IMG/VR virus record: IMGVR_UViG_3300045988_128735
DNA length: 45,722 bases
DNA from: a virus
Direction: 5' to 3' (one strand)
Shown here: piece after piece, positions 1 through 45,722 of the stretch
Position numbering within the stretch: the first letter of the stretch is position 1
Layout: each line of letters starts with the position of its first letter
Position numbers and translations under genes: made by a program
The notes under the pieces: model-generated
Told to the model about the DNA's origin: nothing
Database searches by the model: none
The model's input: only the letters and a program-made list of their open reading frames with translations

Positions 1-99
1 TCTTGTCATCCCGACAGTTAAGGGGTTAAGATGCTGAAATTCAGTATTTTAACCCTTTGTCGCTTTAATACACTCGGCGAAAGTTCGGCGTGTTAAAAA
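1..99. repeat. Terminal direct repeat, left copy (identical to 45624..45722)
   Basis: Manual comparison: 'tcttgtcatcccgacagttaagggg...ggcgtgttaaaaa' occurs at both window ends with no mismatch over 99 bp. Confidence 0.95.
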
Positions 100-135
100 A
101 GCTTCAAAAATTATTTGTTTAACTTAGTCCTCGAC

Positions 136-1326
136 ATGTGTAAAAATGTAGAGGACAAAAAAATGTGCCCAAACAGATCAGTTATAAATCAGCTCAAGGG
201 CTGGACTCCGCCTGTTTTTCATCAGGCGTCGGAGTGTTATGTGTCTTTCACTGCCTTTAATCCGGCTACCGGCAAGATGAAGATCAAGAAGATTATGCTT
301 GGTCGTTTCAAGAACAAGCGCCTACAGCGTGAGAAGGCTATGCAGTTGATGCAGGCGTTGACAGAGAAATTGTTAGGAGGCTGGAACCCATGGATTGAGA
401 GCTCCACTTCTGCTGAATACGCCCTATTTGATGATGTGTGCATGAAGTACGAAGAATGGCTTGCTAAGATGGTGAAAGAGAATGGGTATCGCATGGAGAC
501 TGTAGCAAGCTATATGAGCTACATGAAAATACTAAAAGACTGGATAGCTGACAAGAACGTAAACTACATCTATCAGTTCGATCGTCGCATTGTCAGCAAA
601 TTTCTTGACTACGTATTTGTTGAGCGTAACAACACACTTCAGACTCGCAATAACTATTTGGCGTGGCTGAAGACATTCTCAACATGGCTACTCCAGAGAA
701 TGTACGTACCGAAGAACCCGACTGACGGTTTTCAGTCTGTAATGCGTTACTCACATCACAAGAACCGAGACATCATAAGCGAAGATGACTTGGTGCGTCT
801 GCGTGAATATCTGGAAGTCAAGAGCCCCCACTACTTACTTGCGACATACATATTATATTATACGTTTCTACGACCGCACGAGATGTCAAGGATTAAGATC
901 GAGGATATCAAGGTGAAGAAACAGCTGATTTACGTACATGGAGAGAATGCAAAGAACCATAGTGACGCAGTGGTTACATTACCTAAAAAAATACTGCAGC
1001 TGATGATTGACCTGAGAATCTTCGATGCAGCAGGTAGCGACTATCTGTTCTCGAGAGACTTCAAGCCCGGAAGGGAGTATCGCTCAGAGAAATGCTTCAG
1101 AGACTACTGGCAGCGGGTGCTGCGTAAGGAACTGAAGCTCCCCGAGCGATACAAGTTCTACTCACTGAAGGATACCGGCATAACAAATATGTTACGCGGG
1201 CACGTTGATACCGTATCCGTGCGTGATCAGGCGCGACATTCGAGTATTGACATCACAAATATCTATGTACCTCACGACATAAAGCGGGCAAATGCTGCGC
1301 TGAAGGACTATGAGGATAGCTTTTAG
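136..1326 (+). CDS. Tyrosine recombinase / phage integrase
   Basis: The ORF track opens at a TTG at 115; the first ATG is at 136 and another is at 163. C-terminal catalytic-domain signatures are present: 'LRPHEMSRIKIEDI' (box I Arg), 'KDTGITNML' and 'ARHSSIDITNIY' (His/Arg...Tyr). The N-terminus resembles a SAM-like or arm-binding region. It lies next to the genome junction and the repressor. Confidence 0.85.
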   Translation: MCKNVEDKKMCPNRSVINQLKGWTPPVFHQASECYVSFTAFNPATGKMKIKKIMLGRFKNKRLQREKAMQLMQALTEKLLGGWNPWIESSTSAEYALFDDVCMKYEEWLAKMVKENGYRMETVASYMSYMKILKDWIADKNVNYIYQFDRRIVSKFLDYVFVERNNTLQTRNNYLAWLKTFSTWLLQRMYVPKNPTDGFQSVMRYSHHKNRDIISEDDLVRLREYLEVKSPHYLLATYILYYTFLRPHEMSRIKIEDIKVKKQLIYVHGENAKNHSDAVVTLPKKILQLMIDLRIFDAAGSDYLFSRDFKPGREYRSEKCFRDYWQRVLRKELKLPERYKFYSLKDTGITNMLRGHVDTVSVRDQARHSSIDITNIYVPHDIKRANAALKDYEDSF

Positions 1327-3273
1327 CTATTTCAGAGGATAGAATGTGCCCTCGATGATGTCTGAGAGTCTACCGCCAACAACATCGTATTTGAGTTGTT
1401 GGCAGTAGAACTTTCGTCCGGAGATGTTGAAAATGTGCCGGGCATCACGTCGTTGCAGCGAACGGAAGCGGATAGTGTATACAGTCGTGAGATCGAGTTC
1501 TTGCGGAATCTGCCAGTGTGTGACATACATGCCAGTCGTGGAGTTGATAGAGAGGTCATAGTTACCATCTGCGTTGACGTACATGACACGCTGAAGTTCC
1601 CAATACTTATAACCTACAGACGGTTGGCCACTCGGACGTGACACCATCTGAAGACGACTGTTTATAGTAACCGGCACAACCGGGTATTTATCATCCTTTG
1701 TCTCACCGTTACATTCAAACTTGCTAACACCCATGTAGAAGCCAACATACATATTGTCTTTAGCAGAAGCTTCGGAGGTGCTGTTGTATAGCCGTTCTGC
1801 TATGCCCTTACCAGCATCTTCGTCAGTCTCAGTGCCAACATCACCATCGCCATTTTCAACTATTGGCATAGGGTACCAGTAATAATCATGAAGGGGTGAA
1901 AACACATTTTCGATTGGCACGAGTCGCAACTCCATCTTGTCGGAAGTGGTATCGTCCACCCTTGGCCCGAACTGATTAATCATAGTCAGGCGGGTGCAGT
2001 ACGAGACACCATCTTTAACACCCGTACCCTCTACAGAACGAACTATAAAGGGAAACTCCAAAGGAAGACCTATATATGTAAGGTCAGGATTGGGACGTTT
2101 GGTGTTATCGTAATACGCTACCATAGAATGATAGGCATCACGAACTGCTTGTGGCGGTTTGTTACCACTTGTATTGAACAAGTCTGTATCGCCACCAAAT
2201 ATCTGATACCACACATTATACAACTCACAGTATTTATCCATGTTGTCCGCCTCAGGCATGCAGGACTCATACGTAATGCGCTTCTCGAAATCAGGATCGA
2301 GAGCGTAGAACTTATAGATGTCAGTACTCGGGAACTTGTATGCCACGTTATGATAGACGAGATTATCCGGAGAATCCTGGTCGTACTGTTTGTTAATGTC
2401 GCCAATAACATCATTCTGTTTTATATGCTCAACAGCAGCACTCTTGTAATAGTCACGAACCGTCTGTATCTCTACAGATTTTGCCATATTATCAACGACG
2501 AAACAAACGCCACAAAGATTTTCAACCTCAGAAATAAAATCAGATACCGTCCAGTTCTCAACCATCTTATTATACTTTGTCGTCTTGTACCCATGTACGA
2601 GTATCAGACGACTAAGCTCAACATTAGCTGCAATAGCATCGTAGACTATTGTATAGCCAAGAGCTTTGAGCACACGTGTCACTACGGCGACAAGATAAGG
2701 CTGTGGACATATTGTAGTGCCACTCTTCAGATTGACCGTAGTGGCTTTTGCCACCTCATTCACCTCATTATATATAGTAGAGCTTGACCGTAATTCATTA
2801 CCAATACCGTTAGCAATCTTTGCTTTAGCCACCACAGGCGTACAAACGTAGTCAAATTCTGGATAATGACTGTACAAAGAACGCTCTGCAGTCTCTGTAG
2901 TAATAGTACCTGCATCACCAAGATCGAGGTCTCTCAGATAGCGGTCGCCACCTACGAGATAATTGAACTCTGAGTTGCCGGATACAATCTGAATCTTGGC
3001 GCTGCGTTCGTTAATCTCAAGGATAATCTCAGTACCCTTGATGATGACACCTCTCTCGCAATAGAGAATAGCCTGACGATTTTGTGGACGGCGAGTAACA
3101 TCGATGCGGTGCATGGCGTTATATACAACGGCATTAACCGGGTCTGCAAGCGAGATGTCAATATCAAGCGTGTGCTGACCTTCGGACGTGAAGAACGGGT
3201 TGCGGTCGTAGAACTCAAGGGAGATATCGGCAGCGAGATGCACCTCGCTGCCATCGATAAGCAATTTTATCAT
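1327..3273 (-). CDS. Hypothetical tail or baseplate protein (648 aa) downstream of the tape measure
   Basis: Long uninterrupted ORF whose start overlaps the tape-measure stop by 4 nt (3270-3273). The position suggests a distal tail or tail-tip protein. I recognise no motif. Confidence 0.5.
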   Translation of the reverse strand: MIKLLIDGSEVHLAADISLEFYDRNPFFTSEGQHTLDIDISLADPVNAVVYNAMHRIDVTRRPQNRQAILYCERGVIIKGTEIILEINERSAKIQIVSGNSEFNYLVGGDRYLRDLDLGDAGTITTETAERSLYSHYPEFDYVCTPVVAKAKIANGIGNELRSSSTIYNEVNEVAKATTVNLKSGTTICPQPYLVAVVTRVLKALGYTIVYDAIAANVELSRLILVHGYKTTKYNKMVENWTVSDFISEVENLCGVCFVVDNMAKSVEIQTVRDYYKSAAVEHIKQNDVIGDINKQYDQDSPDNLVYHNVAYKFPSTDIYKFYALDPDFEKRITYESCMPEADNMDKYCELYNVWYQIFGGDTDLFNTSGNKPPQAVRDAYHSMVAYYDNTKRPNPDLTYIGLPLEFPFIVRSVEGTGVKDGVSYCTRLTMINQFGPRVDDTTSDKMELRLVPIENVFSPLHDYYWYPMPIVENGDGDVGTETDEDAGKGIAERLYNSTSEASAKDNMYVGFYMGVSKFECNGETKDDKYPVVPVTINSRLQMVSRPSGQPSVGYKYWELQRVMYVNADGNYDLSINSTTGMYVTHWQIPQELDLTTVYTIRFRSLQRRDARHIFNISGRKFYCQQLKYDVVGGRLSDIIEGTFYPLK

Positions 3274-6200
3274 TTTCTTTTTCTGCTAACATTAGACTTC
3301 ATTTTGTCAACAAGTCGCTCAGCCTCTATTGTGCCGTGTTTGCCGGTCGCGTATGTTTCGGCCACGATAGGCGCAGCAAAACGACGATCGAGAGAGTTAA
3401 GCGAGCGTACCACGCGAGAGAGTACAGCTGTAAGGGCTGCATCAGTTGTTGGTTGTTGCACTTGACTATGCTGTACAAACGAGCCATGGGCACTGGACGT
3501 AGCGCCACCGAAATGACGCTGCTGTGGGATGACTGCAGCGATGTCGTCTGGAGATAGACGCGAAACGCTGCCAGAGCGCTGTGCCTCGTCGATGAGGTTA
3601 AGAACTGGGAGCACGTTAGGGTTGCCAGTAGCAAAGCGATTAGCAACAAACTCGTTGGAATGTACTATGCCTTGTGGTTTGTCCCATGGACCGTTCGGAG
3701 TGAAGCCGCCGACATCAAAACTGCCTACTGCAGCTTTGGCCATTTCAAAAGCCGCCTTGACAAGCGCTGTCTCTATCGCTGCTTTAGCGAGACCCGCAGG
3801 TCCGAGTGTACCCACATTTCTTGCTATGGATGCAGCTCGCGCTGTAATAACGACATTCTCAAGAGCATCTATCATAAGAGACAGCATGCCACGGAGGAAG
3901 TCTTTGAAATCGGCCTTCTCGCCCTGAAGAATCTTGCCAAGCTCTTCGCCAAGCTTCTGACCTGCAGAAACAATAACACTACACACGATATCGTTATACT
4001 TCTGCGCAAGCTCCTGCTTCTGCTTGAGCGCATCTTTGGTCTGTTCGATGTCGGCATCGTCAATTTGCTGCTGTATGGCCAGGCGTTGCTCACCGGTAAG
4101 CGCTGTGTCCTCAAGGAGTTTTTGCAAATACCCCTTCCAAGCCTCACTTCGCTCTGCTTGACTTTGCTCTTCGATATTGCCAGACTTGATATTAGCCTTA
4201 CGTTGCCACTCCATCAGTGTCTCAAATGTAGTCTTAGCGTCACTGATATAGCGGTCAGCAGATTCTTTATTGGCCTTATCAGTGTCTGTCGTATACCGTT
4301 CATTGAGTCTTTTTAAATCAGCCTGATATTGCTCCTCGCTGATGAGTTTCTTGTCATGAAGATTATTGAGAAGAGCGAGATCATGGTCATACTTCTGCTT
4401 GATGTTGTCAAGCTCATGAGCGAGCTGATCAGCTTCTGTGTCGCCGAACGACTGCTCAATCTCGCGAAGCTGGTCGTAAAGCTTAACCTTATAGTCAAGA
4501 ATCTTCTTTTCTATCTCGGCACGCTTCTTCGGCTCAAGTCCAGCAACCTCAAGTTTTTTGTTAAGCTCTTCGATTTCAAGGTCTTCAACCTTACGGTTAT
4601 AGTCTTCTTGTGTGGCAATAGAGCCATCGAGGTAAGTTTGTTTTGCCTGTGTGCGCTTGGTCTCATAGTCTGCAGTGATGGAGTCGAGTTCTTTCTGAAC
4701 GAGCTTTTGGCGTTCGACTTCAGGGTCAGACTTGGTGCTTTCGTGTGATGAAGAGTTGGTCTCACTATCCCCACCTGAGCCTGATTGAGTAGTGGATGTA
4801 CTGTTGGAATTGGAGTTAGCGGCATCTTTTTCGAGGTCGGAGCCGTAGACCTCGGTTATACCATTGCGCTCGGCGTAGAGTTTGCGAAGCTTTTCGTTAG
4901 AGTTGCTGACAGCCCGCTCCTCACTTAAAGTAGAAGTTGCGATACCGATACCAGCTTGCCAGGTGGTAGGCATATAGACAGCACTGTTGTTGGCCTTACG
5001 GCTGCGGTCTTGGGCCTTTTTAAGATCTTCGGTCGCTTTTCTGAGATTAACACGCTCCTTTGCAATCTCACTACCGATGCGCTTCAGCTCATCTTTGGCG
5101 CCTTCTAACTCATACTTACGCTGAAGCGACTGTAGATAACCATCGAGAGCCTTCTTGCTCGCCTTATATTTGCCGGTCGTGGTATCAAGTTGCGCATTGT
5201 AGTTGGGAATAATCTGATTGAGTTTGTTGACTGCCTTGCGTCTCTCATCCATGGAAAGTGTCTCGTCTTTGGCAGCATCAATGAGAGTGCGTATGTGCGT
5301 CTCTTCTTCAGCAGATTTGGCTGCAGCTTCCTTTTTTATATCATTGATTTTGTTTTGCGCTATCGCTGCATCATCAAGCTTCTGACGATATAGAACCAAT
5401 GCAGTGGTAACAGCTGTAATTACGGCGAGGAACGCACCGAGCGGATTGGCACCAATGACAATGTTGAGCATTTTTTGCAAGGCGACAGTCTTTGACATAG
5501 CACCATTGAGAACAGCATGACGAAGCATAATTGTCATAAGCCATTTGTCTTGAATAGCATGCCAAATCACGAGCATTTTTTCAGTAGCTACAGCACGTTT
5601 ATTCCACAAAACAGACAATTTAACGCCTGCTACGTAAGCGGCAACTGTAGCAGTAAGCGTAATGAGTGCCCTACGATGGGATATGACAAAATTAGTGATA
5701 GCACTTAGACTCTTAACTGCCAGTGAGCCCGTGCTAATACCCTGCTTAACAAGAGGCAGCAACTTCTCGCCAAGTTCAATAGACAAATCAAGGAACTGCT
5801 TTTTTGCCTTGTCAATGCCAGCCTGTACTGTGTTATTTTGCACATTAAACTCATCGAGCACACTACTACCTTCATTGTAGGCATTGAATGCAACAGTCTG
5901 TGCTTCTCTTACTTGATCAAGATGTGATGCGACAGACGAGAGAACACCGACAGCGCGTGTGCCCTCAAGTTTCATCTCAGAAAACAAAGGTGCCATCTTG
6001 TCGAAGCCACCAGAGGCTTGCATAGCTGAAAGGAATTTCATAAGAGCCTCGTTAGCATTTGTCTTAAGAAGCGTGGTAAACTCTTTGACATCCTCACCAG
6101 CGAGCGCAGCAAAGCGTGCTGGTTCTTGAAACATCTTGGTTATAAGCTGCGAGAACACGGTAGAAGCCGTAGCCTCCTCTTGCATATTCTGATCGAGCGC

Positions 6201-6998
6201 AGAGGCAAGACCCATGATTTGTGATTGAGTCATGCCAGCCTGTATAGCTACACCAGAAAGATCTGCAGTAAAATCTACTATATATCCAGCATTGGCGGAT
6301 GATGACTGTGCAAGGTCGTTGACCGCAGAACCAGTGGCAAGCATAGCACCGCGCAAGCCCTTCTTGTCATCCTCGCCGAACATGTGGGCAAGCTTTCCAA
6401 TCTTGTCAACGGCGCCCTCGCCGAGATCATCGCCAAGTGCTACGTTGATTTTATCAGCGCCATCAACGAACTCCTCAATCATCTCCTTATTTGTGATGCC
6501 GAGACGACCCGCTGCACCCGCAAGAGCGTTAAGTTGTTCACGAGAGGTTCGCGTATCCATTTGCTTGAAGTCTTCATTCATATCGTGAACCTGAGCAGAG
6601 GTCTGTCCGGTGTACTTCTGTACGTCAGCCATAGCCTCCTCCATGTCTGCATAGTCATTAACGCATTGGCGAATTGTGGTGGTAATGCCGCCAAGCGCAT
6701 CAATGCCGGTCTGAAGAGAATAATACCACTTATTGAAAAAATCGGCCATACCACCAAGTTTGTCACCGAGAGTCTCAGACTCTTCTGCAACACCACGCAC
6801 AGCCTTTTTGTGTTCAGCAAGAATGGAATTAAGCTCAGCAATACTCTTGACCGTCTTGTTGTATTCCTCCGTACCAATAGTCATCTTCTTCACGTCACGC
6901 GTAAGCTCGCGAACTTTCTTTTGGATAGCAGGGATGCTATTGTCTATTTTTGAACCGTCAATGTATACGGTAACGGTTCTGCTATAAGTTTTTGCCAT
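3270..6998 (-). CDS. Tail tape measure protein (1242 aa)
   Basis: The N-terminal core resembles the TP901-type tape-measure region ('MADVQKYTGQTS...NALAGAAGRLGITNKEMIEEFVDGADKINVALGDDLGEGAVDKIGKLAHMFG'). It also has internal TM-like hydrophobic segments, a long coiled-coil-like K/E-rich middle, and the expected size. Confidence 0.88.
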   Translation of the reverse strand: MAKTYSRTVTVYIDGSKIDNSIPAIQKKVRELTRDVKKMTIGTEEYNKTVKSIAELNSILAEHKKAVRGVAEESETLGDKLGGMADFFNKWYYSLQTGIDALGGITTTIRQCVNDYADMEEAMADVQKYTGQTSAQVHDMNEDFKQMDTRTSREQLNALAGAAGRLGITNKEMIEEFVDGADKINVALGDDLGEGAVDKIGKLAHMFGEDDKKGLRGAMLATGSAVNDLAQSSSANAGYIVDFTADLSGVAIQAGMTQSQIMGLASALDQNMQEEATASTVFSQLITKMFQEPARFAALAGEDVKEFTTLLKTNANEALMKFLSAMQASGGFDKMAPLFSEMKLEGTRAVGVLSSVASHLDQVREAQTVAFNAYNEGSSVLDEFNVQNNTVQAGIDKAKKQFLDLSIELGEKLLPLVKQGISTGSLAVKSLSAITNFVISHRRALITLTATVAAYVAGVKLSVLWNKRAVATEKMLVIWHAIQDKWLMTIMLRHAVLNGAMSKTVALQKMLNIVIGANPLGAFLAVITAVTTALVLYRQKLDDAAIAQNKINDIKKEAAAKSAEEETHIRTLIDAAKDETLSMDERRKAVNKLNQIIPNYNAQLDTTTGKYKASKKALDGYLQSLQRKYELEGAKDELKRIGSEIAKERVNLRKATEDLKKAQDRSRKANNSAVYMPTTWQAGIGIATSTLSEERAVSNSNEKLRKLYAERNGITEVYGSDLEKDAANSNSNSTSTTQSGSGGDSETNSSSHESTKSDPEVERQKLVQKELDSITADYETKRTQAKQTYLDGSIATQEDYNRKVEDLEIEELNKKLEVAGLEPKKRAEIEKKILDYKVKLYDQLREIEQSFGDTEADQLAHELDNIKQKYDHDLALLNNLHDKKLISEEQYQADLKRLNERYTTDTDKANKESADRYISDAKTTFETLMEWQRKANIKSGNIEEQSQAERSEAWKGYLQKLLEDTALTGEQRLAIQQQIDDADIEQTKDALKQKQELAQKYNDIVCSVIVSAGQKLGEELGKILQGEKADFKDFLRGMLSLMIDALENVVITARAASIARNVGTLGPAGLAKAAIETALVKAAFEMAKAAVGSFDVGGFTPNGPWDKPQGIVHSNEFVANRFATGNPNVLPVLNLIDEAQRSGSVSRLSPDDIAAVIPQQRHFGGATSSAHGSFVQHSQVQQPTTDAALTAVLSRVVRSLNSLDRRFAAPIVAETYATGKHGTIEAERLVDKMKSNVSRKRK

Positions 6999-7020
6999 AT
7001 AATTTCAATGTTTAACACGG

Positions 7021-7028
7021 CAAATATA
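7021..7028 (-). promoter_or_regulatory. Candidate Bacteroidota-type -7 box (TATATTTG) for the tape-measure operon
   Basis: Plus-strand 'caaatata' is TAnnTTTG on the minus strand, 22 nt upstream of the ATG at 6998 and inside a 144-bp intergenic gap. Confidence 0.5.
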
Positions 7029-7100
7029 GCGCATTAAAACAGTGTGACAAAGGACGTGTTTTTTACTATACAAAAACTTGCGCATGTCACAGATTTTTAG

Positions 7101-7108
7101 TAACTTTA
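7101..7108 (+). promoter_or_regulatory. Near-consensus -7 box (TAACTTTA) for the plus-strand gene 7143..7529
   Basis: 'ttagtaacttta'. The 11-mer 'ttagtaacttt' recurs at 27093-27103 in front of the other internal plus-strand element. Confidence 0.35.
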
Positions 7109-7142
7109 CATCAAGAATAAATAACTAAAGAACATAATAAAT

Positions 7143-7529
7143 ATGTATCACCTAACACCCATACAAGCAATGTTTTTAGTAGCGTTTCTTGCCATATTAT
7201 TTATGGTAAGAGGCACAAAACGAGGTGGCAAGAAGCTCATGGATAGAATGGAAGACACTAACCCTGAGTTAAAGTCGGCGAAAGAATGGGGTTACACATC
7301 TATATATTATTGGGAGATGAAAAGGCACGATATGATGTTTCGTGACGGACAATGGTTACCAATGTATATAGAAAATGATTTAAAGAATCCTTATCTCATA
7401 GAACAAATGCGCAAGAAAGACCTTGTGCTTGACAGATATAACCACTGGGTTTTTACGGGAAAGACACTTGAGAAACTCAGGAATTTGAAGGCTTTGTATT
7501 GGCAGCAACCAATCAAAAGAAATAAATAG
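7143..7529 (+). CDS. Hypothetical membrane-anchored protein, opposite-strand moron-like gene
   Basis: 128-aa ORF with an N-terminal hydrophobic helix ('AMFLVAFLAILFMV'). It is the only plus-strand gene inside the late region and is followed by a bidirectional terminator. Confidence 0.6.
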   Translation: MYHLTPIQAMFLVAFLAILFMVRGTKRGGKKLMDRMEDTNPELKSAKEWGYTSIYYWEMKRHDMMFRDGQWLPMYIENDLKNPYLIEQMRKKDLVLDRYNHWVFTGKTLEKLRNLKALYWQQPIKRNK

Positions 7530-7534
7530 AAAAA

Positions 7535-7565
7535 GGCAGAGAGCATGACATTGAAGCTCCCTGCC
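7535..7565. terminator. Bidirectional intrinsic terminator between convergent genes
   Basis: 'ggcagagagc'...'gctccctgcc' forms a roughly 10-bp stem with one mismatch. It is flanked by an A-run (7530-7534) and a T-run (7566-7572). Confidence 0.7.
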
Positions 7566-7570
7566 TTTTT

Positions 7571-8047
7571 TTAATGCTGTTTTTTGACAATTGTCACGCG
7601 GTCTATTTGTTCGAGCACGTCTTTGGCAGCTCGGTCGCCATAGTATTCGGCGGCGATGTCTGCAAGGCCCTGCATCTGCTGTTCGACGTTCTTGTCGAGC
7701 CAATCTACCGGTCTTCGGCGAATCGGACCAGGAGGAACGTGACGGTTCGGATTGTGCGAACCGCGCACAACTCTGCCATTGAGTCTGATGTAACCGTTAC
7801 CTACGCCATAGGCGACGAATACGCCGTAGCGGACGAACTTGAAGGCTACGGCGTGAGCCAAGCCATCGTCGTGAGCTTTGTTGACAGCAGCCTTCAGACG
7901 GCCTCTTAGGTCGCCACTATAGACCTGAGTCTCGGCTACCAATGTGCCAAGAGAGCGTGAGCGCACGGTGTCAGCCCACGCCTTGACCCGGTCGTTGAAC
8001 TCACCGGCTGACATCTGCTGCGGATCGCTGTTGCCTTGTGCTGCCAT
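7571..8047 (-). CDS. Hypothetical protein (158 aa), possibly a tail-completion or neck-type protein
   Basis: ORF only. It is tightly packed behind the amidase gene (5-nt gap). The functional guess is weak. Confidence 0.4.
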   Translation of the reverse strand: MAAQGNSDPQQMSAGEFNDRVKAWADTVRSRSLGTLVAETQVYSGDLRGRLKAAVNKAHDDGLAHAVAFKFVRYGVFVAYGVGNGYIRLNGRVVRGSHNPNRHVPPGPIRRRPVDWLDKNVEQQMQGLADIAAEYYGDRAAKDVLEQIDRVTIVKKQH

Positions 8048-8052
8048 AAGCC

Positions 8053-8493
8053 CTACAGTTTAGAAATGTCGGCATATTCGGTAGTTGCATCAAACGACGG
8101 GCAAGCTTTAGCCGCGAAGTCACGATGACCACGTATGACAGCATTTGGAAACCGTCTCTTCAGACGCATAAGAAGATTAACGAGTGCGTCACGCTGCTGT
8201 GGTGTTCGCGTGTCTTTAGGATTGCCATCCTTGCCCACGCCACCGACATAGCACACGCCTATGGAGTTTGCATTATGACCTTTGCAGTGAGCGCCCACCT
8301 TATATATTGAGCGACCGGTATGCACGGTACCGTCACGATATATTACGTAGTGATAGCCAATACAGTCAAATCCGCGTTGACGGTGCCAGCTGTCTATTGT
8401 GCTGACCGTATAATTGCGACCCTCGATAGTGGCTGTGCAGTGAATGATGATGAGATTGATTTTGCGCATAACATTATAAATTAGTTCATGCAA
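8053..8493 (-). CDS. N-acetylmuramoyl-L-alanine amidase (amidase_2 / PGRP-type endolysin)
   Basis: Motifs 'IIIHCTAT', 'GYHYVIYRDGTVHTGR', 'GAHCKGHNANSIGVCYVGG' and 'RGHRDF..KACPSFD' are typical of T7-lysozyme-like zinc amidases. Confidence 0.9.
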   Translation of the reverse strand: MHELIYNVMRKINLIIIHCTATIEGRNYTVSTIDSWHRQRGFDCIGYHYVIYRDGTVHTGRSIYKVGAHCKGHNANSIGVCYVGGVGKDGNPKDTRTPQQRDALVNLLMRLKRRFPNAVIRGHRDFAAKACPSFDATTEYADISKL

Positions 8494-8526
8494 ATATACC
8501 CCATAAAGCAGACCTGCAGTCGGACA

Positions 8527-8802
8527 TCAATAAACCAGATAAGGCGAGAAGTCAAACGTCTCTGGATTGTAGTTAATCTCACCGAGATAGCACATGGCTA
8601 TGCGATGACATGTGCGCTTGATATCGTCAAGCGTCGGGCGGTGGAAGTATTCCACGCGGTGGTATTTCACCTCTATTTCGAATGTGTCTTCGATGATGTG
8701 CTCCATCCGGATAAATAACAGCCAGTCCCCGCTTGGAAGTTGCTGTATCGGAACCCACTTCCAGCTCGAGTTCTGGCATGAAGAATTGTTTGTGATTGCC
8801 AT
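8527..8802 (-). CDS. Hypothetical protein (91 aa) overlapping the 3' tail of the RT ORF
   Basis: The composition looks protein-like, whereas the overlapping last ~60 aa of the RT frame are R/P/G-rich and look non-functional. Confidence 0.45.
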   Translation of the reverse strand: MAITNNSSCQNSSWKWVPIQQLPSGDWLLFIRMEHIIEDTFEIEVKYHRVEYFHRPTLDDIKRTCHRIAMCYLGEINYNPETFDFSPYLVY

Positions 8803-10201
8803 TTTTTATTTGCTTTTTAATTTTCTGAATAGGTCTGAATTGCTTTCGTAGCACAATCTTTTTGAAATGCCCCTCGACATAGATGAATTTATACCACCCT
8901 CTATCGAACAACGAAATCAGCTTCTTGCGCTTGTTGTATGTGTTATAATGAATCATCAAGCCGAGATAACTGTTAATAGTGGCCACGAACCTCTCTGCCC
9001 ACTGTTCGCCCTCGCCCGCTTGCAGTTTGCTGTTGTAAAAGTGTATGCGTCGATAAGCAGCACCGAGTGTACGTTTAGAAATGTATATACGGTTAGGCTT
9101 AATCATTGCACCGACATAGAGCACACCATGCTGATAAGGCTGTATGTAAATCTTTTTGGGATGAAGATTGATGTGTAACACATCTTTACAGAATACCTTT
9201 ATTTTAGACACCATAGCACGTGCATGCTCGAACCCCTTGGAGTCAAGAATGACGAAATCGTCCATGAACATCTCAAGCTCTTCAACTTTGAGTTCGTTAA
9301 GAAGATAATCAACAAGCACAGACATGTAGAAATTGGCTGAAAGCTGTGAAGGCAGCTTGCCTATAGCTATACCTATGCGAGGATCATTGCCCATTAACGA
9401 TTTGTCCGGAGGCAAATCGTCCCAAGCAGACCTTGGAGACCTACGAATGAAATGATGTTGCGGAGCGTCATAAATGGTCTTACGAAGCAGATAGAGAAGC
9501 AGGTCTTTGTCCGGTTTATGATAGTCAGCCATGATAAGGTCCTCATACATCCACCATAAAATATCTTTATCAATAGACATAAAGAACCCCTTGATATCAA
9601 GCCGTATAACAATAACATCTTTAGTATACCCCTCGGTAATGCTGTAGATTTTAGAAGCGAGAGACTTCACTGCCGTAAGGCAACCAAAACCCTTACGACA
9701 ATTTTTTGAAACGTTATATTGTCGTTTAAACCTTGCTTCAAGCAATGGATCTATGCGCTCTGCTATCCAGTGATGAACGATACGGTCACGGTATTGGGCG
9801 CCAAAAACCTCACGTTTGACGGGGTAAGGTACAATAAAAACGTCTGAAGGCGACGGCTCATAACTTAATGTTACAGCGTCGCGCCACAGACGGACAATAT
9901 TGTCGGAAGCATCTAAGGAGAATTCGATGCAATCAGCAGATGACCGTTTGTTCTTGTCGCAGGACTCTGCGGCATCGAAAAACGAAGTCGGAGTGTTGTA
10001 GACATAATCTTGATATGCAGCCACCGGGCGGACGAAGCCCGCGTTTGTCTTGTTGTTGTTGTTGCCGTTGCCGTTGTTGAGGTTCACGTTCCAAGCGTTA
10101 CCAGCATCCCACTCACTCGCTGTCGCTACTATGTAATTCTTTTCTCCCTCAAGCGAAGAAGAAGAGAGCGACCCATATAAAGAAAAATATTGCTCACTCA
10201 T
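8627..10201 (-). CDS. DGR reverse transcriptase (the ORF includes the TR at its 5' end)
   Basis: RT motifs are present: 'QYRDRIVHHW', 'RLDIKGFFMSIDKD', the DGR-type 'IGKLPSQLSANFYM' (IGxxxSQ) and 'FMDDFVILD' (YxDD-type catalytic box). It sits immediately downstream of avd and the TR. The functional RT domain seems to end near 8830. Confidence 0.93.
   Translation of the reverse strand: MSEQYFSLYGSLSSSSLEGEKNYIVATASEWDAGNAWNVNLNNGNGNNNNKTNAGFVRPVAAYQDYVYNTPTSFFDAAESCDKNKRSSADCIEFSLDASDNIVRLWRDAVTLSYEPSPSDVFIVPYPVKREVFGAQYRDRIVHHWIAERIDPLLEARFKRQYNVSKNCRKGFGCLTAVKSLASKIYSITEGYTKDVIVIRLDIKGFFMSIDKDILWWMYEDLIMADYHKPDKDLLLYLLRKTIYDAPQHHFIRRSPRSAWDDLPPDKSLMGNDPRIGIAIGKLPSQLSANFYMSVLVDYLLNELKVEELEMFMDDFVILDSKGFEHARAMVSKIKVFCKDVLHINLHPKKIYIQPYQHGVLYVGAMIKPNRIYISKRTLGAAYRRIHFYNSKLQAGEGEQWAERFVATINSYLGLMIHYNTYNKRKKLISLFDRGWYKFIYVEGHFKKIVLRKQFRPIQKIKKQIKNGNHKQFFMPELELEVGSDTATSKRGLAVIYPDGAHHRRHIRNRGEIPPRGILPPPDA
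10013..10115 (-). repeat. DGR template repeat (TR), 103 bp
   Basis: It aligns without gaps to 10846..10948. All 12 mismatches are T in this copy on the plus strand, which is A on the coding strand. It encodes 11 AAC codons ('NAWNVNLNNGNGNNNNKTN'). Confidence 0.95.
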
Positions 10202-10232
10202 AATGCCCTGATGTTGAGAATTATGACTCTGG

Positions 10233-10691
10233 CTACTGTGCAGTCTTCTTCCATGCAGTAGCTTGTCTACCGATACTCTCGGTAAGAACAGCCATCTGCG
10301 CTGCTGTGGAATTGGTTATCTGCTCCAGCTCTTTACATACTCCGATCAGCATCTTGACAGTGCCGAACTCTACGATAAACTCCTCGAGATATTGTCTACG
10401 GCTTGTACGACGATTGCGCCACTCATCAATAAACATACAAGCCAGACGAATCAAGCCATTAGCAGACTTGTTTGTCTCACCGTTGAACTGAGGCAAATAG
10501 TCTGGTGCCGGTATAGCTGTGTTGGCTTTCTGTATAAGCTCAAGACAGCGAAGTGCAGACTCGAAAAGGTGGCTCCCGAGATCATATCTGTATTCTCGGG
10601 AAAACTGCTTGCGAGCGCGGACTATCATCAGCAGCAACTCGTAAGTCTGTTTGTAAATTGGGAGTGTTTGTGCAAGTCGTTGATTAGCCAT
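10233..10691 (-). CDS. avd: Accessory variability determinant (Avd-like four-helix-bundle protein)
   Basis: 152-aa helical protein between the VR gene and the TR/RT, which is the canonical Avd position. The N-terminal pattern 'LPIYKQTYELLLMIVRARKQFSREYRYDLGSHL...LIQKAN' resembles Avd / 23S-IVS-type four-helix proteins. Confidence 0.8.
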   Translation of the reverse strand: MANQRLAQTLPIYKQTYELLLMIVRARKQFSREYRYDLGSHLFESALRCLELIQKANTAIPAPDYLPQFNGETNKSANGLIRLACMFIDEWRNRRTSRRQYLEEFIVEFGTVKMLIGVCKELEQITNSTAAQMAVLTESIGRQATAWKKTAQ

Positions 10692-10713
10692 AACATAATT
10701 AACTAAAAATTAA

Positions 10714-10721
10714 CAAATTTA
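10714..10721 (-). promoter_or_regulatory. Candidate -7 box (TAAATTTG) for the avd-TR-RT transcript
   Basis: Plus-strand 'caaattta', 23 nt upstream of the avd ATG (10691) and just downstream of the terminator of the VR gene. Confidence 0.5.
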
Positions 10722-10757
10722 TTGTACCCCTGTTTATTAATTTTTATTAATAAAAAA

Positions 10758-10772
10758 AGCCGCTTCGCGGCT
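10758..10772 (-). terminator. Hairpin plus T-run downstream of the VR gene
   Basis: The minus strand reads 'AGCCGC GAA GCGGCT' followed by TTTTTTT (plus-strand A-run at 10752-10758). It lies about 74 nt beyond the end of the VR. Confidence 0.75.
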
Positions 10773-10842
10773 GATTAGACATGCAGCCACAAAGCAGATT
10801 GATATAACTATCTGACAGTTAAAGAGTTAAAGGGTTAAAGAG

Positions 10843-11640
10843 CTAATATGCAGCCACCGGGCGGACGAAGCCCGCGCCTGTCTTGCCGTTGGTGCCGCCG
10901 TGGCCGTTGTAGAGGTTCACGCCCCAAGCGGTACCAGCATCCCACTCAGTACTACTCCAATACCAATCAAGTGTTAAAGAATATGAAGAACCGAGATTAT
11001 TTGTTAAAAACTTTCTTATCTCTTCACGGTATTTATATAGCAAGCGCAACTGGCCGTAGGCTGGAAGCGACCATTTGGTCGGGTCGTCGATAGCCGTGCT
11101 GTCAGCAGCCTTAGTGAAAGCCTTATAAGACCGCGCAACGGTAGCGGCAGGAAAGCTGGCCCCTTGCTCCTTGGCACATGCAAGAATAAGGTCGGTATTA
11201 GCCTCGCCGTCAACATCTTCGAACACCCCCTCGTTTTTGTTACTAAAATCTTTAAGACCGGGCACATTGATGTTCGTAGGACCCCACACAAAACGAATGG
11301 TAGAGTCTGATGTGGCGTTTTGAAGCGATAACACGAAAGCCATGCGCTCAGCACGTATGGCCACGCCGAACGGAACAAACTTTGACCTCTCGTTCACGGT
11401 CATCGTCTGCCATTGGTTTTCAGAGAAATAAGACCTTTGCGGCGACGGGTCTCTGAGCGAGGTCTTGAGATATGTAGCCACTTGCAGGTCGCGCAGACCA
11501 CCGGCCCACCTCATATGATTAACGATGTCAGACCACGTAGCATTGTCAGCGATGTCTGTAAAGCCGACATCGCGTAGAGCTTTAATCTGGTCTTGTTTGT
11601 TAAGACCGAGAATAATCGAACTGTTATTTGCATTATCCAT
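10843..11640 (-). CDS. DGR target protein (265 aa), C-type-lectin-like / DUF1566-like C-terminus; probable receptor-binding tail protein
   Basis: It carries the VR at its C-terminus. The 'W..S.EWDAG.AW.V......G......GFVRPV' ending is typical of DGR-diversified CLec / DUF1566-like folds. It lies two genes downstream of the giant fibre gene. Confidence 0.9.
   Translation of the reverse strand: MDNANNSSIILGLNKQDQIKALRDVGFTDIADNATWSDIVNHMRWAGGLRDLQVATYLKTSLRDPSPQRSYFSENQWQTMTVNERSKFVPFGVAIRAERMAFVLSLQNATSDSTIRFVWGPTNINVPGLKDFSNKNEGVFEDVDGEANTDLILACAKEQGASFPAATVARSYKAFTKAADSTAIDDPTKWSLPAYGQLRLLYKYREEIRKFLTNNLGSSYSLTLDWYWSSTEWDAGTAWGVNLYNGHGGTNGKTGAGFVRPVAAY
10846..10948 (-). repeat. DGR variable repeat (VR), 103 bp, at the 3' end of the target gene
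   Basis: The cognate of the TR. It ends at the last sense codon before the TAG stop (10843-10845). The encoded segment 'EWDAGTAWGVNLYNGHGGTNGKTGAGFVRPVAAY' differs from the TR-encoded 'EWDAGNAWNVNLNNGNGNNNNKTNAGFVRPVAAY' only at Asn positions. Confidence 0.95.
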
Positions 11641-11642
11641 AA

Positions 11643-12437
11643 TTACTCTTCAGAAATAGGTATCACCATATACTTGTCTGTCTTGTTTGTACCGTAGACA
11701 TTACCGCTAAGCACCGATACACGGTAAGCCACACTGCCGTTGGTTTGCACGCAGGTCCATATTGTGCCACCTGTCTTGTCAAGCGTAAAAGCCTGACCCC
11801 AAACCTGAGCAATGACCGTGTCAATAGCCTTGCGGTTGTGATAGATGACAAACGCCTGCGCAACGTCAGGCAGCATCCATGATGTCTGGTCATCTATAGC
11901 GACACCATTCACCATGACCCCGTCATCTTCGAGATACGCATGATAGTCATTTGCAGCTTCAGCTGCAGGGGCGCCGATGACGCCATCGGCGTTCTTGTCG
12001 GCATAATAGTCAAGTATAGCTCGGTTGAATCGAGCAACATCCTGATGCGACCAGGCACCGGCACGACCGTCAAAAGACGCAAGGTCACTGACAGTAGTCC
12101 GTGACCCCCATGTCTTATCTGCGTAATACTGCAGAGACATGACGAACGAAAGTCCGTCTGCCCTGATGCGAACGCCACGCCGTGCGAACTCCTCAGACCG
12201 CCCGGCATTGTCAATGGTCTGCCACTCCTCGACAGTGAAGTAGAATTTCTTGCCGTCACGTTTGCGGTCAGCAGCCACACGAATGTCGAGCAGCCCTGCA
12301 GCCCAACGAATGCGCTCTGCAAAGAGCGAGGCGCGTGAAGACTCGGTAATATCGGCAAAACCCAAGTCTTGAAGAGCCTTAACCTGCTCGCGTTTAGCGA
12401 GCAGGAGGCCAGTAATGTTTTGTTGATTGCTTGCCAT
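11643..12437 (-). CDS. Non-diversified paralog of the DGR target (264 aa)
   Basis: Shared blocks with 10843..11640: 'KALxDxGFxDI', 'RWAxGL', 'EWQT', 'FVxSLQ' and 'AIDDxTxWxLP', plus a similar C-terminal 'GxNKT...xVxPx'. I chose the ATG at 12437 (MASNQQ...); the ORF-track start at 12515 would overlap the fibre gene. Confidence 0.8.
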   Translation of the reverse strand: MASNQQNITGLLLAKREQVKALQDLGFADITESSRASLFAERIRWAAGLLDIRVAADRKRDGKKFYFTVEEWQTIDNAGRSEEFARRGVRIRADGLSFVMSLQYYADKTWGSRTTVSDLASFDGRAGAWSHQDVARFNRAILDYYADKNADGVIGAPAAEAANDYHAYLEDDGVMVNGVAIDDQTSWMLPDVAQAFVIYHNRKAIDTVIAQVWGQAFTLDKTGGTIWTCVQTNGSVAYRVSVLSGNVYGTNKTDKYMVIPISEE

Positions 12438-12441
12438 TTTG

Positions 12442-15400
12442 TTATTTGTCAATAATTTTAAGAATATCATCATCGGCTTCAGCCAGACGGTTGTAGTAGT
12501 CATCATAAGTCTCACCGTTGTACTGCTTCAGGTAGTCGTTGATATTGTCAAGACTGACATCTTCAACTTCTGCCTCGCCGGAGTATTGTTCGCCGAGGAA
12601 ATCAATAACAGCATTAATATAAGCCATGATAGACATAACTATCGTAAGACCCTCGATGTGCTGAGTGAGGTCGTCTATGTACGACTGCTCTCGCACACGA
12701 GTAAGCTGATAGTCACTCTCGACAACCGGTTTGTCTTGCAACTTGCCGTCTTCGGTAATGCCGCGCACGCCAAGAGTCAGTAACAAGGCAAGCAGCGAAC
12801 CGTCACCAGAAAGCGTCTGAATCACTCGGATGGCAGTAAGCTGACGGTTGCCCGTCTGAGCGTCAACAACACGCTGTAGCATTGTCAACGGCTCTATCTC
12901 ATTGCAGTGCTCGATGCGCAGTGTCTGCACATTGGCGAGAGACGCAATCTGAAGGTTGCCGCCCGTCAGCGTGTAGCTTAGGTTCGGCAAGTTGATAAAC
13001 TTGACAGTCTTGAGCGTCGCCGGAAGCGTAAGCTCAGTGATTGGCGACGTCTCTGCAACCTCGACACTCTGCACACGACTGCCGTCAGCCTTGATGCTCG
13101 TAAGGCGAGGACACATGCTCGCGTCAACGGATGCGACGAGCGTGTTGCGCACGTCAAGCGACTGAAGGAAAGGCATGTTGCCGAGGTTGAGCGTGTCGAG
13201 AGTGCCATCGACAGTGTATGGGACGTAGTCAGCACCGCCGACAACAAGATGCTGCAGCAATTTACAGTACTGTATATCCCAGCCCTGCGACTTCGGCGTA
13301 GCAGCACTGATGTCGAGTGATGCGAGCGAAGCAGCACCGAAGACGTATAACATGGTGCCCGACTCGGAATAACTGCGCGGACTGTCATTGAAGAACGTAT
13401 AGCTCTTGCCCCTCTTGAGATAAGTAGAGTCTGCGGCGGTATCTGCGCGATCCTCGCCGATGCCGAAGAAACCGTCTTTAGCCGCCGTGATGCTCACAGT
13501 GATAGCTTTGCCCGACGCACGCATCTTCATCGGCTTGGTGTACAGGTCGCCCACCTGGTAGTAACCGTCGCGATAGGCGAAGCGAGTCTTGATATATTCT
13601 GGCATATCGTCGAGACGTAAGCCATGCAAGGCGAAGAAGTAGTTGGCGCTCGCCTTTGAGTGTTGAATATACTTGCGCTCGCCGTCAAACGACGAAATCA
13701 CCTTAGCCCACTTCAGGATGCGTTTTGTCATCCATATCTGATAAAGACCGTCATAAGAGAATACCTTCAGTCCCTGCTTGTCCACAGCCTTACGCATCTC
13801 ATCAGCCACATCATGCAGCGTCACGAAACGCGATTTGTCGGTGTAGCCACTCTTTTCGTCGCCCTCCTTGTAGTCGTCAAGCCAAATAACGGGGTTCTCA
13901 TTGAGACGTTGGAAGAACACGCTGTCCCAGCCCTGGTACAGTCTGCCCTCTTCACCCTCGCCGACAAGCAGCGGGTTGAGCAATGCCGAGATGGTCAGAC
14001 CGCAATCGTTGTCGGCACCCATTGTACAGTCACCGTCATACCAGTTGTTGAAGTCAGAACGTATCACGCCATCCTCACATAGCATGAAGGTCTGCATCAT
14101 GTTCTTCGAGCGCTGGTCTACAGCAGCAACATAATCTGTAAGTATATAATAGTAGAGAGCAGCCTTGACACGCCAGTACCGGTGCATCTCATGGGCAAAC
14201 TTCTTGGCGCGGTTAGCACGTGTGCCTGGCACCGTCTTGCCGTCAAGCGTTATGTTGCCGTCAGCCTCAGTAAGGTGCGGGTTGCACTGCTGCATCCACA
14301 TCAAATTCTCATAGAAGTAGTACGGCACCTTCTTGCCACTCTCGTACAAAGCGTTCAGATCGTCATCGTCAGGATAGCGACTTTCGAAATGCGACAGCCA
14401 AATCGGCTTGCCCGTAGCAGGGTCAAGACGCAGCATGTCGTCAACCGAGTTCACGCCCTGATACCAGTTAAGACCGTTGTACTTAAGATGCTCATAGCAC
14501 TGCGTCGGATTGAGCACCCTGCCCGTAACCTGCCAACGCTTTGTCGTCTTGTCGTAGGTCATAGAGCCGGTAGTCTCTCGCCACTTGCCACCCTCATATT
14601 TGGCATACTTGCCGTCAGCCGTCTTATACACCTCGCTCCAGTCATAGTCTGCCACGTCAGCCGATAGCAGCTCGGCAAGTGTCTGCTCGAGCACCAAAGC
14701 GTCAGCCACCTCGCTTGTCTCGACAAAGTGGCCGGTACCGTCGTTCTCAATGAAGGCAGTCTTCGGACCGCAGAACTCCGACAGCATGTATATCTCGCCC
14801 GCCTGCAGCTTAGACGTGTCGGCAAGCGTCTGCGCCTTAAACTCGCCGAAGTCCTGTCCGCGAGCAGCAACAAGTTCAGTAAAGTCACCATAATTCATGC
14901 AGCTCTTGTTGTAGCCGTCTACGCCCTCGAAGCCGAACACCTTGGCGTCGCCCTTGTCCTCGTTCAGGTTGGCCTTGACATGGAAGTAGGCGTAAGCCGG
15001 ATTGGTAGCGTCTGGCGAATACTTGTCGGTGCGGAAGAAGGCACACGGCACACTCGCTATCGACGGATTAATCTCAGCCTTGCCAGTGTAGGCATTCTGT
15101 GACGGCTGCATATACTCGGCACCGAGAGCACGGATCAGTCGGTTGTTCAGTTCGCATGACGCGCCATTGTTCGCGCCGGTGCAATCGGAATAATCAACCT
15201 TCACGGTGAGGATGTCTGTAGCGACACCATTCTCAACCACTTTGATTTTGCCCTTCTTGGCATTGGCAAGAGCCTCGTCGTACTTGGCGAGGTCAGCGCC
15301 GCTAAACTCCTCACGGCTGTGTAGCAGAGTGATTTTAGCAGTCTTCGTCTTACCCTTCTTGTTCTTGTCAGGGCGTAACGATGACGTCGTGCCCTGATTG

Positions 15401-18400
15401 GTAAAGACCATGCCCTCGATGAAGCAGTCCTGCCAAGGACGGTCAGGGAAGTAGAGATAGACGTCAAAGATGCGCTTTGTCTTCTTGTCGCCGTCGAGCG
15501 TGTCCAGATAACCAGGATATTGGTCTTCGGTGTCAGCCGTGTTCTTGTTCTTCACCATCACCATCACACAGAGACCAGCCTTCTTGCAAGCCTCTATGGT
15601 AGGACGGTCTTTGGTGGTGTTCTCGGCTGTCTGGCTCGCCATCACGTCGTTCGCCTCGTACTCCTTGACCATAGCGTCGGTATCCGGCATTGCAGCAAGG
15701 TAGTTGTTGAAGGCTTGGCGGAACTGATAGTAAGTGCGCCACGCCGTCAGCTGATATAGGTAGAGATCGGCCAGCGTGCCGTCGAAGCGTATGATATTGT
15801 CATTCATCGGCAGCGCGTTCTTGGAATAGGCGCAAGCAGCCCGCTCCTCGCCATCACCGAAAATCTTGACCACACCGATGCCTTGATACGGTGCGACCGC
15901 TGAAGGTTCTATGACGATATCCACACGTGTCACCTTCTCCGCTTTAAGCGGCATGGTGGCCGTATACATCGTAGATTGCTCGCCGTCGCACGTGAACACG
16001 ACCTTGTCGCCTGTAACGTAGAAACCAATCTGCCCGTCGCCAAGTGCGTCGATAAGTCGAGCCGTGGAGTCGGCGACATTGGCCGGTTTGATGGTAAACG
16101 AGAGAGCCATGCCGGTCGTTTCGGTCGAGGCGTTGCTCCACGGCTTGAAATCGCACTTTGCCGTAACATTCTCGGCTATACGCAGAGCCATGCGACCGAG
16201 CGGATTGCCGTTAGCGTCAGTCTGCCCGTAATCGTCAGAACCATAGTTGTCACGCACGAAACCGTTAGTGGTGTAGTTGGCGCCACTAACCTCAATGTTC
16301 ACCCCATTGTCAGAGATGGTCTTGTCAGAGTCGCTGTTAGAGCGCGATGACATATCAAGGTCAAAGATGGCACCTGCAGTAGTCTCGATAGGTATAATAG
16401 ACCCCGCAACTGTAATATCGTATGCCGCTGAGCGCACATCGCCCGACATAGCGTAGAACTTGAGCTGGCTACCGACAGACATACCAGACAGACGCTTGGT
16501 CACGGTATAAGTACGATCGCGAGACATCTGCTGCTGAGCTATAACGGTAGCAGCGTTTTCGCCCACCTGCATCATGACATCAACAGCCGTCTTGGTCTTA
16601 CCGGAAGTGTATGCAGCCACATCCACAGACACGGTCTGAAACAATTTTCTCGTCTGTGTGCCGTCATCAGACCAACGCATGACGACGAGAGGCGTGTCAT
16701 CAGCCTCGTTAACGACCATGATGCCGGAGTACAGCCAGTTGCCAGATACGCCCGAAGCCACGTCAACACCATGCAGACGCAACGGGTACGAGCCATGTGT
16801 CAGGCCAAGAGCTTTAGGGTCGAAGTTGACAGCATGAGTAAAAACGTCAGTAACCACAGTCTCGTCGATGGTGTGCCAAGCACCACTATAGTACATCTCA
16901 ACAGTTGCCTTAATACCCTTAGATGACGCATTGTTGGGGAATGAATAAAGAGGTACAGACACAGCAGCACCATTCACCTTCAGCACCGTCGACGAAGTAT
17001 AGTTGAGCGTCTGTTGCGACACAACAGTAGCATCAACACCCACAGCCGACACGTTCTTGTTGCCTGAGTGGTCGCCGTCATCGTAAGCCACGATACGGAA
17101 CGAGCGCGAGCCTGCAGTAGTTGCAAAATACTCGGATATATCAATTTTGAATTTGAAATCGTCAGTAAGATTAGCCGATGACTCAGTGTTGACATTAAGC
17201 GTCTGCAGAACAGCATTAGTTGAGCGGTCAACGAGGTCTACACGTGTTATGGAGTTGAGCGAGTCACCTGAAGGAGTAGAAGTCACCGACATAATAGCAG
17301 CTTCAATCGTCATCGTCGAACCTACAGCGCCATAGACCGTCGACTTCTTCAGCGCAATGCTGACGGTCGTAGCCTGGACCGCGCCGCCACCGCCCTTGAT
17401 GACAATCTGGCGCTGTTCGCCGATCTGGTCGCCGTCAGCATTGGTGAGCGCAAACTTGTAGACGCCACCATCCTCCTCGACAATATCGATGTCAGTCGGT
17501 GTGTTGGTGTATGCTCCCCCCGTGCTGTAAGGGTCTTTGCCGTCTTTGGCTGGAGCGTCAGACACGTTGATGTCCTCGCTTTTGCCGAACTCACGCCACA
17601 AAGTCGCACCCGTATCAGTCTTGGATGCATCAGCGACGTTATCGCCATGGAACTGGAACGACCTCGTCTTGTTAGCCTCGGAAAGAAAAGAGATAATAAG
17701 ACCACGCTTGATATAGTTGACAGACGTGCTCTGCTGATAACTGATGAGAGCTGCCACCGCACTGCTGAGCGTATAATAAACCACTTTGCCATTGCCATCG
17801 ATGAGATTGTTGATATTGATGTAGGTCTCAGAACCGGCAGCGAGAGAGCCGAAGTCTTGCCAGTTCACCGGGTCCTGCCAAGCACTGATGGTAAGCGAAG
17901 TGCCTATGTACTGATAGGTCTTCCAAATCTTCTTGGAAACCTGAATAGTGAGCAGCAAACCAAACGACACCTTGCCCGCACCCCACGCCACATCAACGGC
18001 AGACGCCTTTGCATTGTCGGGATCGTAGAGGGCATAAAAGCCGCTGATGGGGTAAGAGACGGTTGGGTTAAACACAGATGACGACGTACCGCCACCGCCC
18101 ACATCCTGCCATTTCTCAGTATCACGGAAGTCCGCCTCAGACGTAGAGTCGGAAGTATACTGCTTGATCTCCCAATGTGTAGAGTCTTTTCGATAGGTTA
18201 TCATCAGACCAGGAACAACAAGGTCTCGAATAGACGTTGTACTGTAAATGCGGTCAATGGCTGTTTCGAGCGTGTAGTTGCCGCCGACCAGTCTGCTAAC
18301 ATTGACGAAAGGAACCAGCCCGAGACGAGTCTGAACAGCATCTATGGGAGTACGCATGTCAGGCAGATAATCCTCAGGAACCATGCCGTTAATGTCAAGC

Positions 18401-19266
18401 GGAGCGATACCGCCCTCAACACCCTTGCTATCAATGAAAGCTTTAAGATTCACTTCGGCAGTGCTCAGACGCTTCTTCATGTCTGCGCCCTCATTGCCCG
18501 GAAACGCAGTGTCTTGTTCATGCCCAAGCTCCAAGTCGGTACCGACAAGAATAAGTTCATCGTCACACCAGACGTAAGAACGCTGTTCGCTCACGTCCAC
18601 ATACATCTTGCCGCTGCGAGGCACACGCCCGGCCTCTGTCGCTTTGCCGAAAGCATCACCGTCACGCCAGTTGTTATAGTAAGAAGTCGTACCTTTATCA
18701 ACCTCAAGAACAAAAACATTCTCGTTAAGGTTGTATACGACCCTACAGTTCTCGTCTGTAGAATAATATATAGAGGACATCTTGAGCGCAGTCACCATGA
18801 CAGTGCCGTAAAACGTCACAGCAGAATTCTTGAGAATCTCTATCTCGTCAGTTAACGTATGTATGCTGTCCTGCAACCCGTCAACGGTCTTCTTCTGAGC
18901 GTTATAGTTATTAGAAATCTCAAGAATAGACTGCGACATTGTATTGAGCGAGCTCGTTATTGAGGACATCTGCGCAGGAGTGATGACACCAGCAGCAGAA
19001 GCGCTGACAACCGGCAAGTTCACATATTGCAGACTCACCTTCTCACCCGCCCGGACGGAAAGCGTCAGTCTGACGCTATTGGCGTCAGCTGTAGGGCTGA
19101 CGTTGATGGCAGTGACCGCCCCCGACGACGAGGTGTTCACCTCACTCACCTTTTCAATAATGTCTTTGAGCATCTGGCCGACAAGCCCTGCCGTGTTGGA
19201 GTCCGGTAGCGTATTGGTGCGGATGGTTTCAGCTTGCGATGTAAGTATGTCGTATGTTTTAGCCAT
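12442..19266 (-). CDS. Giant tail fibre / host-recognition protein (2274 aa)
   Basis: A single uninterrupted ORF. It has beta-rich Ig-like repeats and a LamG/ConA-like stretch ('...MALRIAENVTAKCDF...ALSFTIKPANV...DLYLYQLTAWRTY'). A possible CotH-like stretch ('VDQRSKNMMQTF...NNWYDGDCTMGADND') is also present. The C-terminus carries leucine-rich repeats ('LDTLNLGNMPFLQSLDVRNT...LTSIKADGSRVQSVEV...LKTVKFINLPNLSYTL'). Confidence 0.8.
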   Translation of the reverse strand: MAKTYDILTSQAETIRTNTLPDSNTAGLVGQMLKDIIEKVSEVNTSSSGAVTAINVSPTADANSVRLTLSVRAGEKVSLQYVNLPVVSASAAGVITPAQMSSITSSLNTMSQSILEISNNYNAQKKTVDGLQDSIHTLTDEIEILKNSAVTFYGTVMVTALKMSSIYYSTDENCRVVYNLNENVFVLEVDKGTTSYYNNWRDGDAFGKATEAGRVPRSGKMYVDVSEQRSYVWCDDELILVGTDLELGHEQDTAFPGNEGADMKKRLSTAEVNLKAFIDSKGVEGGIAPLDINGMVPEDYLPDMRTPIDAVQTRLGLVPFVNVSRLVGGNYTLETAIDRIYSTTSIRDLVVPGLMITYRKDSTHWEIKQYTSDSTSEADFRDTEKWQDVGGGGTSSSVFNPTVSYPISGFYALYDPDNAKASAVDVAWGAGKVSFGLLLTIQVSKKIWKTYQYIGTSLTISAWQDPVNWQDFGSLAAGSETYININNLIDGNGKVVYYTLSSAVAALISYQQSTSVNYIKRGLIISFLSEANKTRSFQFHGDNVADASKTDTGATLWREFGKSEDINVSDAPAKDGKDPYSTGGAYTNTPTDIDIVEEDGGVYKFALTNADGDQIGEQRQIVIKGGGGAVQATTVSIALKKSTVYGAVGSTMTIEAAIMSVTSTPSGDSLNSITRVDLVDRSTNAVLQTLNVNTESSANLTDDFKFKIDISEYFATTAGSRSFRIVAYDDGDHSGNKNVSAVGVDATVVSQQTLNYTSSTVLKVNGAAVSVPLYSFPNNASSKGIKATVEMYYSGAWHTIDETVVTDVFTHAVNFDPKALGLTHGSYPLRLHGVDVASGVSGNWLYSGIMVVNEADDTPLVVMRWSDDGTQTRKLFQTVSVDVAAYTSGKTKTAVDVMMQVGENAATVIAQQQMSRDRTYTVTKRLSGMSVGSQLKFYAMSGDVRSAAYDITVAGSIIPIETTAGAIFDLDMSSRSNSDSDKTISDNGVNIEVSGANYTTNGFVRDNYGSDDYGQTDANGNPLGRMALRIAENVTAKCDFKPWSNASTETTGMALSFTIKPANVADSTARLIDALGDGQIGFYVTGDKVVFTCDGEQSTMYTATMPLKAEKVTRVDIVIEPSAVAPYQGIGVVKIFGDGEERAACAYSKNALPMNDNIIRFDGTLADLYLYQLTAWRTYYQFRQAFNNYLAAMPDTDAMVKEYEANDVMASQTAENTTKDRPTIEACKKAGLCVMVMVKNKNTADTEDQYPGYLDTLDGDKKTKRIFDVYLYFPDRPWQDCFIEGMVFTNQGTTSSLRPDKNKKGKTKTAKITLLHSREEFSGADLAKYDEALANAKKGKIKVVENGVATDILTVKVDYSDCTGANNGASCELNNRLIRALGAEYMQPSQNAYTGKAEINPSIASVPCAFFRTDKYSPDATNPAYAYFHVKANLNEDKGDAKVFGFEGVDGYNKSCMNYGDFTELVAARGQDFGEFKAQTLADTSKLQAGEIYMLSEFCGPKTAFIENDGTGHFVETSEVADALVLEQTLAELLSADVADYDWSEVYKTADGKYAKYEGGKWRETTGSMTYDKTTKRWQVTGRVLNPTQCYEHLKYNGLNWYQGVNSVDDMLRLDPATGKPIWLSHFESRYPDDDDLNALYESGKKVPYYFYENLMWMQQCNPHLTEADGNITLDGKTVPGTRANRAKKFAHEMHRYWRVKAALYYYILTDYVAAVDQRSKNMMQTFMLCEDGVIRSDFNNWYDGDCTMGADNDCGLTISALLNPLLVGEGEEGRLYQGWDSVFFQRLNENPVIWLDDYKEGDEKSGYTDKSRFVTLHDVADEMRKAVDKQGLKVFSYDGLYQIWMTKRILKWAKVISSFDGERKYIQHSKASANYFFALHGLRLDDMPEYIKTRFAYRDGYYQVGDLYTKPMKMRASGKAITVSITAAKDGFFGIGEDRADTAADSTYLKRGKSYTFFNDSPRSYSESGTMLYVFGAASLASLDISAATPKSQGWDIQYCKLLQHLVVGGADYVPYTVDGTLDTLNLGNMPFLQSLDVRNTLVASVDASMCPRLTSIKADGSRVQSVEVAETSPITELTLPATLKTVKFINLPNLSYTLTGGNLQIASLANVQTLRIEHCNEIEPLTMLQRVVDAQTGNRQLTAIRVIQTLSGDGSLLALLLTLGVRGITEDGKLQDKPVVESDYQLTRVREQSYIDDLTQHIEGLTIVMSIMAYINAVIDFLGEQYSGEAEVEDVSLDNINDYLKQYNGETYDDYYNRLAEADDDILKIIDK

Positions 19267-19777
19267 TATTAATTGATTTGAAATTGTTTAAACTATCGTT
19301 GATGCAGCCAGACAAAGGCACAGAGAACTCAGCCAGACAGCCGTACAGTGCGTTCTCAGCGTTCTGTATAGGCAGAACCTTAATCGGCGATGAAGGAATG
19401 AGCGAGAGCAGCCACTTGTGCTCAGGCTTACGTCCCACACGGTCATGCATCATACGTACAAAGATATCAGTAATAATCTGTGAAGAATCGGACAATGCCC
19501 GCTCCACCTCAGCATAATCGCCTGTATCGGTGACGTGGACAAGCACCTCGATATGGCACGTATAGTTGCGCGACACAGATGTTGACGATGCCTCAATCTG
19601 GAAGTCAGTCGACTCGAAGTACACAGCCGGGTAGCGAAGCTCTTGTGCCAGCGACGTGTTGCGCTTGTCATCGTTGAGATTGACAAAGTGAGGACTCTCG
19701 TCAGTATGTCGTACCATCATGTGCTCACGTGCAAGCTGTTCGATGTAGTCTATAACGGTTTGTATTGTCATAAGCAT
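19259..19777 (-). CDS. Hypothetical structural protein (172 aa)
   Basis: ORF whose stop overlaps the fibre start by 8 nt. Part of the late-operon packing. Confidence 0.5.
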   Translation of the reverse strand: MLMTIQTVIDYIEQLAREHMMVRHTDESPHFVNLNDDKRNTSLAQELRYPAVYFESTDFQIEASSTSVSRNYTCHIEVLVHVTDTGDYAEVERALSDSSQIITDIFVRMMHDRVGRKPEHKWLLSLIPSSPIKVLPIQNAENALYGCLAEFSVPLSGCINDSLNNFKSINNG

Positions 19778-19783
19778 TTGATG

Positions 19784-20557
19784 TTATTGAGGTTGTCTTG
19801 ATTGTTTGATGCGACGGTTCATCAGACGGAAAGCGTCAAGTGCGGACATACGCTTGTAGCGCTCGATGAATGCCACGTCGTCACCCATGAAAGCGTCGAA
19901 GATGGCAAGCCAGTCCGTAGGAGTAGGCTTCTTGCGCTTCTGCATCTTGGATTTGAACGCCACCGCCTCTTCCTCATCCTCCTCGTCAGATTGAGGAGGA
20001 AAGAGGTACGGATAAGAACGTGAGAGCCATCGTCGGAGAAGGATGAAGTTGAGGAAAACAGCCTGACGCACCTTCTCAGGCAGCTGCTCCACGGCACTAA
20101 CCTTAGCGTCGATATCATCGTCACGCTTATGACGGGCATGATAAAGCGAGGCTATGAAGACCGTGAGGTGGTCGCCGTCCTGACTGATGGAGTAACGCTG
20201 AAAGTGCGTGTCCGCCATCATGAACTGCTCAAGTGTGCATCCACCAAGACGCGGACCGGGCGCAAAGTAGCCGGTGTCCGGCAGAACCGTTATCTTGAAG
20301 TTGTCTACCGAGTCATCAAGCCGTTGCATCCATGTTGTGAGCTGCGTCAGGCAGTATGACAGATAGTCACCGAGAGCGTACACCACATGCATCGGCACGC
20401 CATAGTACTTGGCAAGCAGTTCGTCACGCGGCAAGCCACCCGTCCAGAGCATAGCGGCGAGCATCATGCCGTCAGCGTCCAGCTCGTCCCACTCGGTCGG
20501 GATGTCACGCTCATACACCTTGCTGCCATGAGTAATCTTGATATGCTTCATAATCAC
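19784..20557 (-). CDS. Hypothetical structural protein (257 aa)
   Basis: ORF with a 4-nt overlap with the upstream gene and an acidic 'SDEEDEEE' linker. Confidence 0.5.
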   Translation of the reverse strand: MIMKHIKITHGSKVYERDIPTEWDELDADGMMLAAMLWTGGLPRDELLAKYYGVPMHVVYALGDYLSYCLTQLTTWMQRLDDSVDNFKITVLPDTGYFAPGPRLGGCTLEQFMMADTHFQRYSISQDGDHLTVFIASLYHARHKRDDDIDAKVSAVEQLPEKVRQAVFLNFILLRRWLSRSYPYLFPPQSDEEDEEEAVAFKSKMQKRKKPTPTDWLAIFDAFMGDDVAFIERYKRMSALDAFRLMNRRIKQSRQPQ

Positions 20558-21555
20558 ATAGCAAAGAAAGCGGCGTGATCGTCGTTGTTGCGAATAGGAC
20601 CTACAGTCCGTTCGCCGACAATAGCGCCCATATAATTATTGAGAAAACAGCGCAGAGACGCCTCGGCTCTGTGAGCGTCGAGGTCAGCAAGCGCACAGCG
20701 GTCGCCTATCTGTCGGTCAGTCGCAGGCTTCTCGGTGTCGTTGCCCAAAGACCCCGATTCGGTGGAACCAAAGTACAGACCACGCTCCGTGAGCGAGCCC
20801 GTCTGTCTCATCAGCCTCGAAGCAGCCTTCTTAACCACAAAATCAGCACATGCCAGACGCAGCTGCTCAAGCGTACAGATACACTCGTCAGCAGGGAAAT
20901 CAGTCTTGCCAGACAGCCACGCCCGCAGCAGTCTGTAAAGCTTCTCGCCAAGAACCGCACAAAGATCATACTCCTCTACCGTGCGGAACTCGCCCTTGAG
21001 ACGCATAAAGACGATATGCGACGAGTTGATAAAGACAAACTGGTTAGCCTCACGTGCCGAACGGACGATGGCACGGCTGCGGTCTTGATAGCACGGCGAC
21101 GTCAGATAGTCAGGATAAGCCTCAATGTGCTCCTCGATGAAGTCGAGCAGCTGGTCGAGCGCATTGAAACCGGCATTCTGGAAGCTCTTGCGAAGCCTGT
21201 CCTCCTGATACTTGTAAGCGCCCTGCCAGTCAGCCGAGCCTTGGCGCTGGAAGCCCTGGTCAGAAATACGCAGATTAAGCGCATCGAAGTGTAGCCAGAA
21301 CGCAAGATTAGCCACAGCACGACGGGCTGTCTGCGTCAGCTGAGAAGCAAGCTTGTCATCCTCAGGAGGATTGTCAGCCAGTTGCTGAAGACGCTGCATC
21401 ATCTGCTCGCCGAGCAAAGGCAGCAGGAACTGTTGTTCGACGGACTCAAGAGGTGCTTGCATTTTGGCAAACGAGAGCGAAGATGAGACGGGCACAAATG
21501 GCGACATCTGACGGCCATTGTCCCATTTAGACTGTGAAAATAGCATAAGCATCAA
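20554..21555 (-). CDS. Hypothetical structural protein (333 aa)
   Basis: ORF tightly packed after the putative portal gene. No recognisable motif. Confidence 0.5.
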   Translation of the reverse strand: MMLMLFSQSKWDNGRQMSPFVPVSSSLSFAKMQAPLESVEQQFLLPLLGEQMMQRLQQLADNPPEDDKLASQLTQTARRAVANLAFWLHFDALNLRISDQGFQRQGSADWQGAYKYQEDRLRKSFQNAGFNALDQLLDFIEEHIEAYPDYLTSPCYQDRSRAIVRSAREANQFVFINSSHIVFMRLKGEFRTVEEYDLCAVLGEKLYRLLRAWLSGKTDFPADECICTLEQLRLACADFVVKKAASRLMRQTGSLTERGLYFGSTESGSLGNDTEKPATDRQIGDRCALADLDAHRAEASLRCFLNNYMGAIVGERTVGPIRNNDDHAAFFAM

Positions 21556-21558
21556 GAT

Positions 21559-22917
21559 TTAAGACAGCTGGTGCGACGTGCCCGCACCAGTGTCGAGGGT
21601 GGTAAGTATGGTATTGCGGAAACGCAGCTGCAGATCTTCTGGAGCACCGTTGAGCTGCATGTATAGTTGCAAGGGGTCAAGGATATTCTGACGGTCAATC
21701 CACGAGTTGGCGATGTTGACGAGGAACGCCTCACGAATATTGGAGCCGCCTTGGTTGCCGGCATAGCTGCCACCCGGCATACCAGCTCCGAGCACGTTAG
21801 GGTTAACCATAAGCGAGAAGAGAATCTCGGAGTTGGCAGCAGCCGACGTAACGAGATTCTCCTGCCCGGCTGAATATTTGTTTGAGAGCGGAGTAATCTT
21901 CCACTCCTCCTCGATGCGACCATTCATCTCGTTCACTGCGTAGTTCGTAAAGATAGGCTTCTCGGCATTCTCAGCACCAAGAAGGTTCTTCTCTATGCTC
22001 GACATATATTTGTCGATGGCTTGTCGACGCAACTCAACATCCTCGAATTCGGTAGTAGGGAACTTCTTATCCCAAAACGAGTAAGGAATCTGCACATGCC
22101 ACTTCCAAGTCGTCTGGTTCTTGTACGCCTTTTTCAAATACTGCGGCACCATGTGAGCGATGTCCACCCACCCTGCCACGTATGCCGGCCACCATATCGG
22201 CTCACCGTAGATATCGTCGTTGCTCCAGGAGTCGCGCACGGGATAAACAAAGCCACCCTTCATCTTGCCCATAAAGCGCAGCAGCTCGGCATGATTCTCA
22301 GGCGAATAGTCAGAGAGCAGCGGCAATATTGAGTAGCTGCTCGGCGACAAGTCCCACGAACCGCTCACCACGCAGTTTTGCGAGCCGAGTGTGTCAAGAG
22401 GCTCGGTGAATCGGAAGTAGTGGCTGTTGATGGTGTTCAGGCCGATAATCTTGTCACCCGCAGCGTTAGGAACAAATTGCACCGCCGACAAGCCCACCTT
22501 GAGGAAGTCGCGCATCGTCTTCTCCATGTACCGGCGTACAAGACGCGAACCGACGAAGCGCTGCATAGCTTGGTCGTCAGCAGGTTCAAGTATCTCGTCG
22601 CCCTTGTCATTGTAGCCCTTAACACGACACACGAAAATGCCCTGACCCATGGTGAGGTTGCGTAGAAACCGCAGACCCGTATTGAGGACGGTAGTATTGC
22701 GCACTATTTCTGAGGCATGACACGGAAACAAGTTGTCTTTGCCCCATGCCAACACACGCTGCCCTGCCACCTCGATGAAATCATGACGAGTGTCGTCGTA
22801 AGGAAAGAGCACGCGTCGTCGCTCGTCGGAAGCCTGCTTGTCAAGCTTTGTGTCGTAGAAAGCGATGTCTGAATGCATCATGAGGGGCACACCCTCTTTG
22901 TTATATAGAATATCCAT
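21559..22917 (-). CDS. Putative portal protein (452 aa)
   Basis: The size fits, and no other portal candidate exists in a genome that has a terminase, protease and capsid protein. There is no motif-level proof. Confidence 0.4.
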   Translation of the reverse strand: MDILYNKEGVPLMMHSDIAFYDTKLDKQASDERRRVLFPYDDTRHDFIEVAGQRVLAWGKDNLFPCHASEIVRNTTVLNTGLRFLRNLTMGQGIFVCRVKGYNDKGDEILEPADDQAMQRFVGSRLVRRYMEKTMRDFLKVGLSAVQFVPNAAGDKIIGLNTINSHYFRFTEPLDTLGSQNCVVSGSWDLSPSSYSILPLLSDYSPENHAELLRFMGKMKGGFVYPVRDSWSNDDIYGEPIWWPAYVAGWVDIAHMVPQYLKKAYKNQTTWKWHVQIPYSFWDKKFPTTEFEDVELRRQAIDKYMSSIEKNLLGAENAEKPIFTNYAVNEMNGRIEEEWKITPLSNKYSAGQENLVTSAAANSEILFSLMVNPNVLGAGMPGGSYAGNQGGSNIREAFLVNIANSWIDRQNILDPLQLYMQLNGAPEDLQLRFRNTILTTLDTGAGTSHQLS

Positions 22918-23209
22918 TGCTCCAGTCTATGATATGAGAGTTGTATTCGATGATATTGGTAATCTTCACCGGAATGACGTGCAGTTCGGGATTGCCCTTG
23001 CAGTCGCACGGCTGAATGCCTCGAAAGCGCAGTCGCTTCATGTCCATGCCCTTGCATCCGGTAACGTATGCCGTAGGTATGAAGTGCAGCCGTCCGTCTT
23101 TGGTGGTGAATTTAATTGAAAAGATGCGCCTCTTGCCGAAGCGGTCGGTGCGTATGTCGAGATCTGCGAGCATAGTGCTCGCGTACATAGTTTTTTTAGT
23201 GTCTTCCAT
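22901..23209 (-). CDS. Hypothetical protein (102 aa)
   Basis: ORF overlapping the start of the next gene by 17 nt. Confidence 0.45.
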   Translation of the reverse strand: MEDTKKTMYASTMLADLDIRTDRFGKRRIFSIKFTTKDGRLHFIPTAYVTGCKGMDMKRLRFRGIQPCDCKGNPELHVIPVKITNIIEYNSHIIDWSNGYSI

Positions 23210-23212
23210 ATA

Positions 23213-24316
23213 TTATGCGAATGTTTTGTCGAATGGTGGATGAGCGAAGACGGACGCCTTGCCGGTATCGGGAACAATGAACGGCTGTCGCATAAGTCTC
23301 TCGTCGGCATAGCGCCATGTAAATGACACAGACTGCGGTTCGTTGGACGGGCGTGAAACGGAGGTGTCTACATCAGTAATGGTGATGCGCCTAAGTTCGC
23401 CGTCGGCATAGACGAAGACGTAAGGCGACGACATGAGGTCGTAGATGGCCCGACGCTCCTCGGCGGAACGCCAGCCAGAATGCGACTTATGGCTCTCGGT
23501 GAGCTGAGAATCGAGACGTATATAATCTCTACCGGCATACCCGAAGTCACTGTCAAGCTCCTGTTCTTCGACATCCTTGCCCGAGAACGTGACAACCTCC
23601 GGAACACCGAAGAGATTAAGATAAACGAAATGCGTTGCCATAGACGGGCGTGTCTTGCGGTCTATATCGAAGCGGATGCAGTCTGCTTGCTTGTCAGAAT
23701 GCAGTAATGTCAGAACGCAGTAAAGCAGAGAAGACCCGTCAGGAGCCGTTGTAACATGTTTAATTTCAGAGGTATCGGCGAGGAATGTAAAGTAATCATT
23801 TGAGCAGTCTGGCTTTATGACAGCCTCACGCCAAGACAGTCCGGAATTGTCGGCGAGCCGATAGGCTGCGCCGACGATGAGCTTCAGCCCCGACTGACCA
23901 GCAGTAAGAATGTTGACTGGCTGTGGCTGTCCGTCAATCAACGAGCGCCGTCGCATCTGCGTGGCAAAAATCGGCTGCAGGGCTGTAAATTGTCGGCTCA
24001 TATACAGTGCGCGAGTAGTGGCAGTAACACCACCTTTGACAGCGACTCTCAGCGTACATGACGCCGAACGTGCGCCAGCCTTGAGCATTGTGTCAGTATC
24101 GAAGGATGCGAGAATGGCAGCATTGACGAGTTCAGAAAGCTCGGCAATGTTGACGTAGCCTTGTTTGTTTGGGGAATAGCTTGACGAATTGTCGAAGAGG
24201 GTGATGCCGGAACCGTCGCTGACGGTAGTGTTAACAACAATATCACCCTCAGCCACAATACTGATATTGTCGGCTGAGGGTGAGAATATGATTGAGGGCA
24301 AAGATGAGATTTGCAT
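23213..24316 (-). CDS. Hypothetical structural protein (367 aa)
   Basis: ORF only, within the late operon. Confidence 0.5.
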   Translation of the reverse strand: MQISSLPSIIFSPSADNISIVAEGDIVVNTTVSDGSGITLFDNSSSYSPNKQGYVNIAELSELVNAAILASFDTDTMLKAGARSASCTLRVAVKGGVTATTRALYMSRQFTALQPIFATQMRRRSLIDGQPQPVNILTAGQSGLKLIVGAAYRLADNSGLSWREAVIKPDCSNDYFTFLADTSEIKHVTTAPDGSSLLYCVLTLLHSDKQADCIRFDIDRKTRPSMATHFVYLNLFGVPEVVTFSGKDVEEQELDSDFGYAGRDYIRLDSQLTESHKSHSGWRSAEERRAIYDLMSSPYVFVYADGELRRITITDVDTSVSRPSNEPQSVSFTWRYADERLMRQPFIVPDTGKASVFAHPPFDKTFA

Positions 24317-24328
24317 AAAGATAATATT

Positions 24329-24877
24329 TTACCAGACAATGAGTTGATATCCCACACCAGCAACAGGGGCACGAACCGAAAAGTTGTAGCCTGCATACAT
24401 CGTCCAACGCCGATACCGGTAACCGGCCATTAGCGATGTGTTATGCAGCCCCCAAGTGGATAGCAGGTCTACGGAGTGAGTCGTCGCGAGTCTGTTTGGT
24501 TTGAACGTGAGACTGACTTTTCGACCTGCTATCACATTTTGATACACCGTGTCGCTGATAATAGCGACAGCGCTGCCACCGAGCTTGCCCGGTGCCGAGG
24601 CCCGCAGCGTGTCGCGGTATACGTGACGCGAGAAATATTCTTCAATTATGGCATTTGTGTCAACGCAAGCCGGCACCTCTACAAGCGACGTCTTTGCTGG
24701 TTGCGGAGTATATATTGTGTCCACTGTTGTCTGTACAGACGGCAGCGGATCGTAAGGATCTGTCTTCGGATGCCTCTCAGCCGGAGCCTTCACCGCGGTA
24801 CACCTACCGACGGTGAAGGCAAGAGCCAGAGTACCTAAAAACGTAATTGTGACAAAGAACCACTTAATGTTAATCAT
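24329..24877 (-). CDS. Hypothetical envelope protein with an N-terminal signal or TM segment and a beta-rich C-terminus
   Basis: 'WFFVTITFLGTLALAFTVGRC' is followed by alternating beta-strand-like sequence that ends in an aromatic residue ('...GVGYQLIVW'), as in small outer-membrane beta-barrels. It lies directly downstream of the holin-like gene. Confidence 0.4.
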   Translation of the reverse strand: MINIKWFFVTITFLGTLALAFTVGRCTAVKAPAERHPKTDPYDPLPSVQTTVDTIYTPQPAKTSLVEVPACVDTNAIIEEYFSRHVYRDTLRASAPGKLGGSAVAIISDTVYQNVIAGRKVSLTFKPNRLATTHSVDLLSTWGLHNTSLMAGYRYRRWTMYAGYNFSVRAPVAGVGYQLIVW

Positions 24878-24965
24878 GATGGTTAAGGATAATCATTTGA
24901 CCTTTAAAAAACCTAACTCAATTATAGTTCACAAACTGCTATTACATATATTTTCTGCCTATTGA

Positions 24966-25502
24966 TTATTTGAAGCCCTTGGCGATGCGGTCAACGGCTG
25001 TCAACATAGTCTGCTTCACCATGCTGATGTAGAAGCTCTTGTCTTTGCCGTCGATGCAAGCCATATTCTCGAGGATGCTCGTAGTATTCTCCACGACGAA
25101 CGCCACCATCAGAATGACGGTCAGCACATCGAAGAACCATGCACCCACAAGCCACGTCAGAGAGTTGGCGTCATACTGAGCAGCAAACCACTTGAACATC
25201 TGACAAGACACGAAGAGCATAAACCAAATGCACAGCTTGAGGACAAACCTCGAAAACTTTGCACTCTCGAAAGGCTCGTTGCGTTTATGACTCGCCACCA
25301 CACCAGAGACCAGCTCTATGGCCATAACGAAGATCATAGCGATGGCAAGAACGGGCCAGATGCCAAGCACAGAGCAAAGCAGACCCCAGATAGACGACAG
25401 CGCAATGCTATGCCCCGTACCCAAATACTTGGTTGTAGGGAACACGCTCTGCATGAGAGCCGAGAAGCTGCCGTAGCCGTATGATAACAAAAACCTATTC
25501 AT
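24966..25502 (-). CDS. Holin-like membrane protein (178 aa, multiple TM helices)
   Basis: At least four hydrophobic helices. 'AIELVSGVVASHKRNEPFESAKFSRFVLKL' resembles the phage holin family 4 (toxin secretion / lysis holin) core. Confidence 0.55.
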   Translation of the reverse strand: MNRFLLSYGYGSFSALMQSVFPTTKYLGTGHSIALSSIWGLLCSVLGIWPVLAIAMIFVMAIELVSGVVASHKRNEPFESAKFSRFVLKLCIWFMLFVSCQMFKWFAAQYDANSLTWLVGAWFFDVLTVILMVAFVVENTTSILENMACIDGKDKSFYISMVKQTMLTAVDRIAKGFK

Positions 25503-25529
25503 AACATAAAAAAACTGAGATTATGCTTG

Positions 25530-25537
25530 CAAAGGTA
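25530..25537 (-). promoter_or_regulatory. Candidate -7 box (TACCTTTG) upstream of the holin-like gene
   Basis: Plus-strand 'caaaggta', 28 nt upstream of the ATG at 25502. Confidence 0.5.
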
Positions 25538-25627
25538 AATCATATATATAATATAAGGTAGGACAAAAAACGGCGCACCCTATTCACATAGAGCACGCCG
25601 CCAACTTCAAAAATTATTTGTTCGTCC

Positions 25628-25921
25628 TTATATGTCTATTTCGTCACGTTCGTACATCACCCAGAGCGGTTCGCCATCAACGTACACCGTACGGAACCCC
25701 AACTCCGACATATACTTGTTTACCTCAAGCACCGTCAAAGGGTAAGTGTGACGCAGCGAGTAGGCTATCTCGCGTGATGAGCGCAGCATGATGTTCTGCC
25801 TCTCACCGACCGTGTCATAATTTGACGTGATGAGACGCTTGAAGAACAGACCGCCGTCATCCTTCTTCTTGTCATCCTCACCCTCTTTGTTCTCACTCTG
25901 TTGAAAGAAACCTATTCCCAT
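25628..25921 (-). CDS. Hypothetical protein (97 aa)
   Basis: ORF in a chain of start/stop-overlapping small genes. Confidence 0.5.
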   Translation of the reverse strand: MGIGFFQQSENKEGEDDKKKDDGGLFFKRLITSNYDTVGERQNIMLRSSREIAYSLRHTYPLTVLEVNKYMSELGFRTVYVDGEPLWVMYERDEIDI

Positions 25922-26223
25922 TGCAGCCTCCTTTCCGGTTTAAGATGCTCCGGACAATTGCGGTTAAGGTCACGAAGAAAAGCTATGACCGCACGTATAG
26001 TGTCCAGATCGGCGAAATACTCCTTATACTCCTGCAGCTCACAGTCTATCATGGAGCTGTCTTGCGTCTTGGCAAGCAGATGCTCACGGCTGTTAAGCAG
26101 CAGATCTATCAAATAAGCCACATCCCCCTGCTCAATCTGTTTGTCAAGCTTGCGTACTATGTTGTCTGTTGCAAAGCGGCAGCGCTCCGGCTGCTGTTGC
26201 TGTTGGTTGTTGTTATTGCTCAT
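25912..26223 (-). CDS. Hypothetical protein (103 aa) with an N-terminal N/Q run
   Basis: ORF starting 'MSNNNNQQQQQ', with a 4-nt overlap with the upstream gene. Confidence 0.5.
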   Translation of the reverse strand: MSNNNNQQQQQPERCRFATDNIVRKLDKQIEQGDVAYLIDLLLNSREHLLAKTQDSSMIDCELQEYKEYFADLDTIRAVIAFLRDLNRNCPEHLKPERRLQWE

Positions 26224-26429
26224 ACCTTACCTCCTTTGTTAAGCATCAGACCCATACAAGCAATACCATATAATATAGAGAGTTGGTGACCAAGTTTTGC
26301 GCGTCGGCGATAGCTCATGCCTTTAATATGATCTCTTGGTGTCACCTTACACTCGACTTTACACTCATACTTTCTCTCAGCCATCTTCTTATACATGCGA
26401 TATACACGATGTATGCCATGCCTTTTCAT
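26220..26429 (-). CDS. Hypothetical basic protein (69 aa)
   Basis: ORF, translationally coupled through 4-nt overlaps on both sides. Confidence 0.45.
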   Translation of the reverse strand: MKRHGIHRVYRMYKKMAERKYECKVECKVTPRDHIKGMSYRRRAKLGHQLSILYGIACMGLMLNKGGKV

Positions 26430-26749
26430 GCTTCGCCTCCTTCCTCTGCTTCGAGGTTGTCGTCGTACTTCATCCAGTTGTGACGGTCCTCTTTGTTAAG
26501 TTTATAGACATTGTGACAGGCAATGGCGAGGCAGAGAGCGGCGCCAAGGATGGTGCTCTCGGCTATGGCAGCGCCGAGGATGAGAGTGATGAACACGAGG
26601 TGAACGCGGAGCGCTTCGCGGCGTGTGACCTCGAAACCTGCGATACGTGACATGGATGTGCTCTTTGCGTTGAGCCACGCCCTGACGGGCGCTGTACTGA
26701 TGGTCAACGGGCGCAACTGAGCTGTGCGCTGGATTGATGCTGTTTGCAT
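26426..26749 (-). CDS. Hypothetical membrane protein (107 aa)
   Basis: Hydrophobic segment 'LVFITLILGAAIAESTILGAALCLAIA'. It is the first gene behind a structured leader. Confidence 0.5.
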   Translation of the reverse strand: MQTASIQRTAQLRPLTISTAPVRAWLNAKSTSMSRIAGFEVTRREALRVHLVFITLILGAAIAESTILGAALCLAIACHNVYKLNKEDRHNWMKYDDNLEAEEGGEA

Positions 26750-26752
26750 ATT

Positions 26753-26850
26753 ATGTAAGTTGTAGCCTTATGCCCGAATCCGTCGGGTGCGGTCTGACGT
26801 AGGGGTACGAAAAAAGCGGCTCGCACTTCCTCGTCTGCTACAACTTACAT
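26753..26850 (-). promoter_or_regulatory. Structured 5' leader: a 14-bp perfect long-range inverted repeat enclosing an inner hairpin, abutting a start codon
   Basis: 'atgtaagttgtagc' (26753-26766) is the reverse complement of 'gctacaacttacat' (26837-26850). The inner hairpin is 'cccga atccg tcggg' (26773-26787). The proximal arm lies 4-17 nt upstream of the ATG at 26749. Confidence 0.55.
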
Positions 26851-26922
26851 GTGATCCACCGCAAAGGGCTAAAAAACACGTGGAAGGCGAACCGCCGTAT
26901 ATTTTAATTTGCATCTCCATAT

Positions 26923-26966
26923 TATGTGGAGTGCTCCACATATAAATTGTAGCGATGGCAAAGGTA
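26923..26966 (-). promoter_or_regulatory. Candidate promoter (-7 box TACCTTTG at 26959-26966) with a palindromic operator-like site (26923-26942)
   Basis: Plus-strand 'caaaggta'. The palindrome 'tatgtggag tg ctccacata' has 9-bp arms and is positioned just downstream of the predicted transcription start. Confidence 0.5.
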
Positions 26967-27107
26967 TGTGATATTTTTGGAACGTGCAAGGATTTCGGGG
27001 AAAAGTTTTGAAAAAAGTTTTGGCGAGGAATGAAAAGGAATGAAAAGGAAAAAATCAAGGAATAAATGTCCCATCTTTCATAGTCAACAAATTAGTAACT
27101 TTGCCGT

Positions 27108-27278
27108 ATGGAAAATAAAGAAATCAAAAACAAAAGGCTACCGCTCTACATTGACAATTTACTTGACATAGCAGCGATAGCCATAATCCTTGTTGCTACG
27201 ATCATAGCTGTAGCATACGTATTCTATCATATAGGTGTAGCTGTCAGACTCTCTGTCAGCACAGCAGCCCTATAATGA
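27108..27278 (+). CDS. Possible 56-aa hydrophobic peptide on the plus strand (below the ORF-track cutoff)
   Basis: Manual translation gives MENKEIKNKRLPLYIDNLLDIAAIAIILVATIIAVAYVFYHIGVAVRLSVSTAAL. A TAACTTTG box at 27096-27103 lies only 4 nt before the ATG, so this may instead be the start of a non-coding antisense RNA. Confidence 0.3.
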
Positions 27279-27630
27279 ATGAGAGGATTGCCGTGATGGA
27301 CGCCACTACACCAATAAGCCATCCGGCAATCTTAGCTTGGTCTTTAACGTCAAGTTTACGCTGATGCCACTTCATACCGTATTTCGCAGCCTTGCCACCC
27401 TTGGATGTAAGTTTAAGAAAAGCTTCTCCATGTTGTGCTATTAACCCGTCATCTTTAAGCATGTCAATAACAAATGTGGCCTTTATGCCATAACGCTTCT
27501 TCACCATGGCAAGAATCTCGTAGTCATTGACAAAACTCTCGTGCTCAAGCAATGTCTTAAGAATAAGGTCTGCAGCAGCAATCTGTGTGTCTGAGTATTC
27601 CATATATATAATATAAAAATGTTGAAGCAA
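27256..27630 (-). CDS. Hypothetical protein with a C-terminal TM anchor (124 aa; alternative start at 27603)
   Basis: ORF with the C-terminal segment 'IAGWLIGVVASITAILSFIIGLL'. Confidence 0.5.
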   Translation of the reverse strand: MLQHFYIIYMEYSDTQIAAADLILKTLLEHESFVNDYEILAMVKKRYGIKATFVIDMLKDDGLIAQHGEAFLKLTSKGGKAAKYGMKWHQRKLDVKDQAKIAGWLIGVVASITAILSFIIGLLC

Positions 27631-27637
27631 TCAAAAG

Positions 27638-27662
27638 CCCCCGATGCGTTACGCACCGAGGG
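27638..27662 (-). terminator. Minus-strand-specific RNA hairpin (copy 1 of a duplicated element)
   Basis: The minus-strand RNA 'CCCUCGGUGC GUAAC GCAUCGGGGG' forms a 10-bp stem using two G-U pairs. These become C-A and A-C mismatches on the plus strand. 'CUUUUG' follows. Confidence 0.55.
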
Positions 27663-27697
27663 TTGGTTGTGTTAAAAATTATAGGTTGTACATCTTC

Positions 27698-27958
27698 TCA
27701 GATGCGCTCGGCAGCACGTCGGATGCGGTCGCTGAGATCGATGAGCGCACCGCGCATCTGCTCAGCCTCACGCTCGTTGAAACCGCCCTTGCCACCGTTT
27801 CCGTCAATACCATCCATCTTGTGATAGAACCATGATGACGACTTCTGAAAGTATGTGTTGGCAAAGTCTCGCCAAGAAACAGCCATCATTATGTCTGCCA
27901 CCTTTTTCTTCATGTCGGTTATCATTACCGGCTGTACCGTTGTTGTCTCCATCTTCAT
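27698..27958 (-). CDS. Hypothetical protein (86 aa), resembling the small DUF5053-type proteins of Bacteroides phages
   Basis: 'SWRDFANTYFQKSSSWFYHKMDG...GGFNEREAEQMRGALIDLSDRIRRAAE'. The family assignment is from memory and is not verified. Confidence 0.45.
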   Translation of the reverse strand: MKMETTTVQPVMITDMKKKVADIMMAVSWRDFANTYFQKSSSWFYHKMDGIDGNGGKGGFNEREAEQMRGALIDLSDRIRRAAERI

Positions 27959-27998
27959 TCTTTTTAATAGGGTTATCTTATTGATTCTTATCTTTAAT

Positions 27999-28018
27999 CC
28001 CCTCCCCGAAGGGAGGGG
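27999..28018 (+). terminator. GC hairpin ('cccctccc cgaa gggagggg') followed by a T-run on the plus strand
   Basis: 8-bp G/C-rich stem with a CGAA loop, then 'tgtcgtttttt' on the plus strand only. Confidence 0.45.
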
Positions 28019-28033
28019 TGTCGTTTTTTGTCT

Positions 28034-28189
28034 TTAGTAGGGCTGTCTGACAAGATTATCAAACAACTCTTGCGCATACCAAAGCAGTTGAGGATAGCCA
28101 TCGGGGAAAGACTTGTTGTAGTTTCTAACTGCTTCGAGAAGTTCTCTCTCTTCGGGAGTAACCTCCATTTTCTCTAATTTTTGATTCAT
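28034..28189 (-). CDS. Small hypothetical protein (51 aa; below the ORF-track cutoff)
   Basis: Manual translation gives MNQKLEKMEVTPEERELLEAVRNYNKSFPDGYPQLLWYAQELFDNLVRQPY. A -7 box lies 25 nt upstream. Confidence 0.5.
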   Translation of the reverse strand: MNQKLEKMEVTPEERELLEAVRNYNKSFPDGYPQLLWYAQELFDNLVRQPY

Positions 28190-28213
28190 ATAACCTGTAA
28201 TTATTTAACACTG

Positions 28214-28221
28214 CAAAGATA
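28214..28221 (-). promoter_or_regulatory. Candidate -7 box (TATCTTTG), followed upstream by TACTAC / AAATTT repeat motifs
   Basis: Plus-strand 'caaagata'. The 13-mer 'tgcaaagatacta' is identical to the one at 44992-45004. Confidence 0.5.
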
Positions 28222-28290
28222 CTACAAATTTTCGTACTACGCAAATTTTACTACGAATATTTGTAGTAAAAACGATTAAAATATAAAAAT

Positions 28291-28315
28291 CCCCCGATGC
28301 TTGTGGCACCGAGGG
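28291..28315 (-). terminator. Minus-strand-specific RNA hairpin (copy 2), terminator of the DUF2335-like gene
   Basis: 'cccccgatgc ttgtg gcaccgaggg' matches 27638-27662 at 21 of 25 positions. On the minus strand it is followed by 'AUUUUUAUAUUUU'. Confidence 0.65.
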
Positions 28316-28406
28316 AATGATTAATAGCCGCATGGTCTGGCGGCAGTGTTGAATTGATTAAACAGTGACCATTTCAATATCTTTGGCAGAATCCGAACTC
28401 ATTTGC

Positions 28407-28868
28407 CTATTGCTTTACGTTCCCGTTATCCAAATCTTTCTTATTTGGAATAGTTCTCAGATAAAATATGGCACTGATAGTAGCGGAGAGTGTAGCAATT
28501 ACACCAGCAAGCCAATCATGACCATTGATGCCAAGATAGACAGCAGCAGCAAGAAAAATAGCAACAAGAACCACAGCAAAAATTTGGCCGCACATACTCT
28601 CACGAATGTCAGCTTTGATTATACTCTCCTCTGATTTAATGCGGTGCATCTGTTGTTTCTCAGCCATTGTGAGGATGCGTTCCGGCGCATCCGGCATAAC
28701 CTCTTTATAAGCCTTGAAGTCGGCAGGATGCGGCAACGGTCCACTGAACGACTGGCGCATCTCTACCATAGCGCCGATAATGACATTGCGCTTTTCCGGG
28801 TCAATGGAGTCAAGAACTTGCTCAACATTTGGCTTTGTGACCGTTTTCTTGCTCTTATCGTTTGCCAT
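28407..28868 (-). CDS. DUF2335-like membrane protein (153 aa)
   Basis: 'SFSGPLPHPADFKAYKEVMPDAPERILTMAEKQQMHR' followed by two TM helices, the typical DUF2335 architecture. Confidence 0.6.
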   Translation of the reverse strand: MANDKSKKTVTKPNVEQVLDSIDPEKRNVIIGAMVEMRQSFSGPLPHPADFKAYKEVMPDAPERILTMAEKQQMHRIKSEESIIKADIRESMCGQIFAVVLVAIFLAAAVYLGINGHDWLAGVIATLSATISAIFYLRTIPNKKDLDNGNVKQ

Positions 28869-29070
28869 AACTTTGCATTGCGTTTCTTAAATCATTGCCA
28901 ACAGCCCACCAATCCTGGCGCATATCATCAACATTATTACCGTTGAGATATCCTCGCAAGCTTTTACGCTGGTGTACTCTAAACAAAGAAGTAAAGCCAG
29001 AGACATACGTTGGACGTTCCTTCAGCAGTGAAGAGAACGAGCCTTTTATATTATAATTAATATTTCTCAT
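28855..29070 (-). CDS. Hypothetical protein (71 aa from the ATG at 29070; the ORF track extends to 29127)
   Basis: ORF overlapping the next gene's start by 14 nt. The extension upstream of 29070 looks non-coding. Confidence 0.4.
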   Translation of the reverse strand: MRNINYNIKGSFSSLLKERPTYVSGFTSLFRVHQRKSLRGYLNGNNVDDMRQDWWAVGNDLRNAMQSYGKR

Positions 29071-29252
29071 ATGTAATATTGTTAATGCTTTTGCAAAGTA
29101 AGCGAAAAAAAACGAGATTTGCCTCAATATATATATAAAATTGTTCTACATTATATGAAAAATCGTTACATTGAATGTATAAAAACATCACATAACCATG
29201 ATAAAAGCACCTCAAAAAGCCTCTTTATGGTGGCTTTTTACCTCTGACGGGA

Positions 29253-29337
29253 CCCGCCGCAAAATGTCTCAGGCATTTTGCGGCGGGCGCATTTTTTATC
29301 CCCACCATATTATTGATGTCAATGATATGGTGGGGAT
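29253..29337. terminator. Two tandem perfect hairpins (14-bp and 13-bp stems) just downstream of the RadC-like gene
   Basis: 'cccgccgcaaaatg' (29253-29266) pairs with 'cattttgcggcggg' (29274-29287). 'atccccaccatat' (29298-29310) pairs with 'atatggtggggat' (29325-29337). Each is followed by a T-run on the plus strand. A weaker A/T-flanked hairpin lies at 29214-29239. Confidence 0.6.
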
Positions 29338-29344
29338 TGTCTTT

Positions 29345-30025
29345 TTATAGTCTACCCTCCTCGTTATAGCTGTAATACTTTGTATCTGTGACGATAACGT
29401 GGTCACACATATAGATACGCATACACTCCGCAGCTTTCTTTATACGCTCGGTGATTCGGTCGTCTTCACGGCTCGGTCGGTTATTGCCGCTCGGATGGTT
29501 ATGTACGAGCGTTATGACGGTGGCGTTGTTAAGGATAGCCTCTTTAAGCACCATTCTCACGTCCATGGCTGTCTCAGTAAGCCCACCGCTCGAAAGCTTC
29601 ACGGCTTTAATCAGTTTAAAGTTGTTGTTCATCAACAAGACGTGTGCCTCCTCGTGGTCGGCGTTGCCGATGGTCGGTCTGAAGTAACGCCAAACAGCGT
29701 CGGCGGTGCCGAACTCTTTGCAGTCCTCTGCCGTTTCTTGTTCGATGCGCTTTGCAAGTTCGAGAGCAGCTTGCAGCGCTATAGCCTTTTTCGTGTCTAT
29801 GCCTTGCACCACTTCAAGTTCCTCGGTTCTCCGCTTCGTCATAGAGCGAAGACTGCCGTCACAAATGTTAACGAGTTGTCTGCTTTGCCTTATAGCGGTC
29901 TTCGGGTCGTTGCCTTGTCCGATGATAAGCGAGATAAGCTCAACGATATTCAGCATCTGAAATCCGCCGTTAACAGCCTTAAAGTCTGGACGCTCTTCAC
30001 GTACCATATCAGAAAAATTCTTCAT
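29345..30025 (-). CDS. radC: RadC-like JAB/MPN domain protein
   Basis: Intact JAMM motif 'HNHPSGNNRPSREDD' (HxH-x7-S-xx-D) in the C-terminal half, with a helix-hairpin-helix-like N-terminal half. Confidence 0.85.
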   Translation of the reverse strand: MKNFSDMVREERPDFKAVNGGFQMLNIVELISLIIGQGNDPKTAIRQSRQLVNICDGSLRSMTKRRTEELEVVQGIDTKKAIALQAALELAKRIEQETAEDCKEFGTADAVWRYFRPTIGNADHEEAHVLLMNNNFKLIKAVKLSSGGLTETAMDVRMVLKEAILNNATVITLVHNHPSGNNRPSREDDRITERIKKAAECMRIYMCDHVIVTDTKYYSYNEEGRL

Positions 30026-30048
30026 ATACTTTTGGTTTTAAGTGGTTA

Positions 30049-30576
30049 TCAATTCATTTTAGCAGTACGAGCCAAAAACATGGCACCCAACACGTTAGCC
30101 CCTGCGCTTTCAAGTTCTTCGGCAAACTCGTTTGCCGTCGCTCCAGTTGTGATAAGGTCGTCAAACAAGATAACGTTCTTGCCCTCGAAGAAGTCAGTAT
30201 CAGCGCTTACAAGATAGCCAAACGACTCGCTGACAATGTGCTGTGCGTTATTGTGCTTTGCTTCACGCATACCGAAAATGTTGACATGTGCGGTGCCGTT
30301 CTGAATGCCGGTGCGCTTGCTGACCTCGTCGGCAAATCGTTTGAAACGGCGGATATACTTTGAGTTTGTTGCTGCAGGGATGCAACAAAGCACATAGTCA
30401 CAACACGAAACGCCGTACCACTTTGTGAGCGTATCAGACACGAGCTTGATGGCGTGTTCTGTAGCTCCACGCTTGCCCGACTTAAAGTCGTAGATGAATT
30501 GTCGGATGCGGTTGATTCTCACGTCGTCAGTGGCGAAACGCTTTGGAATGTAGGTGTAATAATTTGCTGTCTTCAT
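30049..30576 (-). CDS. ComF-like phosphoribosyltransferase (175 aa from the ATG at 30576)
   Basis: PRPP-binding loop 'VILFDDLITTGATANE' and the ComF-type 'YVLCCIPAATNSKYIRRF'. The ORF-track extension to 30792 is basic, low-complexity and probably untranslated. Confidence 0.75.
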   Translation of the reverse strand: MKTANYYTYIPKRFATDDVRINRIRQFIYDFKSGKRGATEHAIKLVSDTLTKWYGVSCCDYVLCCIPAATNSKYIRRFKRFADEVSKRTGIQNGTAHVNIFGMREAKHNNAQHIVSESFGYLVSADTDFFEGKNVILFDDLITTGATANEFAEELESAGANVLGAMFLARTAKMN

Positions 30577-30974
30577 ATTGATTCTCGTTTGATTCTCTGA
30601 GGCGAGAAAGAGCTTTTTTACAAATCGTCTGAATCGCTGTCGAGAGTTTTTTTTATTCACTTCGGGTCGATGTCGCTTTTTACGCCGCAACAACAACGAC
30701 GGGAAGAAGGCGTGAAGACAAGAAAAAGCCGGCTGTATTTTCATGGAAAACCCAGTTTTGTGACGTAGAAAGAAAACTCGGAAGGCTGCCATTAAAAAAC
30801 TGACGATTTAGCAAAGCGGTTCTTGGCTGTGAGCCGCCCGTCGTAACTTCGCGGAGAAAAAACGTATATCGAGCCGAATGCGAAGCATACCTCTATATGA
30901 AAAAACGCTCTCGACTGCGACAGAAGACGTCAGGCAATAACCATGTGCGACAATTATGGCGCACATACCAAAAT

Positions 30975-31032
30975 CCCCGAAAATCGGCTGTTTTGTAGCT
31001 TAAGCGGATGACAAAACAGCCGATTTTCGGGG
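30975..31032. other. Perfect 22-bp-stem hairpin with a 14-nt loop
   Basis: 'ccccgaaaatcggctgttttgt' (30975-30996) is the exact reverse complement of 'acaaaacagccgattttcgggg' (31011-31032). On the minus strand 'ATTTTGG' follows. Confidence 0.8.
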
Positions 31033-31214
31033 CGAAATTTTTTCATTAAAATACGTTAAGTATACCTTATTTAAAGGGTTTTCGTGTGGACTTTTTTAAA
31101 AAGTCCGCTCCTACGTGGTAACGTAGCCAGCCGCGCCCTACCGAACGCTGCGCCCAAACGTGCGCCTTTACGTTCAAATATGACTACCCCCTACCACCCC
31201 AAAACGCACAAAAA

Positions 31215-31254
31215 ACGACCGCAAGCAGTCCTAAGCGGAGAGCAAGCGGTCGTC
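31215..31254 (-). terminator. Candidate terminator after the large terminase gene
   Basis: Minus-strand 'ACGACCGC'...'GCGGTCGT' forms an 8-bp stem with a large loop, followed by TTTTTT (plus-strand A-run at 31210-31215). Confidence 0.4.
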
Positions 31255-31285
31255 AACAGCGACAAAAAAGGCGACAACAAAAATA

Positions 31286-33025
31286 TCAGACACGAGCGTC
31301 AACGAATGACGTGTTGAGTCCTTGCAAGCGAGTGTAGTACTTTGTCCAGATGCGTTTGTCTAAGCAGTCGCCGAAGTGAGTGGCTTCTTCGGGGAGAATA
31401 GACTGCTTGCGCTCAGAACTCTTGTCTTTAGCGAAACGACCTACCGAGTCTTCAATCACGCGCGTGTTCTGCATAGAGATGAGCGTATAACGGCAGCGAG
31501 TAGCGTTGATGCGCACATGAGGGAAGCGAGGGTCGGTCTCGGATAAGATGTAGGTCCACAACAAGAACTTTTCATGCTGTGGCGGTTCAATGCCAGGATG
31601 AACACGTTGCTCAACAGTCCAGCCAAACTTCTGAAGGCGCTCGATGAACAGTTCGTTGTACGACTTCTTGGAGTTTGCACGGCGAGCATCACCATAGCGG
31701 TCACGGTAGAATGTGAGGCGTTTGCAGGCATGATGATCGTAGTAAGCGATGAACTTGTCGGCAAGAGCATTAACCTCGGTGTCGGTCTCGTCATCACGAC
31801 GGACGAAGAACTCATTGATGACACAGTCAATCGGTGTCTGACTCAAGAGCTTCGACGCAAAGTCGAACCTACGCTCCTGACCAACGCTAAGGAATGATGC
31901 AGCAGAACCCCAGTCTGTTGAAATCTCAAGAGGCTGTGTAGGATCGCAGTCAATGTCTGCACGTGAATCGTTAGCCTTGGCAAGGTCTTGCCAGTTATAG
32001 TCATGGTTCTCGGCAAAGTCTCGCAGGTAACTGTCATTAATGGCATTGTAGTAAAGATGACGATCGTCGAGCTTGTAATAACAATGGTCAACCTTATCGA
32101 GCACAAAGTTGAGAATCTCAACCATGAATGACAGCTTATCCATCACACGGTATTGGTTAACGATGTACGACATACCAAGATTCTCGATATTGTCGAACAC
32201 CGAACCGAGTATAAACAACGTGGAGTCCTTAGATACGAACGGTGTAAGCTCGTGACGCATGCGCACCGACTCATTCCAAAGGTCGCGGAACAGCTGGCGG
32301 TCGTGCGCAATGTAAGCCTCTATGAGCTGCATCTGCACCGAGACCATGCGGTTCCACTTTTGAAAAAGCGGGATGCCACGCTCCTTCTCGTAGTATTCAG
32401 CCGGAGCAAGCAGCCACTTCTGCTGAGCGGTGTAAGGCATAGAAGAAAGGAAAGCGTTGCCATGATGCTTGACAATAGGATGCTCAGAACGCTTGCCGAA
32501 GATACACTCGTTGCCACGGTTTGTAGGCGCTACCTCTTGATCGAACTTCTCCTTGTTGATGGTCAATGCCTCGTCGGTGATGTTGAAGTCAGCGTTGGGT
32601 CCTCGGCTGTTACCCTCTTGAGTAAGGATGTAAAGACAGTGTCCGTTGCTGAACGAAATGACGTGATCGAACTGCATAAGATGCTCGTACGGTCTGATGA
32701 ACGACTCCGGAGGCCGCTTGCAGACCACATAGTCGCCCGTGTGCGTGTCGTAGTCGTAAGGCTTGTAGCCAAGCATCTCAAGCATCTTGAATGTAGACGG
32801 TAGCGTCTTGGTGAGAGCCTGGCCGATGGTAGCCTGAGCGATGGTAGTAATACCACGCGGCATGATGCGCACATTCTCGTCGACCTCGGCACCGACAATG
32901 AAGCTCTTGCCCGTACCACGCGACATGACAGCATACTTGTTCTTAGCCTGCAGCATGAGATAAGCATACTGTATACGGTTGACGTGAATGTCCTCTTGCC
33001 AGTAGTCTTGCTTGTTGTTTGTCAT
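31286..33025 (-). CDS. terL: Terminase large subunit
   Basis: 579 aa with an N-terminal Walker-A-like 'MSRGTGKSF' and an acidic nuclease-type C-terminal half. Its start overlaps the stop of the upstream small gene by 4 nt. Confidence 0.75.
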   Translation of the reverse strand: MTNNKQDYWQEDIHVNRIQYAYLMLQAKNKYAVMSRGTGKSFIVGAEVDENVRIMPRGITTIAQATIGQALTKTLPSTFKMLEMLGYKPYDYDTHTGDYVVCKRPPESFIRPYEHLMQFDHVISFSNGHCLYILTQEGNSRGPNADFNITDEALTINKEKFDQEVAPTNRGNECIFGKRSEHPIVKHHGNAFLSSMPYTAQQKWLLAPAEYYEKERGIPLFQKWNRMVSVQMQLIEAYIAHDRQLFRDLWNESVRMRHELTPFVSKDSTLFILGSVFDNIENLGMSYIVNQYRVMDKLSFMVEILNFVLDKVDHCYYKLDDRHLYYNAINDSYLRDFAENHDYNWQDLAKANDSRADIDCDPTQPLEISTDWGSAASFLSVGQERRFDFASKLLSQTPIDCVINEFFVRRDDETDTEVNALADKFIAYYDHHACKRLTFYRDRYGDARRANSKKSYNELFIERLQKFGWTVEQRVHPGIEPPQHEKFLLWTYILSETDPRFPHVRINATRCRYTLISMQNTRVIEDSVGRFAKDKSSERKQSILPEEATHFGDCLDKRIWTKYYTRLQGLNTSFVDARV

Positions 33026-33603
33026 GTATCCATAATTTCTTCAGCCTGAGCATCAGAGATAGGCTGATAAAGGTTATCGATGAGTTCTTTCTTGTCGCGG
33101 TCGCTGTAATTACGCACATCGCCGAGCGAAACATTCTGAGTCTGACCGTTTTGCACTATTTGAATGAAGAACTGATTAGCCTGCATGCGTCGCGGGTCTT
33201 CCTCGCCCATGGGACGCTCACCAATGATTTTATGTAGCACAAGCTTCGCCTTGTTCCACTCCTTCAGGTCACCACGCAGCTTGCACTCACGGATAAGCTC
33301 AAGCTGGTCTTTAATCATCCACGCTTGCCAGAAGTCCCAATCGAATGTGTGCCGCGACTTGTAGAGCTGCCGTGCCAGTGCGATGTCACGCCGAACAGTC
33401 GACGGCGACACATCATATTTGGCACGCATCAGCCTGATGACGTGATTGTCATCGGGATAGTCGTCAAGCAGTTTAGCAGCCGAGAGCACTCGCCGGAACT
33501 GCTCACGGCAACGCTCCGGAAGCGGGTTGTGCTCAGGGTCGGTGATATGCGCCTCAATCTCATCATGAGTAAGACGCGCAATGGATTTGTAGTCTCTAAC
33601 CAT
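33022..33603 (-). CDS. Putative terminase small subunit or packaging accessory protein (193 aa)
   Basis: Position directly upstream of terL with ATGA-type overlap. No motif proof. Confidence 0.4.
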   Translation of the reverse strand: MVRDYKSIARLTHDEIEAHITDPEHNPLPERCREQFRRVLSAAKLLDDYPDDNHVIRLMRAKYDVSPSTVRRDIALARQLYKSRHTFDWDFWQAWMIKDQLELIRECKLRGDLKEWNKAKLVLHKIIGERPMGEEDPRRMQANQFFIQIVQNGQTQNVSLGDVRNYSDRDKKELIDNLYQPISDAQAEEIMDT

Positions 33604-33880
33604 ATTTCAGTTGATTTGATATATCGTGAAGCATCTTCAGCAACTGCTCAAGCGCCGGATTGCTACCGTTTTGTGCAGCCTTGATTATGGAGCGCTGCAC
33701 CTCCATCTTCTGACGGATGTAGCCTCGATAGTAAGCCGTTCGCACCGGAGACGGCTGCTGCAGCAACTCCTTCAGCTCATAATCTTCAATTTCGAGATTG
33801 ATGGCAATAAGCGGAAGAGGGATAAGGCAGTAAGCCATCTCTTCGAGAGCGTCACTTTGCTCCTTTGTCAAATTGTTCAT
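33596..33880 (-). CDS. Small HTH-like protein (94 aa), an alternative small-terminase / DNA-recognition candidate
   Basis: 'IAINLEIEDYELKELL...TAYYRGYIRQKMEVQRSIIKAAQNGSNPALEQLLKM' resembles the N-terminal HTH of small terminases. Confidence 0.4.
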   Translation of the reverse strand: MNNLTKEQSDALEEMAYCLIPLPLIAINLEIEDYELKELLQQPSPVRTAYYRGYIRQKMEVQRSIIKAAQNGSNPALEQLLKMLHDISNQLKYG

Positions 33881-34448
33881 ACATTATATTATTGTCAAAT
33901 CGCCAGATGTCCTCTGACGTGTGGATAATGCCCCGCTCAAGCTTCGGGTTGTGTGTGGCGTTCTGACTGCCCACGATGCTGACATGCCAGTCCTCGTTGC
34001 TGATGAGGGCCACCTTGGCATGAAGTGATGTGCAACGGTATGAGTCGGGGAACGACGTGATGAGATGAGCGAAAGGTTTGGGAGATATAGAGCGTACACG
34101 GTTGTCGATGATGAAACGTATTGACAGAATAGTGCCATCGTCGACATACCGGCGAAGAGTAGAAATTGAGTCCTCGGCAATAGAGTAAGTAGAAAGGAAC
34201 ACATGAGCCGGACCAGTCTGCCGTAGCACGTAGAGCATGAGTTGCACAAGGTTGAAAGCCCCATTGCTGTAGAAGTGCTTGTCGACACCCTGCTTCACGG
34301 AACCGAGCTGTGAAGTACGCTCGAGAACGTCTGCAATGACCTCGATGTAGGTCTCAGAACGGTCGAGCACATTAACAAGAGAGCGATGATCCACGTCGGG
34401 AACATCGCTCTGGCTTGGTAAAATGACAGAAGAAGGATGCAGTATCAT
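33852..34448 (-). CDS. PLD-like (HKD-motif) nuclease-family protein, single domain (198 aa)
   Basis: 'LHAKVALISNEDWHVSIVGSQNAT' fits an HxK...GSxN phospholipase-D/Nuc-type motif, although Ser replaces the usual Asp and the spacing is longer than normal. Confidence 0.55.
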   Translation of the reverse strand: MILHPSSVILPSQSDVPDVDHRSLVNVLDRSETYIEVIADVLERTSQLGSVKQGVDKHFYSNGAFNLVQLMLYVLRQTGPAHVFLSTYSIAEDSISTLRRYVDDGTILSIRFIIDNRVRSISPKPFAHLITSFPDSYRCTSLHAKVALISNEDWHVSIVGSQNATHNPKLERGIIHTSEDIWRFDNNIMYEQFDKGAK

Positions 34449-35326
34449 TGACGGTTGGCGAGTTCGTATTCAACCTTTGAGCGCTCAGCCTTCAGACTCT
34501 CTACCTGACGTAGCAGCTTCACGCGTTTAGGAGAGTCCGGCATCGGGTTCTCGACAGTCTGCTTGGAGTCAGACTGATAGAGCAGCTGGTTCTCTTTGCG
34601 TGTAATCTGGTTGGTGAGCGACTTGCGACGAATGCGCAGCTTATCGGTGTCCATCGACTTATAGACAACTTTGCCGGACTCAGCGTTCTTAGGACGCTGG
34701 TCAACAGCAGCCACGTATTCATTAACAATAGAGTTGTTTTTTATGCTATCGAGAGCAGCACGGTCAGGAATAGTACCATCGCGGTCGTAAGCCTCTTTGA
34801 GCGGTGCAAGAGCGTCCATGTAGCTTGTAAGCTGGTCCATCTGTATGCCTATAGTCTTACGTTTTTCGACCGACTCATCGTCATTAGCTTCGCCAATCTC
34901 TGTACGCTGTCTGGCAAGCTTGGAACGCTGCTTGTAAGCGTCGGCATAAGCCTTGATGACAAGCTGCATAACCTCAGGCATCTGTTTGAACGACACGGTG
35001 TCTGCAACCTTAGCAACAGATGTCTGCTCGCTGACAGACTGATGTTCGCCGTCTCGATCGTTAAGATCATCGACGTCGGGAACATCATCGAAGCGAGGAT
35101 CATCGGGATTGTAGTAGACCTGGATGACATCGCGCAGACATGACGTAAGCTTTTCTGTAGTCCAGGCTTGCTCGCCCTTGCGTAGCAGCAAGGTATGAAT
35201 ATTAGGCTTATACCCCGACCTGCGCAGAATCTGAAGACCGGCGGCAAAGTTACGCTTGTCGATGTGCTGAGCGAGCCACTTCATAGCCTGCGAGCGAGCT
35301 TCGAAATATTCTTGAGATAGTTTCAT
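34445..35326 (-). CDS. Hypothetical protein (293 aa), coiled-coil rich
   Basis: ORF with a 4-nt overlap with the PLD-like gene. Confidence 0.5.
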   Translation of the reverse strand: MKLSQEYFEARSQAMKWLAQHIDKRNFAAGLQILRRSGYKPNIHTLLLRKGEQAWTTEKLTSCLRDVIQVYYNPDDPRFDDVPDVDDLNDRDGEHQSVSEQTSVAKVADTVSFKQMPEVMQLVIKAYADAYKQRSKLARQRTEIGEANDDESVEKRKTIGIQMDQLTSYMDALAPLKEAYDRDGTIPDRAALDSIKNNSIVNEYVAAVDQRPKNAESGKVVYKSMDTDKLRIRRKSLTNQITRKENQLLYQSDSKQTVENPMPDSPKRVKLLRQVESLKAERSKVEYELANRQ

Positions 35327-35454
35327 ATAACATACATATTTAAAAACGCTACAAAAATAGCGATAAAAAAAGCGATGCCTAAGGACAATAAAAAACCTCC
35401 ATGACCGCTGCCATGGAGGGAAAAATCAAGAGAATGAGACAAACAAAGAAACGC

Positions 35455-36045
35455 CTAACCTCCTGCCGCAGTGAGAATGTTCTCGCAGTCGCCCTCGTAG
35501 ACGAGAGCACGCGGCGTAGTGTATTGGAACTTGAGAGTAGTCTGGTTGCGCTCAGTAGCAGACGAGCCAGTAGTGGCACCGTCACTGTCAGAAGCGAGGA
35601 TGGCGCCGCGTCGGGCGTCGCCCATAAGGTACTTCACACCGTTGTTATCCTCGACAATGAAGAAGAGCTTGCGACCCTTAGTGGCATTAATGAAGCCAAG
35701 AATCTTCTTTCGAATTCGTGCTGCCACAAGATTAAGCTCCATCTGGAACGACTCGCCACCAGTCTCGCCCTGCGGTTTGATGGTAAACGAGCCAGTATTA
35801 TCAGTGAAAGCAAACTTGTAAGCCTTGCAGCCGTTTGCCATCACCACATCGCCAGAAAGAGCACCCGCTTCATCAAGAGACATAGCATTCTCTTTGACAG
35901 CTGGCAGGTCTGGCCATGTCGCCACCTCATTGTGGTAGCCGAAAGTCACGCTCTCGACCACACCGCCCATATTGTCTTGAGCATCACACTCAAGAGCCGG
36001 GTCGATGTCGGCGAGCTCGTAGCACTTTTTAGGATTTACAGCCAT
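35455..36045 (-). CDS. Hypothetical structural protein just after the capsid gene (196 aa; possibly head decoration or tail tube)
   Basis: ORF with beta-rich sequence, 26 nt downstream of the capsid gene. Confidence 0.5.
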   Translation of the reverse strand: MAVNPKKCYELADIDPALECDAQDNMGGVVESVTFGYHNEVATWPDLPAVKENAMSLDEAGALSGDVVMANGCKAYKFAFTDNTGSFTIKPQGETGGESFQMELNLVAARIRKKILGFINATKGRKLFFIVEDNNGVKYLMGDARRGAILASDSDGATTGSSATERNQTTLKFQYTTPRALVYEGDCENILTAAGG

Positions 36046-36071
36046 ACATTATATATTATAAGGTGAAACAA

Positions 36072-37061
36072 TTAAGCGGATACCGGAACGACCGGCTGGT
36101 CGTTGGTGCAGAAGAGCTCGCTACGGAAAGTGGTAAACTGAGTACCGAACACATATTTGCCGAGAGCCTTAAACTTATAGTCAGCCGGTACGGCACGAAG
36201 AGTGCGCATGTCACTATGCTTGTCCATACCATACACAACATTCTCCTGAAGAGTAAGCATAGCGAACGATGAGTCATCCGGCATGCCAGGACAACGGACA
36301 ATCTCGCACATACCCTTAGAACCATAGAGCACCTGCTGCTTAGTCTCGTCAGGAGACTGTCCGGGAGAATGGACGTTGGGATGCTCATCAGCAAACCAGT
36401 CGTCATACATATCACCGACAGTATAAGGCAGATAGAGCTTCGACTTCTGGTTGCGGAACAGCTCAGGCATGTGTCGCCACATGCTAAGCAGCTGCGTGCC
36501 GATGTCAGCACGGGTGAACTTGCCGGTAGACACGAGGTTGCCCTTGTCTGTAGCAATAGTGCCATCGTCTTTACCTCTTTTAATGTGCACGCCGAGACCG
36601 TCAAAGGAATCTTTCAGTTCTGTCTTTGCACCAGTAGCATCAAGCTCAGCGGACCAGATACATGGCAGAAGATCCTCGGAAGCCTGTTGCAGGATGCGGT
36701 TGATAAGCCAAATCTCGAACGGATGCTTTGCAATCTCGAGTGCGCCGCGCACCTCAGTAATGTAAGCACGACGGTAACGCTCCGGCTCATCGAGGATTTC
36801 GATAACGCACGGATGCACCGTAAGAGTGCGGTTGCCGAACGAGCCAATGTTCTTCTGCTCTTTGAAAACACCGGTGTATCGAGATGATACCGACTTGAAG
36901 AAAGCCTCAGTGAATGTATAGGAATCAGTAATGCCCACCATTGGCGTCATGTGACGCAACATGGCATCAGCAGCCTGGTGGTCGATAGCAAGAATCTTCT
37001 TGTTATGCGCCTTCACCGCAGTGTTGACGGCGGTGATGTCGATAGGATCGTTAAAATTCAT
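36072..37061 (-). CDS. Major capsid protein (329 aa)
   Basis: It lies immediately downstream of the protease/scaffold gene. Size and sequence are reminiscent of P2 gpN / HK97-fold capsid proteins. Confidence 0.75.
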   Translation of the reverse strand: MNFNDPIDITAVNTAVKAHNKKILAIDHQAADAMLRHMTPMVGITDSYTFTEAFFKSVSSRYTGVFKEQKNIGSFGNRTLTVHPCVIEILDEPERYRRAYITEVRGALEIAKHPFEIWLINRILQQASEDLLPCIWSAELDATGAKTELKDSFDGLGVHIKRGKDDGTIATDKGNLVSTGKFTRADIGTQLLSMWRHMPELFRNQKSKLYLPYTVGDMYDDWFADEHPNVHSPGQSPDETKQQVLYGSKGMCEIVRCPGMPDDSSFAMLTLQENVVYGMDKHSDMRTLRAVPADYKFKALGKYVFGTQFTTFRSELFCTNDQPVVPVSA

Positions 37062-37079
37062 ATTATACCAGATTTAAAA

Positions 37080-38147
37080 TTATTCGTCGTAGAAGTTGTT
37101 GATGGGGTCCTTGCGGATGTCAGCAAACTCGTCTACGTGGCTATCCGGAGTATTAGCCGAAGGAGTGGCCGGAGACGGAATCTTGTCGAACATCTGCTTG
37201 ATTTTAGCAATCTTGTTGTCGATGCCCTCGATGCTCTTCACTTCTTCAGAGAACTTGTCGAGCTTATCGGTGAACTGCTTCTCGAGATTGCCATGGTTCT
37301 CAACCTTGCCCTGAAGCTCGACGAGCTTGTCGTCGATAACCTGAAGCTGAGCGGTAGTGAGCACTACCTTTGAATCTGATTCGTCAAGACCCTCTACATT
37401 AAGAAGGGTGTTGACATTGAGAAACTTCTTATTCATAGTTGTTGGTGGTTGTGGTGGTGGAATTTGTACTTGTGTTTGAATGTTTGTGGAAATATTGTTC
37501 TTTGACAGTCCTAACATCTCGCCGAGCTTCTGGAAGAAAGACCGCTCGTCAGACAGACTGCCGTCTTCGGGAATAGGTATAGCACAGTTGCGGAAAGCAC
37601 TTAACATATCGTTAGCAGCCTTAGCTGGAGCTCGCTCGTTGATGATCTCGTCGATAAGGCCGTACTCTTGACACTCCTGAGCGGTCAGCCATGGATGTGC
37701 TTTCATCATAGCGAGCATATCATCGACAGAGCGTTTGCCACGTGAGGCATACTTGCCGGCAATGATGCGGTCGATGTTCTCAAGATGCTTAATGTCCTCA
37801 GCATTGGCCACCCCCAACTGCTTCAGTTCATCTGCGTTCATGCGCTGCCAGCAGAACACCTCCTTGTTGCTGCAATGCACATACAGCATACAGTCAGAAT
37901 ACATCTTGATGGTCTTGGCACCAAAAAGCCATGTAGCTGCTGAAGCATTGAAAGAGTCGTGGATGAGCGTCACATCGCCGTGATCGGCAAAAGCGTGTGA
38001 GATCTGCACCGCTGACGCCACATCGCCACCTGGAGAAGCCATGCGCACAGTGACCGGCTTGCCCTTGTTCTCGCCCAAGAACTGGTTGACCCGCCAAACC
38101 GTATAGCTCGAAATCTCACCATTAATACGTAAAACATTATTAACCAT
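37080..38147 (-). CDS. ClpP/S14-like prohead protease fused to a C-terminal scaffold-like coiled coil
   Basis: 'VTVRMASPGGDVASAVQISHAFADH...FNASAATWLFGA' is ClpP-like, with the Ser nucleophile in its usual context. The C-terminal 120 aa are helical and K/E-rich. Confidence 0.8.
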   Translation of the reverse strand: MVNNVLRINGEISSYTVWRVNQFLGENKGKPVTVRMASPGGDVASAVQISHAFADHGDVTLIHDSFNASAATWLFGAKTIKMYSDCMLYVHCSNKEVFCWQRMNADELKQLGVANAEDIKHLENIDRIIAGKYASRGKRSVDDMLAMMKAHPWLTAQECQEYGLIDEIINERAPAKAANDMLSAFRNCAIPIPEDGSLSDERSFFQKLGEMLGLSKNNISTNIQTQVQIPPPQPPTTMNKKFLNVNTLLNVEGLDESDSKVVLTTAQLQVIDDKLVELQGKVENHGNLEKQFTDKLDKFSEEVKSIEGIDNKIAKIKQMFDKIPSPATPSANTPDSHVDEFADIRKDPINNFYDE

Positions 38148-38247
38148 AAAAATCTATAGATATATGAGTGATACGGCAAAATTAGGCAGAAAAAAGCCCC
38201 ATGCCTTAGACGAGGCACGGGGCAATCAGACAGTAAAAGCGATTCTA

Positions 38248-38736
38248 TTATAGATTAATCAAGTCATCCATATCAATAACCAGCGATGGCGCCGGCTGTT
38301 TGCCTTCAAACAAAAATGATGATGCGTTAAGTGTTGTGTAAGAATCGCCAGTGGTCTTCTCGCATGAAAAGGTCAGCGGCACATCAACTGAACCAGACAG
38401 ATACACGGTGCCGTTATGGTCCTGCGACAACACAAGCCACTCGCCACGTTCAAGCTGCTCAATGATGAGGTTTGTGTCACGTCGAAGTTTCGGGATAACA
38501 CCCTCAATAGATACCAGCCAATATTCGCCACCGTCATCAACAGACTTCTGTTCGGTGAACGAGAATGAGCGGTCTGGATAAATGGGTATGGCCACAATGT
38601 TGTCACGCGTCTTCAACTCCACGGAATCAGTGTCATGCAGATAATCATGCCGCACGCGGAGCAGGTCAGACGGAGGAAAGGCGTAAATCTCCGCCAGTCC
38701 TCCGATGTTGTTGAAATCAAAATTAATCTCTTTCAT
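38248..38736 (-). CDS. Hypothetical protein (162 aa)
   Basis: ORF overlapping the upstream gene by 14 nt. Confidence 0.5.
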   Translation of the reverse strand: MKEINFDFNNIGGLAEIYAFPPSDLLRVRHDYLHDTDSVELKTRDNIVAIPIYPDRSFSFTEQKSVDDGGEYWLVSIEGVIPKLRRDTNLIIEQLERGEWLVLSQDHNGTVYLSGSVDVPLTFSCEKTTGDSYTTLNASSFLFEGKQPAPSLVIDMDDLINL

Positions 38737-39313
38737 ATTCTTCTAAGCCTTGTTGCGTGATATGTCCGCTTTTGGACAATATCGCCCAACACTTTTCTTC
38801 AATTTTCTTGCAAATTTGCTCAAAATCGTCCTCGCCATTGATCTTAGCGTTACGCTGAAGCTCTTTGCGTATGCTGTCAGTATCCCAATCAATCTCTGTG
38901 ATACCAGTAGCCTTACGGAAGCGTTTGATGCGGTCAGCTATGCTAAGCCCCGTGATGGAGAGCATTGCACAGTAGGTATGCAGCACCTGTTTGACATCAC
39001 GCTCGAGACGAGAGTTGAAGTGAAGAGTCTCGGTAGGTGAGAGCAGCCAGCCATATCGCTGAAAGGTGTCCATGCTAATCTCGATAGCCACCTGTGTAGT
39101 ATAGCGGCCACGTACGGTCAAGTCGCGTCTCGCCTCGCCACGTATGAGCCGACGGCGAAAATCCTCGGCAAGCTCACGGTTAGGTGACAAATTTACTAAT
39201 TCTGCCCAATCGTCATCGGGACGATTGTAGTTAGAAACGAGGAAGCGCTTAACGTAGCCCTTACAGGGTACCCATACCGCCATGCGCTCTTGTTTTTTGG
39301 AATGTTTTGCCAT
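38723..39313 (-). CDS. Hypothetical protein (196 aa), first gene after the origin-like region
   Basis: ORF only. It could be a late-gene regulator by position, but this is speculative. Confidence 0.45.
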   Translation of the reverse strand: MAKHSKKQERMAVWVPCKGYVKRFLVSNYNRPDDDWAELVNLSPNRELAEDFRRRLIRGEARRDLTVRGRYTTQVAIEISMDTFQRYGWLLSPTETLHFNSRLERDVKQVLHTYCAMLSITGLSIADRIKRFRKATGITEIDWDTDSIRKELQRNAKINGEDDFEQICKKIEEKCWAILSKSGHITQQGLEEYERD

Positions 39314-39404
39314 ATATATTATTGTTTTTAATTGTCTATGTAAGATATGAGGGCTTACAGGTAAATTGCATTTTTAATTTTGCATTATGGGATGGTGTAT
39401 TTTT

Positions 39405-39731
39405 GCGTCCAACCGACCAACCGTCCAACCAACATAATATTAACACTGATAATCAGTTAGTTAGCTATTGGTTGGTGGTGTTTTACCCCCAACCAACCAG
39501 ACCAACCGGACCAATTTAGCCATTCTGCTCCGCACAGGAAGAGACTACACACAGTCAACCGTTGGAAACCTACAACCAACCACAACCAACCAACTGCACC
39601 CCACATCCAACCACATCCAACCAAACCAGCCATTTACTTATTACTACTTAACTTACTTATTACTAACTACTTATAATGATTTGTCGGTTTTGAAAAGATT
39701 CGCGTGGTTGGACGGTTGGTCGGTTGGACGC
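39405..39731. repeat. Origin-like iteron array bounded by a perfect 27-bp inverted repeat, with an adjacent A/T-rich direct repeat
   Basis: 'gcgtccaaccgaccaaccgtccaacca' (39405-39431) is the exact reverse complement of 39705-39731. I counted more than 12 copies of CCAACC/GGTTGG between them, including 'acatccaacc' twice. 'ttacttattacta' is repeated at about 39633-39665. Confidence 0.65.
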
Positions 39732-39916
39732 ATTTTTCGGCTTCTGAGATTTTCAAATTTCGTTTTAACAACCCCCTCTTTTACATTGGGGTGTTCGGGG
39801 TGGAACGAAACGACGGACAAGTACCTCACGGCACCTGCCCGTCTGACGCTACTTACTATCTGACATTATATATTTTGATTACCGAGCCCTCCCTCGAGAG
39901 ACATATGCACCGCCAC

Positions 39917-42900
39917 TCAGAACGGTCGATTGTCCTCCTCTTTGGCAGTGATGGTGCCACGCTCGAAGTCGATGCCCATAAACTGCTGCAGTATGTTGTA
40001 GTCGAGAACAATGGCTGAAGTCTGCTTCGACTTCTTCTGAATCTTGATTACCATCGTGTCGTCTGGAGTCATCTCTGTCATATTACCAGGATTGACTGTA
40101 CCAGGCGGTGTGCGCATCGTGCGGACCTCCTCTTGCCATATAAATTTCTTGTTGCTGACATCACCTATGAATGCCGGATGCGACTTCAGATTAACCACAA
40201 GAGTAGTCAATGTCAGCGGACGTTCGCCACCCTGCATGGCAGCGAGATAGTGCTTATGCACATTGCTCAAGTTCATATACATAACCTTCTGACCCTCGGC
40301 AATAGGCTTGACGACGCCACCCTTGAGCGTCACCTTGTCTGGCTCGTCGATGGTGAAGTCTCGACCTATCTTGAGCGTGCCTTTGTCGATGAGGAAGTCG
40401 AGCGTGTTGAAGAATGTAGCGAGCTTATCACTCTTGGCAAGCATCTCGCACTGATGGCGTACCTTCTCGACAGCGAGGGCAAAGAACTCTTCATAAGTGA
40501 ACGGCAGCTGCAGATGTGGGGCATCGTTGATGAGCAGTCTGCAGGTGGCGAGAAACATCGACACGGTGCCTATTATACGACTCTGGTCGCCGCTACGGCC
40601 AGACATGCCGGCAAGAGCTTGCTGCAGTTCTTTGCGTGACTGCTCCATGTATGGCACGAAATGAGTCCGGAAGAGCGGACGTAGCTTCTGTACTTCTACT
40701 AACAAGTAGCTCAGCCCCTCTTTCTCATAACCCTTGAGCTCTTTGAAAATGCGCTGCGCCTCTTGATCACCCGAGAAGTTGTGAGCAGGAACCTCGCAGA
40801 GTACGACGCGGTTAGAAAGAGCATTGTCGTCACGCTGTGGAGCTTCTTGGCCAAGCAGGATAATTGAGGCATTAACCTTTGATGTCTCGATATCGTTACC
40901 AGTAGCCGAGCGACGCTTCTGCTTGCCGTCGCCGTCATAGGTCACAGCCTTGAGACCCTGAAACTTCTGGTCGCTTATCTCTTCGTCGTTATACTCCTCA
41001 AATATGCACGGCACATCGCGAAAACGCTCCAGGATGGAGAAGAACGCAGCATCTGAAATCTGATTGAGGTTTGAGGACGGTGCTGACGGTATCTCATAGA
41101 GAGCACGTATGCTCTGAGCTACCTGCGATTTACCTGAAGAAGTCTGACCTATAAAGAATATAGCCGTGAAGTTGCCGATGACCGGATAGAGGTCAGAACG
41201 GAAACCGCACAAAATGGAGTAGATGATGGCCCACTTGCCGTTGTTCTCTATGCGATATACACGATTCATCAGGTCTGCCCATTGTGCGAACGAGATCTGC
41301 CTCTGCTCCGGCACATCTATGTAGCGAAGATGACGGTCTTGCTCGAAGACGTCAGAGTCGGAGCGGTCATAGGCATATATTTCAGAGTAGGCAGGCGAGT
41401 AGAAGAGGTCGCCCCCATGCTCAACAAGACCGAGGTTGTCCACCTTCTTGATTTCGAAATCACCCTTCTCGTTACGATGGAAGATGGCATTGCTCCAGGC
41501 AAAGAAGTCCTCTTTCTGCTGGCCGAACGTGCGCAGCTGGAAGCACGTCTTGAACTGATGAGACATCCATGTCCAGATTTTATCGAAGTGCTTGACGTTG
41601 CCGTTCTCGAAGTTGTATGCGCCCTCGTTAACGAGAGCAGCACGGAACGTAGCCATATTAGCAAACACAGAAGACTTCCACTCAACATACTTTGCCTTGC
41701 GAATCTCCGGAGCCATAGATGTAATCTTTACAATACGCTTGTTAAGCTCAGGGTCTTTGTCGTAGACGTGTAGGAGCGGTGTCATGAAGAAATCGCACAC
41801 ACGGCCATAGCCACCGGACTCGTTCTTGAACATATAGCATACCGGCTCATTCTTACTCTTTGAGAGCAGAGGATAAAAGCCGTAACGCGACAACATACGC
41901 TTGTAATCCTCGTTCTCCTCGACGTAATCAGGCAGAGTATTGCCGTCGACATCGGCGACATCGTCGAGGTTCTCGCGCTCCGCCTCTACCTTGTTCTTCG
42001 AGCGTTTGCGAGTGATGTAAGGTTTGACAATATCTTTCAGAGCCTTCTCTGAAGGCAGTGAGAGAATCTGAGACCAAGACTTCATCGAGCGGGTCCGCGT
42101 GACCTCTGTTGCCTCAGTTATCATCTCAGCGATACGGTCAAGATAGATGTCCACGATGTTGGTAGTAGGCGCATCGTTACGAATCTTCGAACCGTATATG
42201 TCGACGTACCACTGTATGAAGCCGATGGTGCCCTCACTGGTTTCGACATCAATATTGAAACCAGCACGATAAAGAGCCTTTAGCGTCAATATCTCGTCGT
42301 TCTCAGACTTGTCATTGAAATCGTCGTCGGGAGAACCTATTACCACAGTGTTGTCGAGCTGTCGTAGCTCCTGGACATCGCTCTCCTCGGGGCAACCACG
42401 AAAGAACACCACAGGACGTTCGCCGACCCCCTCCTCGAACTCACGCCAGGAGGTCGTAAGACGAATCTTGTCATTGTCTTTATCGTATATCTCCTTTGCC
42501 TCCTCGATGCCGCAGAAACCTTTAGTGGGTTCATCGTGACGCTTAACCCCAGACAAGGCTTGCCTGAGCTTTGGCATGAGCTTGTCAGAAGATGACTTTA
42601 TGAGGAGTGCCAATGTGCGCATATAGTCACTGCGCATCGTCTCTTCGGGCACGTGTGCGACGGCATCGATGATGGTCTTCAGCCCTGTCTCTCGTGTTGG
42701 TTCGTCAGGAGCAGAATGATAAAGTTTTTCGTAAAGGTAGCTGACAAAGCTCATTTCGAGAGGCTTTAGCTTATCACGAACCTGCCCCGTGTTAGCCCGA
42801 GCAAAATCGTCAGGGTCTTGCCCTGAGGGTAACATCACGCAGCGCACATTCATGCCGGAAGCGAGCAAGATGGGAATCTGTGTGACAGCCGAATGAATGC

Positions 42901-43858
42901 CAGCCTTGTCGTCATCATAGACAAGCGTTACATTCTCAGTAAGGAAGCGCAGCTTCTTTACTTGAGTGTCATCGAGCGCAGAACCACTCTTGCAAATCAC
43001 ATTGCGGATGCCGTTCTGTGCAAACGAAATAACATCAAACTGCCCCTCAACGAGATACACCTTATTATATTTAGCTATCTCAGTGCGTGCCTGGTAGAGA
43101 CCGAAGAACTCAGCCCCTTTCTTGAAGACTATGCTGTCAGGAGAGTTAAGATATTTAGCTTTTGCCGTACCGGTGATGTCGCGTGCTGTAAAACCGATGA
43201 CACGACCGAAGCGGTCGAGGAACGGGAACGTGATGCGGTGGCGGAAATAATCCATGCGTTCACCGTTGTCACGTGTGAACAAAAGCCCGGCACGCTGCAT
43301 TATCTCCGGCTTATAGAGCACGGACAGTTCGTCATACATCTGACGATAGCTGCCCGAAGCACCTACGCGGAACTCCTTGCGTGCCCAGTCGTTCATGCCA
43401 CGCGAAGTGATATAGCGGTCTGCCTCTGTAGAAATATGTGTCTGAAGCCACTTCTGAGCTGCATCGAGCACTATTCGCACCTCTTCACGCTCACGATCAC
43501 GAGCAGACTCTTCAGGAGTTTTCTCTTCGACCTTAATCTCTATGTTATATTCCTTTGCCAGCATTTGTGCTGCCTCAGGATAACTGATGCCCTCAATCTT
43601 GTGTACGAACCAGATTGCATTGCCGTGCTCGCCACATCCAAAACATTTGAAAACGCGCTTCGATGGTGAAACACACATCGAGGCAGTCTTCTCGTCGTGG
43701 AACGGACAACAGCCGAAGTAGTTGGAACCGCTCTTTCTCAACGACACGTATTTGCCAACGACATTAACGATATTGGCAGCGTCGAGAATGCGGTTTATGT
43801 CAGTTTCAGATATTCTCATGTCAGATATAATAATAGTTGTAGCGTCAGTTGTTATCAA
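39917..43858 (-). CDS. DnaG-type primase (CHC2 zinc finger plus TOPRIM) fused to a P-loop helicase-like domain (1313 aa)
   Basis: Zinc finger 'CCPFHDEKTASMCV...FKCFGCGEHGN', TOPRIM 'VYLVEGQFDVISF...LVYDDDKAG', and C-terminal Walker A 'FFIGQTSSGKSQ'. Confidence 0.88.
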   Translation of the reverse strand: MITTDATTIIISDMRISETDINRILDAANIVNVVGKYVSLRKSGSNYFGCCPFHDEKTASMCVSPSKRVFKCFGCGEHGNAIWFVHKIEGISYPEAAQMLAKEYNIEIKVEEKTPEESARDREREEVRIVLDAAQKWLQTHISTEADRYITSRGMNDWARKEFRVGASGSYRQMYDELSVLYKPEIMQRAGLLFTRDNGERMDYFRHRITFPFLDRFGRVIGFTARDITGTAKAKYLNSPDSIVFKKGAEFFGLYQARTEIAKYNKVYLVEGQFDVISFAQNGIRNVICKSGSALDDTQVKKLRFLTENVTLVYDDDKAGIHSAVTQIPILLASGMNVRCVMLPSGQDPDDFARANTGQVRDKLKPLEMSFVSYLYEKLYHSAPDEPTRETGLKTIIDAVAHVPEETMRSDYMRTLALLIKSSSDKLMPKLRQALSGVKRHDEPTKGFCGIEEAKEIYDKDNDKIRLTTSWREFEEGVGERPVVFFRGCPEESDVQELRQLDNTVVIGSPDDDFNDKSENDEILTLKALYRAGFNIDVETSEGTIGFIQWYVDIYGSKIRNDAPTTNIVDIYLDRIAEMITEATEVTRTRSMKSWSQILSLPSEKALKDIVKPYITRKRSKNKVEAERENLDDVADVDGNTLPDYVEENEDYKRMLSRYGFYPLLSKSKNEPVCYMFKNESGGYGRVCDFFMTPLLHVYDKDPELNKRIVKITSMAPEIRKAKYVEWKSSVFANMATFRAALVNEGAYNFENGNVKHFDKIWTWMSHQFKTCFQLRTFGQQKEDFFAWSNAIFHRNEKGDFEIKKVDNLGLVEHGGDLFYSPAYSEIYAYDRSDSDVFEQDRHLRYIDVPEQRQISFAQWADLMNRVYRIENNGKWAIIYSILCGFRSDLYPVIGNFTAIFFIGQTSSGKSQVAQSIRALYEIPSAPSSNLNQISDAAFFSILERFRDVPCIFEEYNDEEISDQKFQGLKAVTYDGDGKQKRRSATGNDIETSKVNASIILLGQEAPQRDDNALSNRVVLCEVPAHNFSGDQEAQRIFKELKGYEKEGLSYLLVEVQKLRPLFRTHFVPYMEQSRKELQQALAGMSGRSGDQSRIIGTVSMFLATCRLLINDAPHLQLPFTYEEFFALAVEKVRHQCEMLAKSDKLATFFNTLDFLIDKGTLKIGRDFTIDEPDKVTLKGGVVKPIAEGQKVMYMNLSNVHKHYLAAMQGGERPLTLTTLVVNLKSHPAFIGDVSNKKFIWQEEVRTMRTPPGTVNPGNMTEMTPDDTMVIKIQKKSKQTSAIVLDYNILQQFMGIDFERGTITAKEEDNRPF

Positions 43859-44252
43859 AGAGATTGAGCTGACGATTGAACATAAACTTCATCAGCTCGT
43901 CGCTTGTGAACTTAAGATGCTTTGCCACAGCCTCCATCTCTTTATTCGTTGCTTGCCGGTAGCCTTGCCAAATCTGCTGAAAGCGAACCTGATTGATACC
44001 TATTGCCCGGTAGAAATCCTTGGTGGGATGGAAGTAAGCCGTATCTATTTTAACGGCGATAAGTTCGCGCAGCAGATTGCGCTTTACTTGCTGATGACGT
44101 GCTATGTCATGCCGTAGCATGTAGAGCTGCACTGATAACTCAGACCTGCCAAGCCTCGCCGCCATGTCACGGATGGATACCGTTGTAGCATTAGCCTTGA
44201 TGTAAGCCACCTCTTCTGCAGTCCAGCGCCGTTTGGTGTCAGGGTTGCTCAT
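43845..44252 (-). CDS. Putative DNA-binding protein (135 aa)
   Basis: 'RRWTAEEVAYIKANATTVSIRDMAARLGRS' looks like a SANT/Myb-like or HTH segment. It overlaps the primase start by 14 nt. Confidence 0.45.
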   Translation of the reverse strand: MSNPDTKRRWTAEEVAYIKANATTVSIRDMAARLGRSELSVQLYMLRHDIARHQQVKRNLLRELIAVKIDTAYFHPTKDFYRAIGINQVRFQQIWQGYRQATNKEMEAVAKHLKFTSDELMKFMFNRQLNLFDNN

Positions 44253-44727
44253 CTTGGATGGAATTTATCAAGTTATACTTTTCTAAAGTCATCCAGTGAT
44301 GTTGGGTGGCAAGCAAGAACTGCCGCGCCAATTGCTTTAGATGAACCGTCATTTCATCCCTGTGTAGACATGAAATTGCATATAATGACCACTCAACGAT
44401 ACAAACAAGTTTTCGTAAATCTTTACCTTCTATGTCAATTGTGATAATGTCTAAGTTGTCGTCGGACCTATACTCTAACACACCATCAAGTTTGCGCGAC
44501 TTCAGATCCTTGTCAAGTCTATCTACAAAGCCGAGCTTGCAGCTTGGAAACGGACATGTAACATAAGTAATGGTCTTGTCACCCTCATATTTTCGACAAA
44601 CAACAACATAAAAATCGTTGTGGCTGATCATTATACCTACATCTTGCTTATTCTCATTAATCATATGCTCCATATTTGTAGTATTATCACTGTTTACGGT
44701 ATTACTTAGCAATACCGTATATCCCAT
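44239..44727 (-). CDS. Hypothetical early protein (162 aa)
   Basis: ORF only. Confidence 0.45.
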   Translation of the reverse strand: MGYTVLLSNTVNSDNTTNMEHMINENKQDVGIMISHNDFYVVVCRKYEGDKTITYVTCPFPSCKLGFVDRLDKDLKSRKLDGVLEYRSDDNLDIITIDIEGKDLRKLVCIVEWSLYAISCLHRDEMTVHLKQLARQFLLATQHHWMTLEKYNLINSIQDEQP

Positions 44728-44945
44728 ATATCTCGTTTATTTACCCCATATTTAGCGAATATTTTTTCGATATCCTCCTTTAAAAATGCCGGAATATTAG
44801 GGTAATCCTTACGCTTACGATAGAAGTCAGTGTCGAATTTTAGCCCTAAAACCTCCTTTATTTCTGCCTTAACTATAGGAATGTCTGACAGTTTCAGCAT
44901 ATTGAAGCCGGGTCGGAAAGAATAATGAACTTTTCGTATTGCCAT
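44706..44945 (-). CDS. Hypothetical early protein (79 aa), first gene of the leftward early operon
   Basis: ORF positioned divergently from the repressor, which is a Cro/antirepressor-like position. Confidence 0.45.
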   Translation of the reverse strand: MAIRKVHYSFRPGFNMLKLSDIPIVKAEIKEVLGLKFDTDFYRKRKDYPNIPAFLKEDIEKIFAKYGVNKRDIWDIRYC

Positions 44946-44993
44946 ATTAAATATTTTGACTATATTTACAAGTGAATTTTACTATATCGTATG

Positions 44994-45001
44994 CAAAGAT
45001 A
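44994..45001 (-). promoter_or_regulatory. Candidate early -7 box (TATCTTTG) in the divergent switch region
   Basis: Plus-strand 'caaagata'. It is surrounded by ACTATAT (three copies) and AACAATAT (three copies) within 44946-45068. Confidence 0.5.
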
Positions 45002-45068
45002 CTATATATCTATCGTACATAATTAATCAATCCGAACAATATCTCGGAAATAAACAATATTTAACAAT

Positions 45069-45485
45069 ATGGCAGAAAAATCGGAGTACCAATTAAGGCT
45101 TGCAAAGGTGATAGACCAGCTATCCATCACCGGCAGACAGTTCTGTCTACAATGTGGACTAAGTGACAATTTCTTGTCGTCTGGTCAGAAAGACATAACG
45201 ACCAGGCAACTTGTGCCAATACTCAAAATCTACCCCCAAATCAATCCATATTATATATTGTTAGGGGAAGGAACCCCACTCATTGACGAGAAATTTGTCA
45301 ACGAAGGCATGATTGGTCGTTACATCCTACAGACATTGTCAGAGCTGCAGGTGGAAGTGCGTCAGCTAATCCAGGAGAACACCGTGCTCAAGGCAAAGCT
45401 CGAGCGCTTGGAGTCTGGAGAAGAAGGTAAGAAAAAGCGCTTGCCTAAGCGTAAACGCATAGAAATGCCAAACGAAAAGGCATAA
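45069..45485 (+). CDS. HTH-type phage repressor (cI-like) with a C-terminal leucine-zipper-like coiled coil
   Basis: 'LAKVIDQLSITGRQFCLQCGLSDNFLSS' is an HTH. A heptad-like 'LSELQVEVRQLIQENTVLKAKLERLE' follows. It is divergent from the early operon and next to the integrase across the genome junction. Confidence 0.7.
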   Translation: MAEKSEYQLRLAKVIDQLSITGRQFCLQCGLSDNFLSSGQKDITTRQLVPILKIYPQINPYYILLGEGTPLIDEKFVNEGMIGRYILQTLSELQVEVRQLIQENTVLKAKLERLESGEEGKKKRLPKRKRIEMPNEKA

Positions 45486-45623
45486 AAAAATCATACACAT
45501 CCTTGTGTTATGATAAATAGAATTGTGTGATTCACGGCGAAATGACATGATATTTTAAGAATAATCATTGTCGAGAACCCCGTTAAACAAATAATTTGGG
45601 ATAAAAAAGGGTGCTGGTCACTC

Positions 45624-45722
45624 TCTTGTCATCCCGACAGTTAAGGGGTTAAGATGCTGAAATTCAGTATTTTAACCCTTTGTCGCTTTAATACACTCGG
45701 CGAAAGTTCGGCGTGTTAAAAA
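45624..45722. repeat. Terminal direct repeat, right copy (identical to 1..99)
   Basis: See the left copy. Confidence 0.95.

Follow-up and report, generated by a model that had tools for sequence, protein, structure and literature searches.

Organization of the locus

The window, by which we mean the whole stretch of DNA analyzed here, is a 45,722-nt virus sequence (IMG/VR record IMGVR_UViG_3300045988_128735) deposited as a Caudoviricetes metagenome-assembled genome (MAG) without annotation of a diversity-generating retroelement (DGR). Its gene set includes an integrase, a tape measure, a protease, an amidase and a primase, and the region of interest comprises the following genes and repeats.

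8627–10201, minus strand: reverse transcriptase (RT) ORF of 524 aa, with an RT-homologous core at approximately 8768–10012 and a weak Pfam RVT_1 match
10013–10115, minus strand: template repeat (TR), with 30 adenines and 11 AAC codons, in frame within the RT ORF
10233–10691, minus strand: avd, encoding a four-helix-bundle protein of 152 aa (Pfam bAvd PF22296 at 41.1 bits, cut-off 40)
10843–11640, minus strand: DGR target gene (265 aa), with a C-terminal DUF1566/Lcl_C C-type-lectin-like domain that ends in the VR
10846–10948, minus strand: variable repeat (VR), the final 34 codons of the target, with naturally varying positions at 10875–10940
11643–12437, minus strand: non-diversified paralogue of the target (264 aa, ATG as in related loci; 31% identity, E 4e-28)
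12442–19266, minus strand: 2274-aa protein, putatively involved in tail or host recognition (PHROG 14959), directly upstream of the paralogue

A repeat search of the window identified TR and VR as an ungapped direct repeat of 103 nt with 88% identity. Base-by-base comparison bears out the earlier note on this DNA, which had claimed a gapless alignment with 12 mismatches: in every case the TR has an adenine on the coding (minus) strand (8 A to G, 3 A to C, and 1 A to T), and none falls on a non-adenine TR position. Given 30 A per 103 nt of TR, the chance of finding 12 of 12 mismatches on A is 5.7e-8 (hypergeometric). The mismatches occupy codon position 1 or 2 of AAC (Asn) codons; the TR, which lies in frame at residues 29–63 of the RT ORF, translates as EWDAGNAWNVNLNNGNGNNNNKTNAGFVRPVAAY, and 8 of its 11 AAC codons are altered in the VR, as was also claimed. 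The theoretical repertoire of about 15^11 that had been calculated from these codons is too low, because the adenines of the AAG, ACA, and GAT codons likewise vary among relatives, and our own arithmetic gives approximately 1.8e15 protein variants. The last 31 nt of the two repeats are GC-rich and identical, and the TR/VR homology stops 5 nt past an invariant G at position 10018. A search of the window with the A positions treated as wild cards found no additional TR-like copy.

The target protein and its neighbors

The C-type-lectin/DUF1566-like C-terminus ascribed to the target is supported weakly by HMM and also by the predicted fold. The Pfam Lcl_C match (E 2.5e-7, 31.4 bits) lies below the cut-off of 34.9, and PF07603 is recorded for homologues of the target. 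Foldseek comparison of the AF2 model (pLDDT 83) retrieves the C-terminal domain of Lcl (8q4e) and a fimbrial protein of B. ovatus (4eps), and predicted-structure relatives include phage DUF1566 proteins and the C-termini of proteins named tail fibre. The solved Lcl C-terminal domain has been described as C-type-lectin-like (PMC11162425). The helical/beta N-terminal region of the target is common to the target and the upstream paralogue, which is found at the same position in relatives and in which our search of the window found no VR. Homologues of the 2274-aa protein occur in Bacteroidota phages only, and none of the annotation sources checked gives it a function, so that the tail fibre beside which the earlier note placed the target is a putative one. 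In Hankyphage the homologue is encoded after a “minor tail protein”, and the VR of that phage lies at the homologue's C-terminus.

From this context we infer that the target may be a virion-associated receptor-binding protein acting together with its paralogue and the 2274-aa neighbor, in which case diversification would alter host or ligand specificity; the “programmable receptor tropism” proposed earlier is likewise a reading from gene context. It is possible, though rather unlikely, that the DGR is real and its target binds some other ligand (mucosal or dietary glycans, or other cells) or acts in the lysogen, for instance in functions related to the surface or to superinfection. Structural-protein annotation is absent for the target, the paralogue and the 2274-aa neighbor, the target's best matches among solved structures are adhesin domains of bacteria (B. 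ovatus 4eps and Legionella Lcl, the latter binding host glycosaminoglycans; PMC11162425), and there is precedent for phage DGR targets outside structural modules (PMC8008677). On the other hand, the target belongs to a same-strand run with a very large protein, an endolysin and a tape measure, like mtd in BPP-1, its predicted-structure relatives include the C-termini of phage proteins named tail fibre, the Hankyphage homologue of the large neighbor adjoins a minor tail protein and bears a VR, and no signal peptide or lipobox was noticed by eye in the target sequence.

Natural variation and activity

Natural variation was assessed in a population set of 11 loci, consisting of the window and 10 near-identical loci from other metagenomes. 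These 10 loci retain the TR, and each has a different VR. Substitutions across the 11 loci number 115 at TR adenines vs. 3 at non-A positions, in addition to one 6-nt deletion. Pairwise diversity is 0.152 in the VR and 0.244 in its core, compared with 0.016 for the target gene outside the VR, 0.0145 in the TR, and 0.002 in avd; the TR adenines themselves are invariant. Protein variants from one 90% cluster (n = 11) differ almost only at positions that are Asn in the TR. Among IMG/VR relatives (RT identity 34–98%), a repeat pair is present in 70 of 80, with the adenines in the RT-proximal copy in nearly every case. Since the VR is about ten times as diverse as its flanks, the element is apparently active in nature, diversifying the VR in the TR-to-VR direction.

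In each of the 11 loci the TR and its VR have identical 31-nt 3′ ends, and non-A polymorphisms of the TR at 10028, 10027, 10025, and 10019 appear as the same base in each cognate VR. Because these lineage-specific changes are mirrored in the VR, the segment is transferred and does not form the boundary of transfer; TR-to-VR transfer of non-adenine markers reaches position 10019. The T at 10019 is specific to the window and present in both its TR and its VR, and therefore transfer postdates that mutation.

It is improbable that the cassette in this genome is a recently inactivated fossil whose VR diversity stems from past activity or from sister lineages only. The evidence of activity is admittedly between-sample variation, and the last ~45 codons of the RT ORF have no counterpart in relatives, including one of 45% identity, and overlap a 91-aa ORF at 8527–8802. 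However, the cassette has an intact RT, Avd and TR, near-identical to their counterparts in ten loci whose VRs all differ, all 12 TR/VR differences still lie strictly at A with zero accumulated non-A drift, and the shared T at 10019 implies transfer after mutation. Judged from the between-sample variation, this particular genome copy is itself probably active.

Reverse transcriptase and Avd

The RT contains the motifs IAIGKLPSQ (IGxxxSQ) and FMDD (YxDD-type), as had been noted. In a PDB search at E ≤ 10 its sole relative is 8ub7_A (328 aa, E 6e-16 to 9e-16), the same length as the BPP-1 brt product, and no group II or retron RT structure of the PDB reaches E 10. Compared directly, BPP-1 bRT and the window RT share 23% identity (E 6e-20) over the whole RT domain, covering the same residues as 8ub7_A. 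Related RTs are found in 53 phage records, among which are Bordetella and Bacteroides DGR phages. The Pfam RVT_1 match is below its gathering score. Taken together, the motifs, the homology to bRT and the relatives with A-biased TR/VR pairs point to an RT of the DGR clade. GenBank names some related phage RTs “retron-type” or “group II intron”; these are automatic labels placed on RTs with TR/VR pairs.

An ordinary duplication or a paralogous segment beside an unrelated RT (retron, group II intron or defence), with an adenine bias due to chance, is scarcely credible as an explanation of the repeat: a weak NCBIfam match to group II intron RTs (39 bits, cut-off 300) and the GenBank names speak in its favor, but the names are automatic, an Avd is present, and the adenine bias (p 5.7e-8 in the window, repeated in ~80 independent loci) together with the PDB search that returned bRT-length 8ub7_A alone rules it out.

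The earlier recognition of an Avd-like helical protein agrees with the PF22296 score, which exceeds the gathering score, and the protein also has a partial match to NCBIfam DivGenRetAVD (NF033474). The first 63 codons of the RT ORF correspond to a structured leader and the TR. An ATG upstream of the TR is present in 53 of 70 relatives, so that the overlap of TR and RT ORF is conserved.

RNA structure around the template repeat

Folding of the RNA with RNAalifold and analysis of covariation gave a structure of 26 pairs, composed of the following elements.

10198–10226, minus strand: RNA hairpin H1, beginning 7 nt past the avd stop, whose 3′ arm holds the RT start codon (10201–10199)
10174–10190, minus strand: 5′ strand of the long-range interrupted helix H2–H4, with its partner at 10002–10017
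10122–10172, minus strand: RNA hairpin H5, with a 6-bp stem (10167–10172 / 10122–10127) and a purine-rich loop
10002–10017, minus strand: 3′ strand of the long-range helix, made of the last 5 nt of the TR and the next 11 nt

In the alignment 94.4% of cells are paired vs. 37–47% with the partner slid, and compensatory cells number 107 vs. 15–22; on 17 sequences outside the prediction set, 93.8% are paired vs. 34–49%. The long-range helix has 11 pairs with compensatory changes in 10 of them, and the invariant G 10018 abuts its 3′ strand. H5, which ends 6 nt upstream of the TR, shows compensatory changes in 6 of 6 pairs, is 99% paired, and is borne out on the 17 further sequences. H1 is found in independent sequences and also in the single-sequence fold, which recovers no other element and does not outperform shuffles (z -0.54). 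Structured RNA is located upstream of the TR; downstream of the TR, RNAalifold gives just a weak 4-bp hairpin at 9921–9934. This comparative evidence shows the TR as a predicted loop, closed by a helix of upstream sequence with the TR 3′ end, and ties the overlap of TR and RT ORF to a conserved predicted RNA structure.

DNA signals near the VR and avd

Three further features, one adjoining the VR and two between it and avd, were found at the DNA level.

10817–10846, minus strand: 8-nt tandem array CTCTTTAAC CCTTTAAC TCTTTAAC (TRF period 8, 3.8 copies)
10758–10772, minus strand: GC-rich hairpin with a T-run, intrinsic-terminator-like (6 bp, GAA loop), 73 nt after the VR
10714–10721, minus strand: candidate promoter TAAATTTG, 22 nt upstream of the avd start

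The octamer array, directly 3′ of the VR and overlapping the target stop codon, is unique in the window; among 69 relatives, 45 carry it next to the VR, and in 846 kb of those loci it is absent elsewhere. It is a candidate VR-specific cis element. The hairpin is 100% conserved in close relatives. Among relatives, conservation extends neither to the sequence of its loop nor to its orientation. The promoter-like sequence fits TAnnTTTG, the consensus of the Bacteroidota -7 promoter, and is partly conserved in relatives.

In BPP-1, the IMH at the VR 3′ end differs from the TR IMH*, and (GC)14 with a 21-bp element forms the transfer boundary (Guo et al., 2011). The 31-nt 3′ segment was earlier called IMH-like, which holds as far as it is GC-rich and identical; it is not an IMH/IMH* pair, because no TR/VR asymmetry exists inside the repeat across the 11 loci and its non-A changes are mirrored in the VR. 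BPP-1-type hairpins or cruciforms are GC-rich with a 7–10 bp stem and a 4-nt GRNA loop, 4–34 bp downstream of the VR (PMC3240598). No such hairpin was found here, where the sole hairpin is that with the 6-bp stem and GAA loop 73 nt from the VR.

Identity, host, and proposed mechanism

The earlier claim of a complete DGR stands, as the adenine bias, Avd, RT, and target were all found. The refuting tests that the note had attached to this claim also speak for it, and the population data point to continuing diversification. We consider it highly probable (about 0.9) that the region is a complete DGR of the common avd-TR-RT architecture, working by the mechanism outlined below, in a temperate gut phage or prophage (Caudoviricetes) of Prevotella. 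The window Avd is identical to WP_293521224.1 of Prevotella sp. (“four helix bundle protein [Prevotella sp.]”), an identical Avd is also encoded on contigs of up to 296 kb, and relatives are present in MAGs of Prevotella and Bacteroidaceae.

By homology with Bordetella phage BPP-1, the biochemical steps would be as follows. The avd-TR-RT transcript would begin downstream of the target-gene terminator, and RT and Avd would reverse-transcribe the TR, misincorporating opposite its adenines, with cDNA synthesis probably starting at the invariant G 10018. The cDNA would then replace the VR at the end of the 265-aa target (34 codons), leaving the TR unchanged, and up to ~14 codons, mostly AAC (Asn), could be randomized on the DUF1566/C-type-lectin-like domain.

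Comparison with known DGRs

DGRs are a well-known kind of system and are common in gut phages; some of the RNA and DNA signals around the repeats are unusual here. Architecture B accounts for 68% of curated DGRs and the DUF1566 target category for 14% (PMC5758913).

The window resembles the prototype BPP-1 (mtd-avd-TR-brt) in gene order, strand, and place between tail genes and endolysin, as well as in its homologous RT, its Avd-family protein, a VR at the target C-terminus and adenine-specific differences. The BPP-1 order had been proposed earlier and is upheld for the genes, with an endolysin next in line as in BPP-1; the TR, however, is not a separate element between avd and RT but lies inside the RT ORF. 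According to Handa et al., BPP-1 DGR RNA has a duplex of sequences upstream and downstream of the TR (avd:Sp, “cPRT Stop”; bioRxiv 10.1101/2023.10.23.563531), and the template here is similarly bracketed by predicted upstream-downstream pairing, in the form of the 11-bp interrupted helix 10174–10190 / 10002–10017. In contrast to BPP-1, the target is DUF1566/Lcl_C-type, and no sequence similarity to Mtd was found; the TR is 103 nt vs. 134 nt; IMH/IMH* asymmetry is lacking, the hairpin is distant and without a GRNA loop, and an octamer array stands 3′ of the VR. The RT is ~130–190 aa longer than bRT, depending on its true start and end, the extra residues lying at both termini and internally. 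In BPP-1 the TR is separated from brt by a non-coding spacer of 144 nt, which in the BPP-1-type RNA contains the primer strand and an Avd-binding stem-loop (bioRxiv 10.1101/2023.10.23.563531), whereas no non-coding spacer exists downstream of the window TR, because RT coding directly follows it.

The DGR of Legionella pneumophila and category “d” of Wu et al. (2018) (DUF1566, CLec2 VR class; B1) share the avd-TR-RT core with the target upstream, and a VR overlapping a DUF1566-type C-terminal domain. Legionella LdtA is a bacterial surface lipoprotein encoded on an integrative conjugative element, whereas the window target is a small phage protein without a recognized lipoprotein signal, encoded in a phage late-gene block.

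Of the same host phylum are the Bacteroidota gut-phage DGRs, namely Hankyphage (BK010646), the Bacteroides phages Bacuni_F1/F2/F4, and the unannotated faecal phage MT835523, whose RTs have 33–45% identity over 83–95% of the length and in which the DGR is preceded by a homologue of the 2274-aa protein. The C-termini of the targets lack sequence similarity. MT835523 has an identical module of large protein, paralogue, target, avd, TR within the RT ORF, and octamer array. Hankyphage differs in having its VR at the C-terminal end of the large protein itself, with no octamer array behind it. Its record lists no avd and places the TR ahead of a separate RT CDS.

Overlap of the TR with the 5′ end of the RT ORF recalls the “group 3” DGRs of DiGReF (Schillinger et al., 2012; PMC3521204), a class defined from annotation only, by an overlap between the TR and the annotated RT ORF. 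The difference is that the overlap of the window type is shown to be conserved and tied to a conserved predicted RNA structure.

Template and variable repeats

The diversity-generating retroelement (DGR) lies on the minus strand, and the three open reading frames (ORFs) named in the earlier note are all present there. Its parts are as follows.

10843-11640, minus strand: target gene (265 aa)
10846-10948, minus strand: variable repeat (VR)
10817-10846, minus strand: 8-nt tandem array CTCTTTAAC CCTTTAAC TCTTTAAC with CTTTAAC core, 3.8 copies, starting at the target stop codon
10233-10691, minus strand: avd gene (152 aa)
10013-10115, minus strand: template repeat (TR)
8627-10201, minus strand: reverse transcriptase (RT) ORF (524 aa)

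The same note had described an ungapped direct repeat of 103 nt, and a repeat finder recovered it as 10013-10115 against 10846-10948 at 88% identity. Exact comparison bore out the details: every one of the 12 mismatches is an adenine in the TR on the coding strand, 8 of the 11 AAC codons of the template are changed, and TR and VR are identical over the last 31 nt. The adenines of the RT-proximal copy read G (8 cases), C (3) or T (1) in the other copy, always at codon position 1 or 2 of an AAC codon (12/12). With 30 A among the 103 nt of the TR, the probability that 12 random mismatches would all fall on A is 5.7e-8, and a chance repeat was rejected as an explanation. A search of the window in which A was treated as wild revealed no additional TR-like copy or remote VR. 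An exact search of IMG/VR with a 30-mer from the TR 3' end gave no match, because relatives differ at 10019.

Natural diversification and direction of transfer

Eleven members of the target protein cluster, each 265 aa long, differ almost only at TR-templated Asn (plus Lys/Thr) positions. Alignments of ten related loci from other metagenomes, in which Avd is identical and the flanks are near-identical, show a different VR in each locus and an essentially unchanged TR. In the window and these ten loci together, the VR changes comprise 115 at TR adenines versus 3 at other bases, together with one 6-nt deletion, and pairwise diversity reaches 0.152 in the VR (0.244 in its core), as compared with 0.016 for the remainder of the target gene, 0.0145 for the TR and 0.002 for avd. 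Variable columns of the VR correspond to TR adenines between 10107 and 10042, and adenines at the extreme ends are invariant. Judged from this variation between loci, the DGR is naturally active.

At 10028, 10027, 10025 and 10019 the TR has rare polymorphisms at bases other than adenine, and each recurs in the VR of its own locus, as unidirectional copying predicts. Since these markers are mirrored, the GC-rich 3' segment, called IMH-like in the earlier note, is itself transferred and does not mark the boundary. An in-frame deletion of 6 nt within the VR of one of the ten loci (L007, at about 5729-5848) shortens the target to 263 aa, and a G>T change is present there as well; thus the VR changes are not all simple substitutions of A.

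Identity of the RT, Avd and target

The sole relative of the RT ORF among all PDB chains at E<=10 is 8ub7_A (328 aa). The brt product of Bordetella phage BPP-1, the prototype DGR, is likewise 328 aa long and aligns to the RT at 23% identity (E 6e-20) across the whole RT domain, taking in IGxxxSQ and the YxDD-type FMDD. Structures of group II intron and retron RTs stayed below the threshold (E<=10) of the PDB search, and identity with either class was rejected. Avd matches Pfam bAvd above the gathering score and NCBIfam DivGenRetAVD in part; its PDB sequence search gave a chance-level match only.

The target has a weak Lcl_C/DUF1566 match, a Pfam domain that occurs in most of its 83 homologue clusters, and a PDB sequence search with it found nothing. 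An AlphaFold2 model based on 67 homologues (pLDDT 83) matches a Bacteroides ovatus fimbrial protein and the Legionella Lcl C-terminal domain, and weakly the snake-venom and LOX-1 C-type lectins; among phage proteins, it resembles DUF1566 proteins and the C-terminal end of one named tail fibre. According to PMC11162425, the solved Lcl domain is trimeric and C-type-lectin-like, and the predicted structure is in keeping with the C-type lectin fold expected earlier. In the scheme of Wu et al. (2018) the element has architecture B1 and a category 'd' target (DUF1566, CLec2) (PMC5758913).

A template repeat translated within the RT frame

Residues 29-63 of the RT ORF are encoded by the TR, which is read in frame with the RT and in the same frame as the VR. 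Residue 13 of bRT aligns to residue 69 of the ORF. That RT translation starts downstream of the TR, ahead of the RT domain, was considered and rejected: this stretch has no in-frame ATG, and its sole ATG opens another frame that ends after 30 codons. The same arrangement is found in MT835523, a faecal phage with the same DGR module (RT 45% identical), and in Prevotella and Bacteroidaceae MAGs, and the first ATG among 70 IMG/VR relatives lies upstream of the TR in 53, inside it in 6 and shortly after it in 11. Overlap of TR and RT already forms a recognised class, group 3 of DiGReF (PMC3521204), so its kind is known. The leader peptide MSEQY(F/L)SLYGSL and its nucleotides (region 10013-10201) are almost invariant among relatives whose RTs are 73-79% identical, which suggests, from sequence conservation, a constraint at the RNA level.

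RT and target share one 90%-identity protein cluster of 1041 members, presumably as the RT N-terminus encoded by the TR equals the target C-terminus encoded by the VR. This artefact could mislead annotation, and users of such databases should be warned. At the other end of the RT ORF, the last ~45 codons (8627-8768) have no counterpart in the 45%-identical RT. A protein-like ORF of 91 aa in another frame (8527-8802) overlaps this end; gene callers on related loci chose neither it nor any consistent alternative.

A conserved RNA fold around the TR

Eighteen relatives, with RTs 39-98% identical to that of the window, were aligned with MAFFT and folded with RNAalifold, and the following elements were predicted.

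10198-10226, minus strand: hairpin H1, with the RT start codon
10122-10172, minus strand: hairpin H5, 6 bp, ending 6 nt before the TR
10174-10190 with 10002-10017, minus strand: interrupted 11-bp long-range helix

The upstream strand of the long-range helix pairs with the last 5 nt of the TR and the next 11 nt, closing the TR into a loop. In this fold 94.4% of cells are paired, versus 37-47% with the partners slid; compensatory cells number 107 versus 15-22, and 22 of the 26 pairs show double changes. A further 17 sequences, non-identical to the prediction set, gave 93.8% paired versus 34-49%. The window RNA folded alone was no better than shuffles, with H1 alone recovered, and therefore the evidence for the fold is comparative. 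No pairs were predicted for the relatives furthest away (RT about 35%), whose alignment was too divergent. Rfam at E<=1 matched nothing in 8000-12600, including the RNA structure at 10002-10226.

A duplex of upstream and downstream sequences around the TR is seen in the BPP-1 ribonucleoprotein structure and has been predicted for 207 other DGRs (bioRxiv 10.1101/2023.10.23.563531). Unlike the BPP-1 RNA, the 3' strand of the helix starts here at the TR's own end and the downstream spacer is absent. Abutting the helix is G 10018, which is invariant, as is the BPP-1 start site G117 (PMC6182149). Copying includes the marker at 10019, and a C/T mismatch 4 nt further 3' is untransferred, persisting in the MT835523 lineage; the start of copying is therefore bracketed at the helix end. 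We infer that the upstream strand of the helix could prime synthesis.

The VR-adjacent array and models of retrohoming

The 8-nt array 3' of the VR is unique in the window. Of 69 relatives, 45 have an equivalent CTTT-N4 array no more than 90 nt from the VR end, and the 846 kb of these loci contain no other; Hankyphage (BK010646) and the most distant relatives do not have it. The sole hairpin near the VR is intrinsic-terminator-like and differs from the type defined by Guo et al. (PMC3240598). The terminal sequence of TR and VR, GTGGCTGCAT, recurs at 10781-10790, 56 nt downstream of the VR, where pairing with the terminator region can form a longer alternative stem of 12-14 bp. Co-variation of this second copy with the VR end was sought in relatives, and none was seen.

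Canonical mutagenic retrohoming is the account with the best support. RT-Avd would copy the TR RNA, misincorporating opposite adenine, the cDNA would then replace the VR, and the replacement would diversify a surface of the lectin-like domain with which the target may bind its receptor. A more specific joint reading, which we hold tentatively and consider rather more probably wrong than right, is that this clade of Bacteroidota-phage DGRs combines a template RNA permuted with respect to BPP-1 with an array-marked VR. The structured 'spacer' (H1, H5) would lie 5' of the TR within the RT reading frame, and the upstream strand, paired with the TR 3' end, would prime in cis from G 10174 or 10173 onto the invariant template G 10018. 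H5, 6 nt ahead of the TR, would act as the stop, and the conserved array directly 3' of the VR, rather than an IMH/IMH* difference and a GRNA cruciform, would mark the recipient. The covariation, the geometry, the transferred 10019 marker and the untransferred C/T mismatch in the MT835523 lineage are all compatible with it.

Gut phages commonly carry DGRs (PMC8008677, PMC5758913), and the window adds one well-documented, naturally active example to the many. Its architecture is the commonest, its target class is known and its phage genome is already public, and the most worthwhile aspects are the RNA topology specific to the clade and the array next to the VR. An RNA scaffold without downstream spacer, a TR translated with the RT and an array beside the VR make the clade a comparative handle on DGR mechanism; they yield testable predictions on priming, termination and target recognition, and could inform compact DGR engineering.

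Phage, host and neighbouring genes

The RT and target have the same sequences as DAO44760.1 and DAO44776.1, which belong to a third-party-annotated Caudoviricetes MAG and are called 'hypothetical protein' and 'DUF1566' there, respectively. Avd matches Prevotella sp. WP_293521224.1 exactly, and the species-representative genomes with RTs 73-79% identical are Prevotella and Bacteroidaceae MAGs. The gene content of the window includes an integrase, tape measure protein, head protease, amidase and primase. From the integrase, the phage genes and the Prevotella-identical Avd we conclude that this is a temperate Prevotella phage. Few phages of Prevotella have been characterised, and we found no description of this DGR in the literature; megablast of 8400-12600 against GenBank phages gave no match. 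The phage is widespread, as Avd is on hundreds of contigs (333, up to 296 kb), and as a tractable natural system it lends itself to work on receptor or ligand diversification in the gut.

The DGR cassette is flanked by large late genes and the endolysin, as in BPP-1. Directly upstream of the target lies a further relevant feature.

11643-12437: non-diversified paralogue of the target, 31% identical, without a VR

This tandem pair is kept in relatives down to 45% RT identity. The 2274-aa protein before the paralogue (12442-19266) has homologues solely in Bacteroidota phages, and a PDB sequence search with it returned nothing. In Hankyphage, the homologue of this large protein itself bears the VR; homology of the target to the C-terminus of the Hankyphage protein was considered and dismissed, there being no similarity.

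G+C is 50-54% at 12000-24000, which holds the large-protein gene and neighbouring late genes, versus ~45% over the region with the DGR, lysis and tape-measure genes, and this suggests modules of mosaic origin. A tRNA scan of the window found none. Five short tandem-repeat arrays with periods of 7-10, for example CCAACCGA and AACCACAACC, are clustered at 39409-39730, between an ORF end at 39313 and an ORF start at 39917, just ahead of the stop-codon end of the primase gene on the plus strand; they may represent iterons or an origin of replication.

Follow-up and report, generated by a model that had tools for sequence, protein, structure and literature searches.

The window described here is a stretch of viral DNA (IMG/VR record IMGVR_UViG_3300045988_128735) of 45,722 nucleotides. 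The element in it is a true diversity-generating retroelement (DGR), of the already known kind whose template repeat (TR) overlaps the open reading frame (ORF) of the reverse transcriptase (RT). Comparison with related loci makes it probable that this is an active avd-TR-RT element in which translation of the RT begins at the ATG at 10201-10199 and proceeds through a leader and the whole TR, the resulting N-terminal extension being a tolerated, disordered by-product. The layout itself has already been catalogued, and across the loci compared the embedded TR is the rule for a large clade of Bacteroidales and phages.

The assignment to the DGRs follows from repeat differences between TR and VR that are confined to adenines, together with a DGR-type RT and an Avd protein. 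On the minus strand, the order is target gene, terminator-like hairpin, avd, and the RT ORF with the TR inside it. The features to which the text refers are the following:

10843 to 11640, minus strand: target gene, an ORF of 265 aa whose C-terminus holds a putative domain like that of C-type lectins (Lcl_C / DUF1566 type)
10846 to 10948, minus strand: VR, the final 34 codons of the target gene up to the stop codon, defined by alignment to the TR
10233 to 10691, minus strand: avd (accessory variability determinant), 152 aa, identified by Pfam bAvd PF22296
10198 to 10226, minus strand: stem-loop P1, defined by pairing and covariation
10199 to 10201, minus strand: proposed RT start codon, an ATG 31 nt past the avd stop codon and invariant in the clade
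10116 to 10198, minus strand: leader, RT ORF codons 2-29, with an A/U-rich linker, helix P2, and a variable inner hairpin
10013 to 10115, minus strand: TR, 103 nt, RT-frame codons 30-63, with 30 adenines and 11 AAC codons
8627 to 10201, minus strand: RT ORF, 524 codons with an ATG start, from the ORF listing and the RT domain

The target gene matches Pfam family PF07603 (Lcl_C) with E=2.5e-7 and 31.4 bits, below the gathering score of 34.9. The avd gene, which ends in a TAG at 10235-10233, matches bAvd (PF22296) with E=2.8e-10 and 41.1 bits for a cutoff of 40. TR and VR align over 103 nt with 12 mismatches, all 12 of them at TR adenines. The VRs also differ among related loci with near-identical TRs (3-16 mismatches, at A only), in a comparison made between loci. 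The RT ORF gives a weak Pfam match to RVT_1 (aa 138-364), and its sole sequence match in the PDB is the Bordetella DGR RT (8ub7_A, E=9.4e-16). Its motifs include IGxxxSQ, present as IGKLPSQ with G281 and Q286 invariant, and FMDDF, both aspartates of which (D314 and D315) are invariant.

As the first-pass annotation had proposed, the TR lies in frame inside the RT ORF and shares the frame of the VR. A single 524-aa ORF with an ATG start (8627..10201, minus strand) runs uninterrupted from the ATG at 10201-10199, via the 86-nt leader and the 103-nt TR, into the RT. Translated in the RT frame, the TR gives EWDAGNAWNVNLNNGNGNNNNKTNAGFVRPVAAY, and the VR in the target gene gives EWDAGTAWGVNLYNGHGGTNGKTGAGFVRPVAAY, the two frames being identical. 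The predicted N-terminus begins MSEQYFSLYG, and the TR-encoded peptide includes NAWNVNLNNGNGNNNNK. Within the first 150 codons, the in-frame start candidates are ATG1 (10201), ATA24, GTG39 (10087), and GTG60 (10024), followed by ATC92, ATT102, and CTG105. Between the end of the TR and codon 92 the RT frame holds no ATG, GTG, or TTG and no near-cognate codon. This bears out the earlier observation that no conventional start separates the TR from the RT domain, the first candidate being ATC92. Of the nearest candidates that had been named, the ATG 86 nt upstream of the TR was correct, and the single GTG inside the TR has to be replaced by two in-frame GTGs, at codons 39 and 60.

The other two frames contain four stops each between 10201 and 10010, so that the VR frame is the only one in which the TR can be traversed. 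Considered in the window alone, the open frame could be due to chance: by construction the TR has no stops in the VR frame, a match with the RT frame has a probability of 1/3, and 29 codons stay open with a probability of about 1/4, which gives roughly 1/3 x 1/4. Its significance therefore comes from conservation among relatives, and not from the window alone.

A protein search yielded 493 relatives, with clusters of more than 1000 member sequences among them. A TR-like Asn-rich peptide (AWNVNxNNGNxNNNNK..VRPVxA) stands in frame at the N-terminus of all 34 relatives whose N-termini were examined, down to about 35% identity. At the level of DNA, 159 loci were retrieved, consisting of 79 IMG/VR contigs and 80 genomes (one per species); the counts of related loci given here use 158. 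Because retrieval relied on the RT core only, the sample is free of bias with respect to the N-terminus. In each locus the TR, stops, and ATGs were positioned relative to an anchor, the codon of window residue 65. Because the lineages compared are kin, their counts do not represent independent events. The closest relatives, at 98-99% identity, are IMG/VR contigs, followed by a Prevotella MAG at about 78%; megablast searches with the locus and with the clade at 46% identity gave nothing usable in the phage collection.

The loci can be sorted into three states. In the embedded state (A), 1-25 nt separate the end of the TR from the anchor, the RT frame is open through the TR, and an ATG is present upstream of it. 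This state accounts for 79 of the 158 loci and 14 of the 30 clusters at 70% identity, and comprises the window clade (74-99% identity; Prevotella and Bacteroidaceae MAGs and viral contigs) as well as the very abundant 46% clade in Bacteroides genomes. The conventional state (B) is found in MAGs of Chitinophagales, Flavobacteriales, and Alphaproteobacteria and in one Parabacteroides, at 37-40% RT identity (L106-L155). Here the TR ends at least 55 nt upstream of the anchor and is followed by a GC-rich hairpin and a U run, and the RT has its own ATG (MQLxLF...) 27-51 nt before the anchor, with the frame closed upstream. Intermediates (state C) include L095, L097, L101, and L105, whose sole ATG lies within the TR ('nvnMnngn'), L111, L132, L140, and L159, with an ATG directly after the TR, and L145-L152, where stops fall within the TR or past it and an ATG stands at +9.

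Of the 30 clusters at 70% identity, 19 have a TR that abuts the RT, and in 17 of these the TR contains no stop. Upstream of the TR, no frame stays open for longer than that of the RT in 16 of 18 in-frame clusters. No stop or frameshift between the upstream ATG and the RT was found in the window clade or in the clades at 43-47% identity. Such interruptions, which the first-pass annotation had singled out as the observation that would speak against a translated TR, are confined, formally, to distant relatives with about 38% identity (L140, L145-148, and L152), which have stops in or after the TR plus an ATG of their own directly past it. As judged from these alignments, the distant relatives are an alternative state, and the reading for the window clade is left unrefuted.

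The element resembles the DGR of Bordetella phage BPP-1 in its order (target gene with VR, avd, TR, RT), in its adenine-specific mismatches, and in its Avd protein. A further likeness is that the 3' end of avd forms part of the RNA element next to the TR, functional in BPP-1 and conserved here. Neither the TR of BPP-1 nor its 140-nt Spacer is coding, and this Spacer, located downstream of the TR, provides the priming site and an Avd-binding stem-loop (10.1101/2023.10.23.563531). In contrast, the window has no non-coding spacer, the RT-homologous codons being found about 5-10 codons past the TR end; its TR lies inside an ORF, and its conserved stem-loops are upstream of the TR. Such a layout is no departure from the catalogue of DGRs, in which elements with a TR overlapping the annotated RT ORF form DiGReF group 3 (Schillinger et al. 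2012, PMC3521204). The window shares this layout, with the TR (10115-10013) inside the 5' end of the ORF (10201-8627). The 2012 survey just classified these elements, without an analysis of frame, start codon, or conservation (PMC3521204), and the TR has otherwise been described as intergenic 'in most cases' (Roux 2021). In the full-text literature, a search for translated or ORF-embedded TRs returned only the 2012 classification, and no analysis of the frame, start codon, TR translation, or P1/P2 domain of such DGRs was found.

The leader upstream of the TR is, as covariation indicates, a structured RNA domain with two covarying helices, P1 and P2. The arms of P1 span 10226-10216 (5') and 10208-10198 (3'), with the proposed RT start codon in the 3' arm, and are bordered by the conserved flanks GCCAGAG (10233-10227) and GUGAGCAA (10197-10190). 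Among 14 distinct sequences, 93.6% of the cells are paired, and shifting the partner by 1-3 columns lowers this to 39-52%; compensatory changes occur at five pairs, and 0 of 500 shuffles attained the observed value. The P1 arms were also extracted purely by their flanks (GCCRGAR ... GNGAGCAR), which gave 31 distinct versions, 30 of them with 9-10 of 10 positions paired; that of L113, with 6/10 paired and a 56-nt loop, looks spurious. The tetraloops are mostly UACG, CACG, CAAG, or UAAG. RNAalifold, applied to 17 lineages, agrees with P1 and adds P2, in which GUCGCU (10172-10167) pairs with AGCGAC (10127-10122) and encloses a variable hairpin; compensatory changes are present in 18 of the 20 pairs that it predicts overall.

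The extracted P1 versions include those of state-B relatives, in which the TR is untranslated and the stem sequences are entirely different. These relatives (L106-L155) belong to the same RT family and have the same P1 (GCCRGAR / GNGAGCAR flanks) and P2 between avd and TR; they differ in the GC-rich hairpin and U run after the TR, the RT's own ATG, and the frame closed upstream. A primary role of P1 as a dedicated translational operator was rejected, as the covarying P1 is kept without the AUG. A search of Rfam with positions 9600-11000 matched no family, and the 401-nt region 10250-9850 is as stable as shuffled sequences (z=0.03). A search with RNAduplex in 11 lineages for pairing between the leader and the 160 nt past the TR, modelled on the Bordetella upstream/Spacer duplex, returned just long, inconsistent structures. 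The structured and conserved leader RNA is a feature beyond what the first-pass annotation had seen.

The position of avd relative to P1 is the one expected of a coupling hairpin, with the avd stop in or next to a conserved helix that pairs the proposed RT start codon. In the window, the avd stop is located 8 nt upstream of the P1 5' arm, and in other clades it falls within the 5' or the 3' arm. In related clades, the final codons of avd together with its stop make up the 5' arm; the TAG of the window ends avd three codons early, and the in-frame TAA at 10223-10221, three codons past it, is the stop of those clades. Across about 20 embedded lineages, the avd stop is found at -34 to +19 nt from the leader ATG, whatever the length of the leader; in states B and C, 100-370 nt separate the avd stop from the RT start.

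In the window clade, the RT core shows a pS of 0.72-0.87 and a pN of 0.09-0.19. Leader codons 1-14 have a pS of only 0.11-0.23, which points to constraint at the nucleotide level, and in codons 15-29 pN and pS are similar (about 0.3), so that the peptide is not under selection there. The conserved leader peptide M[SG]EQ...[IYF]G can be attributed to the RNA, as it corresponds to the AUG, the GNGAGCAR flank, and the GGG that opens P2. Likewise, the alternation of Ser and Gly at RT codon 2 (AGY or GGN) is covariation with U or C in the 5' arm. Homology of the leader (M[SG]EQLELFIG) to the MQLELF of conventional relatives, with the TR inserted into an ancestral RT ORF, was also considered. It was dropped because 'SEQ' is the GNGAGCAR flank and 'G' the GGG of P2, both of which occur untranslated in relatives.

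The triplet that forms the AUG in P1 offers a natural experiment. Where it is ATG, the leader is open into the TR and RT in 8 of 8 lineages. It is AGG or GGG in L094-L097 and ACG in L101, L111, and L131, and the 5' arm compensates for the lost AUG (CAU to CCU or CGU), so that the helix is kept and the start codon is gone. Leader stops are present in four of these seven lineages (Fisher p=0.026, with lineages that are kin and not independent). An ATG within the TR or immediately past it is present in six of these lineages; the remaining one, L094, has acquired an ATG in the leader downstream of P1 in addition to one inside its TR. The state-B triplets are GTG, AAG, GTA, AAA, GGT, and CGG. The conventional L155 does have an ATG in P1, which opens just a 7-codon out-of-frame ORF, showing that a P1 ATG can arise by chance. 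The overall pattern of triplets and open leaders is as expected if the P1 AUG were a working RT start wherever it is present.

The RT start is most likely ATG1 (10201-10199), as suggested by its invariance, its proximity to the avd stop, the indels in multiples of three, and the leader stops where the ATG has been lost. Within the window clade ATG1 is invariant, and its pairing partner varies solely by wobble-compatible changes. Both GTGs, on the other hand, are lost in close relatives with diversified VRs: GTG39 is GTA in L001 (99% identical) and GTC in L005, L006, and L081, and GTG60 is GCG in L008 and GTA in L081. The indels downstream of ATG1 measure 3, 3, and 6 nt; the one upstream, in the P1 loop, measures 5 nt. 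Residues A77, C81, and K85 are invariant across 19 lineages, yet all of their synonymous codons are used, which points to selection at the protein level. Translation has to be under way before residue 77 on this evidence, and since no candidate start exists between codons 60 and 92, a start upstream of codon 61 is needed. Of the two options left by the first-pass annotation, a fusion with an N-terminal extension or an unconventional start, the comparative evidence favours the fusion, and it also supports the suggestion that one RNA segment may be both coding sequence and template. An AUG within a 10-bp stem should be a weak initiation site, the P1 hairpin of the window having a dG of -9.8 kcal/mol (z-score -1.67). 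Starts inside or just after the TR, as seen in L095, L101, L105, L111, L140, and L145, indicate that initiation downstream of ATG1 is biologically possible in the family.

The 64-residue extension is probably a by-product. An AlphaFold model built from a 112-sequence alignment has a mean pLDDT of 82, with aa 1-67 and 482-524 below 50. The modelled RT fold extends between approximately aa 68 (near 10000) and aa 481 (near 8759) and is confident from about aa 70, and homology to bRT (8ub7_A) begins at aa 73, which corresponds to bRT residue 17. The extension had been described as resembling a lectin tail, but it is no lectin-like module: the TR-encoded peptide covers just 34 terminal residues out of a fold that is over 100 residues long, and it is predicted to be disordered. 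The extension is dispensable in the family, as shown by the relatives that start inside or after the TR, and the conservation of the TR can be ascribed to its role as a template.

An unlikely alternative is that the RT starts inside the TR, at the GTG at 10087 or 10024, or at a non-canonical codon, and that the upstream frame is an untranslated, stop-free by-product of the RNA leader. Such starts have precedents, with an ATG used in the TR by L095, L097, L101, and L105 and directly after it by L111, L132, L140, and L145. Initiation independent of a Shine-Dalgarno sequence is typical of Bacteroidota, and the A-rich, unstructured TR would suit it; ATG1, in turn, is sequestered in a stem, and the leader peptide is unselected. 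The two GTGs, however, are non-start codons in close relatives with diversified VRs, and near-cognate codons are absent between codons 60 and 92. A start within the TR also leaves unexplained the 3n indels, the invariant AUG by the avd stop, and the correlation between a P1 ATG and an open leader.

Whether the TR-encoded, Asn-rich extension could itself be a functional module, contacting for example Avd, RNA, or the target protein, is a separate question, and we consider it improbable. An N-terminal extension subdomain of bRT contacts Avd (10.1101/2023.10.23.563531) and the extension of the window is attached exactly there, in an architecture kept down to about 36% RT identity. Nevertheless, aa 1-67 have a pLDDT below 50 and include only the terminal 34 residues of the lectin fold, related RTs lack part or all of the extension, pN is close to pS in codons 15-29, and the conservation of the TR is explained by its template role. 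Finally, it is very hard to believe that the whole layout is a biologically meaningless accident of ORF extension or an artefact of annotation, with a TR that is open in the VR frame having fallen into the RT frame by coincidence. Taken for the window by itself, the probability of this coincidence (roughly 1/3 x 1/4) is not small, but the arrangement is kept in 79 loci and in at least 14 clusters at 70% identity, the clade is free of frame disruptions, and an open frame goes together with a P1 ATG.

With the RT translated from ATG1, the ribosome would read the structured leader and the entire TR, reaching the RT proper at about residue 65-70. The codon sequence of the leader and TR would be set by the needs of the RNA, namely P1, P2, and the TR as template for the VR, and coding would add one demand, an open frame. 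The TR would be read in the VR frame because this is the sole stop-free frame. We infer the use of ATG1, its coupling to avd, and a switch between translation and template, the coupling and the switch from the geometry of the locus. On this view, P1 would be melted and the AUG uncovered by ribosomes that terminate on avd, coupling synthesis of the RT to that of Avd. Folded, and possibly with Avd-RT bound to it, P1 would prevent initiation, and the RNA would remain available as template.

It is possible, although doubtful, that the RT start codon was recruited into a pre-existing, family-wide P1 recognised by Avd-RT, and that the RNA toggles between mRNA and template. P1 opened by ribosomes finishing avd would then correspond to the mRNA, and P1 folded or bound by protein to the template, with the AUG occluded and no ribosomes on the TR. 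LtrA, a protein of group II introns, binds intron domain IVa, which holds the LtrA start codon. The likeness, that a high-affinity RNA site of a retroelement RT overlaps its own initiation region and a single RNA changes between mRNA and a template or ribozyme, may serve as an analogy for the proposed switch only. Such a toggle would entail negative feedback on RT synthesis. Action in cis could also be favoured, since the ribosome would have left the TR well before it completes the RT about 1.4 kb downstream.

The mechanism of DGRs is known almost wholly from one element, in which the TR and the flanking RNA are non-coding, and recent papers still call the TR a non-coding RNA. A large clade of Bacteroidales and phages, abundant in gut metagenomes, departs from this model, as its RT ORF is overprinted on an upstream RNA domain and the TR, with no non-coding spacer. 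The series of start positions found in the family, from upstream of the TR to inside it, just after it, and after the hairpin, can be regarded as a set of natural test constructs. Should ATG1 be the start, annotation pipelines and engineered DGRs would need the true boundaries of the RT, and the TR would be under one extra constraint, the exclusion of stops in the RT frame. The elements responsible for priming and Avd binding in the Bordetella type would have to reside elsewhere, and could be the upstream P1/P2 or codons of the RT. In such DGRs, translation and templating would compete for the same nucleotides.

Between avd and the TR lies a conserved RNA domain of two helices, P1 (a stem-loop) and P2, and the end of avd was compared with the corresponding sequence of related clades in the same region:

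10116-10233, minus strand: conserved two-helix RNA domain between avd and the TR
10221-10235, minus strand: 3' end of avd, stop-codon region

P1 consists of a 10-bp stem closed by a tetraloop and flanked by GCCRGAR and GNGAGCAR, while P2 encloses a variable hairpin. The domain, in which covariation is plentiful, is also present in related DGR loci (L116, L118, L119, L121, L125, L126, L128, L130, L138, L147, L149, and L155), and is common to relatives with an embedded TR, read in frame within the RT ORF, and to those with an untranslated TR. A search of Rfam gave no match to it. In related clades, the stop codon of avd is a TAA inside the 5' arm of P1, and Avd ends in ...KPES*. In the clade of the window, avd stops at a TAG three codons ahead of this in-frame TAA, and the ancestral codons CCA GAG TCA TAA are retained downstream of the TAG.

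The opposite end of the RT ORF overlaps a further reading frame:

8627-8802, minus strand: last 58 RT codons, overlapped in a different frame by the next ORF

This ORF (8802..8527, 91 aa), without a match in Pfam, follows the RT. RT codons 471-524 have reduced pS (0.22-0.38) and pLDDT below 50, and the RTs of the abundant Bacteroides relatives with about 46% RT identity are some 45 residues shorter at the C-terminal end than that of the window. In one variant among the RT relatives, P0002 (556 aa), the RT ORF and the downstream overlapping ORF are fused.

Another neighbor of the system precedes the target gene:

11643-12515, minus strand: 290-aa ORF immediately upstream of the target gene

The product has no match in Pfam and shares its N-terminal region with the target (…QVKALQDLGFADI… vs …QIKALRDVGFTDI…), while its C-terminus is not VR-like; it has the appearance of a target paralogue that does not undergo diversification. 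In four related loci (L010, L011, L017, and L018), the entire target gene runs via VR or TR straight into the RT, and avd and the leader are absent from these contigs. The resulting 680-aa ORF, a fusion of target and RT (proteins P0020, P0022, P0026, and P0029, the first representing 567 member sequences), reflects either a collapse of the VR/TR repeat during assembly or a genuine deletion by VR x TR recombination.

Conventional relatives (L116, L119, L121, L128, L130, L147, and L155) carry a GC-rich inverted repeat with a U run behind it, placed 5-60 nt 3' of the TR and ahead of the RT start. Candidates for its identity are an intrinsic terminator and the Avd-binding stem-loop described for other DGRs; the embedded clade lacks the element. 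In other loci (L013, L014, L015, L087, L091, L094, L095, L101, and L111), the first ~20 nt 3' of the TR read (R)TCTATGACATWCC, encoding (V/I)YDIP, and the window's clade has other sequence at this place. Since these nucleotides are almost invariant between clades at ~45% RT identity, even at synonymous positions (only TAT is used for Tyr and only GAC for Asp), an RNA-level function immediately 3' of the TR is suggested, possibly linked to priming.

On the other side of the TR, the P1/P2 domain may be the element recognized by Avd/RT in the DGR family of the window.
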